NCBI GenBank assembly: GCA_963931495.1
Contig: OZ007020.1
Location: 363,338 to 427,337, forward strand
DNA: 64,000 nt
DNA from: an uncultured Alphaproteobacteria bacterium
GTDB taxonomy: Bacteria > Pseudomonadota > Alphaproteobacteria > Rs-D84
Direction: 5' to 3'
Shown here: positions 1 through 64,000 of the stretch, one piece after another
How the letters are laid out: each line of letters starts with the position of its first letter
Numbering within the stretch: position 1 is the first letter of the stretch
The notes under the pieces: generated by a model
What the model saw: only the letters and a program-made list of their open reading frames with translations
Databases searched by the model: none
Told to the model about the DNA's origin: nothing
Position numbers and translations under genes: made by a program

Positions 1-100
1 AGTTAAATGCCGGCACCGCATAGTGATTCGTAATTGCGTCGGCAAACATTTGTTTTGTGTTGACCAGTCCAAAATCTTTGTAATCCATAAAATCCCCCAT
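1..100 (-). CDS. Class II fructose-bisphosphate / tagatose-bisphosphate aldolase family protein, N-terminal part only; the gene continues beyond the window start
   Basis: Reverse-complement of 1-100 translates to MGDFMDYKDFGLVNTKQMFADAITNHYAVPAFN. This matches the conserved N-terminus of class II aldolases, (P)LVS(M/T)KxML..A....YAVPAFN. Alternative start at the ATG complementary to 86-88. Confidence 0.55.
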   Translation of the reverse strand, partial: MGDFMDYKDFGLVNTKQMFADAITNHYAVPAFN

Positions 101-464
101 GCTTTGTGACAATTATATCACAAGTGCCGCGAATAAAATATCAGGAATATTTTCGCAAAATTAACACCTTGACAAAAAATACATTTGTAGTGTATAATTC
201 ACAAGAACTTTGAAAACAACGTATATTCAGGTGGTTGGATACGATGAATATCTTTTGTATTCTTGACCGTTTTTATTCTGGGGGTGCGCCGTCGTGGCCG
301 CCCTGTGGGGTGACGGGGGGAATGCGGGGGAATGAATCGTTTCCGTTTGTTCAAAACGCGTCTGAATATGTTTTTGGGGCGATGTAAGACAGGGATGGGT
401 CCGGATTTTTTCGGCCCGTTTTTTGTTTTATGTTGCGTCAAATCGCCAAAATAAAAAGGAGTAA

Positions 465-920
465 GTGATGAAGTTCAAACGTGTTGTGCCATATAATTTG
501 AAAAAGATGCTGCCGATATTGGGAATTGCCGGTATCGGTGCCGTATCATCATGTGAAAAAGTTGAACCAATAGAAATGCCAAAGACGTCTGTAGAATTTG
601 AGATACGCGGCGGAACTAATAGTAATCTGGTCGCAGAAACGTGTGAATGGAACTATAATCGTATGGTGCCAGAGATATTTACATATGCGGACCAAGAATA
701 TATTGACACGGTGTATTTGGTGCCTATCAGTGTATGGTCATATAATTCAGAGGCGATACATTATATACGCAAAAACTTTTTAGAGCAATTTATAAACTAT
801 TCACCGAAAATTCGTGGAAAAGGTGATTTCCCGTTCCGTACAGGAGAGGCATCCAAGGTACCAGAAGACAGTTTATGGTTTGTCCAGAACGGTTGGACGA
901 TAAATCAAAAACAACGCTAA
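465..920 (+). CDS. Putative lipoprotein, paralog A (signal peptide with lipobox ...AVSSC)
   Basis: N-terminus MMKFKRVVPYNLKKMLPILGIAGIGAVSSCEK contains a lipobox. The C-terminus DSLWFVQNGWTINQKQR is shared with the next gene. Confidence 0.5.
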   Translation: MMKFKRVVPYNLKKMLPILGIAGIGAVSSCEKVEPIEMPKTSVEFEIRGGTNSNLVAETCEWNYNRMVPEIFTYADQEYIDTVYLVPISVWSYNSEAIHYIRKNFLEQFINYSPKIRGKGDFPFRTGEASKVPEDSLWFVQNGWTINQKQR

Positions 921-949
921 AGCGGTCTTTATTTACAAGGGGTAAGATT

Positions 950-1426
950 ATGAAAAAAATAAATTTCAGAAAAATTTTTCCGTATAATTTGAAAAAGATG
1001 TTGCCAGTATTGGGAATTGCCGGTATTGGCGCCGTGTCGTCGTGCGAAAAACCATCACCATATCAACCAGCGCCAGCCGAAGTTGATGTTTATTTTGATT
1101 ATGATAATACAGATCCAGCATATATATGGACATTAAGTTCAAATGGGCAATATACTTATGAACCCGGGAAACCTGTACAATATTACAATGAACATCCAGA
1201 TGTTAAGACAATTTATATTGTGCCGGCGGGGCAATGGAACGAGTATACTGGTGTTGTGTTGCAAAGAATACGTCCTGGGTTGGAGATGCTGTTTAATTAT
1301 TCGCCAAAGGTTCGTGGCAAGGGCAATTTTAATTTGCCGTTGGGGTATGCAGCCCAGTTTCCAGAAGATAGTTTATGGCTTGTTCAACATGGATGGACGA
1401 TAAATCAACAACAAAATCAGCATTAA
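950..1426 (+). CDS. Putative lipoprotein, paralog B (tandem duplicate of 465..920)
   Basis: MKKINFRKIFPYNLKKMLPVLGIAGIGAVSSCEK...DSLWLVQHGWTINQQQNQH. The internal ATG at 950 follows the stop of the preceding gene at 920. The ORF track started it at 875, overlapping the previous gene. Confidence 0.5.
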   Translation: MKKINFRKIFPYNLKKMLPVLGIAGIGAVSSCEKPSPYQPAPAEVDVYFDYDNTDPAYIWTLSSNGQYTYEPGKPVQYYNEHPDVKTIYIVPAGQWNEYTGVVLQRIRPGLEMLFNYSPKVRGKGNFNLPLGYAAQFPEDSLWLVQHGWTINQQQNQH

Positions 1427-1430
1427 TATA

Positions 1431-1460
1431 AAAAAAACCGGCATTTGCCGGTTTTTTTAT
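1431..1460. terminator. Rho-independent terminator (hairpin ccggcaaatgccgg flanked by an A-run and a T-run)
   Basis: aaaaaaaccggcatttgccggttttttt immediately after the stop at 1426. Confidence 0.6.
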
Positions 1461-1519
1461 CATTTGACAATACCGTTGTAAACGTGCAAAGATATTCTTA
1501 TAAGATGCGGGTCTTTATT

Positions 1520-2983
1520 ATGAAAAAACTGCTTAATACGTGGATATTTGTTTTTTTTGTGTGTGTTTGTTGTGATGTGATGGCCCAGGCTGTTGTTGGG
1601 GCTGGTGATGGGCCGGAGATTGTACAAGTCTGTCAGGTGAATTGTAGAGAAGTAAAACCAGTGGATGACCCAAATTGGGTTTGTTCAGAGGCGGGGGTCA
1701 CTTGTACAGCGGGATGCTACAAAAATCCTTACGAGGCCGAGGATGGAACACAGACAGCAAACTGTCAGGCGTGTGGTATTGGAACGTATATTGAATCCCC
1801 TGACCACGTCAGTCCGGCGTGCGATGATTGCAAGAAACCAGACAATGTTGCAAATACGGTTGTTAATTTTGTTGAAGATTCGGCGGACGTATTAAATCCA
1901 GATGTTAAGGATTGTACAGAGGATGGTTCTAATAATTCGTCATGTATATTAACTGGGCGTACATTAGAGTACGGATGTCCATGGATGGTAACGTGCGAAG
2001 ATGGATATTTTTGGAATGGCAGCCAATGTTCAAACTGTACCAAAGGATACGAAGGAAATGGAAAGACGTGGACCATGGTTGCAACTGGGAATAAGTTGTC
2101 TGGCATCGCAAAGGATAATCGGTTAGAACGTTGTATCGGTATTGAATATACGATATCTTTACAAACAAATACATCGTATGCCGCGAATATAACGCCGGTT
2201 GCCAGTGGGATGCCAACGTCGGATGAATATAAAGACAAAAGCGTCGTTTTTAAGTTTGGCAGTGGATTTAAGAACGGAAGCAGCCATACAACAACGTTGC
2301 CCAGTTCGTATTTGCAGCCGTCAACGTCGTACTATACGTTAACGTTGCCCAGTTCGTATTTGCAGCCGTCAACGTCGTACTATACGTTTTTGGGGTATTT
2401 CAAAACGGCCGATGATTCAGAAGATACAACGCCTGTTATAAAGCCGGATGGCACGGGTCAAGGGGCGGAATCTGCGGATTTGCGTGATAATAATACACTG
2501 TACGCGCGATATGAAATACATAATACCAGTGTATGGTACATGGATAAAAAACCACAGTCGTGGGGGAACGCGCCTGCGACCAAGGCAGAAGTTGTGTTTA
2601 CTGTAAAGAATCCAGAAGCAGACAGAAAGGTAAAGGCGTTGCCCAGCAATTGGTATCTGGATGGGAAAATTTTTGATTACTATGAGTGTTATAATGTAAA
2701 AACTGGTGCGGCGTGCCAGGGTAAAGTTGAATACGATCCGGGTGAATCTTTGATATTTTCAGATGATTTGGAACGTGTTTTGATTCCGCATTATCACGAC
2801 TGTCCCAAGGGACACTATTGCCCAAAAGGTGTGGAAAAGGATTGCCCCGCCGGGTCAACCACAAACAGCACGGGCCAGTCGCAGATTACCAGTTGCGTTA
2901 TGAAACCAACCGACAGTGGAACGAAATTTGTTGATCAATACGGAACCTTTTATTTGCCCAGTAATTCTGATATACCGTATTAA
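1520..2983 (+). CDS. Secreted cysteine-rich protein with ephrin-receptor/TNFR-like CxxCPxGxYC repeats
   Basis: Signal peptide MKKLLNTWIFVFFVCVCCDVMAQA. Repeated motifs CQACGIGTYIESPDHVSPACDDC and CPKGHYCPKGVEKDCPAGSTTNS. Internal 16-aa tandem duplication. Confidence 0.5.
   Translation: MKKLLNTWIFVFFVCVCCDVMAQAVVGAGDGPEIVQVCQVNCREVKPVDDPNWVCSEAGVTCTAGCYKNPYEAEDGTQTANCQACGIGTYIESPDHVSPACDDCKKPDNVANTVVNFVEDSADVLNPDVKDCTEDGSNNSSCILTGRTLEYGCPWMVTCEDGYFWNGSQCSNCTKGYEGNGKTWTMVATGNKLSGIAKDNRLERCIGIEYTISLQTNTSYAANITPVASGMPTSDEYKDKSVVFKFGSGFKNGSSHTTTLPSSYLQPSTSYYTLTLPSSYLQPSTSYYTFLGYFKTADDSEDTTPVIKPDGTGQGAESADLRDNNTLYARYEIHNTSVWYMDKKPQSWGNAPATKAEVVFTVKNPEADRKVKALPSNWYLDGKIFDYYECYNVKTGAACQGKVEYDPGESLIFSDDLERVLIPHYHDCPKGHYCPKGVEKDCPAGSTTNSTGQSQITSCVMKPTDSGTKFVDQYGTFYLPSNSDIPY
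2293..2388 (+). repeat. Perfect 48-bp tandem duplication (x2) inside the CDS, encoding TLPSSYLQPSTSYYTL twice
   Basis: aacgttgcccagttcgtatttgcagccgtcaacgtcgtactatacgtt occurs twice, back to back. Confidence 0.8.
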
Positions 2984-3106
2984 TTGATTTGATGTCCGTG
3001 GACTGTGTATTATATAACTTGACAACGTGGCGTTTTGTGCAACAATTGTAGTACGAATCGGGGAGCGGGTCAGAGAATACGTAAAGTTTGATAAAGGACA
3101 CGAAAT

Positions 3107-3502
3107 ATGAAAAAAGTTCTGGTTTCCGCAATTGCATTGACCGCTTTGACCGGATGCAGCGCATATTATGACTACTATAAGGGCGGCGTCAGATATACCC
3201 AAGATGGGCAAGATTGTATCTATTACGCCGGCGAATATGGACGTAATTTTTCCCAGTATGTCAGTGGTATTGATAATGGCAAAAAGATTGTCTATCGCAA
3301 CACACGGTGTGAAGACCTGTATGCGCGCGATACGTTTGGTTTGCCACAACGTAATGAACGCCAGGTTCTGGCCCCGGCGGCCCAAGAAGTGTCGTGCACA
3401 CAATGTGGTGCGTGTGGTGCCGAAACTGTTTCTTGCGGATGCGATTCTTGCGGTGCCCAGCCGGTTCTGAAACGCAGATATGTCATCGTTCCGGCGATGT
3501 AA
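3107..3502 (+). CDS. Small lipoprotein with a Cys-rich C-terminus
   Basis: MKKVLVSAIALTALTGCSAYY contains a lipobox (LTGC). C-terminus CTQCGACGAETVSCGCDSCG. Confidence 0.45.
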   Translation: MKKVLVSAIALTALTGCSAYYDYYKGGVRYTQDGQDCIYYAGEYGRNFSQYVSGIDNGKKIVYRNTRCEDLYARDTFGLPQRNERQVLAPAAQEVSCTQCGACGAETVSCGCDSCGAQPVLKRRYVIVPAM

Positions 3503-3633
3503 AGCAAACCAGATTTCGTTGACTTTTGGCGGCAATGCCGATGCTGTTCGGTGTTGCCGCTGTGTTTTTATCTTGCTTGAATCATGCGTGTTTTTGTGAT
3601 ACAATTGCTGTAACAGGTTAAAAGGGGATTCAT

Positions 3634-4014
3634 ATGAAAAAATTATTAAAGATTTTGGGTGTTGCTGGTATCATCGCAACCGTCGGTGCCGGCGGGGCAA
3701 TGGCGGTCGCGGCGGGCGGTGTCGGTGTTAATGATTCCGGACTGTGCATGTTAATCGGGCAAATGTATGGCGTGTTCAAAATATTACGTACGTTGGCGTT
3801 TGTTGGGGCTGCGTTCATTATCGCTGGATGGGCATGGACATATATTTCCAAAGGCAAGGTTGAAATGGAGGACCTGAAAGCCAAAGGTACAGGCATGTTG
3901 GTCGGGTTCGTATTGTTGTTTGGTATCGGTATTGTGTTACAGTTCTTCTTGTCATCAGCCGGGTTGGGGATGATTGGATGCGAAAATGTAATACTGCAAT
4001 GGGGATTGAATTAA
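3634..4014 (+). CDS. VirB2/TrbC-like type IV secretion pilin candidate (small protein with a signal peptide and two TM helices)
   Basis: Long signal peptide MKKLLKILGVAGIIATVGAGGAMA. The mature part NDSGLCMLIGQMYGVFKILRTLAFVGAAFIIAGWAWTYISKGK...MLVGFVLLFGIGIVLQFFL resembles the VirB2 arrangement (..NNICTFILGPFGQ..IGISWMFGR..hydrophobic helix 2). Confidence 0.35.
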   Translation: MKKLLKILGVAGIIATVGAGGAMAVAAGGVGVNDSGLCMLIGQMYGVFKILRTLAFVGAAFIIAGWAWTYISKGKVEMEDLKAKGTGMLVGFVLLFGIGIVLQFFLSSAGLGMIGCENVILQWGLN

Positions 4015-4042
4015 AAAAACGGCCAAATGGCCGTTTTTTATT
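4014..4042. terminator. Bidirectional Rho-independent terminator between convergent genes
   Basis: aaaaaaacggccaaatggccgtttttta. Confidence 0.6.
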
Positions 4043-4094
4043 GTTCTGGCGTAAATACCCCGGGCGTGGGCCCAAGGAATTATTTATTTTATTT

Positions 4095-5045
4095 TTATCG
4101 CTGTAAAACCTGGGGCGCGAATTGTTGAATAAATTTTTGTTCCGCGTTTTTGAATTCACGCGATATATTGGTGACTGATTTTTTGAATATGTCTTGTTCT
4201 GGGGCGATTCCAGTCTTTTGTATCATGCGAACGCGTGCAGACACCAGTTCTTCGTATAATATATCGGCAAAACGTTCAAATCGCATATGTGGGGTCGTGT
4301 CCCATGTGGCAATGGCGTTGCATATGCCCCGCCGGCGTGACAGTAATGACTGGGCCCCCATATAATTTGACAGTGGGTCATTGTCGTATATCGGAATGTC
4401 GTGACCGATTTTGATGTCGTTTGCGTCGCGACCATAGAAAAACGCACGGTGCATATAATAATGAAAATGGCGCATGTTGGCATGATTACGATGGGCAATG
4501 CCGTTGACCATGTGTTCTGCGCGTGCCAATTCATCACGCAATGATATGCGGGCGTATTGGTATGTTTGGTTGTATATATCACCGAATGTCGCGTTCGGCA
4601 TCATAAAATATGTCTGGGTGAATATCTGGCGTGGCCATTGACGCATTATTGACCAGCATGCATATCGGGTTAATTTGGCGTCTGGGGCGTTTGTTTTGTT
4701 TATTGTCTGGTTGCCGTCATTGATTTGATAGTTGTTATGTATCGTCGCAATGTGACCAGTATAGAAATTATAAAAGTTTTGCGGAATACGTTCGTTATCT
4801 GAATTATGTCGGCGGATTTTTTCAAATGTTTTGCGATTAATTGCGTCGCGACCAATTGTGTCAATGTCGTCGTGGTGACCCATGTATAATGGACCAAATA
4901 AATTATATAAATCAGAAAATAACCAATATTCGCATTCGGATGTTATGGCGGCGCCAGAAAACAGGGTGGGGGGATTATCGTCATATGTGCTGTGGGTGCA
5001 ACGATTCAATTGATTGTAAATATTTTCAGATTTTTCGTGTGCCAT
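4095..5045 (-). CDS. Hypothetical protein (316 aa), no recognisable family
   Basis: Long ORF flanked by terminators. Its codon usage is consistent with its neighbours. Confidence 0.4.
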   Translation of the reverse strand: MAHEKSENIYNQLNRCTHSTYDDNPPTLFSGAAITSECEYWLFSDLYNLFGPLYMGHHDDIDTIGRDAINRKTFEKIRRHNSDNERIPQNFYNFYTGHIATIHNNYQINDGNQTINKTNAPDAKLTRYACWSIMRQWPRQIFTQTYFMMPNATFGDIYNQTYQYARISLRDELARAEHMVNGIAHRNHANMRHFHYYMHRAFFYGRDANDIKIGHDIPIYDNDPLSNYMGAQSLLSRRRGICNAIATWDTTPHMRFERFADILYEELVSARVRMIQKTGIAPEQDIFKKSVTNISREFKNAEQKFIQQFAPQVLQR

Positions 5046-5067
5046 TTTTTGTCCCCTGGGGTGATTA

Positions 5068-5310
5068 TTATTTTTGTTCTTCTATGTTCGCCAATGAAAA
5101 CAAAACAGACGAAATCAATGATTGGTATGGGACGTGTTGTTGATCGGCCAATTGTTTTATGCGTTCCAAAATCTGGTGCGGAATGCGCATGTTTATCACA
5201 CTGTCAGATTTATTAAATGCGCGATATGCCGCATATTCTTTCAGTAAAGATTCTATGTTCATTATGAACAGTTGTTGCATTACGTTTGGCATACACAACC
5301 CCCTATACAT
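5068..5310 (-). CDS. BrnA-like ribbon-helix-helix antitoxin with no adjacent BrnT toxin gene
   Basis: C-terminal INMRIPHQILERIKQLADQQHVPYQSLISSVL matches the BrnA RHH signature (..LRLPeel...lk..A...GiPYQtlI..). The true start may be the internal Met at 5262. Confidence 0.45.
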   Translation of the reverse strand: MYRGLCMPNVMQQLFIMNIESLLKEYAAYRAFNKSDSVINMRIPHQILERIKQLADQQHVPYQSLISSVLFSLANIEEQK

Positions 5311-5512
5311 ACGGCAATACCGCCGTCTTTACAACGAACTATACCATTGTATTGGCATTTGTCAATACATTTGTAATTGCGGGTGTATGCACGGGTGTGA
5401 TGGCGTTTGTAGGGGCGTGTGTGTGACACTGTTTTTGGGGCGCAAAATCTTGCTTTTTATGTTTTGCGCATATAAAATTATTGTGTCTTTTGTTCGCAGG
5501 AAAGGTTCAGAT

Positions 5513-6832
5513 ATGATAAAGAAAATAATCTTTGGTGTGATGGCCGTAATGATGATTGCGTTTCCGGTCCATGCAGAAATCAAGGTTGATATTATTGCAA
5601 ATGCAGCCGAACCAATATCGGTCGCAGTTCAGAAAATTGAACCCGTTGGTGATGTTGATGCAGACGATCTGGAAATGATACGTGATGTTGTTGATGCAGA
5701 TTTGAAATCAACCGGACTGTTTCGTATTGTGTCGCGTGATGCGTTGCCTGAATTTGTAAAAATGGGAAATATGCCTGATTTTGAACTGTGGGATGCGGTG
5801 CGTGCCCAAGTTCTGGTCCAGGCAAAATTGGCCGCGGAATCTGGGGGGCGGTACAGTTTGGAATTTTATGTATGGGATGTAAATGGCCGTGAACAGATAG
5901 AAGCACAGAGTTTGGTCGCATCACGTAAATCTGTGCGGCGGTTGGCGCATATTATGGCGGATGCAATTTATGAACGTCTGACCGGTGAAGTCGGATATTT
6001 TGATACGCAAATTGTATTCATTGCGGAAACAGGACCTGTTGGTAACAGAATAAAGCGGATGGCAATAATGGACCAAGATGGTCATGGAATGCGATATTTA
6101 TCAGATGAAGATACTTTTGTTATGTCGCCCCATTTTTCGCCGAATATGCAAACAATTGTGTTTTTGTCTTTCCGTGATGATGATCCAATGGTCTGGACGC
6201 TGGATTTGGAAACAGGGGAACAGCGTCGGTTGGGCCAATTTGGCGGGATGAACTTTGCCCCGCGGTTTTCGCCAGATGGTACTAAAATTGCACTGTCGTT
6301 GGTTAAAAACGGCATAACGCACATATATGAATACGACATTGAGTCAAAAAAGTTGCGTCAATTAACCTTCGGGCGTTCGCTGAACACCAGTCCGTCTTAT
6401 TCCCCAGATGGTAAAAAAATGGCTTTTAATTCTGATCGCAGTGGTAACCAGCAAATTTATGTGTTGGATCTGGAATCAGGGGATGTGGAACGTATAACAT
6501 ATGGGGCTGGGCGATATGCAACCCCGGCATGGTCCCCAGATGGGCAATTTATCGCATTTACAAAAATTGCCGACGATACGTTCTATATTGGCATTATGAA
6601 TCCGCGGGGACGTAATGAAAAAATATTGGCCGGTGGATGGTATATGGAGGCCCCATCCTGGGCCCCGGGTTCACGGCGTCTGGTGTATTATGAAACAGAA
6701 AAGGCACTGGATGGTATTGAACGTATCAGTCATATTCGCAGTGTGGATATTACCGGACAGAATATATATGATATTGAATTGCCAGATGGTATAAATGGGG
6801 TTGAACCAACGTGGTCACCAAAGTTGCCCTAG
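5513..6832 (+). CDS. tolB: Tol-Pal system beta-propeller protein TolB
   Basis: Signal peptide MIKKIIFGVMAVMMIAFPVHA, a TolB N-domain and repeated FSPDG / SPDG propeller motifs. The ORF track began it at 5159, a spurious 5' extension. Confidence 0.8.
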   Translation: MIKKIIFGVMAVMMIAFPVHAEIKVDIIANAAEPISVAVQKIEPVGDVDADDLEMIRDVVDADLKSTGLFRIVSRDALPEFVKMGNMPDFELWDAVRAQVLVQAKLAAESGGRYSLEFYVWDVNGREQIEAQSLVASRKSVRRLAHIMADAIYERLTGEVGYFDTQIVFIAETGPVGNRIKRMAIMDQDGHGMRYLSDEDTFVMSPHFSPNMQTIVFLSFRDDDPMVWTLDLETGEQRRLGQFGGMNFAPRFSPDGTKIALSLVKNGITHIYEYDIESKKLRQLTFGRSLNTSPSYSPDGKKMAFNSDRSGNQQIYVLDLESGDVERITYGAGRYATPAWSPDGQFIAFTKIADDTFYIGIMNPRGRNEKILAGGWYMEAPSWAPGSRRLVYYETEKALDGIERISHIRSVDITGQNIYDIELPDGINGVEPTWSPKLP

Positions 6833-7224
6833 GGCTGGGGATTTCATTGATATCGGGCGTGGCATATGCGATGCCGGCGGTTGTTGACTATGTGATTGAC
6901 GGCGATACGTTTGGCGCACATGTGTTGGTAAGTGACGATATCAATGTTGATGTGCGTGTACGAATCGCAAATATTGATGCCCCAGAAATTCATGGTCGGT
7001 GTGAATTTGAAACGATGTTGGCACACCGGGCCCGTGACCGGTTGGCGGAATTGTTGCCAATTGGTGAATCCGTTGATTTAACAGATGTTCGTGATGATAA
7101 ATATCTGGGGCGTATTGACGCCCGTGTTATTCATGCAAAACATGGCGACGTTGGCCGCGTTATGATGACAGAAAATTTAGCGCGCAAATATGATGGCGGG
7201 CACCGTGATGGATGGTGTGATTAA
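6811..7224 (+). CDS. Staphylococcal-nuclease-like (SNase/thermonuclease) secreted nuclease
   Basis: VIDGDTF...VRIANIDAPE...YLGRIDARV pattern typical of the SNc fold. Carries a signal peptide. Occupies the position where pal normally follows tolB. Confidence 0.55.
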   Translation: MVTKVALGLGISLISGVAYAMPAVVDYVIDGDTFGAHVLVSDDINVDVRVRIANIDAPEIHGRCEFETMLAHRARDRLAELLPIGESVDLTDVRDDKYLGRIDARVIHAKHGDVGRVMMTENLARKYDGGHRDGWCD

Positions 7225-7235
7225 GTGCACAGTTA

Positions 7236-7415
7236 ATATATTACTTGCAAAACTACTATAAAACCAGTACCGAATGCAAAGAATGTCCATCGCCAGGTAC
7301 CAGTGATAACAATAATTCAAATGGAATTACAGATTGTTATATCCCGGCGGGTACCACCGGCAGTGATTCAACCGGTTCGTTTATGTATGTATCTGATTGT
7401 CATTATTCAAATTAA
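7236..7415 (+). pseudogene. C-terminal gene fragment of the ephrin-receptor-like Cys-rich secreted protein family, with no start codon
   Basis: Open frame IYYLQNYYKTSTECKECPSPGTSDNNNSNGITDCYIPAGTTGSDSTGSFMYVSDCHYSN*. It resembles the C-terminus of the 17423..18298 protein (CTPCPSHSSGT...ECYVIPNKFTGSDTTGS). It is only 59 codons long and lacks both an ATG and an RBS. Confidence 0.35.
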
Positions 7416-7441
7416 AATCCCGCAATATGCGGGATTTTTTA
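7414..7441. terminator. Bidirectional Rho-independent terminator
   Basis: aaaatcccgcaatatgcgggatttttt. Confidence 0.6.
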
Positions 7442-8146
7442 TGCACTGTGGCGGTTGATGGCCGCAGATATTTCGTCCAATGATGCGTTACAAGGTAACA
7501 TGGGTTCAAACCATACATTTGCCGTGCCTGGGCGCATTTTTCCACGCTTTGGCCAGTACAGTCCCGTATCTGTTCCAACCGGTAATATTGGTAATTTTAA
7601 TTCATGGGCCAGAAATAACAAACCGCGTTTTAATTTTACTTTTTGTCCCGGCTTTGCACGTGTGCCTTCGGGGAATATTATCAGTACCATGCCGTCCATA
7701 ATCTTTTTTGCCACGGCGTTTGTTAATTTATGCATGTTTGTTGCACCACGTGCACGATTTACCGGCTGTAACCCCATGCGCCAAAATGCCCATCCGTAAA
7801 TCGGAATCCACAATAATTCGCGCTTTATTATAAAAAATGCATGTGGCAATTTGGTTGTTAATATCGCAACTTCCAGTATGGACATGTGTTTTGCGGCAAC
7901 AATCGCTTTGCCATCCAGACGTATGTTTCCGTTTGGGGTCATTGGGATACCATTTTCTTCGTTTGGTGGAAAATGCAATGTGTACTTTATCCCAGCGACC
8001 AATCGGGCAATGCCCAGCACACCGCGCGCGCATGTGCGTATTAAAAAACGTATTAATGATTTGGATATTAACCCAATTAACAAAATCGGTGACCATAAAA
8101 CAAAATACAGTCCCAGTGTAATTTTGAAAAGAATTGTTCTGAACAT
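7439..8146 (-). CDS. plsC: 1-acyl-sn-glycerol-3-phosphate acyltransferase (PlsC family lysophospholipid acyltransferase)
   Basis: LIIFPEGTR motif and a KHMSILEVA (HX4D/E-like) motif. N-terminal TM segment. The ORF track extends to 8200, overlapping the upstream gene. Confidence 0.6.
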   Translation of the reverse strand: MFRTILFKITLGLYFVLWSPILLIGLISKSLIRFLIRTCARGVLGIARLVAGIKYTLHFPPNEENGIPMTPNGNIRLDGKAIVAAKHMSILEVAILTTKLPHAFFIIKRELLWIPIYGWAFWRMGLQPVNRARGATNMHKLTNAVAKKIMDGMVLIIFPEGTRAKPGQKVKLKRGLLFLAHELKLPILPVGTDTGLYWPKRGKMRPGTANVWFEPMLPCNASLDEISAAINRHSA

Positions 8147-8168
8147 TACTGTTTTTTCCTTTTGATTA

Positions 8169-8678
8169 CTATCGTTCTTTGATTCCGCAAAGTGTTGCAA
8201 TGTATTTTATATATTCTGTGGCCCATCTTTCAAGTCTTTTTGCAGGCGGCATCCCAGATAATGGTACCGGGCATGCGATTATTTCTGAATCTGGAATTTC
8301 ATGTTGTATCAAGTGACGCGCGCGATTCATGTGGTCTTCGGTTGTAATTAAAACGATCCTGTCCAGTCCAGTGCGTGTCGCAATTTTTTTTATTGCCAAT
8401 GCATTTTGATATGTTGATTCTGATTCGGATTCAATCGTTACACGACGGTTTATTTCATATGAACCATCATCGCCCGCACCAATGATATACAGGTCTGTAT
8501 TTGGATATGTGCGTAATTTACGCATTGCAAACGGAATGCGGCGCATGTCACCGGTTAATACAAAAATACTGTCGTCTGGCAATATTTCGTTACACTGTGA
8601 CGGTGTAGAAAACTTAAACGCCATTCCACCAATCGCAACGCATGTCAGAAGTAATAAAGACGATGTTAATAATCTCAT
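8169..8678 (-). CDS. Periplasmic DUF218 (YdcF/ElyC/SanA-like) domain protein
   Basis: Signal peptide MRLLTSSLLLLTCVAIGG. Core IVLITTEDHMNRARHLIQHE...YIIGAGDDGSYEINR resembles DUF218. Confidence 0.4.
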   Translation of the reverse strand: MRLLTSSLLLLTCVAIGGMAFKFSTPSQCNEILPDDSIFVLTGDMRRIPFAMRKLRTYPNTDLYIIGAGDDGSYEINRRVTIESESESTYQNALAIKKIATRTGLDRIVLITTEDHMNRARHLIQHEIPDSEIIACPVPLSGMPPAKRLERWATEYIKYIATLCGIKER

Positions 8679-9514
8679 TCTTCGTTTTTAAGAATATTCA
8701 ATGTTGTGCGTTTTGTCATCCAAATTGCGAATATTATTATAACAATTGGCAATAATAACAATGTAATCCATCCCGCCCCAGATATGTCCAACATTGCCAT
8801 TAACCCAACGCGTGCACTGTGCGCGGTTGACAGTATTAACAGTAATACTGGGGCCGCAACAACAAATCCAATTCCACCCGCAATTGTACATATTTTTGCA
8901 ATAATAATTTGCATCTGGTGGGCAACATATGCGTCTGTGGCGCCAATTTGGTTTAATATTTCCAGTTCGCGTCGGTGCAACAATGCCATATTACGTGTGA
9001 TATACGATATGCACAGACCAATTGCCCCCAGGGTCAGCACTAATACAAACGATGCAATCAGAATCATTTTCCATCCGGCCGATGTTGATGCGTTTAACGC
9101 ATCGGCATGTGTTAAAAAACGCGCATATTTTGATATCTGGGGGCCGATTTGTTCCATGGCATCGGTTGTGGTAAATTCAACTTCATACATTTTTGGCAGA
9201 TAGTTTTCCAATGCCCCACCGCCAGAAATCCATGGCCGCATTAAATCACGCATTTGTTCAGTTGTTATTTCTGTGACATGGGTTATTTTGTCAGTGTTTT
9301 CATCAAAAATCTTTTTTACATTTGCTGTATTATCAGTATCCATAATCTGGACAGTGGCGTATAAATCCCATTGCGAATTCCAGCGAATAACCCCCGTGCC
9401 AATTGCCAATGACATGCCCAATGCAATTACCGCCAGAAAAGTTAATAACGACATTATTGCCGTCATGAAAACGGATTGGTCTTTGATTACAGAAAATACA
9501 ATGGGCTTTTTCAT
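8675..9514 (-). CDS. ftsX: FtsX-like ABC transporter permease (4 TM segments, periplasmic loop between TM1 and TM2)
   Basis: Topology and size fit FtsX (TM1, ~100-aa loop, TM2-4). Translationally coupled to the upstream ATPase (stop/start at 9514/9515). Confidence 0.55.
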   Translation of the reverse strand: MKKPIVFSVIKDQSVFMTAIMSLLTFLAVIALGMSLAIGTGVIRWNSQWDLYATVQIMDTDNTANVKKIFDENTDKITHVTEITTEQMRDLMRPWISGGGALENYLPKMYEVEFTTTDAMEQIGPQISKYARFLTHADALNASTSAGWKMILIASFVLVLTLGAIGLCISYITRNMALLHRRELEILNQIGATDAYVAHQMQIIIAKICTIAGGIGFVVAAPVLLLILSTAHSARVGLMAMLDISGAGWITLLLLPIVIIIFAIWMTKRTTLNILKNEE

Positions 9515-10318
9515 TTATGCGTTTCCGATGTCATCAAATTGTTTTGATAATTCTGTGAAGTAATTTTGTGGTTTGGGGCCTTTCCACAACTTTTTTCCAA
9601 TGTTTTGTGTTGTTGATTGACCGGCGGCCTTGGTGGGTGCGCCGTTTGTAAAACTGACCCGGTGATTTTCAACACGAATAACAGGGTATTTATATGTTTC
9701 TATTAATTTAGTGCTGTGTGTGGCCAATATAATTGTTGTGCCAAATGCACGATTCATTTGCACAAACAATTCCATCAGGCGTGACGCGTTTTCGTCGTCC
9801 AGATTGCCCGTCGGTTCGTCGGCCAATAATATTGCCGGCTGGATAATAATTGCACGCGCAACGGATACACGTTGCTGTTGACCGCCAGACAGTTCGCGCG
9901 GGTTGGCATTGGCATATTTGCCCAATCCGACCCATTCCAGTGTTTTGGATACCAGTTTCTGTATCTTGGATTCTGGAAAGTTTCGTACCCGCAGTGGTAA
10001 CGCAATGTTATCAAACACAGACATATGTGATAACAGTGAATATTCTTGGAATACAATTGCCATTTTGTGACGCAGTTTTGCAATCTCGTCCCGCGTCATA
10101 TCATTGGTTATGTGACCAAATAATTTAATCTGGCCCCGGCATGGTTTGTGTAATTGATATATTAAACGCAGTAACGTTGTCTTGCCCGCACCAGATGCCC
10201 CAGATAAAAAGTAAAATCCGCCAGAACTGATATTAAATGATACATCAGACAGTATTTCGTGCGTGTCATCATAACGCGCACCAACATTGGCAAAAGATAT
10301 CGCAGTGTTATCTGGCAT
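9515..10318 (-). CDS. ftsE: FtsE-like ABC transporter ATP-binding protein, with a ~40-aa C-terminal extension
   Basis: Walker A GASGAGKTTLLRLI, ABC signature LSGGQQQRVSVARAI, Walker B ILLADEPTGNLD. Confidence 0.7.
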   Translation of the reverse strand: MPDNTAISFANVGARYDDTHEILSDVSFNISSGGFYFLSGASGAGKTTLLRLIYQLHKPCRGQIKLFGHITNDMTRDEIAKLRHKMAIVFQEYSLLSHMSVFDNIALPLRVRNFPESKIQKLVSKTLEWVGLGKYANANPRELSGGQQQRVSVARAIIIQPAILLADEPTGNLDDENASRLMELFVQMNRAFGTTIILATHSTKLIETYKYPVIRVENHRVSFTNGAPTKAAGQSTTQNIGKKLWKGPKPQNYFTELSKQFDDIGNA

Positions 10319-10438
10319 GATAAAAAATCATAGTAAAAAAATTTTTTTCGGTCAAGTTGCACAAAATATAAATTTATTATTTGGAATGAATGCTTATTTG
10401 TGATATAGTTACAGTAAATTTTATGGAGTTATGGAAGG

Positions 10439-11182
10439 ATGAAAAAAATAATTTCTTTTGCTGTGTTGGCTGGTTTGTCTGTGTCTGCGTATGCGGCACC
10501 GATGTATCCAACGTATGTATCCAGTAATTCGTATGTTGATGCGAATTACAGCGGTGACAGTCTGTACAGATATGCCGACCGTGAAAAAACAAATTGGTAT
10601 GCCACAATTCGTGCCGAATTGGCTTTGTTGAATTGGACGAATACGTATTCAATGCAAGAAACTGCACCAACAGATGCGGGATTTGGCGGGGATAAATATT
10701 CACTGGAACCGGTGTTTGGTGGCAACTTGGCGGTTGGTCATAAGTTTACAGATGCATGGCGTGCGGAACTGGAAGCCGGCTATATCGGATATTTTTCTGA
10801 TACTGATCCGATTTCACACTTTACAATGCAGATTCCGTATTTAATGGTGAATGGATTTTATGATTTTCAAAATGGATTTTATCTGGGGGCGGGCGTTGGT
10901 GTGTCGCTGGTTATAACAGAAATTGATACGTTGATGTCTACGCCGGAAAATCGCTATAACACCGGGGCATCGCCAATGGGGGCGGTTATGTTGGGTTATG
11001 CGCTGGAACTGGGTAATGATTTTGTTCTGGATGTGCGGTACAGATTGTCTGGGATGATGGGGGACCAGCATCGTTTCTATCCGACAGAACTGTTTGATGG
11101 CAGTGCAACGTTCTGGGTGCAAAATGAAATTGGATTCATACTGGATAATTCACTGTCGGTCGGGTTGCGATATGAATTTTAG
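10439..11182 (+). CDS. Small outer-membrane beta-barrel protein (porin/OmpW-like paralog family)
   Basis: Signal peptide MKKIISFAVLAGLSVSAYA. Alternating hydrophobic beta-strand pattern. C-terminal ...GLRYEF with a terminal Phe. Confidence 0.5.
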   Translation: MKKIISFAVLAGLSVSAYAAPMYPTYVSSNSYVDANYSGDSLYRYADREKTNWYATIRAELALLNWTNTYSMQETAPTDAGFGGDKYSLEPVFGGNLAVGHKFTDAWRAELEAGYIGYFSDTDPISHFTMQIPYLMVNGFYDFQNGFYLGAGVGVSLVITEIDTLMSTPENRYNTGASPMGAVMLGYALELGNDFVLDVRYRLSGMMGDQHRFYPTELFDGSATFWVQNEIGFILDNSLSVGLRYEF

Positions 11183-11194
11183 TATAAAATGCTG

Positions 11195-11224
11195 TTGACC
11201 CGATTCGGACATTTGTGATATCAT
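11195..11224 (+). promoter_or_regulatory. Candidate sigma70 promoter (TTGACC-18-TATCAT with a TG extended -10) upstream of the fibre-protein array
   Basis: ttgacc cgattcggacatttgtga tatcat, 20 nt upstream of the ATG at 11245. Confidence 0.3.
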
Positions 11225-11244
11225 TAAACAGGTAGAGAGAATTT

Positions 11245-13062
11245 ATGAAAAACACGTTTGGCATTTCAACATTAGCAATCACATTGGCCATAGGGGCATT
11301 TGTGTGTGACGCAAATGCGGCGGCAACTGTTCGGGCATTGGGGGGCAGTGGAACGTATTCCAGTGCATCCAGTGCATCGTCTGGTTCGTCGGCCACAACA
11401 CGGGGCAGTTCGGTCAGTGTTGCACCGGTGGCCAGTTCTGGGTCGTCGGGCGTCGCGGCAACCGGTGGTGGAACAACCACGGGGCGGGTTTCAACAATGC
11501 CACGTCTGTCGTTGGGCAGTTATTTGACCGGTGCAATTAATTCCAGTGGCGGAATGCTGCGGCCGGTGGTGTCGGGTGATGATTCTTCGTCGTCTGGTTC
11601 GGGGTCTGGGTCAACAGGTGGTAATATGACCCCCGGGGCATCCGCGGAAATTATCAAGGAAATTGACCGGTTGCATTCAGATGTGGAAAGTTTGCGCGCA
11701 TCAGATGAAAGTCTGTTGGAAAGCATGGATGCCAAGCAGGATGTTTTGGTTCCGACCGAAGATGGGTATGTTGTTATTGACAATAATGAAATCTTTTTGG
11801 ACGTTGAAAATTTAAGTAATGCATTAGAAGAACTGGTTGATGATGGTCGTGAAGTAGAAATTGATTATGATGGCGAATATGTTGTTTGGCGTTATGTCGG
11901 TGATGCAGTGTGGAATAATTTGATATCCAAGGAAGATATTACCGGACCCCAAGGACCCGAAGGACCCCAAGGTCCCCAGGGCGAGGCCGCCAATCTGGAC
12001 GCATATTCAACAACAGAACAGATGAATTTTGCAATTGCAAATGCAATTGGTGCGCTGGCTGAAATATACGCAACGAAAACAGAATTAACAAAGTATCCGA
12101 CGTCTGATACTGTGGCGGCAACATACGCGACCAAGGCGGAATTGGCGAAATATCCAACCGCGGATACGGTTGTTGCAACCTATGCAACCAAGGAAGAGTT
12201 AAAGAACTATCCCACGTCTGAAACAGTATCGGCAACATATGCAACAAAAACAGAGTTGGCGACCAAGGCAACGACCGAGGCACTGGAACGTGGATTGGCG
12301 GCCAAGGCAGATGCCGCGGCATTGGATAACTATGTTAAAACAGGAACACTGACCCAGTATTATTATGACAAGGCCGGGGTTGATAATCGTATATCTGAAA
12401 TTGTGTCGGGGGATTTAAGTACTGCGTTGACACAATATGTTAAAACAGAAGATATGAATACGGCATTGGCGGGCAAGGTTGATAACGAAGATATGGTCAA
12501 CTATGCAACGGTTGCAACGGTTGATACCAAGGCGGATAAAACAGCGGTGGAATCGTTGGCACTGACGGTTGCAGATGTTGATACAGTCGCAACATCGGCG
12601 GCCCAGGGTGTTGATACGGTGTCTGATTTGGTGGATGAGGTTATTGGGCATGTAAAACAGAATAAAACGGCAATTGGAAATATGCAGACTGTCGTAGGGG
12701 CGGGGGAATTGTCAACCGAAGCGCGAACAATCGTGGGGGCCATCAATGAAATAACAGGTCGGGTGGACGATTTACCAACACAGAGCAATTTCCAAGAAGT
12801 TAATCAAGCTATCACCAGCATAGAAAATGCATTGGAAACCAAGGTTGAAACGACCGAATTAAATGAAATCGCCTTTACCGGCCAGATTACAAATGAAAAT
12901 GTGGCGGAAAATGCGGGGATTTCACGTATTAAATTATCATCGGATGTTCAAGATTCTTTGGATCGTGCCGATGAAGCGGTGGTTGTTGATGGTATCGGTT
13001 CAAATCGTATCTTGGGAACAGACGACGCCGGTCAAGAAACGTGGTACGAAATTGTTATGTAA
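11245..13062 (+). CDS. Secreted phage-tail-fibre-like / collagen-like repeat protein (array member 1, 605 aa)
   Basis: Signal peptide. Ser/Gly-rich linker. Collagen triplets GPQGPEGPQGPQGE. Four tandem YATK(T/A/E)EL(T/A/K)KYPT(S/A)DTV repeats. Ala-rich coiled-coil segments. Confidence 0.5.
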   Translation: MKNTFGISTLAITLAIGAFVCDANAAATVRALGGSGTYSSASSASSGSSATTRGSSVSVAPVASSGSSGVAATGGGTTTGRVSTMPRLSLGSYLTGAINSSGGMLRPVVSGDDSSSSGSGSGSTGGNMTPGASAEIIKEIDRLHSDVESLRASDESLLESMDAKQDVLVPTEDGYVVIDNNEIFLDVENLSNALEELVDDGREVEIDYDGEYVVWRYVGDAVWNNLISKEDITGPQGPEGPQGPQGEAANLDAYSTTEQMNFAIANAIGALAEIYATKTELTKYPTSDTVAATYATKAELAKYPTADTVVATYATKEELKNYPTSETVSATYATKTELATKATTEALERGLAAKADAAALDNYVKTGTLTQYYYDKAGVDNRISEIVSGDLSTALTQYVKTEDMNTALAGKVDNEDMVNYATVATVDTKADKTAVESLALTVADVDTVATSAAQGVDTVSDLVDEVIGHVKQNKTAIGNMQTVVGAGELSTEARTIVGAINEITGRVDDLPTQSNFQEVNQAITSIENALETKVETTELNEIAFTGQITNENVAENAGISRIKLSSDVQDSLDRADEAVVVDGIGSNRILGTDDAGQETWYEIVM

Positions 13063-13083
13063 CAGAGCAGAATGGGAACGTAA

Positions 13084-14247
13084 ATGAAAAATAAAAAAAT
13101 TGTTTTTTGTGGATTTGCGGCGACATTACTGATGGCGGGTACCGCGAATGCGGCGGTGAAAATTGCCAGCCAAGAATACGTTGATCGTGTTGATAATGTT
13201 ATCGCGGAAAGCGTTGATTCTGTTCAGACCCAGGTTACAGAATTGGATACCGTTGTTAATGACCCGGATACAGGGCTGGTTAGTGGGGTTGCGGATTTAC
13301 AATCCCAGATTTCGGGCAAGCAAGATGTTGCGAATTTAACCCAGACCATAAATGATGAATCCCAGGAAACACAATATCCATCGGCGGCGGCGGTTAATAC
13401 GGCAATCAAAGATGCAACAACAGGACTGGTTGGCAGCGAAGATTTAGAAGATTTGGCCGGTGATGTAAATGCGCTGAACACAAATGTTATCCAGTTGCAA
13501 TTTGATGTAAAGTCAAAACAGGATTCTTTGAATGATAATCAAATGAATGCGGTGAATTCTGGGATTACTGCGGACAAGGTTACACAGTATGATGAATATG
13601 CAACCCAGATTGCGGCCAAGCCAGACGCAGCATCGTTGGCAACAGTGGCAACAACAGGATCATATAATGATTTGAAAGATGCGCCGGCACCGATTGTCGT
13701 TGATGCGACGTTAAGTGCAGAAAGTACAAATCCGGTTCAAAATAAAGTTATTAATGCCGCATTGGCAACCAAGGCCAGTACCCAGGATGTTTCTGATATC
13801 GCCGAAGATGTGACGATATTGGAATATCTGGTTAATAACGAAGATACAGGCTTGTCGGCCCAGGTTGCAGATATTGCTACCGCGGTTGAAACAGCGCAAT
13901 CGGGTGTTGATTCGTTGACACAAACAGTCGGTAATGCCGAAGGTGGACTGGTCAAAGATGTTACAGATTTGCAAGGCGATATGTCTGGCAAGCAAGATGT
14001 GGCAAGTCGTGAAAATACAATCACTGATGATGATACAAAATATCCATCATCTGGGGCGGTGTACGATGCGTTGGCAACCAAGGCTGATGTTGATGCAACG
14101 TATACCAAAGAAGAAACAGACAACCAAATCACTACATTGGCAATACCACGGCCAAGTGATGAATGTATGGCATCGTCAGGGGTGTGTGTGTTGTCGGTAA
14201 CCAGTTCTGGTGACTTTGCATGGGTTAATGTGGCGTATCCAGATTAA
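13084..14247 (+). CDS. Secreted phage-tail-fibre-like coiled-coil protein (array member 2, 387 aa)
   Basis: Signal peptide followed by IASQEYVDRVD. Motifs QYPSAAAVNTAI, ATTGSYNDLKDAPAP and KYPSSGAVYDALATKAD, which are typical of tail-fibre repeats. C-terminal Cys motif ECMASSGVCVL...WVNVAYPD. Confidence 0.5.
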   Translation: MKNKKIVFCGFAATLLMAGTANAAVKIASQEYVDRVDNVIAESVDSVQTQVTELDTVVNDPDTGLVSGVADLQSQISGKQDVANLTQTINDESQETQYPSAAAVNTAIKDATTGLVGSEDLEDLAGDVNALNTNVIQLQFDVKSKQDSLNDNQMNAVNSGITADKVTQYDEYATQIAAKPDAASLATVATTGSYNDLKDAPAPIVVDATLSAESTNPVQNKVINAALATKASTQDVSDIAEDVTILEYLVNNEDTGLSAQVADIATAVETAQSGVDSLTQTVGNAEGGLVKDVTDLQGDMSGKQDVASRENTITDDDTKYPSSGAVYDALATKADVDATYTKEETDNQITTLAIPRPSDECMASSGVCVLSVTSSGDFAWVNVAYPD

Positions 14248-14305
14248 TTTGGCTGGGGCAAAACAAAGAGATATAAAGAGAAAAAAATAAAACAGGAGAA
14301 AACAA

Positions 14306-15580
14306 ATGAAAAAATTAACCGCAGGTATATTTGCAACCTTATTAGCTGTTGTGTCGGTTGGTGCCGCACGCGCTGATATCGCGTCCAGCCAATATGTTGA
14401 TGACAAGGTTGATACCGTTGAAACATCTGTAACAACATTGTCTGGACGGGTTGATACCGCCGAAGAGGGAATTGAAACATTGGGAACAAAATTGGATGCC
14501 AAGTTGGATTCTGCAACAGCGGCCAGCACGTATGCAACCCAATCAGCATTAACAAGTGGTTTGGCGAACAAGCAAGATAAAGCACTGATTACATCAGCAG
14601 AATATGCGGAACATATATCCAGTGAAACAGGTTATCCATCTGTGGCGGCAGTAGAAGCGGCAATTGATGCGGCAACCGATGGGGTGGTTACCGATGTGTC
14701 GGACAAGGTTGATATTGCCCAGGGCGCTGGTGCCGCGAACAAGGCTGTTATTACTGGGGCGGATGGTAATATTACAACTGGTGAAGTTACCAGCGGCATG
14801 ATTGCAGATGGTACAATCGTTAATGCAGATATTTCCGCATCGGCGGCCATTGAGGCATCAAAAATTACAGGTCTGGGTGGTTTGGCCAGTCAAGATACTG
14901 TTGGTGCCGGTGATATTGAAGCGGGCGCAATCGTTAATGCAGATATTTCCGCGTCGGCAGCCATTGATCAATCAAAAATTAATGGATTAGAAGCATCGTT
15001 GGGTGCAAAAGAAAATGTTGCTAATCGTGTTACAACGACAACATGGAATGCAAACAAGAACAGTGATGAAATGTATCCGACAGCGGGTGCGGTCAATGCC
15101 GCAATTACAACCGCAACGTCTGGTATTACAACAGATATATCTGAATTGACGACCCAGGTTGAAGAAAATACCCAGGGTATCGCTGATAACGCAAGTGATA
15201 TATCAACCAATACATCGGCGATTGGTACTTTGACCAGTTTGACAACCACAGAACAAGGAAACTTGGTTGGTGCGATTAATGAAGTGGCCGGTGAGGTTGC
15301 GGATGTTTCGGGTGATATTGCATTAAAACAGAATATCACAGATAACACATTCACAACAGCGGCGAAGACGGTACCGGGTGCTGTTAATGAATTGAAAACC
15401 GCGGTTGATGCGGCCGCAGATGCGGCAGAAGCAGCCCAGACGGCGGCCGATGCCAAGATCCCAATGCCAAGTGGCGAATGCAGCAACCCAACAAACAAAT
15501 GCGTATTAGTATCAAATGGTACAAGTTCGTTTGAATGGGAAGTTGTTGCCCGTGGTGTGTCACCGGATGTTGGTGAATAA
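14306..15580 (+). CDS. Secreted phage-tail-fibre-like coiled-coil protein (array member 3, 424 aa)
   Basis: Signal peptide followed by DIASSQYVDDKVD. Motifs GYPSVAAVEAAIDAATDG and MYPTAGAVNAAITTATSG. Duplicated block GTIVNADISASAAIEASKITGLGG / GAIVNADISASAAIDQSKINGLEA. C-terminus GECSNPTNKCVLVSNGTSSFEWEVV. Confidence 0.5.
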   Translation: MKKLTAGIFATLLAVVSVGAARADIASSQYVDDKVDTVETSVTTLSGRVDTAEEGIETLGTKLDAKLDSATAASTYATQSALTSGLANKQDKALITSAEYAEHISSETGYPSVAAVEAAIDAATDGVVTDVSDKVDIAQGAGAANKAVITGADGNITTGEVTSGMIADGTIVNADISASAAIEASKITGLGGLASQDTVGAGDIEAGAIVNADISASAAIDQSKINGLEASLGAKENVANRVTTTTWNANKNSDEMYPTAGAVNAAITTATSGITTDISELTTQVEENTQGIADNASDISTNTSAIGTLTSLTTTEQGNLVGAINEVAGEVADVSGDIALKQNITDNTFTTAAKTVPGAVNELKTAVDAAADAAEAAQTAADAKIPMPSGECSNPTNKCVLVSNGTSSFEWEVVARGVSPDVGE

Positions 15581-15596
15581 TTTTACCGATAAGATT

Positions 15597-15628
15597 CTGT
15601 GTGTGATGCGTGGTGCGTCACACACAGA
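15597..15628. promoter_or_regulatory. Near-perfect 11-13 bp inverted repeat (TCTGTGTGTGA-N-TCACACACAGA) in the spacer between array genes 3 and 4
   Basis: tctgtgtgtgatgcgtggtgcgtcacacacaga. No T-run follows, so it is more likely an operator or RNA-processing hairpin than a terminator. Confidence 0.35.
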
Positions 15629-15698
15629 AGGATAAAAATGGGTATAAGTGGTGCGCAACGTAACGGTAATGTGAACATTTAGTTTTGTTTATGTAAAT

Positions 15699-16736
15699 GT
15701 GATGCTGAAAGTTAAAAATATTTTTGCTGTTTCTGTTATCGCGATAATGACAGTTGGCGGGGCGTTGGCTGATATTGCATCTGTAACGTATGTTGATGAT
15801 AAGTTCAGCACCGTTGAAACCGATGTTACGGGAAATGTCACAGGGGACGGGAATGTTGTAACCACAATTTCAGCCAGTGGTAACACGGTTACCGCGACCA
15901 AGGGAATAACCGCCGAAGAAATTAAAAACAAGGTTGAAAGCATTCGTGATTCTGGGACGGCAACAAACACGGCGTATCCATCAGAACGTGCGGTTGCAAT
16001 TGCGTTGGCGGTCAAGGCAGATTCCAGCACTGTTTCCGCAATGCAAAGTGATATAGATGCCGCCGGTGCCGCCGCCGCCGAGGCCAAAGAAGCGGCCAGC
16101 AGTGCAGAAAGTGCAGCAACAGAGGCATCAGAAGCCGCCGCCGCCGCCACCGCAGCGGTCGCGAACAAGGTTACGGCGAATGCCGCAATCACGGGTGGCA
16201 CAGCAACAAAAATTACATTTGATGCCAAAGGATTGGTTACGGGTGGGGCCAATTTGACCGCTGATGATATTCCAACGGTTCCAAGTACAAAAGTTTCGGG
16301 GCTGTCAACAGTCGCAACGTCGGGGTCGTATGATGATTTGACGGACAAGCCGTCTATCCCAGCGGCATATACTTTGCCGGCGGCGACATCGGCGGCGTTG
16401 GGCGGTGTTAAATCGGGCGGTGATATTTCTGTTTCCGCAGATGGTATTGTGACAGTCAGCAATGCTGCATCGGCGGACAAGGCGACAACGGCCACAACCG
16501 CAACGAATGCAACCAATGCAACAAATGCGACGAATGATGCCGGCGGTAATAATATTGCGAGTACGTATGCAACCAAGTCGCAAATAACGGCATTGAACAG
16601 TTCATCCACAGGTACGGGTGCCGTTGTGACCGCTGTGTCACAATCAGGTGGCAAGGTTTCAGTGACCAAGGGCAATGTTCAAATTCCTGTGGGCAGTGCG
16701 ACCGGAACATCGTATGCCACGATATGGGTTGAATAG
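15699..16736 (+). CDS. Secreted Ala-rich coiled-coil protein (array member 4, 345 aa)
   Basis: Signal peptide followed by DIASVTYVDDKFS. Motifs AYPSERAVAIALAVKAD and VATSGSYDDLTDKPSIPAAYTLPAATSAALGGVK, a classic tail-fibre motif. Also TATTATNATNATNATND. Confidence 0.5.
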   Translation: MMLKVKNIFAVSVIAIMTVGGALADIASVTYVDDKFSTVETDVTGNVTGDGNVVTTISASGNTVTATKGITAEEIKNKVESIRDSGTATNTAYPSERAVAIALAVKADSSTVSAMQSDIDAAGAAAAEAKEAASSAESAATEASEAAAAATAAVANKVTANAAITGGTATKITFDAKGLVTGGANLTADDIPTVPSTKVSGLSTVATSGSYDDLTDKPSIPAAYTLPAATSAALGGVKSGGDISVSADGIVTVSNAASADKATTATTATNATNATNATNDAGGNNIASTYATKSQITALNSSSTGTGAVVTAVSQSGGKVSVTKGNVQIPVGSATGTSYATIWVE

Positions 16737-16772
16737 CCTGTGCTGTGTGTGGACCAAGGTTTACATAATAAC

Positions 16773-16800
16773 AAAAAAGCGCCGTTTGGCGTTTTTTTTG
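16773..16800 (+). terminator. Rho-independent terminator closing the fibre-protein array
   Basis: aaaaaagcgccgtttggcgtttttttt. Confidence 0.6.
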
Positions 16801-16812
16801 TTTCGGACTGGG

Positions 16813-16832
16813 TACCCCAGGTGGCAGGTCCG
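16813..16832 (+). repeat. Left copy of a ~20-bp direct repeat (TACCCCAGGTGGCrGGGTCCG) flanking a ~450-bp region with no convincing ORF
   Basis: taccccaggtggcaggtccg here, against taccccaggtggcggggtccg at 17285..17305. Confidence 0.5.
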
Positions 16833-17284
16833 ATGAATGCGGATAATCCAAAATTTTTGTTCTGGGATATTGGTATGAATTTAATGTTGGGGTTGCATTA
16901 TGTCTGTCACGGCCGGTATCATGTACGTTTAGCGGCCGCATGGCGTCGTAAAACATTCAACGATGGCATGTTTAGTTTTTTCAAGAAGTGCGCAGAAATA
17001 ATTTGTAAATGTTACCCACGGATAAAAGTATTAGAAATAAAACACAATAGAGATTATATATATATTTTGATATCGCCAGCGCCGTCATTGTCTGGGGGGG
17101 GTAACGCGATTAGCACGATAAAAACAAATACCAGCAGCCAGATGAACAATATATTTTAGGTATGGACAGTAATTGGCCTGAGGAATGTTTTTTATCAATG
17201 GCATAGATGAAATGATGGTCAAAAAATACATTGAACAACAGTGATAAAAAGATTTGGGACGACATGTGGTCAATACCCCAGGTG

Positions 17285-17305
17285 GCGGGGTCCGTGTGAT
17301 TATTT
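17285..17305 (+). repeat. Right copy of the direct repeat
   Basis: taccccaggtggcggggtccg. Confidence 0.5.
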
Positions 17306-17345
17306 ATTAGCACAACTGATACGGGTAAAAAAATCGGGGACATGT
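17305..17345 (-). terminator. Rho-independent terminator for the minus-strand gene 17423..18298
   Basis: Minus-strand reading: aaatcggggcaacatgtccccgattttttt. Confidence 0.5.
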
Positions 17346-17422
17346 TGCCCCGATTTATAACATGTGTTGGGGATGTTAATGTTTATTAATCATTGCTGAT
17401 AATATGCATTTTTATCACACGC

Positions 17423-18298
17423 TCAACTGCCGGTGGTATCACTGCCGGTGAATTTATTTGGTATAACATAGCATTCTGTTATAGAAACAGTGCCAGGGGT
17501 TGCAGAACCGCCAACACCGATAGAGCCGTCGTTTATTTCGCCCGGGCCGGCGGTCGTTTGGGTACCAGATGAATGCGATGGGCATGGGGTGCAATATGAT
17601 ACTATGCTGCCGGCGAAATTTGCATTAGGTACCCCGTAAAATCCCTTGGGGCATCGCGTTTGTTTATTCATGTACGTCATGCATCTGTTGCCACTGCATG
17701 CTTTCTTTGTGCGGACCTGGACCGCGTTTGAACCACTGTATGCCATTTCCCATGCTGTTGGAACGCATGTTGATTCATCGCATGTGCCACCAGTGGTGCC
17801 ACCACCACCAGTATTGCTGGCCAAAGAATCACTCATACATTTATAATAGGTTACATTACTGCATCCCAAAATAGTGTGTTTTACGCGTGTGTATCCAGAT
17901 TTACATCCGCTGGCGGATTTAATATAGTATTGAATACCATCTGCATCAAAACATATGTTTGTGGTACCTGTGGCCCCAGGATCGCCCATCACAGATGCCG
18001 TTGAACCAAAGTCTATGAATTCCGTGCGTTCATATATATTGGTGCATCCCGCAGACAGGCATTGAGCATATCCACCGCCGCCGCCACCACCACCACCGGA
18101 ATCGCCACAGCGACGACAACATGCGGTGTTTACAATGTCAAGGCATGTCATGCATCCACTGATGCATTCGGATACGTTATCCCAATCTAAGTATGATTCA
18201 GGAATGTTGGCACTGAATGCAGGCGTATTGAAACACAGGCAACATAACACAGAAAACACCCCGCCATGCCAAATGGCGGCATTTGATTTTATATACAT
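17423..18298 (-). CDS. Secreted cysteine-rich protein with ephrin-receptor/TNFR-like repeats and a poly-Gly tract
   Basis: Signal peptide MYIKSNAAIWHGGVFSVLCCLCFNTPAFSA. GGGGGGGGGG run. Motifs CTPCPSHSSGT, CPKGFYG and CKSGYTRV. The start is taken at an internal Met; the ORF track gives 18343. Confidence 0.5.
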   Translation of the reverse strand: MYIKSNAAIWHGGVFSVLCCLCFNTPAFSANIPESYLDWDNVSECISGCMTCLDIVNTACCRRCGDSGGGGGGGGGYAQCLSAGCTNIYERTEFIDFGSTASVMGDPGATGTTNICFDADGIQYYIKSASGCKSGYTRVKHTILGCSNVTYYKCMSDSLASNTGGGGTTGGTCDESTCVPTAWEMAYSGSNAVQVRTKKACSGNRCMTYMNKQTRCPKGFYGVPNANFAGSIVSYCTPCPSHSSGTQTTAGPGEINDGSIGVGGSATPGTVSITECYVIPNKFTGSDTTGS

Positions 18299-18396
18299 AT
18301 TTTTGTCTCCCACTTTTGTTGTTGTGAATGCCGAATTTGTCATTCACAACATTTGCATTTATTATATAAAATTTTGCATGTGGGTTCAATCGCAAA

Positions 18397-18972
18397 TTAA
18401 AACAGGGATATTAATCCAATACCCAGGCCGGCCGCAATTATCGCCCCAATCGTTATCGGCCAGAAATATTTTTTTACAATCGCGTTTGCGCGTTCTTGGA
18501 AAAAATACAACAGTGTTGCAATTATCGCAAAGCGACCAGTGCGGAATATCGCAGATACACCGACAAATATCCACAATGGATATCCAATGAACCCCAACCA
18601 TATCGCCAACAGTTTGTATGGTATCGGGGTTACCGCGGTTAAAACAATAATCAGTATGCCGTATTTGCTGAACATCGGTTTGATGGCCGTGTCAATTAAT
18701 TCTGGATTAGTAAATGTGTTTATTATCCACATGCCAAGTGAATCCCATAACCATGCACCAATCAGATATGCAATTATGCCACCAACAATTGAACCCAGTG
18801 CCGCGGCAATTGTTATCGGTAACGCGCGTTTCTTGTTCGCGATGATTGGCGGGGTCATAAATACTTCGGGTGGAATAAATAAAAATATTGATTCGCAGAT
18901 TGTCAAGAAAAATACAATCCATGAATATGCGCGGCTTTCTGATTTGCTTAATATATATTCTGCGAATTTCAT
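18397..18972 (-). CDS. DedA/YqaA (VTT-domain) family inner-membrane protein
   Basis: Polytopic membrane protein with an ...FLTICESIFLFIPPEVF... motif characteristic of the VTT/SNARE-associated domain. Confidence 0.45.
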   Translation of the reverse strand: MKFAEYILSKSESRAYSWIVFFLTICESIFLFIPPEVFMTPPIIANKKRALPITIAAALGSIVGGIIAYLIGAWLWDSLGMWIINTFTNPELIDTAIKPMFSKYGILIIVLTAVTPIPYKLLAIWLGFIGYPLWIFVGVSAIFRTGRFAIIATLLYFFQERANAIVKKYFWPITIGAIIAAGLGIGLISLF

Positions 18973-19068
18973 TTATCTCTCGGTTCCCATGGTTGATTCA
19001 AAAAAATTTACTTGATTGTAAATTAATATTTTATACTTTACAATACATTATATATGGTGAATGCAAAT

Positions 19069-19425
19069 ATGATGAAAAAACAAAATAATTCCAATCGTGC
19101 AGAACGTGTGGCCAGTAAAGTTCAAACACTGGTCGCAGAAATATTGCGCAGTCAGTTTGGCGATGATGAATTGCTGGGCGGGGTGTCGCTGGTCGGCGCC
19201 GTGGCACATGGCGGATTACAATTCGTGCGATTGTTCTTTTATTCCCATAATAAAAATATTGCCGATGTTCAACGACGATTGGACCAAGAAACAAAAACGA
19301 TTCGTTATGAACTGGCCGCGCGAATGAATCAAAAATATGTGCCAGAAATCCGTTTTGAATATGACGATACGCTGGAACGGGCCGCGCGAATTGATGAAAT
19401 TTTTGCCAAATTAAACGAAAAATAG
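19069..19425 (+). CDS. rbfA: Ribosome-binding factor A
   Basis: RAERVASKVQTLVAEILR...ELLGGVSLVGAVAHGGLQFVRLFFYS...VPEIRFEYDDTLERAARIDEI matches the RbfA pattern (RaxRVaxxi...L...vtit.V.vS.DL..A.Vy...vPeL.F..D.sl). Confidence 0.6.
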   Translation: MMKKQNNSNRAERVASKVQTLVAEILRSQFGDDELLGGVSLVGAVAHGGLQFVRLFFYSHNKNIADVQRRLDQETKTIRYELAARMNQKYVPEIRFEYDDTLERAARIDEIFAKLNEK

Positions 19426-19493
19426 TTTTATGAAAATTTGGTTGCAAGTTCGTATATACTGGTGTATTATTGCCGCATAACGCGCGGTATAGT

Positions 19494-21290
19494 ATGAATC
19501 AAAAGTATATCAGAAATTTTGCAATCGTTGCACATATTGACCATGGTAAGTCAACGCTGTCTGACCGGTTGATTGAATATACCGGCGGATTGCAATCGCG
19601 CGAAATGAAGGCCCAGGTACTGGATTCTATGGACATTGAACGTGAACGTGGAATAACAATCAAGGCGCAAACAGTGCGATTAAATTATACGGCCAAGGAT
19701 GGACAGGTTTATCAATTAAATCTGATGGATACCCCCGGACATGTTGACTTTTCATATGAAGTATCACGCAGTTTGGCCGCATGTGAAGGCGCATTGATTT
19801 TGGTTGATGCAACCCAGGGGGTCCAGGCGCAAACACTGGCAAATGCATATTTGGCGTTGGATAACGATTTGGAAATGTTGCCGGTTCTGAACAAGATTGA
19901 CTTGCCGTCCAGTGATGTTGATGCCGCACGCCAGCAGATTGCCGATGCGATTGGATTGGACGCGTCAAATGCGATTTGTGTGTCGGGAAAGACAGGTGCC
20001 GGCGTTCCAGAATTGTTGGAAGAAATTGTTCATAAATTGCCCGCCCCAGACGGTGATGAAAATGCCCCGGCGCGCGCGCTGTTGGTGGATTCGTGGTATG
20101 ATTCTTATCTGGGGGTTGTGATTCTGGTGCGGGTTGTTGATGGGCAATTGGCGCGTGGTCAGAAAATTCGCTTTATGGCAACAGGTGCAGAATATGTGAT
20201 TGAAAAAATCGGATGTTTTACACCAAAAATGATTGATACAGATGCGTTGCTGACCGGTGAAATCGGATTTATTATCACAGGAATGAAAACAATCCATGAT
20301 TGCAAGGTCGGCGATACAATTATTGATGCGCGTGCGGGTGCGGCGTGCGAACCGTTGCCGGGTTTCAAGCCGTCTGTGCCGGTTGTTTTTTCGTCGTTTT
20401 TCCCAGTATCGGCGGATGATTATCCGAATTTGCGCGATGGCGCAGAAAAATTGGCGTTGAATGACGCGTCGTTCGTGTTTACAACAGAAAAGTCATCTGC
20501 ACTGGGGTTTGGATTGCGGTGTGGGTTCTTGGGGTTGTTGCATATGGAAATTATCAGTGAACGTTTGCGCCGTGAATTTGGATTGAACTTGATTAATACG
20601 GTGCCAAGCGTGTTGTATAAAATTCATATGCGTGATGGCAGTATCGTTGATCTGGAAAATCCCGCAGATATGCCAGATGTTACAAAAATTGAATCTGTTG
20701 ATGAACCGTGGGTGCGGGCAACAATTATGATGCCTGATAAGTATATGGGCGGAATTATGTCACTGTGTTCCGAACGGCGCGGGGTGCAAGAAAATATCTC
20801 TTATGTTGGTAATCGCGCCGTGTTGGTATACCAGTTGCCATTGGCGGAAATTGTGTTTGATTTTTATGACAGGGTAAAATCTATATCGTCGGGCTATGCA
20901 TCGTTTGACTATGTCGTTCAGGGATATCAGCCGTCTGATTTGGTCAAAGTGTCCATATTGGTTAATGAAGAAAATGTAGAACCACTGTCTTTTATGTGTC
21001 ATCGCAGCGCCGCAGAAAAACGGGGGCGCCAAATTGTTGAAAAATTAAAAGATTTAATCCCAAGACATCAATTCAAAATTCCGTTACAGGCCGCAATCGG
21101 TGGTAAAATTATCGCACGTGAAACAATTGCGGCATATCGCAAGGATGTAACAGCAAAATGCTATGGCGGGGATATTACGCGCAAGCGCAAATTGCTGGAA
21201 AAGCAAAAGGAGGGAAAAAAACGTATGCGGACATTCGGTAATGTGGAAATACCCCAGTCTGCATTCATAAACGCATTGAAAGTAAACTGA
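19494..21290 (+). CDS. lepA: Elongation factor 4 (LepA)
   Basis: [30 protein letters not shown]-domain motifs. Highly conserved LepA C-terminus ...[21 protein letters not shown]. Confidence 0.9.
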
Positions 21291-21307
21291 TATAAAGGAA
21301 CTGGGCC

Positions 21308-21724
21308 ATGTCTGTGTGGACGTATATACTTAAAACACCAATAAAAGTAATTCGGGCGGATTTCGCAGAATATAGAAAACTGAATCAAGACATTGCGCGT
21401 GTGGGACGTAATATGCAGAATGCACGTGTTAATATGATTGTGCGTATGGGGAAAAAATGGTGCGTGGTTCCATCGGCACGTGCGTATGCGGGCTGTGTGC
21501 AAAAATCTTGGACCCCAGAGTTAGATATTCAAATGGGAATTAATGTATTGCGTGAATATGAATGTGAATGTCCGTTGTTCGTTCCAAACTGGTGGCCGTG
21601 TAATCAAGTAAACTGTCTGTATCACCAGTTTAACAACAAGTATTTTGAAAATAAAAATATTTATGAAGTTCTGAAACGTAATAAGTCTGGGTTTTGGAAA
21701 GAAAAGTTTAACAAGGTACGATAA
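21308..21724 (+). CDS. Small Cys-containing protein, family member S1 (138 aa)
   Basis: N-terminus WTYILKTPIKVIRADFAEYRKL, paired Cys residues, C-terminus FWKEKFNKVR. Paralogous to 21742..22023 and 22358..22747. Confidence 0.4.
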   Translation: MSVWTYILKTPIKVIRADFAEYRKLNQDIARVGRNMQNARVNMIVRMGKKWCVVPSARAYAGCVQKSWTPELDIQMGINVLREYECECPLFVPNWWPCNQVNCLYHQFNNKYFENKNIYEVLKRNKSGFWKEKFNKVR

Positions 21725-21741
21725 ATGGTGGGGTTGTTGTT

Positions 21742-22023
21742 ATGTCTGGGTGGAAATATTTAATTAAAACTTCGCGGAAAACGTTAAAATCAGATATCAC
21801 AGAATATAAAAAACTGTGTGAACGTCTTGTGGATGCCAGGCGACAATATAATTTATCACGTGCATCCTTTACAGATGTTGGATGTACGCGTTATCCATGC
21901 AAAGACATATATTGCAAATATTATGAAGTTAACCGAAATTATGGCGAAACGTTGCATATGATGCATATGTTGGAAAAACAGCGCAAGATTTACTGGGTGC
22001 AAAAGTTTGCAAACTGTCGGTAA
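21742..22023 (+). CDS. Small Cys-containing protein, family member S2 (93 aa)
   Basis: WKYLIKTSRKTLKSDITEYKKL ... CKYYEVNRNY ... IYWVQKFANCR. Confidence 0.4.
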   Translation: MSGWKYLIKTSRKTLKSDITEYKKLCERLVDARRQYNLSRASFTDVGCTRYPCKDIYCKYYEVNRNYGETLHMMHMLEKQRKIYWVQKFANCR

Positions 22024-22034
22024 AAAAAAACAAG

Positions 22035-22340
22035 GTGAATGTTATGAATAAATTTAACGTTGTAAAAAAAACTGTTTCTGATTGTTTTAATATACGGCCG
22101 GGTGTAATCAATAAAACAACTCATCTGGAAAATGATTTAGAATTGGACAGTCTGGACAGAATTATATTACAGGCGAAAATAGAATCAAAATGTAAAAATT
22201 TTTATCCAAATGTTAAAAACTGGGTGGAAAATGTTCAAACGGTCGGTGATATCGCAGATTATGTTGATATGTGCAATCATGTGAATTGTAAAAAATTCGG
22301 ACTTATTGGGCTTATCGGCCGTTTCGGAAAATCAATGTAA
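22035..22340 (+). CDS. Acyl-carrier-protein-like small protein; a second, divergent carrier protein
   Basis: VVKKTVSDCFNIRPGVINKTTHLENDLELDSLDRIILQAKIESKC...VENVQTVGDIADYVD aligns with the ACP pattern (..[22 protein letters not shown]....ITTVQDAIDYI). The phosphopantetheine Ser lies in LDSLD. Confidence 0.4.
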   Translation: MNVMNKFNVVKKTVSDCFNIRPGVINKTTHLENDLELDSLDRIILQAKIESKCKNFYPNVKNWVENVQTVGDIADYVDMCNHVNCKKFGLIGLIGRFGKSM

Positions 22341-22357
22341 ACAAGGGAAATAAAAAT

Positions 22358-22747
22358 ATGAAAATAATTCAATATATGTTAACAACACCAATAAAACAAC
22401 AACGTGCGGACCTTGCGGAATGGCGTATATTACAATACAAATGCGCGTCACTGCATTTGGATAAATTTTGCGCATATGATTCGCTGATTCGGTTTGTTAA
22501 CGAAAATCAAAATCCGCATGATATACGGGCGTGTGTAAAGCGGCCTGAAAATTGGCAACAGTTCATGTCCGTCCCAGACGATTCGTTTTGTAAAAAATTT
22601 AATCCAAATAATATGATGGGGGCGTGCGATGAACAAAATTGTCCTTTCTATCAGCGCAATAATGCATTCTTTAATATTTTGAAACGGTATGAAAGCGCGA
22701 TTACAGCACGGCGTGATTTTTGGGATAATAAAATGAATCAGCGTTAG
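22358..22747 (+). CDS. Small Cys-containing protein, family member S3 (129 aa)
   Basis: IIQYMLTTPIKQQRADLAEWRIL ... CPFYQRNNAFFNILKRYE ... FWDNKMNQR. Confidence 0.4.
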   Translation: MKIIQYMLTTPIKQQRADLAEWRILQYKCASLHLDKFCAYDSLIRFVNENQNPHDIRACVKRPENWQQFMSVPDDSFCKKFNPNNMMGACDEQNCPFYQRNNAFFNILKRYESAITARRDFWDNKMNQR

Positions 22748-22770
22748 TCTTTCTGGACGGGGGGAATATC

Positions 22771-23769
22771 ATGGCACATCAATTCTTTTTTAATCCGTTT
22801 ATATTGGATAACTTGCCGACACCAAGTGCGGGATTTGATGTGGTCCAGGATATATCTGAACCGCGTCTGCGTATGTATATCACCAGTCGCGGGATAAAAA
22901 CATTCTTTGTGCGTAAACGTGTACATGGGCGGGACAAGCGTATAATAATTGGAAATTATCCGGATATTGATGTTGAAACAGCACGTGGAATGGTGCCATC
23001 TGTGTTGGCGCGCGCAATGGAAAAACCACGCCGTCGCAATAAAAAAATTACAATGCGCAAATTTCTGGATATATATTTGACGAACCGAATTCGCAGAAAC
23101 AGTTATTCGCGCGAAAAATTGGAACGCGCAATAAGACGGCATCTGTCACCACTGTTTGATATGCCATTGAATGAAATTTCAGATGCTGATATTGCCAATG
23201 TTATCATATGTATCCATGGCCCGGCCATCGCAGCCCGTATGCAGGATTTGTTACAAAGTGTTTACAAGTATGCAATTGATAATGGGTATGCCAATGAAAA
23301 TCCAGTTGCGAAATTACAGAAAATAAAGCCTGTGCGTCGTGTGCGGCCGTTGAATATGGCGGGGTTCCATCGGCTGGTGGGGGCAATAAAACGCGAACCT
23401 GTCCAGAATTTGCGCGCGGCGTTTTTAATGCTGGTGTACGGTTTCGCACCGAAATCACGTGTCTTTGCAATGCAATGGCGTGACCTGGATTTTAACCTTT
23501 ATATGTGGAATGATTGGCCACTGTCTGATGCCGCGGTTGTTTTGTTACAGGATTTGCCGCAAAATGGCCGTTGGGTATTTCCTGGACGGGGACGGGGGCA
23601 TTTGACAGATCCGCGTGTCGCATGGCAGCGGATTGTGACCAAGGCCGGTATCCCAAATGTGACAATGGACGATGTGCATAAATTCTTGATGCGACAATTG
23701 GTCTGGGCCCCAGACAAGGAAGATATTCGTGCAAATATGAATGATGTTTTGGTAAATGCGCTTGGTTGA
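22771..23769 (+). CDS. P4-type (tyrosine recombinase family) integrase homolog, short and probably catalytically degenerate
   Basis: N-terminal arm-binding signature LRMYITSRGIKTFFVRKRVHGRDKRIIIGNYPDIDVETARGM (compare L.L.V.PSG.K.W..RYR..GK....LG.YP..SLA.AR). The C-terminal region lacks an obvious HxLRHT...Y catalytic box. At 332 aa it is shorter than the typical ~400 aa. Confidence 0.5.
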   Translation: MAHQFFFNPFILDNLPTPSAGFDVVQDISEPRLRMYITSRGIKTFFVRKRVHGRDKRIIIGNYPDIDVETARGMVPSVLARAMEKPRRRNKKITMRKFLDIYLTNRIRRNSYSREKLERAIRRHLSPLFDMPLNEISDADIANVIICIHGPAIAARMQDLLQSVYKYAIDNGYANENPVAKLQKIKPVRRVRPLNMAGFHRLVGAIKREPVQNLRAAFLMLVYGFAPKSRVFAMQWRDLDFNLYMWNDWPLSDAAVVLLQDLPQNGRWVFPGRGRGHLTDPRVAWQRIVTKAGIPNVTMDDVHKFLMRQLVWAPDKEDIRANMNDVLVNALG

Positions 23770-23905
23770 TACATATATTTTTGCATTTGTCAAGTGTTTG
23801 TTATCGTTTGTTATAATTTCTTGACACTGTTTGCATAAAATGATAGTTTTAAGTAATGACGCCCGTGTTCGGGCCAAAAATTTAACAAGAATAAAGGATA
23901 AAAAT

Positions 23906-24139
23906 ATGACAACTTTTGAACGTGTAAAAAAAATTGTGTCTGAAAAATTGAGTATACCAGAAGCGCGAATTGAAGAAAATTCGTCTTTTGTAAATGATTT
24001 GGGCGCAGATTCTTTGGACGTCGTGGAATTTGTTATGGCCGTGGAACAGGAATTTGGTATTGAAATTCCAGATGATGCCGCAGCAAAATTAACAACTGTG
24101 GGCGAAGCGGTTAAGTATATTGATGCACATAAAAAATAA
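23906..24139 (+). CDS. acpP: Acyl carrier protein
   Basis: [75 protein letters not shown] is a canonical AcpP. The ORF track began it at 23831; the true ATG is at 23906. Confidence 0.9.
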
Positions 24140-24171
24140 TAGTTTGGGGTTTGTGTATCAAGAATAGTAAA

Positions 24172-24206
24172 GTCCGTCGCGATATTTTTTGCGTGACGGA
24201 TTTTTT
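24172..24206 (+). terminator. Rho-independent terminator or attenuator after acpP
   Basis: gtccgtcgcgatattttttgcgtgacggattttttt. Confidence 0.45.
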
Positions 24207-24276
24207 TCTGTACGTTGATTGTTAAACGTTATATTATAATTGCATCGTACAGGTTTTATTACAAAGGATATGTGGT

Positions 24277-25530
24277 ATGAAAAGAGTTGTTATTACCGGC
24301 ATGGGAATTGTATCACCGGTTGGAACAGGCGTTGAATATGCATGGAAAAATATTGTTAATGGTGTGTCTGGGGTGCGGAAAATTGATACATTTGATGCAT
24401 CTGATTTGGCATCGCAAATTGCGGGATTACCGGTTGTGGGGACTGAACCAGGGCAATATAATCCAGATGCGGTTGTTGATGCGCGCGAACAGCGTAAAAT
24501 GGATAAATGTATTATATACGGCGTTGTTGCCGCAGATGAAGCAATCAAAGATGCCGGATTGGCCGAATACGATGGGGACAAAACCAGAATGGGCGTTTCA
24601 ATTGGTGCGGGCATTGGTGGATTGAATACGATTTATGATAACTGTGTTGAATTGTATGCAAATGGTCCACGACACATCAGTCCGTTCTTTATCCCAAAGG
24701 TTATTATTAATATGACCGCGGGACATGTTTCTATTAAATATGGGCTGAAAGGACCGAATCTGTCTGTTGTTACAGCATGCGCGTCGGCGGCGCATTCAAT
24801 TGGCGAAGCCGTGCGGTTAATCCAGCATGGTGATGCAGATGTTATGGTTGCTGGTGGTGCCGAAGGTGCGGTTGGTAAAATTGGCGTCGCAGGATTCTGT
24901 GCAATGAAGGCGTTGTCAACGCGTAATGATGAACCAGAAAAAGCATCGCGCCCATGGGATAAAGGTCGTGATGGATTTATCATTGCCGAAGGTGCCGGTA
25001 TTTTGGTTCTGGAAGAATACGAACATGCGATTAAGCGTGGCGCAAAAATTTATGCCGAAGTTGCTGGGTACGGTTTATCCGGTGACGCATATCATATTAC
25101 GGCACCGGCCCCAGGGGGCGAAGGTGGGCTGCGTGCAATGCAGGCGGCATTAAAAGATGCCGGAATGCAACCGGGCGACGTTGATTATATCAATGCACAT
25201 GGAACATCAACAGGTTTGGGTGACATGGGTGAATTGGCCGCGGTAAAGACGTTGTTTGCCGGTGCCGATGTTTCAATGTCTTCAACAAAATCTATGACAG
25301 GTCACTTGTTGGGTGCCGCCGGTGGGATAGAGGCGATATTTTGTGTGATGGCAATTCGTGACGGAATTGTGCCACCAACAATTAATCTGGAAAATCCAGA
25401 AGAAGAGGTTGGTGATTTTGATTTAGTTCCGAATGTTGCCAAAAAACGCACGGTTGATGTTGCGTTAAGCAATTCGTTTGGTTTCGGTGGTACGAATGCC
25501 AGTTTGATTATTAAACGATTTGAAAAATAA
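24277..25530 (+). CDS. fabF: 3-oxoacyl-ACP synthase II (KAS II)
   Basis: MKRVVITGMGIVSPVGTG...; active-site context ACASAAHSIG; ...HGTSTGLGD...GHLLGAAG; C-terminus NSFGFGGTNASLIIKRF. Confidence 0.9.
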   Translation: MKRVVITGMGIVSPVGTGVEYAWKNIVNGVSGVRKIDTFDASDLASQIAGLPVVGTEPGQYNPDAVVDAREQRKMDKCIIYGVVAADEAIKDAGLAEYDGDKTRMGVSIGAGIGGLNTIYDNCVELYANGPRHISPFFIPKVIINMTAGHVSIKYGLKGPNLSVVTACASAAHSIGEAVRLIQHGDADVMVAGGAEGAVGKIGVAGFCAMKALSTRNDEPEKASRPWDKGRDGFIIAEGAGILVLEEYEHAIKRGAKIYAEVAGYGLSGDAYHITAPAPGGEGGLRAMQAALKDAGMQPGDVDYINAHGTSTGLGDMGELAAVKTLFAGADVSMSSTKSMTGHLLGAAGGIEAIFCVMAIRDGIVPPTINLENPEEEVGDFDLVPNVAKKRTVDVALSNSFGFGGTNASLIIKRFEK

Positions 25531-25556
25531 AAAATGCCCCGAATGGGGCATTTCTT
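25530..25556 (+). terminator. Terminator hairpin after fabF, with a weak T-run
   Basis: aaaatgccccgaatggggcatttcttat. Confidence 0.4.
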
Positions 25557-25615
25557 ATATCTTGTTTTATTTTTATATACATATTTTGTATGAATAAAAT
25601 CAATTAACGCGATAG

Positions 25616-25650
25616 ATAAAAAAAAAACGGGCAATGCCCGTTTTTTTATT
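25616..25650. terminator. Bidirectional Rho-independent terminator
   Basis: aaaaaaaaacgggcaatgcccgttttttt. Confidence 0.6.
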
Positions 25651-27355
25651 ATTTGTCATCATCTTTGCCGAATCCAATCGTGCTTTTGATTGGTTCAATA
25701 ATTGTGTTTTTGGCACTGTCCAGCGTGCGTATTAATGCACGACGAATTTTGCCACTGATTGTCATCGGCAGACTGTCCACGAATTCAATTACACGTGGAT
25801 ATTTGTATGATGCAGTGCGACTGCGTACATGATCTTGTAATTGACGCACAAGAACATCTGTTCCTTGGAAATATTTATTCAGAACAATTGTCGCCTTGAC
25901 CGCCATGCCACGTGATGGGTCGGGAATTCCAGTAACGGCAACTTCGCGGACGGCGGGATGTTCCAGCAGCACACTTTCAACCTCAAACGGGCTGACGCGA
26001 TATCCAGACGTTTTGATTAAATCATCGTTCCGGCCAACAAACCAATAGTATCCATCGTTGTCGCGGTACGCCACGTCCCCAGTATGATAGAATCCATCAC
26101 GAAATACCTGGTTCGTCAGTTTTTCGTTTTTATGATAACCCTGGAATAATCCCACAGGACGGCCATTTTTTAACGATACGCAGATTTCACCAACTGTACC
26201 ATTCGGAACAGGGCGTCCGCCTTCGTCCAATAACTGAACATCCCAGCCCGCTGCCGGCATGCCCATGCTGCCCGGTTTGGGTTCAATCCATTGATTTGTA
26301 AACAGCATTATGCATGTTTCTGTTTGACCGAAACCTTCGTGTAATTTGATGTCTGTGGCCGATTGAAAGCGTTCAAAAACTTCTGGATTTAACGCTTCGC
26401 CGGCAACGTCAGCCTTGGTCAATGCGGATACATCATAATGTGTGAAATCAGCGTGTATTAACATTTTATATACAGTTGGGGGTGCACAAAATGATGTTAT
26501 GTGGTTGTCTGACATCGCGGACAATAAATCATGTGCGGTCGCGATTCCGGAAAAGTCATATACAAATACGGTCGCGCCCGCCAGCCATTGGCCGTACATT
26601 TTGCCCCATGAACATTTTGCCCATCCTGATTCAGACAATGTAAAATGAATGTCGCCATCATGCAGACGTTGCCAAAACACGGCGGTGTTTATATGCCCCA
26701 GCGGATATACGAAATTATGTGCAACCATTTTGGGTAAATCTGTGGTGCCACTGGTGAAATATATTACCATCGTATCAGTGTTATTATTTGGGACACGTGC
26801 AAATTCAGACGGCATTGTTTCCAGTGCGCCATCAATATCTGGGGTTAATATTAATTTAACATCAGATGTGCCGATTGCCGTCTTGATTTCGTTTATAATG
26901 TGTCCATCGTCGTATGCAAAAATATATTTCGCGTCGGCCTGGCGAATGCGGTATTCAATATCTTCGGCCTTTAACTGATTCGTTGATGGAATTGGTATGA
27001 TTCCAGCCTTGTGCATGGCCAACATTAAAATCCAATATTCCCAGCGACGACGCATGAACAGCAATGCAGTGTCGCCACGGTTCATGCCAAGTGATGTTAA
27101 ATAATTTGCCAGTGCGCCCGACATTAACGATAAATCACGAAATGTAAAACGTTTGATTTCCCCCGAATCGTCGGTCCACAATAATGCCAAATTATTCGGT
27201 GTTTCTGTTGCCAATACATCAATTACATCATATGCAAAATTAAAGTTTTCTGGAACAACAGGGGCGCCATTTTGGATATAGTCTTCGTAACTGTCAAATT
27301 TATCTTTTTTCAGGAATTTTGATGCAAACATATTCTGGTTACCTTTTTTGTTCAT
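25649..27355 (-). CDS. AMP-dependent acyl-CoA synthetase (medium-chain fatty-acid--CoA ligase family)
   Basis: AMP-binding motifs IYFTSGTTDLPKMVAH, HEGFGQTET, FYHTGDVAYRDNDGYYWFVGRNDDLIKTSGYRVSPFEVE. Confidence 0.7.
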   Translation of the reverse strand: MNKKGNQNMFASKFLKKDKFDSYEDYIQNGAPVVPENFNFAYDVIDVLATETPNNLALLWTDDSGEIKRFTFRDLSLMSGALANYLTSLGMNRGDTALLFMRRRWEYWILMLAMHKAGIIPIPSTNQLKAEDIEYRIRQADAKYIFAYDDGHIINEIKTAIGTSDVKLILTPDIDGALETMPSEFARVPNNNTDTMVIYFTSGTTDLPKMVAHNFVYPLGHINTAVFWQRLHDGDIHFTLSESGWAKCSWGKMYGQWLAGATVFVYDFSGIATAHDLLSAMSDNHITSFCAPPTVYKMLIHADFTHYDVSALTKADVAGEALNPEVFERFQSATDIKLHEGFGQTETCIMLFTNQWIEPKPGSMGMPAAGWDVQLLDEGGRPVPNGTVGEICVSLKNGRPVGLFQGYHKNEKLTNQVFRDGFYHTGDVAYRDNDGYYWFVGRNDDLIKTSGYRVSPFEVESVLLEHPAVREVAVTGIPDPSRGMAVKATIVLNKYFQGTDVLVRQLQDHVRSRTASYKYPRVIEFVDSLPMTISGKIRRALIRTLDSAKNTIIEPIKSTIGFGKDDDK

Positions 27356-27436
27356 ACATTAATAAATTATAAATAGCCGTATGCAAGTATTGCAGATTAT
27401 TTTCACAAGTAAAACAAAAATAATGAATAAAAAAAG

Positions 27437-27465
27437 TTGATTTTTTATTCCCATGGGTGCATAAT
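27437..27465 (+). promoter_or_regulatory. Candidate sigma70 promoter for tRNA-Pro (TTGATT-17-CATAAT)
   Basis: ttgatt ttttattcccatgggtg cataat. The -10 ends 21 nt before the tRNA 5' end. Confidence 0.35.
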
Positions 27466-27486
27466 CGGCCTGGTTGTTTGGTGTTG

Positions 27487-27563
<77 letters not shown>

Positions 27564-27571
27564 TAAGTTTT

Positions 27572-27600
27572 TTGTGCGCCGTGGTGGCGTTTTTATTTTT
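27572..27600 (+). terminator. Rho-independent terminator after the tRNA
   Basis: gtgcgccgtggtggcgtttttatttttt. Confidence 0.5.
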
Positions 27601-27643
27601 TGTAATTTGCATTCGTTTTTTTATCTGTAATAATATGTATGCT

Positions 27644-28657
27644 ATGAGAAAGAAATTAAAAATTCCAAATAACAGAGTACTGGGTATTGTTGGCTTTATT
27701 GTTGTTATTCTGGTGATATTGTTATATCTGTTTGGTATTCGCAGTGTCGTGTCGCATGATGTGACGTTTGAATTGTCGCGTGGTACCACTGTGTCCGCGG
27801 TGGCGACACAGTTAAATGCCATAGGGGTGATTGATATGCCAGGACTGTTCAAAATCGCAGTTCGTGGTAATGGTGGGCAAATTCAATCAGGACTGTATGA
27901 TATTCCACGTGGAACCAGTGTATGGCGTATCGCCCGCATGTTTGCCAATGGTGACGTGGCGTCAACAACAATTGTTATCCCCGAAGGTTTAACAGTACAA
28001 CAGATTAAGCGATTGTTGCTGGACGAATCTGGGTTAACAGGTGGTGTTGAATGTGGTCCGGGGACCGATTTGCCGGTGTGTGATTTGCATGATGGGGATT
28101 TGTTCCCAGATACATACCGGGTTGCGCGCGGCACGTCGCGATTGGCAGTGTTGGATTTAATGCGTAAAAAAATGCTGGATTTGCGTCATAATTGGGAACG
28201 GGGTGGGGCGATTGCGCCACGGCCGTTGAAATCTTGGAACGATGTGGTTACATTGGCATCCATTGTTCAAAAAGAAACGCCCAAAAAATCAGAAATGCCA
28301 ATAGTGGCCAGTGTGTACCTGAATCGGTTGCGTGATAATATGCGTTTACAGGCGGATCCGACGGTGGTTTATGCGGTGACGCGTGGACTGGGGGATATGC
28401 AGGGGCGCCCGTTGTTGCGTGAATACCTGAAAACAGACAGCCCATATAATACATACACGAATCGCGGATTGCCGCCGGCACCAATCGCGAACGTTGGTCG
28501 TGATGCGATATATGCTGTCTTGCAACCCGCAGACACAAATTATTTGTTTTTTGTCGCAGATGGTACTGGTGGGCATCGTTTTTCGTCGTCGTATGACGAG
28601 CATATGAAAAATCATGCGAACTGGCGCGTGATAAAAAAAATTCAAAATCAAAAATAA
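27644..28657 (+). CDS. mltG: Endolytic murein transglycosylase MltG (YceG-like)
   Basis: N-terminal TM anchor. YceG-like domain with ...VIPEGLTVQQI... and ...LQADPTVVYA...YNTYTNRGLPPAPIANVG... motifs. Confidence 0.7.
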   Translation: MRKKLKIPNNRVLGIVGFIVVILVILLYLFGIRSVVSHDVTFELSRGTTVSAVATQLNAIGVIDMPGLFKIAVRGNGGQIQSGLYDIPRGTSVWRIARMFANGDVASTTIVIPEGLTVQQIKRLLLDESGLTGGVECGPGTDLPVCDLHDGDLFPDTYRVARGTSRLAVLDLMRKKMLDLRHNWERGGAIAPRPLKSWNDVVTLASIVQKETPKKSEMPIVASVYLNRLRDNMRLQADPTVVYAVTRGLGDMQGRPLLREYLKTDSPYNTYTNRGLPPAPIANVGRDAIYAVLQPADTNYLFFVADGTGGHRFSSSYDEHMKNHANWRVIKKIQNQK

Positions 28658-28723
28658 AAAGTCGTCATTTATTAAAAAAATTAATAATTTATTTATTTAA
28701 TAATGGCGTGTATCAATGTAATA

Positions 28724-28750
28724 AAAATGCCGCATTTATGCGGCGTTTAT
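28724..28750 (+). terminator. Terminator-like hairpin
   Basis: aaaaatgccgcatttatgcggcgtttatc. The T-run is weak. Confidence 0.35.
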
Positions 28751-28922
28751 CAATTATTCACGAATTTTATCCGATTCGTTACTGCATATGTTTATAGCAT
28801 ATTTAGTGTCATTTTGCAAAAATCTTTGAACTTGAAAATCGGTGATTGTGGACTATACAATATTTATGACCGGGGTGGAAAATCTGGTTTTTTGCTAACT
28901 TAACATAATAAAAGGACAGGAA

Positions 28923-29685
28923 ATGAAAAAAATAATTTTAACATCTTTGTTGGCTGTTTTTGCGGCAACAAGTGCAAACGCGGCAATTAATGATAATCCT
29001 ATGTATCGTCCGGACCAGGGCCGCTTTTACAGTGTTACAGAATTGAATTCGCATACCGAAGATATTGACAGTTGGAAAGTTACAGAAAAATTTGGTTATG
29101 GCATAACAGACCAAGCGTCTATTTACATTAATACTGATTTTATATGAATATAATTCTTTTGACCACTATGGTTGGGGCAATTTTGAAATCGGTGCTGATT
29201 ATCGTTTGTTGAATGATATGAATTGGAAAGTTGATGCGTATGGTTCGTATGCGTTGGCGCCAGTATGGGGGGCAGAATTCTTGGATTCAAATGCAACAAC
29301 ATATACATGGGGGGTCGGTGTTCGTGCCGGATATGTAACGGATTTGTGGACGGTTGCTGGACATGTTGAATTTAATTATTTGAACAGTGAATCGTTCAAT
29401 TGGGGCAACGATTTTGGAAATAATCATCTGTTGATTGCCGGGTTGGATGGATTTGTTTCGCTGACATCAGATTGGGCATTAATGCTGGGGGCGGAATACA
29501 CCGGCGTTATGGATGACAGCGCAGAAAATGCCGGCAGATGGGACGGCAAAATTGGCGTAAATTATAACTTTAACCAAGACATGTTTGCTGGTGCGTACGT
29601 GTCAGCGATGATGGGTCATGGTTCTGGTGATTGGAAAATCGCCGATGGCATCGGATTTGGTGTAAAATTTGGTGCACAATTTTAA
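28923..29685 (+). pseudogene. Outer-membrane beta-barrel protein paralog, interrupted by a frameshift in a T4 tract near 29137-29147
   Basis: ORF 28923..29147 (signal peptide MKKIILTSLLAVFAATSANA) and ORF 29206..29685 (ending ...IGFGVKFGAQF) are contiguous in two frames. Reading ...INTDF(I)YEYNSFDHYGWGNFEIGADY... requires a 1-nt shift at gattttata. Confidence 0.45.
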
Positions 29686-29704
29686 TAAATACCGGACTGC
29701 TTTA

Positions 29705-29735
29705 CAAAATCCCGCCGTGTGGCGGGATTTTATAT
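29705..29735 (+). terminator. Rho-independent terminator
   Basis: aaaatcccgccgtgtggcgggatttta. Confidence 0.6.
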
Positions 29736-29962
29736 TGACTGTAATGGATGATGCGTTACATCAATGAACAAAATTAATTCGTATACAGTTGGATGTTGTT
29801 GGTCTGTGGTGATTTGATAATATCCGGATTCATCTGTATTGAATATGTCGCACATAACAAATATCGGAATTTTTTGTTTATGGCGTACGTGTTCTATTTC
29901 TTGCCCTAATGTCATTGTATCCCCCAAAAAAATGTAATAAAAAACCACCAGAAAAAATCTAA

Positions 29963-30043
29963 GTGGTTGGAGGTTGATTACTATGAAAGATATAGTGCCG
30001 CTTATTCAATATATTCACGACCCTCCAACCAAACAGGTTGGAA
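29963..30043. repeat. Palindromic repeat element A (GGTTGGAGG -N48- CCTCCAACC-AAACA-GGTTGG)
   Basis: Shares CTCCAACC/GGTTGGAG cores with the elements at 31293..31405 and 51975..52080. Confidence 0.5.
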
Positions 30044-30247
30044 TTTCATCCAATGGATGTCTTTCAGGGGTAATCACACCCCGCAACAGCAACCCGCCAT
30101 TGCAGATGCTATTATAAAAATCCGTTTTGTTTATTGCAATTTGTTTTTTGTCATAAATTGTAATAATTTTGTACTGATAAAAATATTGTCATTTTGCCAT
30201 TTTTAATACGTCCCTGATTTTTGGGATTTTCCATCGGTATTTTTAAT

Positions 30248-30278
30248 AAAAAATCCCACCGAATGGTGGGATTTTTTT
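30248..30278 (+). terminator. Rho-independent terminator with no upstream CDS, consistent with a small RNA ending here
   Basis: aaaaatcccaccgaatggtgggattttttt. Confidence 0.55.
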
Positions 30279-30330
30279 GCGGACTTTGTTCTTGTTGTTT
30301 ATGTTTGCACAGACGTGTAATTATTGTGGT

Positions 30331-31095
30331 ATGGCGCATGGTATAAAATTATTTTTAATATTTACGGTATGCTATATTGCTGGATACTCATGCGCACATG
30401 CCGCGCGATTGGATGTCAGTCGTATCAGTCAATCTGGTGAATTTTCTGCATCGTTTGGTGCGGCGTTCAAGACTGGTGCAAATCGTGATAATACGACCCA
30501 AACAGATTTTTTATCTGGACGTATACATGAATTATCACTGGATTTGGATTATACTTTTTTAGATGATTGGACGATTTCATTCAGCACGGACAATGATTAT
30601 TCTGATTCACAGATTGGTGTAAAGTGGAAGCTGATAAAATTTCATGAACTGAAAATTGATTTTATGGCGGACTATGGCATTGCATGGACAAAAAACGCCA
30701 AAACAGATGTACGTTTGGGGAATAATAATTTTGATTTTGGAATGCGTGTTCATGGTATTGCGTTGCAGGATTTTCAATGGGCAGTGAAAATCATGGGCCA
30801 GTTTGTATTTGCAGAACCAAAAAACTTTTGGAATATAAATCTGACCGCAGAAGCGATGTATTATTTCCATCCAGATATTGCCGCCAAGTTTGAATTTGAA
30901 TATGACTTTAATCAGATTAGTGCACCAATAACACAATATGATCGCACAATTCATTTTGGAATAATATATAATATGTCTAATATTGCGTCAGTGCATCCTT
31001 ATGTAAAATATCACTTTAAGACCGATACAGCAGACAATAATTATATTCCCGATAATTTTTGGAAAATTGGGGCAGAGTTTTCAGTAGAATTTTAA
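30331..31095 (+). CDS. Small outer-membrane beta-barrel protein paralog
   Basis: Signal peptide MAHGIKLFLIFTVCYIAGYSCAHA. Amphipathic beta-strands. C-terminal ...IGAEFSVEF. Alternative start at 30301. Confidence 0.5.
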   Translation: MAHGIKLFLIFTVCYIAGYSCAHAARLDVSRISQSGEFSASFGAAFKTGANRDNTTQTDFLSGRIHELSLDLDYTFLDDWTISFSTDNDYSDSQIGVKWKLIKFHELKIDFMADYGIAWTKNAKTDVRLGNNNFDFGMRVHGIALQDFQWAVKIMGQFVFAEPKNFWNINLTAEAMYYFHPDIAAKFEFEYDFNQISAPITQYDRTIHFGIIYNMSNIASVHPYVKYHFKTDTADNNYIPDNFWKIGAEFSVEF

Positions 31096-31292
31096 GCATC
31101 TATGATGGTGGTTTGACGCATAATGCATAACAATTAATTTTTGGATTGTGTTGTACTTGCCGGTAAAGGTTTATGATAAAAATTTGCTTGGATTTTTATA
31201 CAAATATAAATTATAATATTTTTTGTGGCGTTGGATTAACGCCATGGGGTGTCAAGACCCGAAATGCGGCGTTGCGGTATGCGACGATAAAG

Positions 31293-31405
31293 CTCCAACC
31301 ATTGGTTGGAGGGCTGTGAATAATGCGTTTACGCAAAATAAGCACACTATACCGTATTGTAGTCTTGAACCTCCAACCACTTGAAAATTCTTTCAGTGGT
31401 TTTTT
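31293..31405 (+). repeat. Palindromic repeat element B. CTCCAACC-ATT-GGTTGGAGGG, then a ~57-nt spacer, then CCTCCAACCAC and an intrinsic-terminator hairpin plus T-run. Candidate small RNA.
   Basis: gctccaaccattggttggaggg...cctccaaccacttgaaaattctttcagtggttttttg. Confidence 0.5.
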
Positions 31406-31420
31406 GTTTGGGGGTGGATT

Positions 31421-31987
31421 ATGAGAAAGCTTATATTTATTATCGTTGTCTGCATGCTGTACCACAACGCGTATGGTGCGGTAGGAGAACCATGCAGCGA
31501 GCCGTGTTTAGAAGGAACAATCCCAATACCATATAGTTGGGATTGTGGTGTGTGTCCTGCTAATACATATATGGATGAGGTGTTATGTCCCGAACCCAGA
31601 TTATTTGAATGTAAGCCATGTCCCGCGGGTACAATAACAATTGGCGATACAGCCGCCGATCATGACAGTATTGATGACTGTGTCGCTGCGCCTGTATTGT
31701 GTGCGTCCGGATATTATTTGCCTGCCGGTTCTGCAACATGTACGCAATGCCCAAAAAATTCATATTGCCCGGGCGGGGAATATACATCATCTGGTCAAGA
31801 TAGTGGTATTATCGCATGTCCAAATGATACCAAATCACCGATTGGTTCTGACAGTGCGGATGATTGTGGTCGTATATTACATATTGGTGAATATGTTTTA
31901 TACTTACGCACTGCAAAATTAACCAGTCCAGCATTGCATGTAAAAATAGGTGATGTGATATATTATGGGGATGCGTTTCCCGCATAG
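31421..31987 (+). CDS. Secreted cysteine-rich protein with ephrin-receptor/TNFR-like repeats (188 aa)
   Basis: Signal peptide MRKLIFIIVVCMLYHNAYG. Motifs CPANTYMDEVLCPEPRLFECKPCPAGT and CTQCPKNSYCPGGEY. Confidence 0.5.
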   Translation: MRKLIFIIVVCMLYHNAYGAVGEPCSEPCLEGTIPIPYSWDCGVCPANTYMDEVLCPEPRLFECKPCPAGTITIGDTAADHDSIDDCVAAPVLCASGYYLPAGSATCTQCPKNSYCPGGEYTSSGQDSGIIACPNDTKSPIGSDSADDCGRILHIGEYVLYLRTAKLTSPALHVKIGDVIYYGDAFPA

Positions 31988-32102
31988 TTATTATTAGTAA
32001 TGTAATGTACTAATAAAAAAATCGTCATGTTGAAACAAGACAAACATCCCAGTTTTACGGGATTTTCTAGCGTTTTTTTTGATAAAAATTCCCACATTCT
32101 GC

Positions 32103-32131
32103 TTGACAATACTGGGGTTCGTGATTATAGT
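32103..32131 (+). promoter_or_regulatory. Strong candidate sigma70 promoter of the str operon (TTGACA-17-TATAGT)
   Basis: ttgaca atactggggttcgtgat tatagt, about 150 nt upstream of rpsL. Confidence 0.45.
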
Positions 32132-32278
32132 ATATTCGCTTTCCGTGTAAATAAGGAAAGAAAAAACACAGAAATCTGCGTATCTTGACAGATTTATAAT
32201 CGCGGTGTTTCCGTTGAAATAAGTCTGATAGGCAGGTTTTGTGCAGACAAAAAGTAAGCAAAAACAAAGAGATTTTGA

Positions 32279-32650
32279 ATGCCAACAGTAAATCAACTGA
32301 TTCGGAAGCCGCGCAAAAAGGTTGTTGTAAAGTCAACAGCACCGGATATGATGGCGGCGCCGCAAAAACGTGGTGTTTGCACGCGTGTGTACACAACCAC
32401 GCCGAAAAAACCTAATTCTGCCCAACGTAAAGTGGCACGTGTAAAACTGGCCAATGGACGTGAAGTTACGGCCTATATCCCGGGTGAAGGGCATAATTTA
32501 CAGGAACACAGTGTTGTTATGATACGTGGTGGTCGTGTAAAGGACTTGCCGGGGGTGAAATACCATATTATTCGTGGTGTTTTGGATACCAAGGGTGTTG
32601 ATGGCAGAAAGCAGGGACGTTCCCTGTATGGTGCCAAGACGGCAAAGTAA
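32279..32650 (+). CDS. rpsL: 30S ribosomal protein S12
   Basis: [14 protein letters not shown]...[11 protein letters not shown]... Confidence 0.95.
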
Positions 32651-32727
32651 TTATGATGGTGCACACAGCGTGTCTGTGTGAGTAATTCGGGCCCCAGCCC
32701 GGATGAAGAACAAAAAGGAAAATTAAA

Positions 32728-33201
32728 ATGTCAAGACGCAAAAGAGCAACAAAACGTGAAATTCTGCCGGATTCAAAGTATAACAATCTGGTTGTCGCAA
32801 AATGTATTAATGTGGTTATGTGGGACGGCAAAAAAGAAGTTGCCGAAGATATTGTTTATGGCGCACTGGATTCGTTAAAGAAAATCGCAAAAGATGGCGA
32901 TGAATTGGCCACGTTCTTGGAAGCGGTTGATGCGTTAAAACCATCTGTGGAAGTCAAAGGACGCCGCGTTGGTGGTGCAACATATCAGGTTCCCGTAGAA
33001 GTAAGACCGGACCGTCAACAGACGTTGGCATTGCGTTGGTTGGTTATGTTCGCACGTAAACGTGGTGAACGTTCTATGAAAGACAGATTGTTTGGTGAAC
33101 TGCGTGATGCGTTAAACGGCCAGGGCGGTGCGTTTAAGAAGAAAGTTGATACGCACAAAATGGCCGAAGCCAACAAGGCATTTGCGCACTTCCGTTGGTA
33201 A
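32728..33201 (+). CDS. rpsG: 30S ribosomal protein S7
   Basis: [20 protein letters not shown]... Confidence 0.95.
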
Positions 33202-33240
33202 TATTTTTGAATTTACAAATAAAGAACAAGGGAAAGAAAT

Positions 33241-35322
33241 ATGTCAGTCGGAAAAACAGCACCTTTGGATATGTACCGCAATATCGGCATTATGGCACAT
33301 ATTGATGCGGGCAAAACAACAACGTCAGAACGTATTTTGTTCTATACCGGTAAAACATATAAAATTGGTGAAGTGCATGATGGTGGCGCAACCATGGACT
33401 GGATGGAACAGGAACAAGAACGCGGTATTACAATTACGTCCGCGGCGACAACATGCTTTTGGCGCGATCATCGCATCAATTTGATTGACACACCGGGGCA
33501 CGTTGATTTTACGATGGAAGTTGAACGTTCGTTACGCGTCTTGGACGGTGCGGTTGCGGTGTTTGAATCTGTGTCTGGGGTTCAACCGCAAACAGAAACT
33601 GTATGGCGCCAGGCTGATCGTTATAACGTTCCGCGTATTTGTTTTGTGAATAAAATGGACCGTATTGGTGGAAACTTTTTCCGCTGTGTTGATATGATTC
33701 GTGAACGTTTGGGGGCGAATCCGTTGGTTGTGAATTTCCCAATCGGTGCAGAATCTGAATTCCGTGGGGTTGTTGATGTTGTTGAAATGCGGGGTATCGT
33801 TTGGGAAGATGACCTGGGCAAGGAACCGCACATTGTTGATATCCCAGATGACTTAAAAGAAAAAGCCGCGGAATTACACAACAAACTGATTGAAGAAGTT
33901 GTGACACTGGATGATGACATTATGGAAGCATATATGGAAGGTAACGAACCAGATGTTGCAACAATTAAAAAATTAATCCGCAAGGGTACAATTGCACAAA
34001 ACTTTAATCCGGTTTTATGTGGTACAGCGTTCAAAAACAAGGGTGTTCAGCCACTGTTGGATGCGATTGTTGATTATTTGCCAAGTCCATTGGATATTCC
34101 GGCGATTAAAGGAACGGCGATGGATGGTAAAACGGTTATTGAACGTCATGCCGATCCAAAAGAACCGTTCAGTGCGTTGGCATTCAAGGTGGCAAATGAC
34201 CCATTTGTCGGAAATTTGATGTTTATCCGTATTTATTCTGGCAAATTAGTGTCGGGTTCTTATATTTACAATTCTAATCGTGACAAGCGTGAACGTGTTG
34301 GACGTATGTTGTTGATGCATTCTAATCAACGTGAAGAAATTAAAGAAGCATCAGCCGGTGACATTATTACGCTGGTCGGTATGAAAGAAACAATTACCGG
34401 TGACACATTGTGTGATGAATCAAATCCGATTATTTTGGAAAACATTCATGTTCCAGAACCGGTTATGAGTATTGCTGTTGAACCAAAAACCAAGGCAGAT
34501 ATTGAAAAAATGTCGTTGGGGTTACAGGCATTGGCCAAGGAAGATCCGTCTTTCCGTGTGTCCGTGGATGAAGAATCCGGTCAAACGATTTTGGCGGGTG
34601 TTGGTGAATTGCATCTGGAAATTTTGGTTGATCGCTTGCTGCGCGAATTCAAGGTTGACGTTAATGTTGGTGAACCGCGCATTGCGTATCGCGAAACATT
34701 CAGTAAACCAATTACAGAAGAATATACGCATAAAAAGCAATCTGGGGGTTCGGGTCAATACGCCCAAGTGAAAATTGAATTTGAACCATTGGAACCAGGT
34801 TCTGGGTATGTGTTTGAAAACAAGATTGTTGGTGGTGCTATTCCAAAAGAATATATCCCCGGCGTTGAAAAAGGGTTAAAGATAGCACAACAGACAGGTG
34901 TTCTGATTGGCTATCCAACTGTGGATTTCAAAGCGACATTGGTTGATGGTAAGTATCATGAAGTTGATTCTAATGTATTATGCTTTGAAATTGCGGCGCG
35001 TGCCTGTTTCCGCGAAGCAATGAAAAAGGCGGCGCCAAAGTTGTTGGAACCGATTATGAAACTTTCGGTCAACACACCGGAAGAATATGTCGGTGACATC
35101 ATCGGGGACCTGAACAGCCGTCGTGGACAAATCAACGGTATTGAAACACAATTTGGAAATCAGTTGATTTCAGCATTCGTTCCATTGGCGAACTTGTTCG
35201 GATATGTCAAGACATTGCGTTCTTTGTCGCAAGGGCGCGCAAATCCATATATGGAATTGTCGCACTATGCCGAAGTGCCGCAAAATGTCGCAGACGAGGT
35301 TATCAAGAAACTGACAAAATAA
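33241..35322 (+). CDS. fusA: Elongation factor G
   Basis: [28 protein letters not shown]; 693 aa. Confidence 0.95.
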
Positions 35323-35437
35323 AAAAATAAAAAAAGATTGTGATTTTTGATTTCTGGTTTATGATTGGTGAGAATTCCAATGAATCGGAAATCAGATTTC
35401 AGAAATCAAATTAACAGCCAAGCCTAAGGAGAAAACT

Positions 35438-36625
35438 ATGGCAAAAGAAAAGTATGTAAGAACCAAGCCGCACGTTAACATCGGTACAATTGGTCACGTT
35501 GACCATGGTAAAACGACATTGACGGCCGCAATCGTTCATTATTATGGCGTTGGCGCAGACCAAGCCAAGGGTGTTGATCAAATTGATAATGCACCAGAAG
35601 AACGCGCACGTGGTATTACAATTAATACTGCACACGTTGAATATGAAACAGCGAATCGTCATTATGCACACGTTGACTGCCCAGGGCACGCGGACTATGT
35701 TAAAAACATGATTACCGGTGCGGCGCAGATGGACGGTGCGATTTTGGTCGTTGCCGCAACAGATGGACCGATGCCACAAACACGTGAACACATTTTGTTG
35801 GCACGCCAGGTTGGTATTCCAAAAATCGTTGTTTATTTGAACAAGTGCGATTTGGTAAATGATCCTGAATTGTTGGAATTGGTTGAAATGGAAATTCGTG
35901 AACTGTTGTCTTCAAATGACTTTGATGGCGACAAGGCTCCGATTATTCGTGGTTCTGCCGTTTCTGCATTAGAAGGTAAAAGTGATGGTTTGGGCAAAGA
36001 ATCAATTGACGCGTTGTTGGCGGCATGTGATGAATACATCCCATTGCCAGAACGTCCGGTTGACAAACCGTTCTTGATGCCGATTGAAGACGTATTCTCT
36101 ATTACTGGTCGTGGTACTGTGGTTACAGGTCGTATTGAATCTGGTACAGTAAAGGTCGGTGATGAATGCGAAATTGTTGGTTTGCGTCCAACACAGAAAA
36201 CAACAGTTACTGGCGTTGAAATGTTCCGCAAATTGCTGGACCAAGGTGAAGCCGGTGATAACGTTGGTTTGTTGTTGCGTGGAACCAAGAAAGAAGATGT
36301 TGAACGTGGTCAGATTATTTGCAAACCGGGTTCTATTACCCCGCACACTGAATTTGAAGCAGAAGTCTATATTCTGACCAAAGAAGAAGGTGGACGTCAC
36401 ACTGCGTTCTTTAGCAACTATCGCCCACAGTTCTATTTCAGCACAACAGACGTAACAGGTACAATCACACTGCCGGCTGATAAAGAAATGGTTCTGCCGG
36501 GTGATAACGTCCGTATCTCTGTGCAACTGATTGCACCAATTGCTATGGACGAAGGCCGTCGCTTTGCTATCCGTGAAGGCGGACGCACAGTTGGCGCAGG
36601 CGTTGTATCAAAAATTATTAAATAA
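35438..36625 (+). CDS. tuf: Elongation factor Tu
   Basis: [32 protein letters not shown]... Confidence 0.97.
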
Positions 36626-36706
36626 GTAAAACAGTCGTGGGTCGGTGTATCTGGATGAAAAATGCCAGAGATTACCGGCCCCGATAACGATAAGGAAAAC
36701 GAACAA

Positions 36707-37018
36707 ATGGTACCAGCATCTAAAATTCGCATCAAATTGACAGCGTTTGACCACAGGGTTTTAATGGAATCTGTGGATGAAATAGTCAAAACTGCAAAGC
36801 GCACAGGCGCAGATGTAGTTGGACCCGTTCGCTTGCCGACATTGATTAAGAAGTTTACTGTGAACCGTTCGCCGCACGTGGATAAAAAATCACGCGAACA
36901 ATTTGAAATTCGCAATCACAAAGCGGTTGTGGATATTGTTAATCCAACCCCTCAGACAGTAGATGCATTGATGAAGTTGGATTTGGCGTCCGGTGTTGAT
37001 GTAAAAATTAAATTGTAA
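36707..37018 (+). CDS. rpsJ: 30S ribosomal protein S10
   Basis: [35 protein letters not shown]... The ORF track start at 36662 is a 5' extension. Confidence 0.9.
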
Positions 37019-37089
37019 TTGTTTGTGTTGGACGGCGTAATCAATGGTGTGTACAACGTCCAACCTACTGACGAAAAAAGGCAAATAAA

Positions 37090-37842
37090 ATGAAACGTAG
37101 CGGTTTAATAACAACAAAAATAGGTATGACACGTTTGTATGATGACGGTGGCGTGGCGCATCCAGTGACTGTTCTGTCTGTGGGTGATTGCACGGTTATC
37201 GGTAATCGTACAATGGATAAAAATGGATATGTCGCAAATGTGTTGGGGATGCGCGAAGCCAAGGCAAAGCATGTTGCAAAGCCCCAGGCGGTTGCGGCAG
37301 AAAAAGCAGGCGTAAAACCATATCGCAAAGTCGTAGAATTTCGTGTGTCTGATGATTGTGTCATCCCAACAGGAACTGTATTAAATGCGGCGCATTTTAT
37401 TGCCGGACAATTTGTTGATGTCCAAGCAACCAGTAAGGGCAAGGGATTCCAAGGTGCAATGAAACGCCACAATTTTGGTGGTAAAGAAGCGTCACACGGT
37501 GTGTTAAAAGCCCATCGTTCAATCGGTGGTACAGGTATGCGTGAATGGCCTGGTCGTGTTTTGAAGGGTAAAAAAATGGCCGGTCAGATGGGTAACGAAA
37601 CTGTTACTGTTCAGAATCTGAAAGTGTTTGGTGTTGATGAAGCAGAAAATTTAATCTTTGTAGAAGGCGCGGTCCCAGGGGCAAATGGAACATTTGTCTT
37701 GGTGACAGATGCGATAAAAAAAGAACAGAAAGATTTGCCGGTTCCGACAAAGTTGCAGGTCGCGGAATCTGTGGCACCAGAATCAGTGGAATCCGGTGAA
37801 CAGCCGGCGGCAGAAACCGAAACAGAAACTGTTGCGGAATAA
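37090..37842 (+). CDS. rplC: 50S ribosomal protein L3, with an acidic C-terminal extension
   Basis: MKRSGLITTKIGMTRLYDDGG... Confidence 0.92.
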   Translation: MKRSGLITTKIGMTRLYDDGGVAHPVTVLSVGDCTVIGNRTMDKNGYVANVLGMREAKAKHVAKPQAVAAEKAGVKPYRKVVEFRVSDDCVIPTGTVLNAAHFIAGQFVDVQATSKGKGFQGAMKRHNFGGKEASHGVLKAHRSIGGTGMREWPGRVLKGKKMAGQMGNETVTVQNLKVFGVDEAENLIFVEGAVPGANGTFVLVTDAIKKEQKDLPVPTKLQVAESVAPESVESGEQPAAETETETVAE

Positions 37843-37868
37843 TAGTATGGGCAACAGATTAGAGTAAG

Positions 37869-38498
37869 GTGGAAAAAATGCAAGTAGATGTTATTAATTT
37901 TGATGGCAAGTCGGTCGGCAAAGTGGATTTAGCAGACCAGATATTTGGTGTTGAACCGCGCGCAGATATTCTGTATCGTGTTGTTACATGGCAACGCGCA
38001 AAATCACGTGCAGGTACACATGCAGTGAAAACTGTATCAGATGTCGCGGGCAGTGGTAAAAAAGCATTCAAACAGAAAAAAACAGGTAATGCGCGCCAGG
38101 GTGAAAGATATAATGTTCACATGCGTGGCGGTGGTGTTGTACACGGACCGGTTGTTCGGGACCACAGCATTGATTTGCCAAAGAAAATTCGCGCATTGGG
38201 ATTAAAAATGGCCTTGTCGTCCAAGGTAAAAGATGGAAATTTAATCATTATTGATTCTGAAAAATTGTCTGCGGCAAAAACAGGGGCGTTTGCAAAACAG
38301 TTGAAAAAACTGGATTTGAATTCTGCGTTGTTTGTTGGTGCAGATACGTTGGATGAAAATTTCCGTAAGTCTGCGGCGAATATTCCAAATATTGATGCGT
38401 TGCCGACAATCGGTTTGAATGTGTTGGATATTTTGAAACATGATAAATTGGTTTTGACCGCAGATGCAGTCAAAGCGGTGGAAGCACGCTTGGCATAA
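37869..38498 (+). CDS. rplD: 50S ribosomal protein L4
   Basis: Position and sequence. Alternative start at 37878. Confidence 0.9.
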   Translation: MEKMQVDVINFDGKSVGKVDLADQIFGVEPRADILYRVVTWQRAKSRAGTHAVKTVSDVAGSGKKAFKQKKTGNARQGERYNVHMRGGGVVHGPVVRDHSIDLPKKIRALGLKMALSSKVKDGNLIIIDSEKLSAAKTGAFAKQLKKLDLNSALFVGADTLDENFRKSAANIPNIDALPTIGLNVLDILKHDKLVLTADAVKAVEARLA

Positions 38499-38534
38499 TT
38501 TTATGCCTGGGTATGACGAAAAAGGTGAAATAAA

Positions 38535-38867
38535 ATGGCAGAAAAGAAAGTTACATCAGAAAAAAAAGTCGTTGCGACCGCCGGTATTTATGATATACTG
38601 CGTCGCCCGATAATTTCGGAAAAGGCGGCAAAATTGTCTGAAAGCAATGGTGTTGCATTTGAAATTGCACCGAATGCAACCAAGGCAGATGTCGTTCGCG
38701 CAGTCCAAGCAATTTACAATGTAAAACCGATAAAGGTGAACATTGTTGTTGCCAAGGGAAAAATTAAATCTTTCCGTGGACGTGGTGCGGGCGCACAACG
38801 TGCAGTTAAAAAGGCATATGTATCTTTGCCGGCAGATGCAAAATTGGATTTATCGGCAAATATATAA
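38535..38867 (+). CDS. rplW: 50S ribosomal protein L23
   Basis: Position between rplD and rplB; size. Confidence 0.88.
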   Translation: MAEKKVTSEKKVVATAGIYDILRRPIISEKAAKLSESNGVAFEIAPNATKADVVRAVQAIYNVKPIKVNIVVAKGKIKSFRGRGAGAQRAVKKAYVSLPADAKLDLSANI

Positions 38868-38940
38868 TATAAACACAGTCTTGGCAGAGAACCCACAAAA
38901 ATGGATGTTATTGTCAAGATAAAATAAAAAGGTAATAAAA

Positions 38941-39774
38941 ATGGCATTAAAACATTACAAGCCAAATACAGCAGGAACACGTGGTTTGACATTGGTTGAC
39001 CACAGTGATTTGCACCGTGGCGCACCAGAAAAGTCGCTGACTGTTGGGTTAAAGTCCAAGGGTGGACGTAATAATTTTGGACATGTGACGGTTATGCACC
39101 AAGGTGGCGGTCACAAACGTAAATATCGTTTAATTGATTTTGCCCGCAAGAAAAAAGGCGTGCCGGCAACTGTTGTTCGTTTGGAATATGATCCGAATCG
39201 TACAGCGTTTATCGCATTGATTGAATACACCGATGGTGCACGTTCGTATATTTTGGCACCGCGTGATTTGAAAGTTGGCGATGTTGTTGTTTCTGGGGAT
39301 CGTGAAGATATTAAACCAGGTAATGCAATGCCGTTGAAAAATATGCCGATTGGTACAATTGTGCATAATGTTGAATTAAAACCAGGTGCCGGCGGCCAAT
39401 TGGCGCGCAGTGCTGGTTGCTATGCCCAATTAATGGGTAAAGATGGTGTGTATGCCCAGATTAAAATGAACAGCGGCGAATTACGCAAGGTTCATTCTGA
39501 TTGTATGGCAACAGTTGGCAGCGTGTCAAATCCAGACCAGCGTAATGTTAACCTGGGCAAGGCTGGACGTGCACGTTGGTTGGGTATTCGTCCATCTGTT
39601 CGTGGTATGGCCCAGAATCCTGTGGATCACCCAATGGGTGGTGGTAATGGCCATTCCAAGGGTCATGAACCTGTATCGCGTACTGGTATCCCGGCCAAGG
39701 GTTATCGCACACGCAAGAATAAACGTACTGCAAAGATGATTATCCGCAGCAGACATTTGGCAAAGAAAAAATAA
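38941..39774 (+). CDS. rplB: 50S ribosomal protein L2
   Basis: [15 protein letters not shown]... Confidence 0.95.
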
Positions 39775-39793
39775 TATAAAAACGGAGTGATTA

Positions 39794-40075
39794 ATGTCTC
39801 GTTCAATATGGAAAGGTCCTTATGTTCATCCGTCTGTGCTGAAGAAAGTTGCGGCGGCAAATGAAAAAAATGATCATAAGCCGATTAAAACTTGGTCCCG
39901 TGGCAGTACAATTATACCGCCAATGGTTGGTTTAACCTTTGAAGTTCACAATGGAAATAAATTTATTCCGGTGTCTGTCGTAGAAGATATGATTGGACAT
40001 AAATTGGGCGAATTTGCCCCAACGCGTACATTCAAAGGACACGCAGCGAATAAAAAAGCCGCAGCGGCAAAATAA
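39794..40075 (+). CDS. rpsS: 30S ribosomal protein S19
   Basis: [18 protein letters not shown]... Confidence 0.93.
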
Positions 40076-40090
40076 TAAAGGGTTACAGTT

Positions 40091-40507
40091 ATGACAACAG
40101 CAAGATATGGAATTAAAGATAACCAAGTGCGTGCGTTTAACAGACTGATTCGTATCAGCCATCAGAAATTGAACTTGGTGTGTGATACTGTTCGTGGGTT
40201 GCCAGTTGCGCGTGCGATTGATGTCTTGAAATTTTCAAAAAAGCGCGTTTCTGGGGAAGTTTTGAAGACTTTGTTGTCGGCAATTGCAAATGCAGAACAT
40301 AATAAAAATTTGCCGGCAGACAGTTTGTACATCAAAGAAATTTGGTGTGGCAAAGCGTTGACAATGAAACGTATTATGCCGGCGTCCCAGGGACGCGCAC
40401 GTCCGATTTTGAAACCGTTTTCAAATCTGACGATTGTTTTGGAATCTGGGGTGGCGCCATCCAAGAAAAAAGAAACAAAGGCAAAAAAACAAGAAAAGGC
40501 AAAATAA
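40091..40507 (+). CDS. rplV: 50S ribosomal protein L22, with a Lys-rich C-terminal tail
   Basis: Position and sequence. Confidence 0.9.
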   Translation: MTTARYGIKDNQVRAFNRLIRISHQKLNLVCDTVRGLPVARAIDVLKFSKKRVSGEVLKTLLSAIANAEHNKNLPADSLYIKEIWCGKALTMKRIMPASQGRARPILKPFSNLTIVLESGVAPSKKKETKAKKQEKAK

Positions 40508-40603
40508 TAAATACGGCAAGTGGTATGGATGAAAATCCTGAATAAAGCCGATGCCAAGGCTTCAAGAACACTTGCCATAAAAAAACACTAAGGGAAAAGT
40601 AAA

Positions 40604-41305
40604 ATGGGACAGAAAGTATCACCAGTTTCATTACGCGAATTTATTAACAAGATTACTGATTCGCGTTGGATTGCGGGTAAAAAAGACTATGCAGGTTTGC
40701 TGGCCGAAGATATCAAAATTCGCAACTTTATTGAAAAAAAGTTGAAAAAAGCCGGCTTGGCCAAGGTTGTTATAGAACGCTTTGCAAAGAAAGTTGTTGT
40801 TACTATTCATACGTCACGGCCAGGTATGATTATCGGTAAAAATGGTGCTGATATTGAAACGTTGCGTAACGATATTAAAAAACTGGTTAAAAATGACCAA
40901 GTTGTTGTGAATATTTATGAAGTTCGTCGCCCGGACTTGAATGCACAATTGGTTGCCCAGAATATTGCACAGCAAATAGAAGGGCGTGTTTCATTCAAGC
41001 GCGCAATGAAAAAGGCGGTTCAAAATGCACTGAAAGCAGGTGCCCAAGGCATCAAGGTTATGTGTTCTGGGCGTCTGAATGGTGCAGAAATTGCCCGCAG
41101 TGAACAAATTCGCGAAGGTCGCATCCCATTGCATACTTTGCGTGCCGATATTGACTATGCGTCAATCCAGGCGAAAACAACGTACGGGGTTATTGGTGTG
41201 AAAGTTTGGATTTACACTGGTGACGTCGTAAACAAGGAAAAGTTGGCATCTGAAATGGCACGTCCAGCCGAATATGCCGGCACCAGCGAAAGAAAAAGCA
41301 AGTAA
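40604..41305 (+). CDS. rpsC: 30S ribosomal protein S3
   Basis: [11 protein letters not shown]...KH domain. Confidence 0.93.
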
Positions 41306-41372
41306 TTTTTGTCGGCATCTATATGGTGTCGGGACGACAAAAATTAAAAACAGAAATTAAAAGGTTGTTATT

Positions 41373-41786
41373 ATGTTAATGCCAAATAAAACAAAATTTC
41401 GCAAACAGCACAAAGGGCGTATTCACGGTGTTGCCAAAGGCGGCAGTGAATTGGCGTTTGGGTCGTTTGGTCTGAAAGCAATGACGCCGGAACGTGTCAC
41501 CGCGCGTCAAATAGAGGCGGCACGTCGTGCAATTACCCGTCATATGCGTCGTATGGGGAAATTGTGGATTCGTGTTTTCCCGGATGTTCCAGTTACTAAA
41601 AAACCAGCCGAAGTCCGTATGGGTAAGGGTAAAGGTGCGGTTGAATACTGGATTTGCCGCGTAAAGCCAGGACGCATCTTGTTTGAACTGGATGGTGTTA
41701 AACCAGAAGTTGCATATGAAGCGTTTGCATTGGCCGCAGCAAAGTTGCCGGTTAAAACAAAAGTGGTTGAACGCAAAGTTAACTAA
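41373..41786 (+). CDS. rplP: 50S ribosomal protein L16
   Basis: [16 protein letters not shown]... Confidence 0.93.
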
Positions 41787-41844
41787 GTTGATAAGAACGT
41801 TATATTTTTCGCACTGGGGCGGAATATGACAAAAGGGTTAAAAA

Positions 41845-42039
41845 ATGGCAGAAAAAAAAGTTGAAAAAGAAACTTTGACAGCAGAAGCGTTGCAAAGCAA
41901 ACTGGAAAACTTGAAAAAAGAACAAATGAATCAACGTTTCCAGCATGCCGCCGGACAAATGGCGAAAACGCACGTTATGCGCCAGACGCGGCGTGAAATT
42001 GCGCGTGTGAAAACACAAATTAACGCGTCAAAAAAATAA
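41845..42039 (+). CDS. rpmC: 50S ribosomal protein L29
   Basis: Position and size (64 aa), helical Lys/Glu-rich. Confidence 0.85.
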   Translation: MAEKKVEKETLTAEALQSKLENLKKEQMNQRFQHAAGQMAKTHVMRQTRREIARVKTQINASKK

Positions 42040-42161
42040 ATCACCGATTTTTGTTGAGATTTCTAAATTTTTAGATATCATATTCCGAAATCGGGTAAAA
42101 TGTGTGCTGGGGGGGCGGTAATGCACAAACCAGCGTAAATAAATGTAAGGGAATAATAGTT

Positions 42162-42431
42162 ATGCCAAGACGTATACTGCAAGGAACAGTTAAAAGTACA
42201 GCAAATGACAAAACAGTCGTGGTGGAAGTTGAACGTCGTTTTCGTCATCCGCTGTATGGTAAATTTGTTAAGCAGAATAAAAAGTACAAGGCGCACGATG
42301 AAAACAACGAATACAAAGTTGGTGATATCGTCGCAATTGAAGAACATCGTCCAATTTCCAAGACAAAAACTTGGGTGGTCAAAGGGCGCGTTGGTGTGTC
42401 CAAAGACGAAACAGTGGATGTTGTTGAATAA
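42162..42431 (+). CDS. rpsQ: 30S ribosomal protein S17
   Basis: [25 protein letters not shown]... The internal ATG at 42162 is taken as the start; the ORF track begins at 42102. Confidence 0.9.
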
Positions 42432-42546
42432 TATCACACAGGGTCTTTGAGGTTTGGCACGTAATATCTTTATGGCGCCAGACAGTCGGAACCTGGGATA
42501 ACAAAGCAGTGGGGGATTGCCCCACGTGCAGGATAAAGGTGAAGTT

Positions 42547-42921
42547 ATGATACAAAATGAAACAGTTATGACGGTTGCAGATAATTCTGGGGCACGCAAG
42601 GCAATGTGTATCAAAGTCTTGGGTGGTTCGCACCGTCGTTATGCAACAGTTGGTGATAAAATTGTTGTTGCCATCAAAGAAGCAATTCCACGTGGCAAAG
42701 TTCAAAAAGGTACGGTACAACGTGCAATTATCGTTCGTACAAAGTTTCCGGTAAAACGTCCGGATGGTTCAATTATTCGTTTTGATGACAATGCAGTTGT
42801 TTTGATAAACAAAAATAATTTTGAACCAATTGGTACACGTATTTTTGGGCCGATTGCGCGTGAAGTTCGTCGTAAATATGATGTTCAGAAAATTGTGTCT
42901 TTGGCACCAGAAGTTATTTAA
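42547..42921 (+). CDS. rplN: 50S ribosomal protein L14
   Basis: [33 protein letters not shown]... Confidence 0.95.
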
Positions 42922-42965
42922 TTTTGGGTCAATGGCAAGCATGATGTAGACAAAGGATTGGGAAA

Positions 42966-43268
42966 ATGAAAATCAAAAAAGGCGACGAAGTCGTAGTTAT
43001 TTCGGGAAAATATAAAGGCGTTAAAGGTAAAGTCTTGGAAGCGCGCCCGTCTGAATCCCGCGTTGTTGTAGAAGGTGTCAATCGCCACAAGTGGCATGTG
43101 AAACCAACACAAGAACAACCAGGACATATTGTTGATCGCGAAGCACCGATACATGTTTCTAATGTTGCGTTGGTGGATCCGAAAACAAAAAAGCCGTCAC
43201 GCGTTGGATATAAGGTTGATGGTGATAAAAAAGTTCGCATTGCAAAGAAATCTGGTGCGGAATTATAA
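42966..43268 (+). CDS. rplX: 50S ribosomal protein L24
   Basis: [18 protein letters not shown]... Confidence 0.93.
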
Positions 43269-43317
43269 TAAAGAATGTTTCCCGCTGTTACGGGAATAAA
43301 ACGTTAAGGAATAAAAA

Positions 43318-43863
43318 ATGCAAAGCAGATTGCGTGAAGTTTATGAAAAAGAAATTGTTCCTGAATTAATTAAAGAATTCGGGTACACGAATCCTTTGGC
43401 GGTTCCAAAACTGACCAAAATTGTTTTGAATATGGGCGTTGGCGAGGCCGTTAATGATAAAAAGAAATTGGATGCGGCGGTGACTGATTTAACCGCGATT
43501 GCCGCACAAAAGCCGGTCGTTACGCATGCAAAAAAATCTATTGCAACGTATCGTTTGCGCGAAGGTCAACCCATCGGTACCAAGGTGACGTTGCGTGGCA
43601 AAAGAATGTATGATTTCTTAGACAAATTAATTACGGTCGCATTGCCACGTGTAAAGGATTTTCGTGGATTATCAAAGTCTAAATTTGATGGACGTGGTAA
43701 TTATGCGTTCGGTATCAAGGAACACTTGATTTTCCCAGAAATTTCCGTTGATAAAATTGACGCAATCCGTGGAATGGATATCGTCATTGCAACAACGGCA
43801 AAAACAGATGATGAAGCGCGTGCATTGCTGACTAAAATCGGGTTGCCGCTGGTTCTGAAATAA
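43318..43863 (+). CDS. rplE: 50S ribosomal protein L5
   Basis: Position and sequence. Confidence 0.93.
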
Positions 43864-43878
43864 TAAAAGGTAATACAA

Positions 43879-44181
43879 ATGGCGAAATTAGCGTTAATTA
43901 ATAAACAAAAAAAACGTGAAAAGTTGGTCGCGCAATATGCCAAAAAACGTGCATCTATTAAAGAAAAGATGTCTGTGAATGCAACACCAGATGAACGTAT
44001 GGATGCAATGAAAAAATTGGCAAAATTGCCACGTAATGCAAATCCAACAAGACTGCATAATCGTTGTTCTGTTACAGGGCGTGCACGCGGGTATTTCCGT
44101 TTGTTTGGTCTGTGCCGTCAACAGGTTCGTACCATGGCATCCGAAGGTAAATTGCCGGGCGTACGCAAGTCCAGTTGGTAA
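43879..44181 (+). CDS. rpsN: 30S ribosomal protein S14 (long, 100-aa form)
   Basis: MAKLALINKQKKREKL... Confidence 0.92.
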   Translation: MAKLALINKQKKREKLVAQYAKKRASIKEKMSVNATPDERMDAMKKLAKLPRNANPTRLHNRCSVTGRARGYFRLFGLCRQQVRTMASEGKLPGVRKSSW

Positions 44182-44266
44182 TTTGTGTTTTTATTAAATC
44201 CCCAGTTGTGGACAATGCAGCTGGGCATCAGTTTGGGGAAACCCACTGAGTAACAAGGAGTAAAAG

Positions 44267-44665
44267 ATGTCATTATCACACCCAATCGGAGATATGCTGA
44301 CCCGTATTCGTAACGGTCAGAATGCCGGTAAAGAATTTGTGACTGTCCCAAACAGCAAACTGCGCGCAGCAGTGTTGGCGGTGTTAAAGGACGAAGGTTT
44401 TATCACTGATTTTCATAAAGAACAAATTGACGAACATCGCGCTAATTTGGTTGTTGAATTGAAATATATTAACGGAAATGGCGCAATCCAAGATATTACA
44501 GTCGTTTCAAAGCCTGGACGTCGTGTATATTCAGGCAGTGCAAAAATGCCACGCGTACTGAATGGATTGGGCATCGCGATTGTTTCAACACCAAATGGTG
44601 TTATGACAGATCACAAGGCTCGCTTGATGAATGTTGGTGGCGAAGTGTTGTGCAAGGTTATATAA
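44267..44665 (+). CDS. rpsH: 30S ribosomal protein S8
   Basis: MSLSHPIGDMLTRIRNGQ... Confidence 0.95.
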   Translation: MSLSHPIGDMLTRIRNGQNAGKEFVTVPNSKLRAAVLAVLKDEGFITDFHKEQIDEHRANLVVELKYINGNGAIQDITVVSKPGRRVYSGSAKMPRVLNGLGIAIVSTPNGVMTDHKARLMNVGGEVLCKVI

Positions 44666-44686
44666 TTAAGGTAAGCGAGGTTTAAT

Positions 44687-45238
44687 ATGTCACGTGCAGG
44701 AAAACATCCAGTAAAATTGACCCAAGGCGTTACAGCGGCAATCGCAGATGGCGTCTTGACAGTCAAGGGACCAAAAGGTGAAATAAAATTACCGTTGGAT
44801 ACAAAGCATGCCGGACTGGTTGATGTCGTAATTGAATCGGACCAAGTTGTTGTTACACCAAAAGATGCCGAAGATAAAACATCGCGGGCAATGTGGGGTA
44901 CAATGACGCGTAATGTTCGGGCGGCGGTTATCGGGGTTACAGACGGATTTTCAAAAGAAATGTACATGAATGGTGTCGGATATAAAGCATCAGTCAGTGG
45001 TAATAAATTAGTTCTGGGGGCGGGATATTCGCATGACGTCGTTATGGAAATCCCAGATGGACTGACCGTAAAAATGGGTGACAAGCCAACAGAATTTATA
45101 ATCAGTGGTTCTGACAAGTGCTTGGTCGGACAATTTGCAGATAAAGTGCATAAAGTTCGTAAACCAGATCCGTATAAAGGAAAAGGTATTTTCTATAAGG
45201 GCGAAAGAATTCGTCGCAAAGAAGGTAAAAAGAAATAA
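44687..45238 (+). CDS. rplF: 50S ribosomal protein L6
   Basis: MSRAGKHPVKLTQGV... Confidence 0.93.
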   Translation: MSRAGKHPVKLTQGVTAAIADGVLTVKGPKGEIKLPLDTKHAGLVDVVIESDQVVVTPKDAEDKTSRAMWGTMTRNVRAAVIGVTDGFSKEMYMNGVGYKASVSGNKLVLGAGYSHDVVMEIPDGLTVKMGDKPTEFIISGSDKCLVGQFADKVHKVRKPDPYKGKGIFYKGERIRRKEGKKK

Positions 45239-45289
45239 TAAATAATGGCACGTTCCCGCTGTTACGGGAATTGGAAAAAAGGAAACAAA

Positions 45290-45646
45290 ATGTTAAAACA
45301 TTTATCTACGGAAGAAAGACGTACATTGAAAATTCGCGGTGCGTTAAAAAGAAAAAATCCGGGCAAAATCCGTTTGTCGGTTTTCCGTTCCGGACGTCAT
45401 ATTGAAATTCAGGCAATTGACGATGTCAAAGGACATACAATCTGTTCGGCATCATCCAAAGAAAAGAATTTCAAAGGCAAGGGTTGGAATGTCGCAGGGG
45501 CTGAAATGGTCGGTAAAGCATTCGCAGAACGCGCTGTAAAAGCGAAAATCGCGGATAATTGCTATTTTGATCGTGGTGGTTACCGTTATCATGGTCGTGT
45601 AAAAGCACTGTGCGAAGCAATCCGCGCGGGTGGTATTAGAATATAA
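45290..45646 (+). CDS. rplR: 50S ribosomal protein L18
   Basis: MLKHLSTEERRTLKIRGALK... The ORF track start at 45245 is a 5' extension. Confidence 0.9.
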   Translation: MLKHLSTEERRTLKIRGALKRKNPGKIRLSVFRSGRHIEIQAIDDVKGHTICSASSKEKNFKGKGWNVAGAEMVGKAFAERAVKAKIADNCYFDRGGYRYHGRVKALCEAIRAGGIRI

Positions 45647-45663
45647 AGTAACGGAGTTTTATA

Positions 45664-46224
45664 ATGGCACGTTTTGATGATAAGAAATTACAAACGGATA
45701 ATTTAGTAGATAAACTGGTTTCTATTAACCGGGTGTCTAAGACTGTTAAGGGCGGACGCAACATGTCCTTTGCGGCATTGGTCGTCGTTGGTGATAAAGC
45801 AGGGCGCGTCGGTTTTGGTAAAGGCAAGGCGTTGGAAGTACAAAGTGCAGTGCAAAAAGCAACCAAGGCAGCCAAGGCAAAAATGATACGGGTTCCGTTG
45901 AAAGAAGGGCGCACGTTGCATCATGATATTTCTGCAAAATATGGCGCAAGTAAATTGGTGGTGCGCAGTGCGGTTCCAGGTACGGGTATTATCGCCGGTG
46001 GCGCGTTGCGTGCAGTATTTGAATGTCTGGGGGTCCAGGACGTTGTTGTAAAGTCCCAGGGTTCTAATACACCAAATAATATGATTCGTGCAGTGTTTTC
46101 GGCGTTCAGCAAAATGAATTCACCAAAAACTGTTGCGGCGCGCCGTGGCAAAAGTGTTGCGGAAATTATCGCTGGCCGTGATGGTAAAAAACTGGACACC
46201 GCAGAAGCCACCGCAGAAAAATAA
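45664..46224 (+). CDS. rpsE: 30S ribosomal protein S5
   Basis: ...[24 protein letters not shown]... Confidence 0.95.
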
Positions 46225-46262
46225 TCAACGGGCATTACGCCAATAAATAACGGAGATTAATT

Positions 46263-46442
46263 ATGGCAAAAATTACAGTAAAACAGGTGAAAAGTATTAT
46301 TGGCCGCCCAACAGCACAACGCAAGATTATTGCTGCGCTGGGGTTGGGACGTATCGGAAAGTGCAAAGAACATGAAGATACCCCGGCGGTTCGTGGCATG
46401 GTTGCCAAGGTTTCACACCTGGTTGAAGTTGTGGAAAAATAA
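46263..46442 (+). CDS. rpmD: 50S ribosomal protein L30 (59 aa; missing from the ORF track, which is cut off at 60 aa)
   Basis: Hand translation: MAKITVKQVKSIIGRPTAQRKIIAALGLGRIGKCKEHEDTPAVRGMVAKVSHLVEVVEK*. The overlapping +frame ORF 46300..46527 is spurious. Confidence 0.85.
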   Translation: MAKITVKQVKSIIGRPTAQRKIIAALGLGRIGKCKEHEDTPAVRGMVAKVSHLVEVVEK

Positions 46443-46523
46443 ATTTGTTAAACCGAGTATGTCAGATTTGGCATGCGACAAAGAACTGGGTTACAATAGT
46501 TCGCAGGATAAAAAGGAAAAAAT

Positions 46524-46982
46524 ATGAAACTGAATGCATTAATGGATAATTTCGGCGCACGCGCAAATGCAAAGCGTGTCGGACGTGGTATCGGTTCAGG
46601 TATGGGTAAAACATCTGGACGTGGTAACAAAGGACAAAAAGCACGCAGCGGTTCACGTAAACAGGCGACATTCCAAGGTGGACAGATGCCGATTTTGCGT
46701 CGCTTTCCAAAATTTGGGTTCAATAATCCGTTTGCAAAAGAATATGTGACAATCAACTTGGGCGATATTGAAAAGTTTATTGCATCTGGGAAAATTGATC
46801 CAAAATCACCAATTACAATTGATTCTCTGTTGGGTGCAAAAATTATTAACCGCACAAAATCTGGGTTAAAGATTTTGGCCAAAGGCGAAATAAAGACATC
46901 TGTGAATATTATTGCCGATAAATGGTCCAAGGCGGCCGAAGAAGCAATTGTTAAAGCAGGTGGAACAATTAAAAATAAATAA
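46524..46982 (+). CDS. rplO: 50S ribosomal protein L15
   Basis: MKLNALMDNFGARANAKRVGRGIGSGMGKTSGRGNKGQKARSG... Confidence 0.93.
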   Translation: MKLNALMDNFGARANAKRVGRGIGSGMGKTSGRGNKGQKARSGSRKQATFQGGQMPILRRFPKFGFNNPFAKEYVTINLGDIEKFIASGKIDPKSPITIDSLLGAKIINRTKSGLKILAKGEIKTSVNIIADKWSKAAEEAIVKAGGTIKNK

Positions 46983-47045
46983 TTTAATGTGTTTGCACCT
47001 GGGGGAAAAACTGGGTGCAAACAAATAATTGAAAAGTCGTATCGC

Positions 47046-48362
47046 ATGAAATTTTTGAGAGAATTTTTTGGAAGTATGTCCGATTTGCAAAAGCGCATAT
47101 TGTTTACGCTGGGTGCGCTGGTTGTATATCGTATCGGTTCTTTTATTCCATTGCCGGGGGTAAATGCGTCTGCGGTGTTACATCTGTTTTCTGGCGAAGG
47201 CAGTGGCATGATGGGAATGTTTGATATGTTCGCCGGCGGTTCTTTGTCGCGTATGTCGGTGTTGGCATTGAACATTTTCCCGTATATTTCTGCATCTATC
47301 GTGTTACAACTGTTAACAGCGACCAGCAAATCTTTAAGTGAACTGCGTAAAGAGGGCGAATCTGGGCGTATCAAAATCAATCAGTATACCCGTTATTTAG
47401 CGGTGTTCTTGGCAATTATTCAAGGATGGGCCGTTGTTCGTGGACTGGAAGTGATGGCGCCTGTTAATGGGGTGCCGGCTGTTGTTAATCCGGGATTTGC
47501 ATTTGAACTGTCGGCGATTATTGCGCTGGTTGGTGGTACGGTATTTGTAATGTGGTTGGCCGAACAAATCACAGCACGTGGCATTGGCCAGGGGGCGTCT
47601 TTATTGATTTTTGCCGGTATTATTGCCGAAGTGCCAAGTGGAATCGCGCAACTGGTTTCACTGGGGTCGGTTGGCCAGATTTCACCAGCAATGATTGCGT
47701 TAATTGTGGCATTCGTTATCGGAATTATCGCGCTGATTGCGTTCTTTGAACAGGCACAGCGGCGTATACAGATTTTGTATCCGCGTCAAGTTATGGCGAA
47801 CGGGGTCGTTAATACAAATGCGTCTTATTTGCCAATCAAGGTCAATATGTCGGGCGTTATGGGACCGGTATTTGCCGCAAGTATAATGATGCTGCCGGCA
47901 TTTGTGCAGCGTTTTGTACAAAGTGAAAATCCGATTGTTCAGTCAATTATGGGATTCTTTACGTATGGTACGTGGTCGTACATCATTACATATACGATAT
48001 TAATCGCGTTCTTTGCGTATTTCCAGACAGCGGTTATATTTAATTCCGAAGAAACGGCAAACAACCTGAAAAATGCGGGTGGATATATCCCGGGCGTTCG
48101 TCCAGGTGAACAAACAATGCATTATTTAGATTCTGTTGTTTCGCGTACAACGGCAATTGGTGTTTTGTACTTGATCGTCGTTTGCGTTGTGCCGATTATT
48201 CTGAATTCGCATGCAGGTATGCCATTGGCAATCGGCGGTACCAGTGTGTTAATCGTTGCGGGGGTTGTACTGGATACCATGAATCAAGTTCAATCGTATC
48301 TGGTCGCAAAGCAATATAAAAGTGTTATTAAAAAGGCACAAAAAAAAGGACGGTTCCGTTAA
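47046..48362 (+). CDS. secY: Preprotein translocase subunit SecY
   Basis: MKFLREFFGSMSDLQKRILFTLGALVVYRIGSFIPLPGV...; 10 TM segments. Confidence 0.93.
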   Translation: MKFLREFFGSMSDLQKRILFTLGALVVYRIGSFIPLPGVNASAVLHLFSGEGSGMMGMFDMFAGGSLSRMSVLALNIFPYISASIVLQLLTATSKSLSELRKEGESGRIKINQYTRYLAVFLAIIQGWAVVRGLEVMAPVNGVPAVVNPGFAFELSAIIALVGGTVFVMWLAEQITARGIGQGASLLIFAGIIAEVPSGIAQLVSLGSVGQISPAMIALIVAFVIGIIALIAFFEQAQRRIQILYPRQVMANGVVNTNASYLPIKVNMSGVMGPVFAASIMMLPAFVQRFVQSENPIVQSIMGFFTYGTWSYIITYTILIAFFAYFQTAVIFNSEETANNLKNAGGYIPGVRPGEQTMHYLDSVVSRTTAIGVLYLIVVCVVPIILNSHAGMPLAIGGTSVLIVAGVVLDTMNQVQSYLVAKQYKSVIKKAQKKGRFR

Positions 48363-48482
48363 TATGATTTAATGAAATCGTAATAAAATTTGACTTTTGC
48401 CACATTTTTTATAAAATTATGCGGCGAGATAAAGTAAATAGGGCGCGTCGCGCGTCACGTAACATAAAAAGGAAAATAAAAA

Positions 48483-48860
48483 ATGGCACGTATAGCGGGG
48501 GTTAACATTCCGACAGAAAAGCGTATTGAAATCGCATTGCAATACATTCATGGTATTGGTCCGGCAAAGTCTGCACAGATTTGCAAGGCCTTGAAATTAA
48601 AAGATGGATTGCGCGCAAAAGATTTGACTGACGAGGATGTTGTTAAAATTTCAAGTTATATTGAACAAAACTTTAAGGTAGAAGGTGATGTTCGTCGTGA
48701 AGTGGCGATGAATATTAAACGTCTGCAAGATTTGAAAACATACCGTGGAATTCGTCATCGTAACCGCTTGCCGGTGCGTGGGCAACGGACGCAAACAAAT
48801 GCACGTACACGCAAAGGTAAACGCGTCGTTGTCGCGGGTTCCGCAGTAAAGGGTAAGTAA
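48483..48860 (+). CDS. rpsM: 30S ribosomal protein S13
   Basis: [26 protein letters not shown]... Confidence 0.95.
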
Positions 48861-48925
48861 ATATATCCAATGGGTAGAGATTAACACCATAGTTAATTGA
48901 AGACATCTGATAAAGGGATAAAATA

Positions 48926-49309
48926 ATGGCAGTAACAAAAGCAAAAAAGAAAGTTGTTAAAAAAGTATCGCATGGCATCGCGCATGTTGTTGCGACAAAT
49001 AATAATACACGTATCACCATCACTGATCAATCAGGGGCGGTGTTGACATGGGCAACCGCTGGGGCAAATAATTTCAAGGGCGCAAAGAAATCTACGCCGT
49101 ATGCCGCAACAGTTGTCGCAGATGCAGTTGGTAAGAAAGTCGCAGAAATGGGCATGAAAACAGTTGATGTGTTAATGCGTGGTATTGGCCAGGGGCGTGA
49201 ATCTGCGGTGCGCGGTTTGGCAAATGCCGGATTGATTGTTCAATCTATTACGGATACAACCCGTATTCCACACAATGGTTGCCGTCCGAAAAAAGTACGT
49301 CGTGTATAA
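48926..49309 (+). CDS. rpsK: 30S ribosomal protein S11
   Basis: ...GIAHVVATNNNTRITITD... Confidence 0.95.
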   Translation: MAVTKAKKKVVKKVSHGIAHVVATNNNTRITITDQSGAVLTWATAGANNFKGAKKSTPYAATVVADAVGKKVAEMGMKTVDVLMRGIGQGRESAVRGLANAGLIVQSITDTTRIPHNGCRPKKVRRV

Positions 49310-49435
49310 AATATAATAATATATCTACTCGCGGTGGTGGGCGTGTATGTTCTGGTGATACATTTCGCAACCCCCACTGTGTGTATCTGTATCATTTTGT
49401 TTAATTTTCAAATCGGTAATAATCTTGATGTTAAA

Positions 49436-49468
49436 ATAAAAAAATCCGCGGATGCGGATTTTTTTTAT
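49436..49468. terminator. Bidirectional Rho-independent terminator
   Basis: aaaaaaatccgcggatgcggatttttttt. Confidence 0.6.
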
Positions 49469-49860
49469 TATCGTTTGCATGTGCCGCAGCGCGGATTAGG
49501 TGACGGGACATAGCGACGGGTTGTATATGTTCCGGCCGGTTTGTATGTGATGACCGGTTCGTACACTTGGTAATGGTCAATTACTTCGGTATATGTTTTT
49601 ACGCGAATAGGTGCCGGCTTGGCAGGTGTGTGCTTTTTACAGCCGCACCGGCGGCCAACGTCCATAGAAGATGCCGCACGGCATGGGTTTGTATTACGAC
49701 AAGTTTGCGGAACATATGCATCGTCATAAACACGCACGGTGTCCACAGTTATACGTTCGCGAATGGTTACAGTTTCTGTTTCGGCAATGCCGTCAGCATA
49801 TGCACCACCAAACGCGATAAATATGCATGATAGTGCAAAAATCAATATGTTATGTTTCAT
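49468..49860 (-). CDS. Small secreted Cys-containing protein, antisense to the alpha operon and sitting between rpsK and rpoA
   Basis: Signal peptide MKHNILIFALSCIFIAFGGAYA. Mature part has paired Cys (CRNTNPC...CGCKK...CGTCKR). Flanked by terminators. Confidence 0.4.
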   Translation of the reverse strand: MKHNILIFALSCIFIAFGGAYADGIAETETVTIRERITVDTVRVYDDAYVPQTCRNTNPCRAASSMDVGRRCGCKKHTPAKPAPIRVKTYTEVIDHYQVYEPVITYKPAGTYTTRRYVPSPNPRCGTCKR

Positions 49861-50064
49861 AATTATCCTTTTGTTTCTTATATTCAGCCTAGGACAATAT
49901 TTCTGTGTTGTCAATTATTTTATGCCATTATTACAAATGGTCGGCATTATGAATAATTGTTTGACTTTTGCGGATTTGTGGTATAAAATTCGCGGGCGTG
50001 TATGGGAATTCTGTGCACCAGCCGATTGGCGAAAATGATAAACTAAGCCGAATGGAGGATTTAT

Positions 50065-51093
50065 ATGATTGAAAAAAACTGGGGCACGTTGATTAAGCCC
50101 AAAAAACTGAAAATAACAGTTGATGAAAACAACCCTAATCAAGCGAAATTGGTCGCCGAACCGTTGGAAAAAGGTTTCGGATTAACACTGGGGACGGCGT
50201 TGCGTCGGGTATTGCTGTCGTCGTTACAGGGGTGTGCGCCGATTTATATTAAAATTGATGGGGTCCAGCATGAATTTTCCAGTCTGTCTGGTGTTCGTGA
50301 AGATGTGACGGATATTGTATTGAACTTAAAAGGTGTGTATTTCAAGGCTTTGACCGAAGGTCAACACAAGGCAACATTAAAGGTCAAGGGTCCCGCCGTT
50401 GTTACCGCTGGCATGATTGAAACGTCGGGTGGCGTGGAAGTTATGAATAAAGATGCAGAAATTTGCACATTGGATGATGGGGCAAATTTAGATATGGAAA
50501 TCACATTGAGCACAGGTCGCGGATATGTGCCGGCGTCTGCACATGCAGAAGATTTGCCGTTGGGCGTTATCCCAGTTGATTCAATTTTTTCACCAATTTT
50601 GAATGTGGCAACCGAAGTGTCGGAAACGCGTGTTGGACAGAGTACTGATTATGATAAATTGGAAATGACAGTCAAAACAAATGGTTCTGTATCACCCGAA
50701 GATGCAATTGCGTTGGCGGCCCGTATTTTGACAGACCAATTGGTTGTCTTTATTAACTTTGAAGATCCAGCGCAAATTAATGCACCGACCGAAGAAGAAA
50801 AGGCCAAGGATGCATTGCCATTTGATCCAAAATTATTAAAGCATGTTGATGAACTGGAATTGTCGGTTCGTGCAAATAATTGCTTAAAGAACGACAAGAT
50901 TAACTGGTTGGGCGAACTGGTTCAAAAGACCGAAGCGGATATGTTGAAAACACCGAACTTTGGTCGTAAATCTTTGAACGAAATAAAAGTTCAACTGGAA
51001 GCAATGGGGTTAAGTTTGGGAATGGATGTCCCAGGTTGGCCACCGGAAAATATTGCGGAATTGGCCAAAAAGTACGAAGACCCGTACAAGTAA
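50065..51093 (+). CDS. rpoA: DNA-directed RNA polymerase alpha subunit
   Basis: [15 protein letters not shown]...; NTD and CTD (...[12 protein letters not shown]...). Confidence 0.95.
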
Positions 51094-51293
51094 TTTAGGT
51101 TCATTTGGGGGCGCCGTCGTTCACCGTTAATACAATGGTGAACGGTGGTTGCTGCCCAGGTGTGATTTAATTGCTTTACAAATGCCATGATTGTGTTAGA
51201 ATCATGGCGAAAAAAATCCGTATAACTGAAAGAAATTCCAGGATGCGGTGCGTAAATTAATCCCCGCGCGGGGCAGAAACAAAGGATGATAAA

Positions 51294-51833
51294 ATGAGAC
51301 ATATGAAATCAGGTCGCACTTTTAATCGCGATACTAATGCACGCAAGGCCATGTTTATTGGGCTGGCGAAGAATTTGATTGAAAAAGAACAAATTAAAAC
51401 GACTTTGCCAAAGGCCAAAGATTTGCGTGGTGTTGTTGAAAAATTAATTACCCGCGCAAAGACAGATACGGTTGCAAATCGTCGTTTGGTTGCCAGTGAA
51501 TTGGGCAACAGTTCGGCGGAAACTGTGAAAAAATTGTTTACAGTATTGGGACCGCGCTATGCAAAACGGCCGGGTGGTTATACCCGTGTGTTAAAGGCTG
51601 GATTCCGATATGGTGATGCGGCGCCAATGGCAATTATTGAATTGGTTGACCGTGATGAAAATGCGAAAAAAGTTGTAAAACCAGCGGCAGAAAAACAGGA
51701 AAAGACAACTGAAAAAGTTGCAGACACAGCCGAGAAAAAAGAAAAAGCGCCACGCGCGAAGAAAGCGGCCGCGGCAGATGCAGAAACAACAGAAAAAAAG
51801 CCGGCAAAACGTCGCACAGCAGCCAAAAAATAA
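51294..51833 (+). CDS. rplQ: 50S ribosomal protein L17, with a Lys/Ala-rich C-terminal extension
   Basis: [21 protein letters not shown]... Confidence 0.93.
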
Positions 51834-51852
51834 TTGGTGCATTAATGTAAAA

Positions 51853-51885
51853 GAAAAGCACCCCGCACAGGGGTGTTTTTTATTG
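51853..51885 (+). terminator. Rho-independent terminator after rplQ
   Basis: aaaagcaccccgcacaggggtgttttttatt. Confidence 0.6.
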
Positions 51886-51974
51886 CGCGGTATATGATTT
51901 GATACGATGCAAGGTGTTCTGGCATTAGGATTTAAGAACCAATTGAGTGCGTATGGATTTTTATGCTAAAAAAT

Positions 51975-52080
51975 TCCAACCGATTCGGTTGGAGTATGGC
52001 GAATATGTTGAATAAACCATGCAATTCACTTCAATTGTTATTAAACTGCAACCACCTGTTTTGGGTGGTGTTTGTTTTTT
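51975..52080 (+). repeat. Palindromic repeat element C. TCCAACC-GATTC-GGTTGGAG, then a ~50-nt spacer, then CAACCACC-hairpin and a T-run. Candidate small RNA, homologous to element B.
   Basis: attccaaccgattcggttggag...ctgcaaccacctgttttgggtggtgtttgttttttg. Confidence 0.5.
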
Positions 52081-52207
52081 GCACAAGGTGGTGAATAATA
52101 AGAAAATTTATCGTTAATTTATATTGTCCGCAAAAAATGTAAAAAGAAATATAAATTGGGACAGGCGCAATACGTGGGATTATAAAAATTCTGTACAATA
52201 AATAAAC

Positions 52208-53065
52208 TTATCGGGTGCGCTGTAAAACAACAACTGATTCACTGTTTGGGTTTTTGCGGTCTTGGTCCACACGCATTATTTTTGCCCAATTTTGAAATCT
52301 GGATGCCAAATATTGGTACACTTTGTCCTGTTTTTGTATCCCCATGCGACCAGCCTGGGCGATAATGTACCCATTTGGACGCACGTATGGACGCAAATTC
52401 AGTAATATATCGTGCATTTGGGCACTGCGTAAATATTCAAATATATTTGACAGATTTATCACGTCGTATTCGCGCGTCAGATGTGTGTGCAGTGATTCAA
52501 TGTCGGTCCATATGAAATTGAACGGTTGTGATATTTTTTTACGCATTCCATCATATTCTGATTCTGTGGGAATGTTTTCTTGGTAATATATTGGTTCTAT
52601 GCCTTGGCTGAATATCGCGCATTTTGGCATGCTTTGAACAAATTGACGGCTGGCATCTGGTACAGATGGTAATATCTGGGCCAGGCCGGCGTCGTATGTG
52701 CAATTGTGCATATCGTTCAACAGGGTTATATAATCTGGACGTGATAATTTATGCAAGGCTGTGGATTTTATATCCATCGCCACTTTGGCACAAAAAGATA
52801 CATCAAATGTATCAATATGCTTTGCACCACGCAGTGCGTAAAACATTGGTTGGTCCCCACTGGCCGCGACCGTCAATACATTATCGCATATCCCAGATGT
52901 TAATCCAGAAATCCAACGAATGTTTTCGTTCGTTAAAACGTATGACGGCGAATATTTGGCAAACATAGGATTGCTTACATTACTGTATATGCCAACGCCG
53001 TCACCGTGCCGGATATAGCACTGTTTCGCATCGTAAATATTAAAAGTTCGTTCTGGTCGTTTCAT
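52208..53065 (-). CDS. Putative class I SAM-dependent methyltransferase-like protein
   Basis: Rossmann-like VLTVAASGDQPMFYALRGAKHIDTFDVS and DVINLSNIFEYL motifs. Confidence 0.35.
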   Translation of the reverse strand: MKRPERTFNIYDAKQCYIRHGDGVGIYSNVSNPMFAKYSPSYVLTNENIRWISGLTSGICDNVLTVAASGDQPMFYALRGAKHIDTFDVSFCAKVAMDIKSTALHKLSRPDYITLLNDMHNCTYDAGLAQILPSVPDASRQFVQSMPKCAIFSQGIEPIYYQENIPTESEYDGMRKKISQPFNFIWTDIESLHTHLTREYDVINLSNIFEYLRSAQMHDILLNLRPYVRPNGYIIAQAGRMGIQKQDKVYQYLASRFQNWAKIMRVDQDRKNPNSESVVVLQRTR

Positions 53066-53189
53066 CTTTATGTCCCTTAAATATATAGTACTGGAATAAA
53101 AAATGTCAAGTTGTTAATTTTTTATAAAAAATGTTTTCAATAACTTTGTAAAATGTGATAAAATTAAATAAATTGTTGAGGGGTTTTTC

Positions 53190-56066
53190 ATGAAAAAATT
53201 ACTGACCAGTATGATAATTTGCCTGGGCTTTATTGCCGGTGCGGATGCGGCGGTACGCAGCCAGTCGGCAACAACGGTTAATCGTGGGGCGGCGGCAACA
53301 AATACGTCAACGCGTGCAACGGCAACGGCGCGTGCGGCAACCACGGCGCGCAGTGCAACGCAACCACGGGCCACAACGGCGCGCGCCGCCACAACGGGGC
53401 GCACCACGGTCAGTCGTACCAGCGCCGCAACATCATCAACACCAACAGTCGCGGCGCGTGCCGCCACAACACAAAAAGTGTTGAATGCCGGTACCAGTGT
53501 CCAGGCGGCAAATGAAAATATTGTTGTCAGTGCAGATTGTCGCCAAAAGTATTATGGATGCATGGATTCGTTCTGTATGCTGGATAATGACAGTGGTGGG
53601 CGCTGTATTTGCAGTGACAGAAATGCTGAACTGGATGCCATTTTAGACAAAATTCAACAACTGGACCAGCAAAGTTATCAAATGGCAACGTACGGTGTTG
53701 AACGTATAGAAATGGGGGCTGATGCGGATGCGGCAATCGCAAATGCAAATGCTGTGGCACAGTCTATTATTGATTCTGTCCCAGAAGAAGAACCAGCCAA
53801 GCGAGAGTTTAAGTTGGATTTATCATTATGGGATACGTCCAGTTTATATTCAGATAATGTATTTGATGAAACTGTTATGGTTGACCCGATTGAAGGTAAA
53901 GAAGGTGACGCGTTGTACCAGGCATCACACGCCATTTGTGCACAACAAATACCAGAATGTGCCGCGGATATGAATATGCTGCAATTAATGTATGCACAAC
54001 AAATTCGTTCAGATTGCAGCGCGTATGAAAACAGCCTGAAACAGCAACAAAACGCCAGTGCACAAAAATTGGCCGCCGCAGAACAGGCGTTGCGCAGCGC
54101 GGCACTGGAACAATATCGCAGCGCAAACAAGTATGATCTGGGGCAATGTACGGTTGAATTCAAAAATTGTATGATAACAACCGGTGGGTGTGGCGATGAC
54201 TTTGCCGGCTGTGCAACAGTTGCGGCGTTTGATGCAACAAATACACGCGGTCGGGCCAGTGATGCAGAAAAATATTCAATCAAAGGCGCTGTTACAGAAA
54301 TAGAAATTAATGCGTCAACGTACGATATTTTGTTGTCTAAAAAGCCGTTGTGCGAAAGCGTGACTCAGCAATGTGTTAATGTTGCCGATCAAGTTTGGGA
54401 TACTTTTTTGCGTGATATTGCGCCCCAGGTAAAGTCAGCGGAATTAATTGCCGAAGATAATGCGCGCCAAAATTGCATTGGTAACATATCGTCATGTTTT
54501 CAACAGGCGTGTCGTGATACCATGGATCCAAATGATCCAGATGGTTCGTATGATATGTGTCTGACACGGCCAGAAACAATGCTGGACTTATGTACAGTGC
54601 CGTTGAATGCATGTGAAATTTCTACGACGTCGGCGGCCGAAGCAGAGGCGTCGCCAATATGGGAATTTGTGGTTGCGCGTTTGCAATCAATGCGTGTGAA
54701 TTCGTGTACAACCCAGGTTAAAGAATGTCTGCAATCCGAAGACAGATGTGGTTCGGATTATACGCAGTGCATCGGTATGGATTCGTATACGATTATTCGG
54801 ATGTGTCCACAAGAATTGCTGATTGGATGCCAAGGATATGATGGTGGCACCACCAGGGGGGTAAGTTCAGACAGCCAGGATGCGTTCTATTCCAGTTTGG
54901 AAAATATGATTCAAGGTATATTCTTGAATATTGATAACAACATGTTGGCCGAATGCCAGAATGCCGCGAACGAAGCAATGATAAGTGTTTGTGGGGATAC
55001 GGAAAATTGTGACAGTTTGGCGGTTGATGATTCTGTGGGGGCAAATACGTTGGAATACAAGATATGCCAAATAAAATCGGGATCTGGTACAGATATTGAT
55101 TATAACAATTGTGTGACTGATTTGTCCCAGATATCTGATGCGGCGTTGGGACGTGGCGGCGGCAAGGCAGCAAATTATGCAATTGTAATTGATGGTGAAA
55201 TTGATTGGGGCGAAATATCGTTTGATGACGAAGGACGCGTTGTGTTGGGCGATGTTCCAGATACCACAACCACATCAGACACGACCGCCACAGCAAATGC
55301 AAACGCCAGTGTGGCAACTGTTGCAAACGAACCGTTGACAGCGGCGACAACATTGCAACCGGTTATCGCATTAAACAGAACGCCGGTGGTTACAACAACG
55401 GCCCCAGAATTGGCGGCGTCGGAACAAGAACTGAATGCAGAATTGGTGTTGTTACAGAATAATATTAATAATGCGATTAACACAATTGAATCAAATGCCC
55501 AGGTTAATTTCTGTATGACGGGGCGCGAAGTTCAAGGTATCCGCAATGTCGTTGACAGAACGCAAGAAGGGGGCCGGTTCCCAAGTCTGACCAAGCAAAT
55601 GCGTATGCTGATTGCGTCGTCGGCAATCAAGGCGGCAATGGATAACTATTATGAAAGATATGAAGAACTGACGCAAAGAAAGATGCAAGACTATGTCACG
55701 ATGAATGAACGTATTGCGGAAATAAATAATCAAAATACGTTGGATGCACGTCGTGAAGCAGCGCGTATCGCGTGTGTTGAATTGGCCGAAAGTGATGGCG
55801 CATCTGGTGATGATACAGAAAATTCAACCCAGCAAAGCACAACGGTTGCATCATTAAACGGCCAACCGGGTGGACCGTTGGCGGGTGCCAGAGAGACCGC
55901 AAACGATTGGAATTATAAAGAAACAATAACATCAACGTTTGATTGGGAAACATTGGCCTGTACCAGATGCACACGTAAACAAAATTGTTTAGATCCCAAG
56001 GGTGGCAGAAGGTTCTGTAAAGAATGGGAAGATCCAGTTGAAACATGCACAACGGTTGAATTCTGA
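53190..56066 (+). CDS. Large secreted cysteine-rich protein, tandem paralog 1 (958 aa)
   Basis: Signal peptide MKKLLTSMIICLGFIAGADA. Arg/Ala/Thr low-complexity region (ARAATTARSATQPRATTARAATTGRTT...). Multiple Cys-rich modules (CRQKYYGCMDSFCMLDNDSGGRCICSD...). C-terminus ...CKEWEDPVETCTTVEF. Confidence 0.55.
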   Translation: MKKLLTSMIICLGFIAGADAAVRSQSATTVNRGAAATNTSTRATATARAATTARSATQPRATTARAATTGRTTVSRTSAATSSTPTVAARAATTQKVLNAGTSVQAANENIVVSADCRQKYYGCMDSFCMLDNDSGGRCICSDRNAELDAILDKIQQLDQQSYQMATYGVERIEMGADADAAIANANAVAQSIIDSVPEEEPAKREFKLDLSLWDTSSLYSDNVFDETVMVDPIEGKEGDALYQASHAICAQQIPECAADMNMLQLMYAQQIRSDCSAYENSLKQQQNASAQKLAAAEQALRSAALEQYRSANKYDLGQCTVEFKNCMITTGGCGDDFAGCATVAAFDATNTRGRASDAEKYSIKGAVTEIEINASTYDILLSKKPLCESVTQQCVNVADQVWDTFLRDIAPQVKSAELIAEDNARQNCIGNISSCFQQACRDTMDPNDPDGSYDMCLTRPETMLDLCTVPLNACEISTTSAAEAEASPIWEFVVARLQSMRVNSCTTQVKECLQSEDRCGSDYTQCIGMDSYTIIRMCPQELLIGCQGYDGGTTRGVSSDSQDAFYSSLENMIQGIFLNIDNNMLAECQNAANEAMISVCGDTENCDSLAVDDSVGANTLEYKICQIKSGSGTDIDYNNCVTDLSQISDAALGRGGGKAANYAIVIDGEIDWGEISFDDEGRVVLGDVPDTTTTSDTTATANANASVATVANEPLTAATTLQPVIALNRTPVVTTTAPELAASEQELNAELVLLQNNINNAINTIESNAQVNFCMTGREVQGIRNVVDRTQEGGRFPSLTKQMRMLIASSAIKAAMDNYYERYEELTQRKMQDYVTMNERIAEINNQNTLDARREAARIACVELAESDGASGDDTENSTQQSTTVASLNGQPGGPLAGARETANDWNYKETITSTFDWETLACTRCTRKQNCLDPKGGRRFCKEWEDPVETCTTVEF
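54177..54712 (+). repeat. 536-bp tract with a single mismatch to 57002..57537 in the downstream paralog
   Basis: Seen in sequence. The identical antisense ORFs 54376..54612 and 57201..57437 in the ORF track confirm it. Confidence 0.8.
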
Positions 56067-56080
56067 TTGGGACGGGATAA

Positions 56081-58954
56081 ATGAAAAGACTGGTTGCGAT
56101 TTTATTAATGTTGCTGGTTATTCCTGGGGCGGATGCGGCAACACGCGGACAGAGTGCAACGGTGTCGCGTGGAAATGATGCGTCGTCGTCCACTGCAACG
56201 CGGGCGACCGCGGCGCGTGCCGCAACCACAGCACGTAGCGCGGCGGTGCCACAAACGTCGGCACGTGCCGCCACATCGGGGCGCACCACGGTCAGTCGTA
56301 CCAGCGCCGCAACATCATCAACACCAACAGTCGCGGCGCGCGCCGCCACAACACAAAAAGTGTTGAATGCCGGTACCAGTGTCCAGGCGGCAAATGAAAA
56401 TACTGTTATCCAAAATCAGTGCCTTGAAAAATATTATGGTTGTATGGATTCGTTCTGTATGCTGGATAATGAAAATGGCGGTCGCTGTATTTGCAGTGAT
56501 AAGAATGCAGAATATGATCAAATCTTGGCGGATATAGAACGTTTGGACCAGCAGAGTTATCAAATGGCGACTGTTGGGGTGGAAAGTATTGAATCAGGAT
56601 TTGATGCAACAGCGGCGATAAGTTCGGTGGTGAAAGATGACAGTGGTGTTGATTTGTCACTGTGGGACGCATACACCGTGATGGATGATTTGGATTCGGG
56701 TTCTGCAAATCCGTTAAGTGGCAAAGAAGGGGATGCGCTGTTTAATGCATCGCACCAACTATGTGCCCAGCAAATGCCCGAATGTAATGAACAGTTAAGT
56801 ATGCTGTCACTGATGTATCGCCAGCAAATTCGTTCCGATTGCACGGCGTATGAAAACAGTTTGAATCAACAAAAACAAGCCAGCCAACAAAAATTAGCCG
56901 CGGCCCAAACGGCGTTACGCCAGGCGTCATATGAACAACTGCAAGCGGCGAATAAGTACGACTTGGGTCAATGTACGGTTGAATTCAAAAACTGTATGAT
57001 AACAACCGGTGGGTGTGGCGATGACTTTGCCGGGTGTGCAACAGTTGCGGCGTTTGATGCAACAAATACACGCGGTCGGGCCAGTGATGCAGAAAAATAT
57101 TCAATCAAAGGCGCTGTTACAGAAATAGAAATTAATGCGTCAACGTACGATATTTTGTTGTCTAAAAAGCCGTTGTGCGAAAGCGTGACTCAGCAATGTG
57201 TTAATGTTGCCGATCAAGTTTGGGATACTTTTTTGCGTGATATTGCGCCCCAGGTAAAGTCAGCGGAATTAATTGCCGAAGATAATGCGCGCCAAAATTG
57301 CATTGGTAACATATCGTCATGTTTTCAACAGGCGTGTCGTGATACCATGGATCCAAATGATCCAGATGGTTCGTATGATATGTGTCTGACACGGCCAGAA
57401 ACAATGCTGGACTTATGTACAGTGCCGTTGAATGCATGTGAAATTTCTACGACGTCGGCGGCCGAAGCAGAGGCGTCGCCAATATGGGAATTTGTGGTTG
57501 CGCGTTTGCAATCAATGCGTGTGAATTCGTGTACAACGCAATTCAAAGAATGTTTGCAATCCGAAGACAGATGTGGTTCGGATTATACACAGTGCGTTGG
57601 ACTGGATACAGATACAATCGTGCGGATGTGCCCGTATGACGCGTTGCCCGGATGCCAGCAGGTTTATGGCAGTAATGAAATTCGCGATGATGCCGTATAT
57701 GACGAATTATATGAATTCGCCCAGGGAATATTCTTGGGCATAGACAACAATATGTTGGAATATTGCCAGTCTGCGTTGGATGAAGCGGTCATAGAAGTTT
57801 GCGGTTCAACAGATTCCTGTGACCAGTACATGTTAAATCAAGATGTTGGTACGCGTTCATTGGATTACAAAATCTGTGATATCCAGGTTATTGATGGTAC
57901 GGATATTGCGTATTCAAATTGTCGGACAACGGCATCGCAAATAACAGATGTTGAATTGGGACGCAATGCAACCGGACAAATTTCACCGTTGGGTGGCGTT
58001 ATTACAGGTACAATTTATTGGGACAGTGTTGATGTTGACAGCAATGGCAACATTACCCCGGTTGATGAATATTTCGTAAATGCAGATTTGACAGATGCAT
58101 CAGATTCAGAAAAAGAAATGGTGGCGTTGGAATTGGGGGCGTTACAGACCAATATAGATATGGTGTTTGGTATGATTGAATCTGACCCGACCGTACAATT
58201 CTGTATGAGTGGCCGTGAAGTTCAGGGTATTAAACCGTATTCTGGGGAAACAAAACCACGGTTCCCAGAATTAACCAAACAGGTACGTATGCAGATTGCA
58301 ACATCGGCACTGAATGCCGCGCGGGATAATTATTACCAGCGATATGATGAATTAAATGAACAAATGAGCAAAGATAATATTGAAATCGCCGAACGTATTG
58401 CCGCGGTCAGTGGTGAAAATGCAAAAGATGTTCGTCGTGAAGCCGCACGCCAGGCATGTGTGAACTTGGCAGATATGTCTGGTATGCCAAAGTCAGAGAC
58501 ACCAAAATCACTGGTTGGAACAATTATTGCCGCCGCGGTTATCGCGACATCGGCGGTTCTGATTACAGTGTTCAGTGCAGGGATTGGTGGGTTGGTCGGG
58601 CTGGCAGCAACAGTTACAGCCAAAAGCGCCATTGTCGCGGCGGCACCAATAGTATATGTGGCCGCCGGGTCAGCCGGACTGGGGGCGGTCAGTGGATGGA
58701 TCCAAGGGGCCGCAACGGCGGATTATTCTGGTGCCCAGGTTACAAACGAAGTCAAGGATTTAACAGGGTATTTTGAAAATAAGCAATGGAATTACGAAGA
58801 AACAATTACAACAGAATTCAATATGGATACTCTGGTTTGTCACAAGTGTGTAAAATCACGTCAATGTGCGAAAATAAAAACACCATTGTTTGGCAGCAAG
58901 TCTTGCAAGCAATGGGAAGAACCAATTGAGGTTTGTTCAGATATTGAGTTTTAA
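56081..58954 (+). CDS. Large secreted cysteine-rich protein, tandem paralog 2 (957 aa), with an additional C-proximal hydrophobic/TM region
   Basis: Signal peptide MKRLVAILLMLLVIPGADA. The same architecture as paralog 1. An extra segment LVGTIIAAAVIATSAVLITVFSAGIGGLVGLAATV...AAGSAGLGAVSGWIQGAATADY. C-terminus CKQWEEPIEVCSDIEF. Confidence 0.55.
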   Translation: MKRLVAILLMLLVIPGADAATRGQSATVSRGNDASSSTATRATAARAATTARSAAVPQTSARAATSGRTTVSRTSAATSSTPTVAARAATTQKVLNAGTSVQAANENTVIQNQCLEKYYGCMDSFCMLDNENGGRCICSDKNAEYDQILADIERLDQQSYQMATVGVESIESGFDATAAISSVVKDDSGVDLSLWDAYTVMDDLDSGSANPLSGKEGDALFNASHQLCAQQMPECNEQLSMLSLMYRQQIRSDCTAYENSLNQQKQASQQKLAAAQTALRQASYEQLQAANKYDLGQCTVEFKNCMITTGGCGDDFAGCATVAAFDATNTRGRASDAEKYSIKGAVTEIEINASTYDILLSKKPLCESVTQQCVNVADQVWDTFLRDIAPQVKSAELIAEDNARQNCIGNISSCFQQACRDTMDPNDPDGSYDMCLTRPETMLDLCTVPLNACEISTTSAAEAEASPIWEFVVARLQSMRVNSCTTQFKECLQSEDRCGSDYTQCVGLDTDTIVRMCPYDALPGCQQVYGSNEIRDDAVYDELYEFAQGIFLGIDNNMLEYCQSALDEAVIEVCGSTDSCDQYMLNQDVGTRSLDYKICDIQVIDGTDIAYSNCRTTASQITDVELGRNATGQISPLGGVITGTIYWDSVDVDSNGNITPVDEYFVNADLTDASDSEKEMVALELGALQTNIDMVFGMIESDPTVQFCMSGREVQGIKPYSGETKPRFPELTKQVRMQIATSALNAARDNYYQRYDELNEQMSKDNIEIAERIAAVSGENAKDVRREAARQACVNLADMSGMPKSETPKSLVGTIIAAAVIATSAVLITVFSAGIGGLVGLAATVTAKSAIVAAAPIVYVAAGSAGLGAVSGWIQGAATADYSGAQVTNEVKDLTGYFENKQWNYEETITTEFNMDTLVCHKCVKSRQCAKIKTPLFGSKSCKQWEEPIEVCSDIEF
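57002..57537 (+). repeat. Second copy of the 536-bp tract (1 mismatch); candidate gene-conversion tract
   Basis: Identical to 54177..54712 except ccggctgtg / ccgggtgtg. Confidence 0.8.
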
Positions 58955-58960
58955 TAAATA

Positions 58961-58990
58961 GAAAATCCCGCCAATGTCGGGATTTTTATT
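58961..58990. terminator. Bidirectional Rho-independent terminator
   Basis: aaaatcccgccaatgtcgggattttta. Confidence 0.6.
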
Positions 58991-59020
58991 GTTCCGACGT
59001 AATACCACGGGCGTGACTAT

Positions 59021-60019
59021 TTATTTTATTTCATCAATTGATGTTATGACGCGTATGCCAGATTTTTCCCATTCTTGGCGGTGTGTTTCAAAATCCATTA
59101 TATTCGTTTGGCCCATGTATAATATTGGTTGCACGTTGTTTGCCGCGGCAACTGTGACCAGTGTTTTAATTGGTGATGGGCGTTGGCCACCGGTTGTGAA
59201 CCATGTTTCTTCATCGGCAACCCAGAAGTTTGCATCGTCGTGTACGGCAATGGCGTTTTTATCGGTTAATATTATGTCGTCTTGGGTTGTGTATGCAATG
59301 CCTTGTTCGGTCAGATATTTTGTTACACTGTTTTCATTGTTATTGTCATTGATGATGGGGATGGGGGTGTCATCAAAATTTATTTCCGAGAATACTGGGT
59401 TAAATTCCGGCATCATTGTATCAACGTCGTTGTCTGATTCCATTGGAACATCAAAATCGTTTGGCAATGGTATTTGCCCCACAGGCTGTAATTCGGGTGC
59501 CGTGGGTTGTGCCGGGGGCGCGGATGTAATGTTACTGATATCAAATCCAGAACGGGGCAAGGCCGCAAGGTTGTTTTTTGCACGCGTATACATTGTGCGC
59601 ATTTCGTGTGGCATGTTTGGTGGAAATTCTGGCGCATGATTTTGTTCTGGAATTTTTTCCGTCGGCGCCGGTGTATCATTGTTTTTGTCTGTTTGGGGCG
59701 CGTCACATGGAACAGGTTCCATAAACTTTGGTATTTTTATCGTAAACAGTGGTGCGTTACGGCGCGCAATTATTACAGTTGTTGCAACATATAATGGCAG
59801 TGCTGATAATATTAACAAACCAAATACAAATCCAGGAAATCCATGCAGTTCTGAACGCGCCAAGTGAATCCAGTATTCGGTGGAAAACATATTGAAATTA
59901 AACATCCAATATAAAATTGCCCACATTGTGAAAATATAAAATACTGTCCATATTAATGGATGCTTGATGCGTTTGAAAAAATTCAGTACTTTATTCATAT
60001 GTATATAAAGTATAGACAA
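59021..60019 (-). CDS. Membrane-anchored protein with a Pro-rich linker and a C-terminal globular domain; function unknown
   Basis: Two N-terminal TM helices (IWTVFYIFTMWAILYWMF; FVFGLLILSALPLYVATTVII). Pro-rich PAPTEKIPEQNHAPEFPPNMP. Possible start at 59998. Confidence 0.4.
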   Translation of the reverse strand: MSILYIHMNKVLNFFKRIKHPLIWTVFYIFTMWAILYWMFNFNMFSTEYWIHLARSELHGFPGFVFGLLILSALPLYVATTVIIARRNAPLFTIKIPKFMEPVPCDAPQTDKNNDTPAPTEKIPEQNHAPEFPPNMPHEMRTMYTRAKNNLAALPRSGFDISNITSAPPAQPTAPELQPVGQIPLPNDFDVPMESDNDVDTMMPEFNPVFSEINFDDTPIPIINDNNNENSVTKYLTEQGIAYTTQDDIILTDKNAIAVHDDANFWVADEETWFTTGGQRPSPIKTLVTVAAANNVQPILYMGQTNIMDFETHRQEWEKSGIRVITSIDEIK

Positions 60020-60145
60020 TAATATAGATTTGTCAATGTTTGTATGATTTTATGTTGTTGGGTTTTGAAAAAGTGCTTTTTTTTGTCGCGTTTTTAGGAT
60101 ATAATCTGTTAATAAGAGTGTCTTATAACAAGGGGGAGTTTTCCT

Positions 60146-62167
60146 ATGCAAAATTTGCTGAAAATGTTTGGCGTATCCGTTGTTGGTTTGGGAATCTGTG
60201 CGTTCGTTGGGGGCGCGTATGCGGTGGATACCAGTGCTGGGCGTGCGGCATATAATACGGTGCAATCTGCGCGGGCCGGTGCCACATCCCAGGCGCGTAT
60301 GCCGACAATGCCGTCTTTGCCAATTAATGCGGTTGGAAATTTGTCCCCGAATGTGTCGGTGGATAATGGGAATAATAATGATGATGGCGGTGGAAATGAT
60401 GGTAACCCGGATATTCCCCCAGAACCAGAATGCCCAGATGGCGGGGTTAAAAATTCTGAATATACAGTGGATGATTGTATGAATGATATTCTGGCATGCA
60501 TAAACAATGGGGCATTGCCGGGTGGGTTGAACGACATGTTTAACGAAGATCTGCGTAACGCGATTGTTAATGGAATGGGACTGTGTGCAACCCAGGTTGA
60601 CAGATGTATTACAGATGTGCGGCGCGATTGTGAAAATGTATATCGTTCGTCGGCAGATGTCTGGATTGATTTTAATTCGCGCAAGGTGCAACCGGAATAC
60701 TATAACTTTGTATTGCGCAAAACGGGCTTGACCCCGAACCAGGCGGAAAATACATGCGAATTGTTGGACAGAAATGTTTATGGTTCTTCGTTTAATGCGG
60801 TGTCAAATTCGGGTACTGTTACCGCAGAATATAATAACCGGGTTGGCGCGTATAACAGCCAAAATGGAAATGTGTTGGTTAAAACAACACCCCAAGGCGT
60901 CCAGGTTAACAGTAATGACAATTCCGTAGATGGCCAACGTGGGCACTATGCACGATGGGATCCGACAACTGCAGAATGCTGGTTGCGGGTGGCGGCCTAT
61001 AACAAGGATACACATATTAAAAACAGTTGGCTGTTCGGTGCCGCTGGGAATGACCAGCCCGCCGAAGTGTGGCGTCTGGCCGGGGATACGTTTACGTGCA
61101 ATCGCGATCTGTTCGGATTTTCTTTGATGAATCAAACAAATACCGCGGCCGTTGTTGGTATCGGTGGTGGTACACTGTTGGGTGTCGGGGTTGGTGCAAT
61201 TGCCGGACATGGTGAACGTGCGTTTAACTGTGATATCAAAAATCATCGCGATATGTTGATGTCGGCGTTAAAGCAAAATGATTCTGTGGGCAAGGTGAAT
61301 AAATATCTGGGGGCCGGTGTTCAATTGTCTGTGATTGATGACACTATGACACGCGAACAATGTGCGGCGGTTGTTACCCTGTATGATAACGCGGTCAGTA
61401 ATTCGTTGTTGGTGACAACGGATATATCTGGGACAATGACGTTGGATATCCAGGCGGTTTGTGCCGCTGGCCAGGCAGAGGCTGATTGCATCAACGCCAA
61501 TGCACGTGGGTGTGCCGATGCGGGTATAACCACAATTGCGGCGTGCCAAGATTTCTTGTCAGGGCAATCTTGTGTCAATATGTCGCCGGATGAATGTATT
61601 GATTACTTGGTGAATGATTTGGGTGTGAACAGAAATGCGATTACGGTTGAAAGCGTGTCGGAAACAACGATGGTCACAACCCAAGAAGCCAGCGATATTC
61701 GTGCAATATTTACCAGCGATGTAATTGATTTAATGCAAAATGGCGATGATTCTAATATGGGCAAGGCAATTGGTATTGGCGCCGCGGCCGGTGCCGGTGC
61801 CGGTGGATTGGCCACAGCGATAACGGCATTTGTTGAACGCAGTAATATTAATTGCCGCGTTGGTGATGGTCTGGCCCAGGTCGGATATGGTAAATCGTAT
61901 GCGATTGAATCGTTAAAAGATTTCTATGTTAAGTGGAATTTGAATTTACCGGATACTGTATCGCCGACGGCCACGGTTGTGGACTGTGATTCATGGCGGC
62001 GTGCATGTGGCACAATCAAAGATTTGAATCAATGTCCACATGTTCAGATTAATTATCGGCCGGCCGGGGCGGCGACAACAACACTGATACCATCGGCATG
62101 TGCCGTATCGGGCAGTGAATGTATTGAAAACTATCCGGTGGCAAAATCGTTTGGTGCATGTAAGTAA
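60146..62167 (+). CDS. Secreted cysteine-rich protein (673 aa), function unknown
   Basis: Signal peptide MQNLLKMFGVSVVGLGICAFVGGAYA. Gly/Asn/Asp-rich linker. Many paired Cys residues. Gly-rich hydrophobic patches. Confidence 0.5.
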   Translation: MQNLLKMFGVSVVGLGICAFVGGAYAVDTSAGRAAYNTVQSARAGATSQARMPTMPSLPINAVGNLSPNVSVDNGNNNDDGGGNDGNPDIPPEPECPDGGVKNSEYTVDDCMNDILACINNGALPGGLNDMFNEDLRNAIVNGMGLCATQVDRCITDVRRDCENVYRSSADVWIDFNSRKVQPEYYNFVLRKTGLTPNQAENTCELLDRNVYGSSFNAVSNSGTVTAEYNNRVGAYNSQNGNVLVKTTPQGVQVNSNDNSVDGQRGHYARWDPTTAECWLRVAAYNKDTHIKNSWLFGAAGNDQPAEVWRLAGDTFTCNRDLFGFSLMNQTNTAAVVGIGGGTLLGVGVGAIAGHGERAFNCDIKNHRDMLMSALKQNDSVGKVNKYLGAGVQLSVIDDTMTREQCAAVVTLYDNAVSNSLLVTTDISGTMTLDIQAVCAAGQAEADCINANARGCADAGITTIAACQDFLSGQSCVNMSPDECIDYLVNDLGVNRNAITVESVSETTMVTTQEASDIRAIFTSDVIDLMQNGDDSNMGKAIGIGAAAGAGAGGLATAITAFVERSNINCRVGDGLAQVGYGKSYAIESLKDFYVKWNLNLPDTVSPTATVVDCDSWRRACGTIKDLNQCPHVQINYRPAGAATTTLIPSACAVSGSECIENYPVAKSFGACK

Positions 62168-62196
62168 AAAAATCCGCCGCATGGCGGATTTTTTCA
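62165..62196 (+). terminator. Rho-independent terminator
   Basis: aaaaaaatccgccgcatggcggatttttt. Confidence 0.6.
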
Positions 62197-62613
62197 TCTG
62201 TAAATATGGGTGTCATCCGTGGGGCGACGGGGCGCGGAAAGTGGCGTCTATAAATAAATATCAATTCATGTAATACGTCGTTTGGGCGTTTATTTCGTTA
62301 TTTGGACAGATTGTTTGATTTGCTGGAATAGTATTTGTGCAACAGAGTGTATCGCCACTGGTGCGTTTCCATTGATGGGCAATGTTTATATCTGATACTT
62401 GTGTGATGGTGAATGGTTGGTGCGGTTGTGGATAATATGGCATTAAACAGATATGCGTTATTCTGTTAATTTTTGTTTATAAGTATGTGTTGATAAGCCA
62501 ATTGTTATTGCAAACCACAAACCGCGGTACAGATTTGGTAAATACAGGGAATAAACAAATACAGAAATTGCCACTATACCCGGGTGTAAAAGTCGGTGTG
62601 CTTATTGATTTTT

Positions 62614-64000
62614 TTATACTTGGCAAACTGTGTTACTGTATTGTATTTCAATATTGCGGCAATCTGGTTGGTCACCGATGTCGGGGCATGCCGACGAACC
62701 CGCGCCAATTGATGTGATATTATTTGGATTTAATCCGGATTCTATCAGTACGTCACGCACAGCATCGGCGCGTTGTTGGGACAGTGGTGTATTGATCGCA
62801 TCGTTACCTGTTTTGTCTGTATTTCCAATAACGCTGATGCAATAATTTGCATTTGTGCCGGACGTTTGTTTTACATCTGTGGCGAAATCTTTTATTATTT
62901 TTTCTGCATCGGTGGTCAAGCGACTTTCGTTCACAGCAAACAACTGTGGTGCCGGTATTTGCAGTCTGTCAATTGGTAACGTGGGATTTTTAACGCACTG
63001 TCCGGCCAGATTTATTATATGATTCGGACTGGGGCATGCACATGCCGTTATGTATTCTGGGTTATCTGGTGAATATTGCGGTATAAAACCATTGTCACAT
63101 GTACATGAACAATCAGTTGTATCAAAGCGAATGTTTGCCGCCGTGATATCACATTCGTATTCTTGGCATGTTGCAATTGGCGCAATACACACGTCGTTAT
63201 CCATTTCTGTGGTTCCAGCAGGACATTGGCATGTGTTGTTTACAGAAATCTTGTCGCCTGGACATATGTCACATGTATTCGTATTTTTGTTATATGCAGA
63301 TTTTGTGTCAGAACATACACAATTTGGATATGTTCCGGTTGCATTGGATGGACATTGTGCATCTGCGTCTTGGTCGGGCAAGATTGCAACCGCGTTTTCC
63401 AGTGATTTTAATGGTTCATACTTTGCGATGATGTCATCAGTTAAATTCTGGGGTGATTTTTTGTTTTCATTTATCGCAATATTGCCAATTATACTGGCCA
63501 ATGTACCAACCCCAGCCGTTATTAAACCTGTTTGTAATTGTTCCGATGTCGCAGATTGTTGCGCCGCCCATGCCGCCGCCGCAGGTCCAGTCGGATCAGA
63601 TAACGCCGCCGCCAATGATACATATACACCATCACCGCGACCCAACGATACATTGTCGTATAACCCAGATGTCGCACTGTCTTGTATTATCTCGGATTCT
63701 ATGCCAGGACTTAATCCCAATGCTTCTTTACGCGTCTTTAAGTCTGATGCCAATGTTATATATTCTGTATACAGTGGTAATAACTGGTTCCCCCCAGGTA
63801 ACGTTATGCCCGTTTCACCACCACTGATGTTGCGACCAGAACCATAGTCACACCGGAATGTTGCCAGGTATGCCGTCATATCGCGTGTCGCATCATTTGA
63901 TGCATTCTGTTGCGCCAACGCAGATGCTGTTTGCATTAATCCAATACCTGTTGCACCAATGCCGGCAGCCCCCAGTATCTTGTTCGCTGTTGATTGTTCT
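62614..64000 (-). CDS. Cys-rich-repeat protein with a C-terminal OmpA-like peptidoglycan-binding domain; the 5' end runs off the window
   Basis: C-terminal FAVNESRLTTDAEKIIKDFA...VIGNTDKTGNDAINTPLSQQRADAVRDVLIESG matches the OmpA_C pattern. Upstream Cys modules (CPSNATGTYPNCVCSD..CDICPGD..CQCPAGT). The frame stays open upstream of the Met at 63936 to the window end. Confidence 0.5.
   Translation of the reverse strand, partial: EQSTANKILGAAGIGATGIGLMQTASALAQQNASNDATRDMTAYLATFRCDYGSGRNISGGETGITLPGGNQLLPLYTEYITLASDLKTRKEALGLSPGIESEIIQDSATSGLYDNVSLGRGDGVYVSLAAALSDPTGPAAAAWAAQQSATSEQLQTGLITAGVGTLASIIGNIAINENKKSPQNLTDDIIAKYEPLKSLENAVAILPDQDADAQCPSNATGTYPNCVCSDTKSAYNKNTNTCDICPGDKISVNNTCQCPAGTTEMDNDVCIAPIATCQEYECDITAANIRFDTTDCSCTCDNGFIPQYSPDNPEYITACACPSPNHIINLAGQCVKNPTLPIDRLQIPAPQLFAVNESRLTTDAEKIIKDFATDVKQTSGTNANYCISVIGNTDKTGNDAINTPLSQQRADAVRDVLIESGLNPNNITSIGAGSSACPDIGDQPDCRNIEIQYSNTVCQV

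Follow-up and report, generated by a model that had tools for sequence, protein, structure and literature searches.

An integrase homolog without catalytic residues and a variable array of small cysteine-containing proteins between lepA and acpP in Rs-D84 bacteria

An integrase-type gene is by default expected to derive from a phage or a genomic island. In an uncultured alphaproteobacterium, such a gene closes a block of small genes packed between lepA and acpP-fabF, which raises the question of whether the block is the remnant of a mobile element or a standing part of the chromosome. The original prediction read it as a decayed islet whose cargo, a carrier protein and a family of small proteins, may have been domesticated. 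Here, we analysed the locus within a 64-kb stretch of contig OZ007020.1 (hereafter, the window) and in related genomes.

Gene order and inheritance of the locus

All genes of the locus lie on the + strand. The conserved gene string opens with rbfA (ribosome-binding factor A, 19054..19425; PF02033 on the public gene call), followed by lepA (EF4, 19470..21290; GTP_EFTU and LepA_C domains), for which the public start is ATG 19494, yielding 598 aa. The five open reading frames of the block were confirmed at their predicted positions: S1 (21308..21724; 138 aa), starting 17 nt past the lepA stop codon; S2 (21742..22023; 93 aa); a gene for an ACP-like protein (22044..22340; 98 aa from the ATG of the public calls, 101 aa from the GTG at 22035, where the reading frame opens); S3 (22358..22747; 129 aa); and the integrase homolog, INT-like (22771..23769; 332 aa). 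Canonical acpP (23906..24139; 77 aa, pI 4.5; PF00550 61.8 bits, TIGR00517 108.8 bits) and fabF (24277..25530; ketoacyl-synt domains) complete the string. From lepA to INT-like, the spacers measure 11–23 nt and contain only ribosome-binding sites. The terminator scan yielded no convincing terminator before the end of fabF, where two terminator-like hairpins follow (25532-25553 and 25621-25647), and an Rfam search over 18900-25700 gave nothing but noise below threshold, located at the fabF terminator.

The host clade consists of Candidatus Enterousia and relatives (order Rs-D84), uncultured gut Alphaproteobacteria with genomes of about 0.75–1 Mb; humans, poultry and ruminants commonly harbour Rs-D84 bacteria. 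We fetched 80 species-representative genomes out of 242 matching genomes and found the order rbfA-lepA-[S × 0–6]-INT-acpP-fabF in every one of them. The integrase-like gene separates lepA from acpP-fabF each time, and differences between loci are confined to the number of S copies and to the ACP-like gene, with the INT-like position constant (80/80). Directly before lepA, rbfA is found in nearly all loci; it is on the opposite strand in four. The patchy presence expected of a genomic island was thus not seen for INT-like among the fetched genomes. The original prediction had allowed that its island reading would weaken if the genes also stood at this position in relatives, and by its own terms it loses ground, because they do.

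Sequence traces of mobility are likewise missing. A search for att-like repeats with the tRNA-Pro 3′ end had been suggested; no second copy of that end (27539-27563) is present in the window even with 3 mismatches allowed, and a search of 19000-28000 for flanking direct or inverted repeats recovered only coding similarity between paralogs. An integron-type cassette array was rejected because the spacers are so short; in addition, neither attC-type sites nor intergenic imperfect inverted repeats were detected and the recombinase homolog appears inactive. The G+C content does fall to 0.33–0.37 across S2 to S3, but the acpP region is equally low (0.34).

The integrase homolog and the acpP promoter

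INT-like (pI 10.4) appears to retain three DNA-contacting modules, an arm-binding domain (residues 1–90), a core-binding domain (91–185) and a shortened, truncated recombinase-fold domain (186–332). The core-binding domain is recognised by Phage_int_M (29.9 bits) and Phage_int_SAM_3 (24.8 bits), and the protein matches phrog_1, integrase (E=1e-27). Arm-DNA-bind_3 (PF13356) scores 23.8 bits, below its 27-bit cut-off, and the AF2 model is of low confidence here (pLDDT <50, residues 1–66). PF13356 occurs in all but one of the 120 orthologous clusters listed (the best 120 of 1058), and the N-terminal region can be aligned to the arm domains of four bona fide integrases.

The original prediction of N-terminal DNA-binding parts without a catalytic box is borne out. 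INT-like has no PF00589 match, nor is there one among the 120 matches listed of the 1058 clusters. It is 20–25% identical to phage integrases, and alignment with four of them, each matching PF00589 at E ≤ 1.4e-17, found every catalytic position substituted or deleted. The Arg-I position is occupied by Pro227, itself at least 90% conserved in 35 orthologs; the Lys beta-hairpin is deleted (12-residue gap); the HxxR position reads D300-D-V-H303, with Tyr at the last position in relative L009; and a 25-residue deletion takes out both His-III and the Tyr nucleophile. With all six catalytic positions lost, residual recombinase activity was discarded as a candidate property and the protein is predicted to be catalytically dead. 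INT-like appears to share with P4-type phage and island integrases (CP4-57/IntS-like) the order of Arm-DNA-bind_3, SAM-like/Phage_int_M and a recombinase-fold C-terminal domain, but differs from them in lacking the R-K-H-R-H-Y set, in being 60–80 aa shorter and in its vertical inheritance without att sites or a tRNA target.

Despite this loss, the gene is not decaying. Across the 80 fetched species, INT-like is 331–349 aa long as called, mostly 332–339 aa, and 64–80% identical. Its dN/dS is 0.09–0.20, compared to 0.08–0.17 for acpP; identity to the ortholog in relative L014 is 79% for INT-like and 74% for AcpP. The arm-binding N-terminus is ~95% conserved and the GRGRGHLTDPR loop ~99%. A pseudogene was dismissed on the grounds of this conservation and dN/dS. 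Judged from its sequence, INT-like is an integrase that lost its catalytic residues before the radiation of the clade and has since been under strong purifying selection; a phage or island origin older than that radiation is plausible. A degree of conservation close to that of AcpP, in genomes stripped of most metabolism, makes INT-like probably important to its hosts.

Among nearby non-coding DNA, strong conservation is limited to the acpP promoter block (23787..23849, + strand; 78-species alignment), which includes TTGTCA (23787-92), TATAAT (23812-17), TTGACA (23821-26) and TG-n-TAGTTT (23841-49). Its mean pairwise identity is 75% over the 78 species, with core columns at least 95% conserved. 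The reason may simply be a strong promoter. Within the block, TTTGTTAT is repeated in tandem at 23797-23804 and 23807-23814, an exact tandem that is unique in the window, and this repeat (23797-23814) is the sole candidate site for INT-like, although a link between the two is speculative. As a dispersed INT-like site, TTTGTTAT was rejected, because the half-site is not enriched, occurring 9 times in the window against 7.7 expected. In L049, a 1.7 kb insertion parts acpP from INT-like and the promoter block stays at acpP. Downstream of the block, the acpP 5′ leader includes a hairpin, GCCCG-TGTT-CGGGC (23861..23874, + strand; RNAalifold, 28 sequences), for which 4 pairs are predicted, 3 of them with pair-preserving changes on both sides; it has no Rfam match.

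The S family and the ACP-like protein

S1, S2 and S3 are paralogous, as had been proposed: S1 matches S3 and S2 (BLASTP, E=2e-10 and E=1e-10, respectively), and the pair of S2 and S3, weak when compared alone (E=0.022), is connected through the family profile, which both match. S1 and S3 are full-length members with the helical hairpin and Cys4 knuckle described below. S2 has its central beta region deleted, measuring 93 aa vs 108–148 aa for its orthologs in relatives, but matches the profile with E=1.3e-21 and retains 3 of the 4 conserved Cys. The family numbers 180 representative proteins sharing the conserved Cys and motifs, of ~130 aa and basic (median pI 9.1); all S proteins are hydrophilic. 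In 61 members, the N-terminal motif, the Cys positions and a C-terminal FW..KF motif recur, with Y6, C63, C98 and C103 invariant and D18, Y22, C88, N109 and W130 conserved in at least 90%. The AF2 model of S1 (pLDDT 95) places helices 12–43 and 106–137 around strands 44–87. In this predicted architecture, two long antiparallel helices bring the conserved N- and C-terminal motifs together at one end, and the opposite end is a beta knuckle with the four conserved Cys and a hypervariable insert.

No match to the family was obtained in Pfam (61 members), NCBIfam or PADLOC, nor any specific fold match, and S1 found only chance-level matches in PHROG (E ≥ 0.11). PADLOC was also without a match at E ≤ 0.1 for S1, S2, ACP-like, S3 and INT-like, and the S family has no similarity to ACP-binding families or known recombination directionality factor (RDF) families. 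The expectation of a novel family was accordingly upheld: by sequence comparison, this is a previously undescribed, clade-restricted family of small Cys-containing proteins, predicted to be well folded and recognised by no library searched.

All S-family members whose context was examined are located between lepA and INT-like, and the family profile detects no further copy in the 64 kb window. The copy number per species ranges from 0 to 6, and the seven species with zero S genes retain INT-like and acpP-fabF. The identity of S proteins is 30–57%, whereas LepA is 92.6% identical to its orthologs in relatives L014, L008 and L033; the overall dN/dS of S genes is 0.08–0.5. The most conserved is S3 (69% identity to L014, dN/dS 0.08–0.18), and one family member is fused to an HNH domain. 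Comparison of the window with three independent assemblies, L002, L004 and L006, exposed a patch of about 185 bp inside S3 (22408..22592, + strand) that is roughly 30% different and includes a 21-nt indel, so that otherwise near-identical strains of one species carry S3 alleles of 129 or 122 aa. The 22400-22600 bin accumulates 58 mismatches and 21 gap columns, with almost none elsewhere. A diversity-generating retroelement was excluded as the source, and recombination was assigned instead, because substitutions of all types are present and the edges are sharp. The patch coincides with the variable part of S3. The S array is fast-evolving, changes in copy number and recombines between strains.

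Between S2 and S3 is encoded the ACP-like protein. Its original assignment as a carrier protein was correct though weak, with a PF00550 score of 19.4 bits, under the 20.8 cut-off, and 35.7 bits for the best NCBIfam ACP model. The protein was rightly considered atypical, standing outside a FAS, PKS or NRPS module. It shares with AcpP (PF00550), encoded 1.6 kb downstream, ACP-type sequence similarity (31% identity) and, in the window genome, the conserved serine of the DSL motif. Unlike AcpP, it is basic (pI 8.7; K+R 14 vs D+E 11), with a basic C-terminal tail and a helix II, DSLDRIILQAKIESK, that is missing the strongly acidic character of carrier proteins. The serine is also kept in L014, L033 and the fusions and is replaced by Leu in L009 and L010. 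The gene is confined to one subclade, and in three species (L027, L035 and L036) the ACP-like domain is fused to an S domain, these fused copies scoring above the PF00550 cut-off (31.9–41 bits). ACP-like thus reads as having joined the array late, within one subclade, and not as cargo present from the start. The idea of domestication is retained in concept, but its target would primarily be the integrase itself, not the cargo that the original prediction had in mind.

Candidate functions of the locus

The explanation we favour, if by a modest measure, is that the rbfA-lepA operon was extended by this block specifically in the clade of Candidatus Enterousia and related Rs-D84, and that the extension is inherited vertically, with an exapted INT-like DNA binder and zinc-knuckle S partners. 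INT-like would bind or bridge DNA sequence-specifically, in the role of a regulator or an architectural factor, by analogy with MrpR/SroF and TnsF. The four conserved Cys of the S family would bind zinc, and the S proteins would be accessory factors that the cell can do without, docking by their conserved base while the variable tip provides a changing specificity; they could dock onto INT-like, nucleic acid or the carrier domain. Instead of carrying acyl groups, ACP-like would serve S3-type proteins as a partner domain. INT-like can be taken as independent of the S proteins, because the seven species without S genes retain it. The much faster evolution of the S proteins compared to INT-like would be surprising in obligate binding partners, unless contact is restricted to the conserved base.

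Dead tyrosine recombinases acting as DNA binders have been described, namely SroF/MrpR (bioRxiv 10.1101/2025.11.27.690993) and TnsF, a target selector (PMC10293859). Like INT-like, MrpR (YopR)/SroF, the master repressors of SPbeta-like Bacillus phages, have a recombinase fold without the catalytic tyrosine, but INT-like is not homologous to them and has no phage repressor-operon context. TnsF, from Tn6022-like Tn7 transposons, carries N-terminal zinc fingers and tandem core-binding domains and targets comM as part of a mobile element, whereas no transposition genes are associated with INT-like. The arrangement also resembles the Xis/RDF-Int pairs of temperate phages, in which an integrase-type gene is directly preceded by codirectional genes for small basic proteins. 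However, the S genes, without RDF-family similarity, are multiple variable Cys4-knuckle paralogs that are sometimes absent (seven species), and their neighbour, in contrast to Int, is predicted to be incapable of recombination.

The reading of the block as a decayed P4-like island, with a rotting integrase and S genes and a carrier that were perhaps co-opted, draws on the arm-binding type of the integrase homolog, its missing catalytic box, the customary origin of such genes and the low G+C content over S2 to S3. It has to contend with the identical placement in all 80 species genomes, the near-constant length, identity and dN/dS of INT-like, the single-copy tRNA-Pro 3′ end without att-like repeats, the equally low G+C content around acpP and the late, subclade-specific arrival of the carrier gene. 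Moreover, pseudogenes do not build up in Rs-D84 genomes, which are smaller than 1 Mb (PMC12306168). We consider this reading improbable; it is largely refuted for the present state of the locus and may hold for its remote origin. Somewhat less unlikely, though still doubtful, is that S proteins are carrier-binding adaptors on AcpP or ACP-like, routing or sequestering acyl-ACP in a lipid scavenger, with INT-like functionally separate. The S array is always closely upstream of acpP-fabF, the fusions in three species join S to a domain above the PF00550 cut-off, the charges are complementary (pI about 9 for the S family vs 4.5 for AcpP), and Rs-D84 bacteria lack lipid biosynthesis yet keep acpP, fabF and an acyl-CoA-synthetase-like ligase. 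Mitochondrial LYR-motif proteins, small basic helical ACP binders, offer an analogy only. Yet the immediate neighbour of the array is INT-like, not acpP, which has its own predicted promoter; the ACP-like domain, whether fused or adjacent, is also basic, and its serine is lost in one lineage; acpP-fabF persists in the seven species without S genes; and S proteins resemble no ACP-binding family in sequence.

The variability of the array would also suit a fast-evolving family for partner or host interaction or for conflict (effectors, immunity-like or anti-phage proteins), driven to diversify by selection and parked in a permissive, constitutively transcribed spot. The 0 to 6 copies, the low S identity relative to LepA, the within-species recombination patch on the variable part of S3, the S::HNH fusion and the predicted life of the hosts as obligate symbionts or parasites are consistent with this. 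However, S sequences contain no hydrophobic segment or signal-peptide-like N-terminus, PADLOC and PHROG provide no match, overall dN/dS stays below 1, and confinement to one locus beside INT-like and the ACP fusions would be left unexplained, so that we give such a family only a small chance. No greater a chance attaches to the boldest form of the exaptation model, in which INT-like would be indispensable to Rs-D84 bacteria and would define the clade, as a DNA-binding regulator or chromosome-architecture protein; the S proteins would be zinc-knuckle, helical-hairpin cofactors of a new class, able through their hypervariable tips to redirect INT-like, or a carrier-protein-dependent process, strain-specifically; and ACP-like would be a built-in partner. 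If true, three components, an exapted integrase, a novel protein family and a carrier protein that has been disabled, would form a regulatory system for which no counterpart has been described.

That S genes vary in copy number, recombine between strains and undergo domain fusions suggests, taken together, a function of the family that differs from strain to strain. The exapted dead tyrosine recombinases described so far, such as the SPbeta repressors and TnsF, belong to a few mobile-element contexts, whereas INT-like is a fixed chromosomal gene of a whole order of minimal-genome gut bacteria. For genome annotation, this locus is a warning that an ‘integrase’ beside small uncharacterized genes need not signal a mobile island.

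Organization and distribution of the locus

In the ORF map, which covered positions 18000-29000, all genes from rbfA to fabF lie on the forward strand: rbfA (19054-19425, 123 aa), lepA (19470-21290, 606 aa as an ORF and 598 aa in public calls), S1 (21308-21724, 138 aa), S2 (21742-22023, 93 aa), the divergent carrier-like ORF denoted ACP-like (22035/22044-22340, 101/98 aa), S3 (22358-22747, 129 aa), the integrase homolog INT-like (22771-23769, 332 aa), acpP (23906-24139, 77 aa) and fabF (24277-25530, 417 aa). The successive spacers from lepA to INT-like are 17, 17, 11-20, 17 and 23 nt long and contain only Shine-Dalgarno-like sequences, too short for attC-type sites to fit. Given these spacers and the lack of a convincing terminator upstream of two hairpins 3′ of fabF, the small genes would be co-transcribed with rbfA-lepA. 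On the opposite strand, fabF is followed by an AMP-forming ligase gene (25649-27355), and beyond it lie tRNA-Pro (27487-27563) and a YceG-domain (mltG-like) gene. The ligase matches the acyl-CoA synthetase MbcS best, at 413 bits against a cut-off of 850 bits, and its orientation switches among species. Together, acpP, fabF and the ligase could constitute a fatty-acid scavenging or activation module in an organism reportedly devoid of lipid biosynthesis.

An identical S1 protein, with unchanged neighbours, was found on many metagenome contigs, one of them 958 kb long. Scanning species-representative genomes with the INT-like protein revealed relatives in 242 genomes, 80 of which were fetched; these are MAGs recovered from the guts of humans, chickens and ruminants, and they carry the labels Candidatus Enterousia, uncultured Alphaproteobacteria or Rickettsiales. 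Enterousia is placed in the uncultured order Rs-D84, whose genomes are mostly smaller than 1 Mb, show no pseudogene accumulation and lack respiration as well as lipid, amino-acid and nucleotide biosynthesis; an obligately symbiotic or parasitic life is predicted for its members (PMC12306168). When all fetched loci were surveyed by script, with an S-family HMM and with phmmer searches using the window proteins, INT-like was identified in every one (331-349 aa according to the ORF finder, mostly 332-339). In the 78 species that possess lepA as well as INT-like, S copies numbered 0 in 7, 1 in 39, 2 in 13, 3 in 11, 4 in 6, 5 in 1 and 6 in 1, and in six of the seven genomes with no S copy lepA directly adjoins INT-like, with a gap of 6-30 nt. 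The ACP-like gene is limited to the species of the window and a few close relatives. The locus is a clade-wide operon, inherited vertically, with the order rbfA-lepA-[S x N]-INT-acpP-fabF in each fetched locus that spans the region.

The S family and its ACP-like companion

The predicted paralogy of the three small proteins was borne out (S1 vs S3, E=2e-10; S1 vs S2, E=1e-10). A word-indexed search yielded only 7 S-family clusters, and an exhaustive profile search recovered 180 representatives at E <= 1e-3, mostly of 123-148 aa; a few, of ~250 aa, are tandem forms. In an alignment of 61 members, Y6, C63, C98 and C103 are invariant and D18, Y22, C88, N109 and W130 are conserved in at least 90%. 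Pfam produced no meaningful match for these 61 members, and NCBIfam, PHROGs and PADLOC searches with the S proteins were empty. The proteins are hydrophilic and basic (median pI 9.1). The AlphaFold model of S1 (pLDDT 95) comprises a short N-terminal helix, a long helix (residues 12-43), a three-stranded beta region (44-87), a Cys-rich segment and a long C-terminal helix (106-137), and the conserved motifs of the family sit at both chain termini. If, as this secondary-structure layout suggests, the long helices form an antiparallel hairpin, the terminal motifs would come together at one end and lie opposite the Cys cluster and the indel-rich segment. The four cysteines may bind zinc. All members with examined context are located between lepA and INT-like, and the window contains no further copy. 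In one 252-aa protein (P0117; positions 1047-1805 of L105, a 2 kb scaffold from a single sample), an N-terminal S-domain half is followed by an HNH endonuclease domain (PF01844, 29.6 bits); the fusion may be artefactual or stem from insertion of a homing endonuclease.

Orthologs of S1, S2 and ACP-like are just 30-57% identical, compared with 92.6% for LepA, and in S2 of the window the central beta region is missing, together with one conserved Cys. Three independent assemblies of the same species (L002, L004 and L006) are near-identical to the window over up to ~20 kb except for a patch of ~185 bp in S3 (22408-22592), which is roughly 30% divergent (58 mismatches, one 21-nt indel) and yields S3 alleles of 129 and 122 aa. 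Its edges are sharp and substitutions of all types are present, which speaks against DGR-type mutagenesis and indicates a recombination tract. L007 is a possible second mosaic: its identity to the window is ~80% across rbfA-lepA, falls to 58-61% over the 5′ half of S1, and rises to 99-100% from ~21540, in mid-S1, across S2 as far as the contig end (~10230-10828 in L007, ~21540-22050 in the window). It could reflect inter-species recombination with a breakpoint in S1 or a metagenome assembly chimera. The S family is novel, fast-evolving and recombining, and in all cases examined it occurs at the INT-like locus alone.

The carrier-protein assignment of the ORF between S2 and S3 was borne out, if weakly, with a PF00550 score just below the cut-off (19.4 bits), an NCBIfam ACP match of 35.7 bits and a retained DSL serine. 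The protein is 31% identical to the adjacent AcpP, has a pI of 8.7 (4.5 for AcpP) and a basic C-terminal tail; its orthologs share 30-34% identity, indicative of fast evolution, and in the L009/L010 lineage the attachment serine is replaced by Leu. Judging from sequence, it is probably not an acyl carrier. In three species ACP-like is fused in frame to an S domain, replacing the N-terminal helix of the latter (ORFs of 205-218 aa: L027 4326-4943, P0088; L035 4277-4915, P0126; L036 5319-5975), with PF00550 scores of 31.9-41 bits for the fused domains, and a fourth species encodes a tandem ACP-like::ACP-like ORF (L033 3858-4487). The ACP-like gene is an atypical, subclade-specific addition tied to S by fusion, and such Rosetta-stone evidence suggests that ACP-like and S3-type proteins act together. 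ACP-like would be a partner domain of the S proteins, and the latter would be accessory factors of the zinc-knuckle type, dispensable and equipped with a conserved base for docking and a tip that varies. Alternatively, the S proteins might be ACP-binding adaptors, a role to which the fusions are also relevant, or factors interacting with a partner or the host.

Other segments nearby also vary among strains. A protein of 306 aa rich in Cys and Gly, with runs of poly-Gly and no NCBIfam match (17423-18343, minus strand), is 291-302 aa long in L001-L005, and given these length differences is probably a variable surface protein; L005 carries an additional small Y1_Tnp (IS200-like) gene upstream of it. 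At ~14600-15400, within a ~424-aa gene of unassigned function, the window and L005 differ by indels and by as many as 90 mismatches per 200 bp, the strains being otherwise similar. From ~31400-31724 onward, genes with faint Ephrin_rec_like/NCD3G Pfam matches, in a region with 16 mismatches and indels relative to L002/L006, may encode another variable Cys-rich surface family.

The integrase homolog and the acpP promoter region

INT-like matches Arm-DNA-bind_3, Phage_int_SAM_3 and Phage_int_M in Pfam and a PHROG integrase family (E=1e-27), with no match to the catalytic-domain model PF00589, in agreement with the original prediction of an integrase lacking a catalytic box. Nor did an R-H-R-Y tetrad emerge upon alignment with four phage integrases (PF00589 E=1e-17 to 1e-32 each): the Arg-I position is Pro (GFAPKS), the beta-hairpin that would bear the catalytic Lys is missing, D-D-V-H stands in place of the H-x-x-R box (one ortholog has Tyr last), and both His-III and the tyrosine nucleophile fall within a 25-residue deletion. 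With these positions substituted or deleted, INT-like cannot act as a recombinase. Among 5.8 billion proteins searched, 1058 clusters matched; the top 120 are 332-334 aa long (one 350 aa) with at least 66% identity, and PF00589 matched none of these 120. Compared with the L014, L009 and L033 orthologs, INT-like shows 71-79% identity and dN/dS of 0.09-0.20, comparable to acpP (74-79%, 0.08-0.17), with synonymous sites saturated and LepA 92.6% identical. Conservation across 35 orthologs peaks at the arm-binding N-terminal end, where 22 of the initial 30 residues are invariant, and in the C-terminal domain, at an invariant GRGRGHLTDPR loop; INT-like is also highly basic (pI 10.4). By these sequence measures, INT-like is recombinase-inactive yet under purifying selection.

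These results bear on the proposal that the block is a decayed integrated element with possibly domesticated cargo. The exaptation part of that proposal fits, the conserved exapted element being the integrase itself, whereas ongoing decay does not; relatives retain the same gene order, with INT-like, between lepA and acpP. A plain remnant of an integrated element would account for the integrase homology and the G+C dip across S2-S3 (0.33-0.37), but acpP itself has a G+C of 0.34, INT-like is strongly conserved, and repeat searches over 19000-28000 detected no flanking direct repeats, the sole repeats being coding similarity of the paralogs. The anticipated att-like pairing with the tRNA-Pro 3′ end was likewise missing, with no second copy in the window when 3 mismatches were allowed.

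The ~130 nt of INT-acpP intergenic DNA have a mean pairwise identity of 75% across 78 species, with core blocks at least 95% conserved. Within 23787-23905 there are two promoter-like hexamer pairs, with TTGTCA (23787-92), TATAAT (23812-17), TTGACA (23821-26) and TG-n-TAGTTT (23841-49), a tandem TTTGTTAT-NN-TTTGTTAT repeat (23797-23804 and 23807-23814), and a short acpP 5′-leader hairpin (23861-23874) with compensatory changes in three of four predicted pairs; Rfam returned no family match. The exact tandem repeat occurs once in the window, with no enrichment of the half-site. In L049, a 1.7 kb insertion (~7000-8700), apparently with an opposite-strand gene, parts the conserved block from INT-like, and the block remains with acpP, so that it would most simply be the acpP promoter and leader.

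INT-like was probably exapted as a sequence-specific DNA-binding or DNA-bridging protein, for which MrpR/SroF (bioRxiv 10.1101/2025.11.27.690993) and TnsF (PMC10293859) provide precedents. Dead tyrosine recombinases acting as DNA binders are already known; here, a dead recombinase probably reused in this way is a core chromosomal gene, coupled to an undescribed protein family.

Follow-up and report, generated by a model that had tools for sequence, protein, structure and literature searches.

A family of pseudoknotted, terminator-ended leader RNAs in the Rs-D84/Enterousia lineage of uncultured Alphaproteobacteria

Three intergenic sites in a 64,000-nt stretch of DNA from an uncultured Alphaproteobacteria bacterium (hereafter the window; G+C content 43%, from a genome consisting of a 958,617-bp contig) carry the same short palindromic cores, which raises the question of what these sites are and what they might do. 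A sequence-only reading had pointed out the three sites and regarded them as candidate small RNAs or REP/MITE-type repeats. The recurrence is real: TCCAACC-N3-5-GGTTGGA is present at exactly three sites in the window (30024-30042, 31294-31310, and 51975-51993, in what we call copies A, B, and C), with 0 sites expected from 100 dinucleotide-preserving shuffles of the window, and CCTCCAACC occurs four times against 0.31 expected, all four occurrences lying inside sites A and B. The strict 8-bp form in which the core had been described (CTCCAACC..GGTTGGAG) is confined to copy B (31293-31311), whereas the 7-bp core is common to all three copies, the arms of copies A and C being 7 bp long. The layout proposed for copies B and C, i.e., a hairpin, a spacer, a CAACCAC-containing hairpin, and a T-run, was as claimed.

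Organization of the three copies in the window

Reading and alignment place copy A on the minus strand as the reverse complement of copies B and C, and along this strand it displays a hairpin, the conserved GUGAAUAUAUUGAAUAAG, a second hairpin, CCUCCAACC, and a terminator. Only two of the sites had been thought to end in intrinsic terminators, but all three copies do so; that of copy A lies at ~29968->29937, and the orphan terminator at 30248-30278 to which this copy had been linked is on the wrong side, upstream of its promoter. The suggestion of a ~110-nt sRNA with a 3' terminator was correct with regard to a terminator-ended structured RNA, which has its own promoter, but the RNA is ~170-190 nt long to the terminator and mostly a 5' leader, only the 3' half of which had been seen: the hairpin described earlier is preceded on its 5' side by the promoter and a conserved structured stretch of ~70 nt that comprises hairpins Pa, Pc, and Pb. 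The full RNAs extend approximately over 30103->29937 (A), 31225-31409 (B), and 51906-52080 (C).

Each unit is composed of a sigma-70-type promoter, the structured RNA, an intrinsic terminator, and usually a Shine-Dalgarno sequence (SD) and a start codon. The structured part covers ~150 nt and contains six helices and two pseudoknots. Its 5' domain comprises, in this order, the variable hairpin Pa, the conserved GGGGYGU..ACCC hairpin Pc, a short variable strand, the variable hairpin Pb, and an A-rich linker; in the core, P2 closes a nearly invariant loop (GAAUAUAUUGAAUAA) and is followed by P3, and some copies, window B among them, have an extra hairpin inserted in the P2 loop. Pseudoknot PK1 forms between the P3 loop and the strand that follows Pc; in PK2, the loop of Pc pairs with the linker that directly precedes CCUCCAACC. 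Three segments are central to the argument below: segment 2 (GGUUGGAGG) is complementary both to the 5' segment 1 (CUCCAACC), with which it forms helix P1, and to the 3' segment 3 (CCUCCAACC), with which it forms helix H. The features of the three copies are as follows.

Copy A, 30111..30139, minus strand: promoter with a TTGCAA -35 box (30139-30134), a 17-nt spacer, and a TATAAT -10 box (30116-30111); 10/12 match in the promoter scan
Copy A, 29962..30103, minus strand: RNA body found by covariance model R1 (112.3 bits, full 150 positions)
Copy A, minus strand: Pa 30103-30083, Pc 30082-30067, PK1 5' strand UGAAAGA 30066-30060, Pb 30059-30047
Copy A, minus strand: segment 1 UCCAACC 30042-30036, segment 2 GGUUGGAGG 30030-30022, segment 3 CCUCCAACC 29973-29965
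Copy A, minus strand: P2 with conserved loop 30021-29997, P3 29996-29980
Copy A, minus strand: PK1 3' strand UCUUUCA 29990-29984, PK2 3' strand UAAUCA 29980-29975
Copy A, 29937..29968, minus strand: intrinsic terminator, AACCACU..(C)UGGUGGUU plus U-run, 5' arm overlapping segment 3 (fold of the minus strand)
Copy A, 29730..29925, minus strand: downstream gene, SD GGGGGA 29925-29920, ATG 29915, encoding a 61-aa small XRE-like protein (MTLGQEIEHVR..)
Copy B, 31212..31217, plus strand: -10 box TATAAT, aligned with the -10 box of the family
Copy B, 31225..31381, plus strand: RNA body found by the covariance model (102.9 bits)
Copy B, plus strand: Pa 31225-31245, Pc 31246-31260, Pb 31270-31286
Copy B, plus strand: PK1 5' strand AUGCGG 31264-31269 and 3' strand CCGUAU 31352-31357 (register read by eye)
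Copy B, plus strand: PK2 strand UCAAGA 31252-31257 (in Pc) and 3' strand UCUUGA 31363-31368
Copy B, plus strand: segment 1 CUCCAACC 31293-31300, segment 2 GGUUGGAGG 31304-31312, segment 3 CCUCCAACC 31370-31378
Copy B, plus strand: P2 with inserted hairpin P2a 31325-31334, P3 31347-31362
Copy B, 31375..31409, plus strand: intrinsic terminator, AACCACUUGAAA..UUUCAGUGGUU plus U-run, overlapping segment 3
Copy B, 31410..31987, plus strand: downstream gene, SD GGGGGUGG 31410-31417, ATG 31421, encoding a 188-aa signal-peptide Cys-rich protein
Copy C, 51893..51898, plus strand: -10-like box TATGAT, with no TTG -35 box and the rplQ terminator in that position
Copy C, 51906..52056, plus strand: RNA body found by the covariance model (109.4 bits)
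Copy C, plus strand: segment 1 UCCAACC 51975-51981, segment 2 GGUUGGAGU 51987-51995, segment 3 ACUGCAACC 52045-52053
Copy C, 52050..52080, plus strand: terminator ACCACC-UGUUUU-GGGUGGU plus U-rich run

Copy C is an orphan behind the rplQ terminator with no downstream gene on its strand; a C>G change in its segment 3 breaks one pair of H, and its PK2 is weakened by mismatches. Either it is an RNA gene in its own right, or it is decaying. Opposite to it, a convergent gene (52208-53065, minus strand) encodes a DUF3419/SAM-methyltransferase-like protein.

Several other features of the window were observed. Flanked by an A-run and a U-run, a perfect bidirectional terminator-like hairpin (UCCCACC-GAAU-GGUGGGA) occupies 30248-30278. 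It lies directly upstream of a 272-aa beta-barrel-like ORF (30277-31095, plus strand) and also upstream of the divergent promoter of copy A. This hairpin is not part of the RNA family, yields only sub-threshold generic leader/sRNA matches in Rfam, and might act as an attenuator of its own or insulate the divergent units from each other. The ORFs at 28923-29147, 29206-29685, and 30277-31095 have signal peptides and a C-terminal F (GFGVKFGAQF, GAEFSVEF), a combination typical of outer-membrane beta-barrels, with no Pfam match, and are probably lineage-specific porin-like paralogs. The ORF at 53190-56066 encodes a 958-aa signal-peptide protein of no Pfam family, with an Ala/Thr/Arg-rich low-complexity N-terminal region, many Cys residues, and the end ..TVEF; the long antisense ORFs at this position are artefacts of the low-complexity repeat.

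Family size, distribution, and covariation

The core was searched for as a two-gap pattern with 22 specified bases over one GTDB genome per species, where ~5 matches are expected by chance according to our own estimate. At least 120 loci were found across GTDB species genomes, far beyond the three copies of the window. Among the matches listed, two are chance matches (a coding repeat in Dehalococcoidia and a Nitrospirales site), which obtain covariance model scores of 0 and 26.7 bits, and the remaining ones are from gut, rumen, and termite MAGs labelled Candidatus Enterousia, 'Alphaproteobacteria bacterium', or 'Rickettsiales bacterium'. A covariance model (R1) covering the transcript from Pa to CAACCAC (150 positions, 32 pairs) found just three copies over their full length in the window, at 103-112 bits, and nothing else credible there, and, in the fetched loci, ~148 copies from 85 species-level MAGs of the Rs-D84/Enterousia lineage, which is a lower bound. 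Enterousia is a member of the uncultured order Rs-D84, with genomes under ~1 Mb (PMC12306168).

In some genomes, complete promoter-RNA-terminator units are arranged in tandem with a period of ~205-246 nt and no ORF between units; a small XRE-like gene usually follows the last unit (arrays in loci L083, L058, L106, and L062). Arrays overall contain 3-6 units, for example:

L083:3958-5063: tandem array of 5-6 copies
L106:7039-7912: tandem array of 4 copies
L062:5587-6151: tandem array of 3 copies
L041:2359-3022: tandem array

When the whole window was scanned with Rfam 15 at gathering thresholds, only one tRNA was reported and no family was assigned to the element, and a permissive scan (E<=10) of copies A and B gave no meaningful match on the elements. 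A literature search returned no paper tying Rs-D84/Enterousia to a riboswitch or ncRNA. These sequences constitute a real RNA family that is undescribed as far as literature and Rfam searches reach.

The proposed structure is very strongly supported by covariation. Among 119 distinct sequences, 93.4% of the paired positions are standard pairs, compared with 74.3% in column shuffles and 40-53% when partners were slid by 1-3 columns; 30 of the 32 pairs have changes on both sides, double-change cells number 745 versus 242 expected, and none of 500 column shuffles reached the observed pairing or covariation. P2 was tested apart from the column statistics since it aligns poorly: its flanking strands form 4.8 bp within the same copy versus 2.8 bp between copies (p=3e-26), with 42 distinct strand sequences. 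The two pseudoknots behave in the same manner. Complementarity of the PK1 strands is 8.3 nt for self versus 6.2 nt for non-self combinations (p=8e-32; e.g., UUAUGCUCGG/CCGAGCAUAA, or UGAAAGA/UCUUUCA in window A), and that of PK2 is 6.3 versus 3.7 nt (p=1.5e-66), with 57 distinct duplexes (UGAUUA/UAAUCA in window A and UCAAGA/UCUUGA in window B) and at least 6 contiguous pairs in 112/117 copies. Promoters are equally a property of the family, as a -10 box (TAnnnT, 4-10 nt before the RNA start) was found in 113/120 copies versus 35% in shuffles, and a -35 box (TTG, 16-18 nt upstream of the -10 box) in 92/120 copies versus 3.4%.

Additional contacts may be considered. An A-rich linker (consensus AAAAAA) just 5' of segment 1 is conserved family-wide (30046-30043 in A, 31287-31292 in B, and 51967-51973 in C; the A-runs in A and B are short). 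The linker and the terminator GGUUUUUU are complementary, and the linker could serve as an extra anti-terminator strand, or as a protein or A-minor site. GAAUA is present twice in the invariant P2 loop GAAUAUAUUGAAUAA, and a third tertiary contact is possible between it and the near-invariant Pa loop UGUUC, a pairing that includes one G-U. Both candidate pairings lie outside the reach of covariation because both partners are near-invariant.

Competing segments, terminator overlap, and downstream genes

CCUCC occurs twice in the element, and its two copies compete for one internal GGAGG-containing strand. RNAalifold, run unguided, paired GGUUGGAG(G/U) with the distant (C/A)CUCCAACC rather than with the adjacent 5' CUCCAACC, that is, it returned helix H. 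The ninth pair of H, the only one free of the search pattern, is GC in 87 and UA in 27 copies, and the helix is 99.5% paired. For P1, column statistics are uninformative: it is 96% paired with no excess covariation and nearly invariant. Its covariation support comes from about three divergent copies, which were found by the covariance model but missed by the pattern. In each of them all three segments have changed together, namely segments 1, 2, and 3 are CUCCUGA, GGUCAGGAGG, and CCUCCUGACC in locus L057; CCCCUGUC, GGGCAGGGG, and CCCCUGUCC in L068; and CCAAUC, GAUUGGAGG, and CCUCCAAUC in L084. Therefore, both P1 (1:2) and H (2:3) are selected. P1 varies between 7 and 9 bp across copies (outermost pair CG in 86, UG in 7, unpaired in 23), and this variation would tune the balance of the two states.

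In all copies, including those with unrelated terminator sequences, the 5' arm of the terminator starts within the final 2-4 nt of segment 3, and therefore H competes with the terminator. In pseudoknot-free minimum free energy folds, P1 is formed in 109/113 copies and H in 0/113, so the ground state consists of P1 plus the terminator, with segment 3, the 3' CCUCC copy, unpaired just before the terminator, a placement that would be favourable for a seed. The H state lies ~11 kcal/mol above the P1 state in these pseudoknot-free calculations, a rough figure for qualitative use only that is inflated because nested mis-pairs imitate pseudoknots; switching therefore needs substantial help. Two properties of riboswitches are accordingly present in the RNA itself: a covariation-supported structured domain in the 5' leader, and mutually exclusive structures (segments 1:2 versus 2:3) that act on the terminator.

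The same segment logic (1:2/2:3/3:4) is classical for ribosome-mediated attenuation, in which a short ORF starting from the GUG after GGAGG would be translated and the position of the ribosome would select between 1:2 and 2:3. GGAGG followed by GUG is indeed found in many copies, and by eye the ORFs of copies A and B both end in ..PPTT-stop. However, the ORFs vary between 1 and 416 aa in length, a start is missing from 19/121 copies, segment 3 is read in all three frames (36/34/32), 72/102 ORFs end before segment 3, and the region is constrained by the base-pairing of P2 and P3 and not by codons. Since neither the frame nor the length nor the stop position of the ORF is conserved, leader-peptide attenuation was rejected as extremely improbable. 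A self-cleaving ribozyme, or another catalytic or structural RNA that merely precedes genes, would share the double-pseudoknot architecture, the invariant unpaired nucleotides, and the many copies per genome, but no Rfam ribozyme family is matched and the conserved competition between terminator and antiterminator points to transcription control; we regard this explanation as very unlikely.

The position of the element relative to genes is highly regular. An ORF start is present within 250 nt in 118/124 copies, and copies are co-oriented with the downstream gene. The distance between the terminator U-run and the start codon has a median of 24 nt and is <40 nt in 103/124 copies, with an SD that is usually GGGGG or GGAGG. 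A gap of ~24 nt leaves no space for a separate promoter, and therefore these genes depend on read-through. The gene behind copy B has an ortholog in another species (L116; 61% identical) with the same leader upstream, whose 5' domain has diverged past pairwise alignment.

These observations bear on the REP/MITE interpretation of the sequence-only reading. The elements are multi-copy, intergenic, and built on inverted repeats, as would be anticipated for mobile or repetitive palindromic elements; however, copies are highly diverged with compensatory substitutions instead of being near-identical, they possess their own promoters, their orientation and distance to downstream ORFs are fixed, and the leader is retained at an orthologous locus across species. 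Target-site duplications and terminal inverted repeats were not seen in the flanks, and no copy of the family was found on viral contigs. Such an origin was therefore rejected, its likelihood being negligible.

With respect to gene content, most downstream genes code for secreted proteins specific to this lineage or for HTH regulators, without Pfam assignment. The commonest single type (~18/118), which includes the gene of copy A, is a family of small 60-71-aa proteins (MxxGxEIExIR..YQLIMFI) with weak similarity to HTH_3 and to the N-terminal HTH of PDB 5v5t in profile searches; the copy A gene itself, whose start codon is 20 nt past the terminator, was connected with these weak matches through the family profile. 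A word-index homologue search with the small protein found nothing, and AlphaFold, run on the single sequence, gave a model too poor to use (pLDDT 49). Bona fide XRE HTH proteins (HTH_3, E=2e-11) are also among the downstream genes, and XRE-type or XRE-like genes account for ~24/118. The others include many signal-peptide Cys-rich proteins without a Pfam family, one YadA-anchor protein, and one EcoRI-type methylase. Many leader-controlled secreted Cys-rich proteins share the C-terminal motif KLT(S/T)PAL(N/H)(I/V)K..CY(I)N..YH(I/L), which is carried by the window gene at 31421-31987 (..LTSPALHVKIGDVIYYGD) and by downstream ORFs in L009, L035, L051, L087, L090, L094, and L116; having no Pfam match, this motif may be a lineage-specific sorting or anchoring domain.

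The composition of this gene set leads to the possibility of protein-dependent attenuation, in which an RNA-binding protein, either encoded by the regulon (such as the small HTH-like protein) or a global factor, picks P1 or H. A multi-copy heterogeneous regulon is consistent with this mechanism, the small XRE-like gene, as the most frequent single downstream gene and the one after arrays, suggests an autoregulatory loop, and the conserved A-rich linker and invariant loops might be protein sites. However, the small protein resembles, and only weakly, a DNA-binding XRE HTH. Furthermore, the two pseudoknots and ~35 conserved unpaired positions found here are, in our judgement, closer to ligand-binding aptamers than to typical protein-binding leaders. 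Protein-dependent attenuation is a rather unlikely explanation of the family.

Alternatively, the family might consist of purely trans-acting sRNAs, with the exposed CCUCCAACC (and/or the 5' copy) as an anti-Shine-Dalgarno seed and incidental gene linkage. Each copy has a strong promoter of its own and a terminator, tandem arrays and orphan copies occur without a gene, segment 3 is unpaired beside the terminator in the default fold, and the CCUCC core is complementary to GGAGG/GGGGG SDs of the type present in downstream genes. On the other hand, the start codon is <40 nt from the terminator in most copies, so read-through is needed; helix H and its overlap with the terminator are kept by covariation, for which a seed by itself gives no reason; no further GGUUGGAGG target exists within the 64-kb window; and seed-type sRNAs get by with far simpler folds. 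An exclusively trans-acting role is therefore unlikely, although a dual role, in cis and in trans, may be likely.

Proposed mechanism and comparison with known systems

Taken together, we consider it fairly probable that the family represents riboswitch-like, transcription-attenuating leaders with an effector-driven H state, and that the terminated product doubles as an abundant small RNA. The family, its helices, both pseudoknots, the two alternative pairings, the overlap with the terminator, the promoters, and the linkage to genes are shown by the analyses above; which way the switch regulates, what its effector is, and whether it acts in trans are inferred. Each site would be a self-contained regulatory unit of promoter, structured leader RNA, and terminator. 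By default, P1 would form first, leaving segment 3 free, so that the terminator forms and an RNA of ~170-190 nt is released (OFF). An effector, which might be a small molecule, a second messenger, an ion, or a protein, would stabilize the pseudoknotted core together with H; helix H would then close the P2/P3 junction and take up segment 3, resulting in a weakened terminator and read-through into the gene (ON). Segment 3, which provides the first 2-4 nt of the terminator stem, would hence be the strand shared by the two states. Secreted or surface proteins and small XRE-type regulators would thereby be co-regulated as a set. The terminated RNA would accumulate and may also act in trans alongside its cis role, which is compatible with the arrays and orphan copies. 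Some observations stand against the leader interpretation: downstream genes are heterogeneous and offer no metabolic clue as in most riboswitch regulons, and the lone copy C of the window and the gene-free tandem arrays also fit independent sRNA genes.

A bolder possibility, which we put forward only tentatively, is that the family is a new riboswitch or ribozyme-switch class, i.e., a ~150-nt double-pseudoknot aptamer for a gut/host-derived metabolite or second messenger that, by means of a three-strand terminator switch, jointly turns on much of the surface/secreted proteome and the mini-XRE regulators, and whose terminated form is a trans anti-SD sRNA. If so, RNA would be the main global regulator in the regulator-poor Rs-D84/Enterousia genomes. 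It is rare to find a large pseudoknotted bacterial RNA with strong covariation whose function is unknown, and such RNAs have on repeated occasions revealed new ligands or mechanisms; the present one is unusually well defined from sequence alone (six helices, two pseudoknots, both switch states, ~148 copies, and 85 species). It appears to control, as a shared element, both the surface/secreted proteins and the small regulators of a lineage that is uncultured, has reduced genomes, and inhabits human, ruminant, bird, and termite guts, and it offers a testable handle on the regulation of host- or partner-facing proteins, with one RNA and one terminator read-out. In addition, nature offers here a three-strand (competitor-strand) terminator switch whose P1 length is tunable.

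Several known systems share parts of this organization. Terminator/antiterminator riboswitches, such as the multi-copy c-di-GMP-I class, are aptamer-like 5' leaders that are found in many copies before diverse surface or regulatory genes, with occasional tandems. Like them, the Enterousia-family leaders have a complex conserved fold and mutually exclusive helices that share a strand with an intrinsic terminator. Unlike them, they have in segment 1 a further competing strand with the same sequence as segment 3, which results in a three-way 1:2/2:3/3:4 design, and each unit of a tandem has its own promoter. Attenuators of the trp type and the protein-dependent PyrR/TRAP type are based on an anti-antiterminator, an antiterminator, and a terminator, and this four-segment 1:2/2:3/3:4 logic is likewise present in the new leaders, whereas a conserved leader peptide and a known binding-protein motif are not, and the antiterminator helix encloses a pseudoknotted domain where those attenuators have a simple hairpin. 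In the anti-SD sRNAs CcsR/'cuckoo' alpha-r14 and Listeria LhrC, C-rich motifs lie in hairpin loops of small simple RNAs. The Enterousia-family RNAs are similarly multi-copy, sometimes tandem, equipped with a promoter and a terminator each, and contain CCUCC-type motifs, but these motifs are strands of competing helices within a ~150-nt double-pseudoknot fold physically linked to an ORF downstream, and the Rfam searches gave no match to the CcsR/alpha-r14 or LhrC families.

The Brt RNAs of Bartonella are multi-copy (9 in B. henselae) and ~194-203 nt long; they are extensively structured, and their terminator-like 3' end is directly followed by small XRE-family HTH (Trp) genes. They have been proposed to be both riboswitch-like attenuators and trans-acting sRNAs, are tied to the YadA-type adhesin BadA, and are reported to be Bartonella-specific, with >79% identity among members in conserved regions (Tu et al. 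2016, PMC5387305). The Enterousia-family RNAs are also alphaproteobacterial, ~200-nt, multi-copy structured RNAs with a terminator-like end upstream of XRE-type genes, and one of the leaders precedes a YadA-anchor protein, but most genes behind them encode secreted proteins and not regulators. The published pan-Brt primers and probe, with which the element was compared rather than with full Brt sequences, showed no similarity to it, and CCAACC/GGTTGG is absent from the supplement of the Brt paper (PMC5387305). Homology to Brt thus finds no sequence support in the published primers and probe, and the resemblance is one of organization rather than of demonstrated homology. Even so, Brt/Trp is the nearest analogue of the Enterousia-family leaders, which provide an independent parallel to this poorly understood Bartonella system.

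Follow-up and report, generated by a model that had tools for sequence, protein, structure and literature searches.

Probable intragenomic gene conversion in the core of two tandem genes for predicted exported cysteine-rich proteins of Candidatus Enterousia

The locus described here lies in a 64-kb stretch of DNA, referred to below as the window, and raises the question of why two neighbouring genes that are strongly diverged in most parts share two blocks of almost identical sequence. Both genes, and all features within them, are on the forward strand. The first, g1 (positions 53190-56066), encodes a putatively exported Cys-rich protein of 958 amino acid residues, and the second, g2 (56081-58954), encodes a paralog of 957 residues that carries in addition a hydrophobic Ala/Gly-rich segment. 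The original prediction described the genes as tandem paralogs, and this is confirmed by reading the two open reading frames and aligning the proteins, which are 66% identical over the full length. The g1 protein scores 1437 bits against the family HMM. The two genes are an ancient tandem duplicate pair.

The 14-nt spacing between the g1 stop and the g2 start, the ribosome-binding site present for each gene (GAGGGG, located 7-12 nt 5' of the g1 start, and GGGACGGGA, serving g2) and a single hairpin terminator candidate after g2 suggest that the genes form a two-gene operon. The hairpin, a GC-rich stem followed by a T-run at 58962-58986 with no strand assigned, was found by pattern match only. 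It is the likely end of the operon and could possibly act as a terminator in both directions. It is also the sole item worth noting from the promoter scan, which was uninformative and gave fewer sites than shuffled controls. The codon adaptation of g1 and g2 is 0.64, compared with 0.64-0.74 for ribosomal genes; this similarity is borderline and not decisive, and high expression of the pair is therefore not established. Both proteins begin with a signal peptide that ends in ADA before an Ala residue: MKKLLTSMIICLGFIAGADA in g1 (53190-53249), with the hydrophobic window at residues 4-22, and MKRLVAILLMLLVIPGADA in g2 (56081-56137). The putative cleavage sites are placed by the AxA motif. As had been predicted, both genes also encode a terminal Phe and, near the N-terminus, a basic region rich in Arg, Ala and Thr.

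The longer of the two shared blocks spans 54177-54712 in g1 and 57002-57537 in g2. In g1 it corresponds to residues 330-508, the most conserved Cys-rich core. The predicted single mismatch in 536 nt is exactly what is found, at 54209, and the longest perfect run between the genes is 54210-54712 (503 nt). The shorter block had been recognised correctly as near-identical, but its g2 coordinate was wrong by 1 nt. When 53397-53521 is compared with 56278-56402, 93 mismatches are counted in 125 nt because the second copy is shifted by a single base. The alignment falls into place on the +2882 diagonal, where the block is 53395-53520 in g1 and 56277-56402 in g2, the g2 coordinates being moved by +1, and its 126 nt contain one mismatch at 53459. 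Its translation (..VAARAATTQKVLNAGTSVQAANEN) is the conserved terminal part of the basic Arg/Ala/Thr-rich region. In the flanks of the blocks the paralogs are about 55-80% identical, with dS of 1.0-2.2. At 90% identity, the chance of a perfect run of 503 nt would be approximately 1e-23 (0.9^503).

Gene conversion had been proposed as the cause of these tracts, and it is borne out by the alleles found in the population, by a comparison with sister strains and by trees calculated on separate parts of the genes. The comparison was made with three sister strains of the same species (L001, L005 and L006; 98.7-99.8% identical). In alignment columns 1000-1300 the two genes are 100% identical in the window, compared with 74-84% in the sister strains. 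The g2 gene of the window differs from that of the sister strains only in the long tract, where the identity is 73-83%, as against 99-100% elsewhere. The g1 gene of the window is 97-100% identical to sister g1 in the same tract. At the diagnostic positions, defined as those at which the sister strains have different states in g1 and g2, the g2 gene of the window has the g1-type state at 62 of 65 sites in one contiguous block and, outside this block, the g2-type state at 657 of 661 sites. The stretch replaced by g1 sequence extends at the minimum over 57061-57509 and at the maximum over 57035-57537, with g1 as the donor and g2 as the acceptor. In the long tract the dS between the paralogs is 0.017 in the window and 0.40 in the sister strains, as against the 1.0-2.2 of the flanks. 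Among 13 full-length g2 alleles of the species' cluster, the large converted block is present in the window allele only and the other 12 are unconverted. The g1 and g2 alleles form clusters of 39 and 53 members; throughout the population those of g1 are uniform.

An identical tract could also be produced during assembly or polishing, by collapse of the repeat or by homogenisation of the consensus, and this was the condition under which the original prediction itself would have failed. Short-read assemblies of the species do often break in the tract, leaving fragments of 445-513 residues, and contig L004 carries a suspicious chimeric third copy, in the order g1, a g2N::g1C chimera and g2, which could be either an unequal-crossover triplication or a loop in the assembly. 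However, 11 contigs encode precisely the converted g2 protein, and 10 of them are 0.2-1 Mb in size. One of the 11 is s287.ctg000449c of sample ERZ21564551, with a length of 958,617 bp. Its name follows the hifiasm-meta style, in which the final 'c' stands for circular; it is present in 4 samples and matches the window at 100% over 13,920 nt. Moreover, collapse cannot put g1 sequence within a gene that is otherwise g2-specific, as it is at 657/661 flanking sites. Judged from these contigs, which support the repeat indirectly, assembly collapse is an unlikely source of the tract, and an artefact of either kind deserves almost no weight.

Sequence-level constraint is a second way in which two copies might stay identical. 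Here a functional DNA or RNA element (an embedded RNA, a regulatory site or a recombination site), or extreme purifying selection, would preserve the tracts with no exchange between the genes. It is important to note that the protein segments encoded by the tracts are the most conserved ones, that the short tract is near-identical in all strains (dS 0.03-0.09 in all three, compared with 1.0-2.2 in the flanks), that windows of high identity recur at the same position in other species and that a GC-rich hairpin sits within the short tract. Yet the g2 gene of the sister strains differs at approximately 75 positions in the long tract, and the nucleotide sequence there is thus not constrained; the identity at synonymous sites of the long tract is seen in the window only. 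No Rfam family was matched anywhere in the locus, and the hairpin of the short tract occurs because Ala (GCN) and Arg (CGN) codons are complementary. Constraint is thus a very improbable explanation.

Inter-strain recombination is common in gut bacteria, and the g2 tract of the window or of the sister strains might have been imported from another strain or species, and not copied from the neighbouring gene. The g1 gene of the window is indeed slightly more diverged from sister g1 in the tract (97-98%) than elsewhere. Against such an import, the g2 tract of the window matches its own g1, including three lineage-private substitutions (54365, 54585 and 54616), each of which is present in both window copies. 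The g2 tract of the sister strains is nearest to g2-type orthologs, being 79-81% identical to those of the nearest species. This is the level expected from its flanks; it has no near-identical donor, and no foreign or closer donor was found among 77 loci. We consider allelic import highly unlikely. At sites 54410, 54650 and 54655 both window copies have g2-type states, and therefore the exchange was not purely from g1 to g2.

Intragenomic gene conversion, combined with a function as an envelope protein pair that we infer, best explains the data, with a probability of roughly 0.8. In the lineage of the window, non-reciprocal recombination between the copies has most probably replaced about 450-500 bp of g2 by g1 sequence. 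An older or recurrent exchange keeps two stretches near-identical in every strain examined, namely the N-terminal tract of 126 nt and the 3' portion of the long tract.

Similar exchange is seen in other species of Enterousia, where independent tracts of 1701, 848 and 437 nt were found in the conserved N-terminal or central core only; these tracts rest on short-read MAGs. In a tree of the N-terminal core the paralogs of one genome cluster together, in 7 species, whereas a tree of the C-terminal part sorts the sequences by paralog type across species. The C-terminal third stays g1-type or g2-type from species to species, with dS >1.6. The distinction between an anchored and an anchorless paralog, which had been drawn from the window, is real: the order of an anchorless gene followed by an anchored gene is kept in 15 of 16 tandem pairs of other species. 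The C-terminal part that divides the two proteins was converted in 0/16 pairs, while the core was repeatedly homogenised in several species. Selection may limit concerted evolution in this way. The outcome is concerted evolution of the core and not diversification.

This outcome does not agree with the analogy to antigenically variable surface proteins that had been drawn for the pair, since the conserved core is converted, the copies become alike and there are no silent cassettes. In antigenic or phase variation, segment swaps between the paralogs would generate diversity in a surface antigen that host immunity or phage encounters. Both are predicted exported proteins with a Thr-rich region that is variable and specific to the clade, the g2 allele is polymorphic in the population and, measured against other strains, the one conversion altered about 36 non-synonymous sites in g2, all of which would be compatible with such a process. 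However, only one or two full-length copies per locus are present across 77 loci, and each window copy has a ribosome-binding site. Truncated or silent donor cassettes were found neither in the 64-kb window nor in the 77 loci, and the window contains no family matches beyond g1 and g2. The tracts are in the most conserved core and not in a variable tip. Outside the tract the orthologs are 99-100% identical between strains (dN 0-0.007, dS 0.007-0.09), with dN/dS far below 1, and no raised dN/dS between strains, as diversifying selection would give, was found outside the conversion. The g1 alleles show no variation in the population, a single derived g2 allele was found, and the synteny of the locus is core and conserved. 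Antigenic or phase variation by this pair is hard to credit.

The proteins themselves are rich in cysteine, with 39 Cys residues in g1 and 38 in g2. The extra residue of g1 is within its signal peptide. All 38 mature Cys residues are invariant in 74 sequences, and the spacing C-x6-C occurs 9 times. The AF2 model consists chiefly of long helices and a C-terminal beta domain. In g2 this domain comprises residues 892-957 (58754-58951), with strands at 895-956 modelled at pLDDT 76-91; it contains five invariant cysteines (C920, C923, C929, C942 and C952) and the invariant terminal F957. The g1 counterpart is at approximately 55908-56063.

The hydrophobic segment is restricted to g2, as had been predicted, and none is found in g1 beyond the signal peptide. 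It spans residues 809-887 (58505-58741), is uncharged and rich in Ala, Gly, Val, Thr, Ile and Ser, and has Kyte-Doolittle maxima of 1.6-2.4. The equivalent segment in homologs is 40-140 residues long with a VAxPFTGG motif. In the AF2 model the g2 segment is unstructured (pLDDT <50). It is a putative membrane-embedded hairpin, although four hydrophobic segments gave no match to glycine-zipper or Rick_17kDa_Anti profiles of Pfam at E up to 10. Taken alone and searched at E = 10, neither these hydrophobic segments nor the basic N-terminal region nor the C-terminal domain had a Pfam match.

Three other ways of placing the proteins in the envelope were rejected. The terminal Phe is invariant, as in beta-barrel outer membrane proteins that are BAM substrates, but the model is mostly helical and its C-terminal sheet of about 60 residues has five strands and forms no barrel. 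They are not lipoproteins: there is no lipobox (L-[AS]-[GA]-C), both signal peptides have the ADA ending given above, and that of g2 lacks Cys. Sorting of the PEP-CTERM or LPXTG type is not consistent with the 65-residue folded domain, in place of a basic tail, that follows the hydrophobic segment.

Both proteins would be exported through the Sec pathway and fold outside the cytoplasm into long helical bundles, which may be stapled by 19 disulfides formed from the 38 invariant cysteines, many of them spaced C-x6-C. The uncharged Ala/Gly-rich hairpin would anchor g2 in a membrane with both Cys-rich parts on the same side, and g1 would be its unanchored partner. A pair of soluble and anchored isoforms is a reasonable inference from the two sequences. 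The genes might thus encode a core envelope protein pair, abundant and structural or involved in cell contact, whose members possibly co-assemble through the shared core.

The family comprises 899 clusters. Pfam, NCBIfam and PDB sequence searches with g1, g2, their neighbours and nine distant family members assigned no family, the fold comparison was likewise blank, and profile-profile comparison with the downstream 673-residue Cys-rich protein detected no relationship. By these searches it is a family without known relatives. The literature found on Enterousia and Rs-D84 consists of genome-level descriptions only and contains nothing on this family. The genes are part of the core genome of Candidatus Enterousia, an alphaproteobacterial lineage of the order Rs-D84. 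At approximately 51 of 77 loci rpoA-rplQ adjoins the locus in a synteny conserved across the genus, together with Cys-rich or OmpA-domain envelope genes, and several Cys-rich envelope genes are clustered at the locus. Genes for TolB and MltG are present in the window and suggest a two-membrane envelope. Candidatus Enterousia is an uncultured gut lineage with genomes <1 Mb and is thought to depend on partner cells (PMC12306168).

It is useful to compare the pair with known systems. The closest parallel in mechanism is with tufA/tufB of Salmonella and E. coli, in which two full-length functional paralogs per genome are homogenised in part by non-reciprocal homologous exchange, over tracts some hundreds of bp long whose limits are set by pre-existing similarity, so that trees of the converted part cluster the paralogs within a genome. 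In g1/g2, however, only the core is homogenised and the C-terminal third is deeply diverged (dS >1.6); the genes are adjacent in tandem and encode clade-specific envelope proteins, not housekeeping translation factors. The babA/babB and sabA/sabB adhesins of H. pylori are also exported envelope paralogs ending in Phe, with segmental conversion that is polymorphic among strains. Exchange between these adhesins replaces the variable region that binds the ligand, or changes the expression locus, and so alters the adhesion phenotype, whereas g1 and g2 exchange a conserved core and have no sequence or fold relationship to them. With msp2/p44 of Anaplasma, pilE/pilS of Neisseria and vlsE of Borrelia the pair shares the segmental conversion of genes whose products are exported, and Anaplasma is itself an alphaproteobacterium with a reduced genome. 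Unlike these systems, g1/g2 have no architecture of an expression site plus silent cassettes, their pattern is the reverse of a hypervariable region between conserved ends, and their orthologs are under strong purifying selection.

Chlamydial OmcB/OmcA and other disulfide-cross-linked envelopes provide a different likeness: large Sec-exported Cys-rich proteins, with clustered genes, in host- or partner-dependent organisms of reduced genome. No sequence or structural similarity to them was detected, and the fold of g1/g2 is predicted to be mainly alpha-helical. Glycine-zipper hairpins (Rick_17kDa_Anti, Gly-zipper and SlyB-like lipoproteins) resemble g2 in that the interior of an exported protein contains an uncharged stretch of roughly 40-60 residues rich in Gly and Ala, and the length of the g2 segment would suffice for a two-helix hairpin. 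In contrast to those lipoproteins, g2 has no Pfam match at E = 10 and no lipobox, and the segment length varies widely (40-140 residues).

As a case of segmental gene conversion the locus is clean and polarised, and it comes from a bacterium whose genome is <1 Mb. Donor, acceptor and boundaries are defined, as is the frequency in the population, where the event is still polymorphic. In practical terms, the tract breaks short-read assemblies and can yield chimeric gene models. A broader but doubtful proposal is that this family and its Cys-rich, OmpA-domain and unknown membrane neighbours encode an undescribed disulfide-stapled helical surface structure. This structure could be the main envelope or partner-contact apparatus of Enterousia, a gut alphaproteobacterium that is metabolically dependent, with the paralogs co-assembling through a core kept identical by conversion. 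The family is a sensible first target for studying how Enterousia cells build their envelope or attach to their partners.

The two tandem Cys-rich paralogs are located on the forward strand, g1 at positions 53190-56066 (958 aa) and g2 at 56081-58954 (957 aa), with a spacing of 14 nt. Each has a purine-rich ribosome-binding site on its 5' side, GAGGGG for g1 and GGGACGGGA for g2, and a GC-stem hairpin followed by a T-run is found 3' of g2 at 58962-58986. The 14-nt gap and the hairpin fit a putative two-gene operon. Over their whole length the proteins share 66% identity. The long tract is as originally claimed: 54177-54712 of g1 and 57002-57537 of g2 agree over 536 nt with a single mismatch at 54209, leaving a perfect run of 503 nt (54210-54712). 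A chance origin of this run is ruled out because outside the tracts the paralogs differ with dS of 1.0-2.2 and dN of 0.29-0.48. The claimed short N-terminal tract also exists, but its second pair of coordinates was one base out of register, giving 93 mismatches in 125 nt as written; on the correct diagonal (+2882) 53395-53520 matches 56277-56402, 126 nt with one mismatch. Within the short tract both genes contain a GC-rich inverted repeat (53448-53470 and 56330-56352) encoding VAARAATT, probably a by-product of the complementarity between Ala (GCN) and Arg (CGN) codons.

The same g1-g2 pair is present in three conspecific sister strains, L001, L005 and L006, whose flanks match the window at 98.7-99.8% identity. 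In alignment columns 1000-1300, g1 and g2 are 74-84% identical in the sister strains, while in the window they are 100% identical. The window g2 falls to 73-83% identity with sister g2 in these columns only and is 99-100% identical elsewhere; the window g1 stays 97-100% identical to sister g1. Sites were taken as diagnostic where both L001 and L005 tell the two genes apart. In the window g2, 62 of 65 such sites are g1-type over a single uninterrupted block (57061-57509), and outside this block 657 of 661 are g2-type. Within the tract the window has a dS of 0.017 between the copies, compared with 0.40 for the sister strains. Both window copies share three substitutions specific to their lineage (54365, 54585 and 54616), and the donor was therefore the g1 of the same genome. 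Sites 54410, 54650 and 54655 are g2-type in both window copies, which indicates some flow from g2 to g1 as well.

In its sister-strain form, the g2 tract is 79-81% identical to the g2-type orthologs of the nearest species, about the level of its flanks, and is the inherited state and not an import. Of 13 full-length g2 alleles examined in the 90% cluster of the species, the window's alone has the large block, and the g1 alleles are uniform. The evidence from the sister strains, the donor and the population thus describes an event that is recent, polarised and still polymorphic. Gene conversion had been proposed as the source of the identity tracts, and the sister-strain profile, diagnostic sites, dS and private substitutions agree with it; at the level of sequence comparison, recent polarised conversion between ancient tandem paralogs is shown. 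In all three strains the two copies are also nearly the same in the short tract (126 nt, dS 0.03-0.09) and towards the 3' end of the long one (95-99% identity), and these parts reflect older or recurrent exchange.

Assembly collapse had been raised as an alternative origin of the tracts. The exact g2 protein is found on 11 contigs, ten of them of 0.2-1 Mb. One, s287.ctg000449c (958,617 bp), is 100% identical to the window across 13,920 nt; its name is in hifiasm-meta style, where the final 'c' denotes a circular contig. A short-read collapse artefact is thus a very unlikely source of the tract. Many of the gene models deposited for g1 and g2 (cluster members P0127, P0132, P0133, P0137, P0141 and P0146) are fragments of 445-513 aa ending at or near the shared tract, where short-read assemblies seem to break. 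In L004, a short-read scaffold, positions 1848-7879 hold in order g1, a 936-aa chimera and the start of a third, g2-like gene. The chimera joins the N-half of g2 to the C-half of g1 inside the shared tract, its 3' half being 100% identical to g1 over 1554 nt. Either unequal crossing-over produced a triplication here, or the assembly went twice around a loop.

Tandem pairs were compared at 16 species loci. Independent long perfect runs are present in L035 (1701 nt), L045 (848 nt) and L010 (437 nt), and the remaining pairs have no perfect run above about 50 nt. Every tract lies within the N-terminal or central core, and conversion in the C-terminal third was seen in none of the 16 pairs. In the C-terminal tree, g1-type groups with g1-type and g2-type with g2-type across species, and the duplication is therefore older than speciation. 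In the N-terminal core tree, the paralogs of one genome are nearest neighbours in seven species. The core is in concerted evolution; the distinguishing C-terminal part seems to be kept apart by selection or just by excess divergence. An anchorless upstream gene precedes a downstream gene with the hydrophobic segment in 15 of 16 pairs, and single-copy species mostly have the anchored form. In other Enterousia species (L020, L023, L029, L033, L040, L055 and L063), far-diverged extra members of about 715-890 aa, scoring 90-500 bits against the family HMM, lie 5-10 kb from the main gene; none was detected within the 64-kb window.

The gene order rpoA, rplQ, DUF3419-like (-), family gene(s), 332-aa membrane protein (-), 673-aa Cys-rich protein (+) and OmpA-domain protein (-) is kept in roughly 51 of 77 loci. 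This places the family in the syntenic core genome, where it is surrounded by a block of clade-specific envelope genes. The original prediction had likened the pair to antigenically variable surface proteins. This analogy is not supported: the locus has no silent cassettes, the converted part is the conserved core, the locus is syntenic core, and orthologs are under strong purifying selection between strains.

The window carries TolB and MltG genes, which suggests that the envelope has two membranes as well as peptidoglycan. Other Cys-rich ORFs are found at 60146-62167 (+, 673 aa, 25 Cys, two Gly/Ala-rich hydrophobic stretches), 1505-2983 (+, 492 aa, 25 Cys) and 17423-18343 (-, 306 aa, 23 Cys), all three lacking a family assignment; the first two have signal-peptide-like N-termini, and the 673-aa protein has no detectable relationship to g1 or g2. 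The Cys-rich OmpA-domain protein (62614 to beyond 64000, -) is cut by the window end and has 950 aa in L007. With a codon adaptation of 0.64, g1 and g2 exceed several other genes and just reach the bottom of the range for ribosomal genes (0.64-0.74), an indication of high expression that is weak at best. Between rpsK and rpoA, within the ribosomal-protein gene cluster, the sister strains have a cassette of about 1.7 kb (L001 4571-6264) that encodes an N6/N4 DNA methyltransferase together with a TaqI-like restriction enzyme; it is absent from the window strain (site 49462-49465). In this genome of <1 Mb, one ORF (22771-23769, +) has the N-terminal and central domains of a phage integrase; it lies about 4 kb from the window's sole tRNA, tRNA-Pro (27487-27563). 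GC skew is positive in all 2-kb windows but one (1-64000), the cumulative skew climbs almost steadily, and the + strand carries most large genes, compatible with one replication arm.

The other claimed features are present as well: both proteins have a signal peptide (ending ADA|A), a basic Arg/Ala/Thr-rich N-terminal region and a terminal Phe, and the uncharged Ala/Gly-rich hydrophobic segment is indeed confined to g2 (aa 809-887, nt 58505-58741). In homologs this segment has 40-140 aa (29% Ala, 18% Gly, 12% Val, zero charged residues), a loosely conserved VAxPFTGG motif and conserved Cys-rich domains on both sides; it matches no glycine-zipper families. The simplest topology would be a two-helix hairpin with both Cys-rich domains on the same non-cytoplasmic side. 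Across 74 diverse members the mature protein keeps each of its 38 cysteines without exception, with C-x6-C spacing nine times and C-x6-C-x6-C-x6-C twice. The suggestion that the Cys modules may be an undescribed family agrees with the searches: Pfam gave no match for g1, g2 or nine distant members, and NCBIfam and a profile search of PDB sequences gave none either. When 1.84 billion representatives were searched exhaustively with the profile, 899 clusters (50% identity) had E up to 1e-3, and the family is considered real but restricted.

Family alignment recovered 274 confirmed stretches from species-representative genomes. Those with a name belong to Candidatus Enterousia or to unclassified Alphaproteobacteria/Rickettsiales MAGs, and their sources are the guts of humans, ruminants, horses and chickens. 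The family also occurs on contigs labelled Bacteroides fragilis or Muribaculaceae, L035 (CAVGNU010000007.1) and L062 (CAZPLT010000001.1); these look like binning or labelling errors, and the rpoA of L035 is 94% identical to that of the window. Enterousia (order Rs-D84) is uncultured, with genomes <1 Mb that lack most biosynthesis and respiration, and dependence on a partner cell has been proposed (PMC12306168). In such cells g1 and g2 would be Sec-exported, disulfide-stapled helical envelope proteins, g2 membrane-anchored and g1 not, which may assemble together via their shared core. From the species compared here, such conversion events are shown to recur, and their effect is to make the copies alike. 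Gene conversion between bacterial paralogs is already well known, and the present case is a further example of that mechanism, in an undescribed protein family of a poorly understood symbiont-like lineage.
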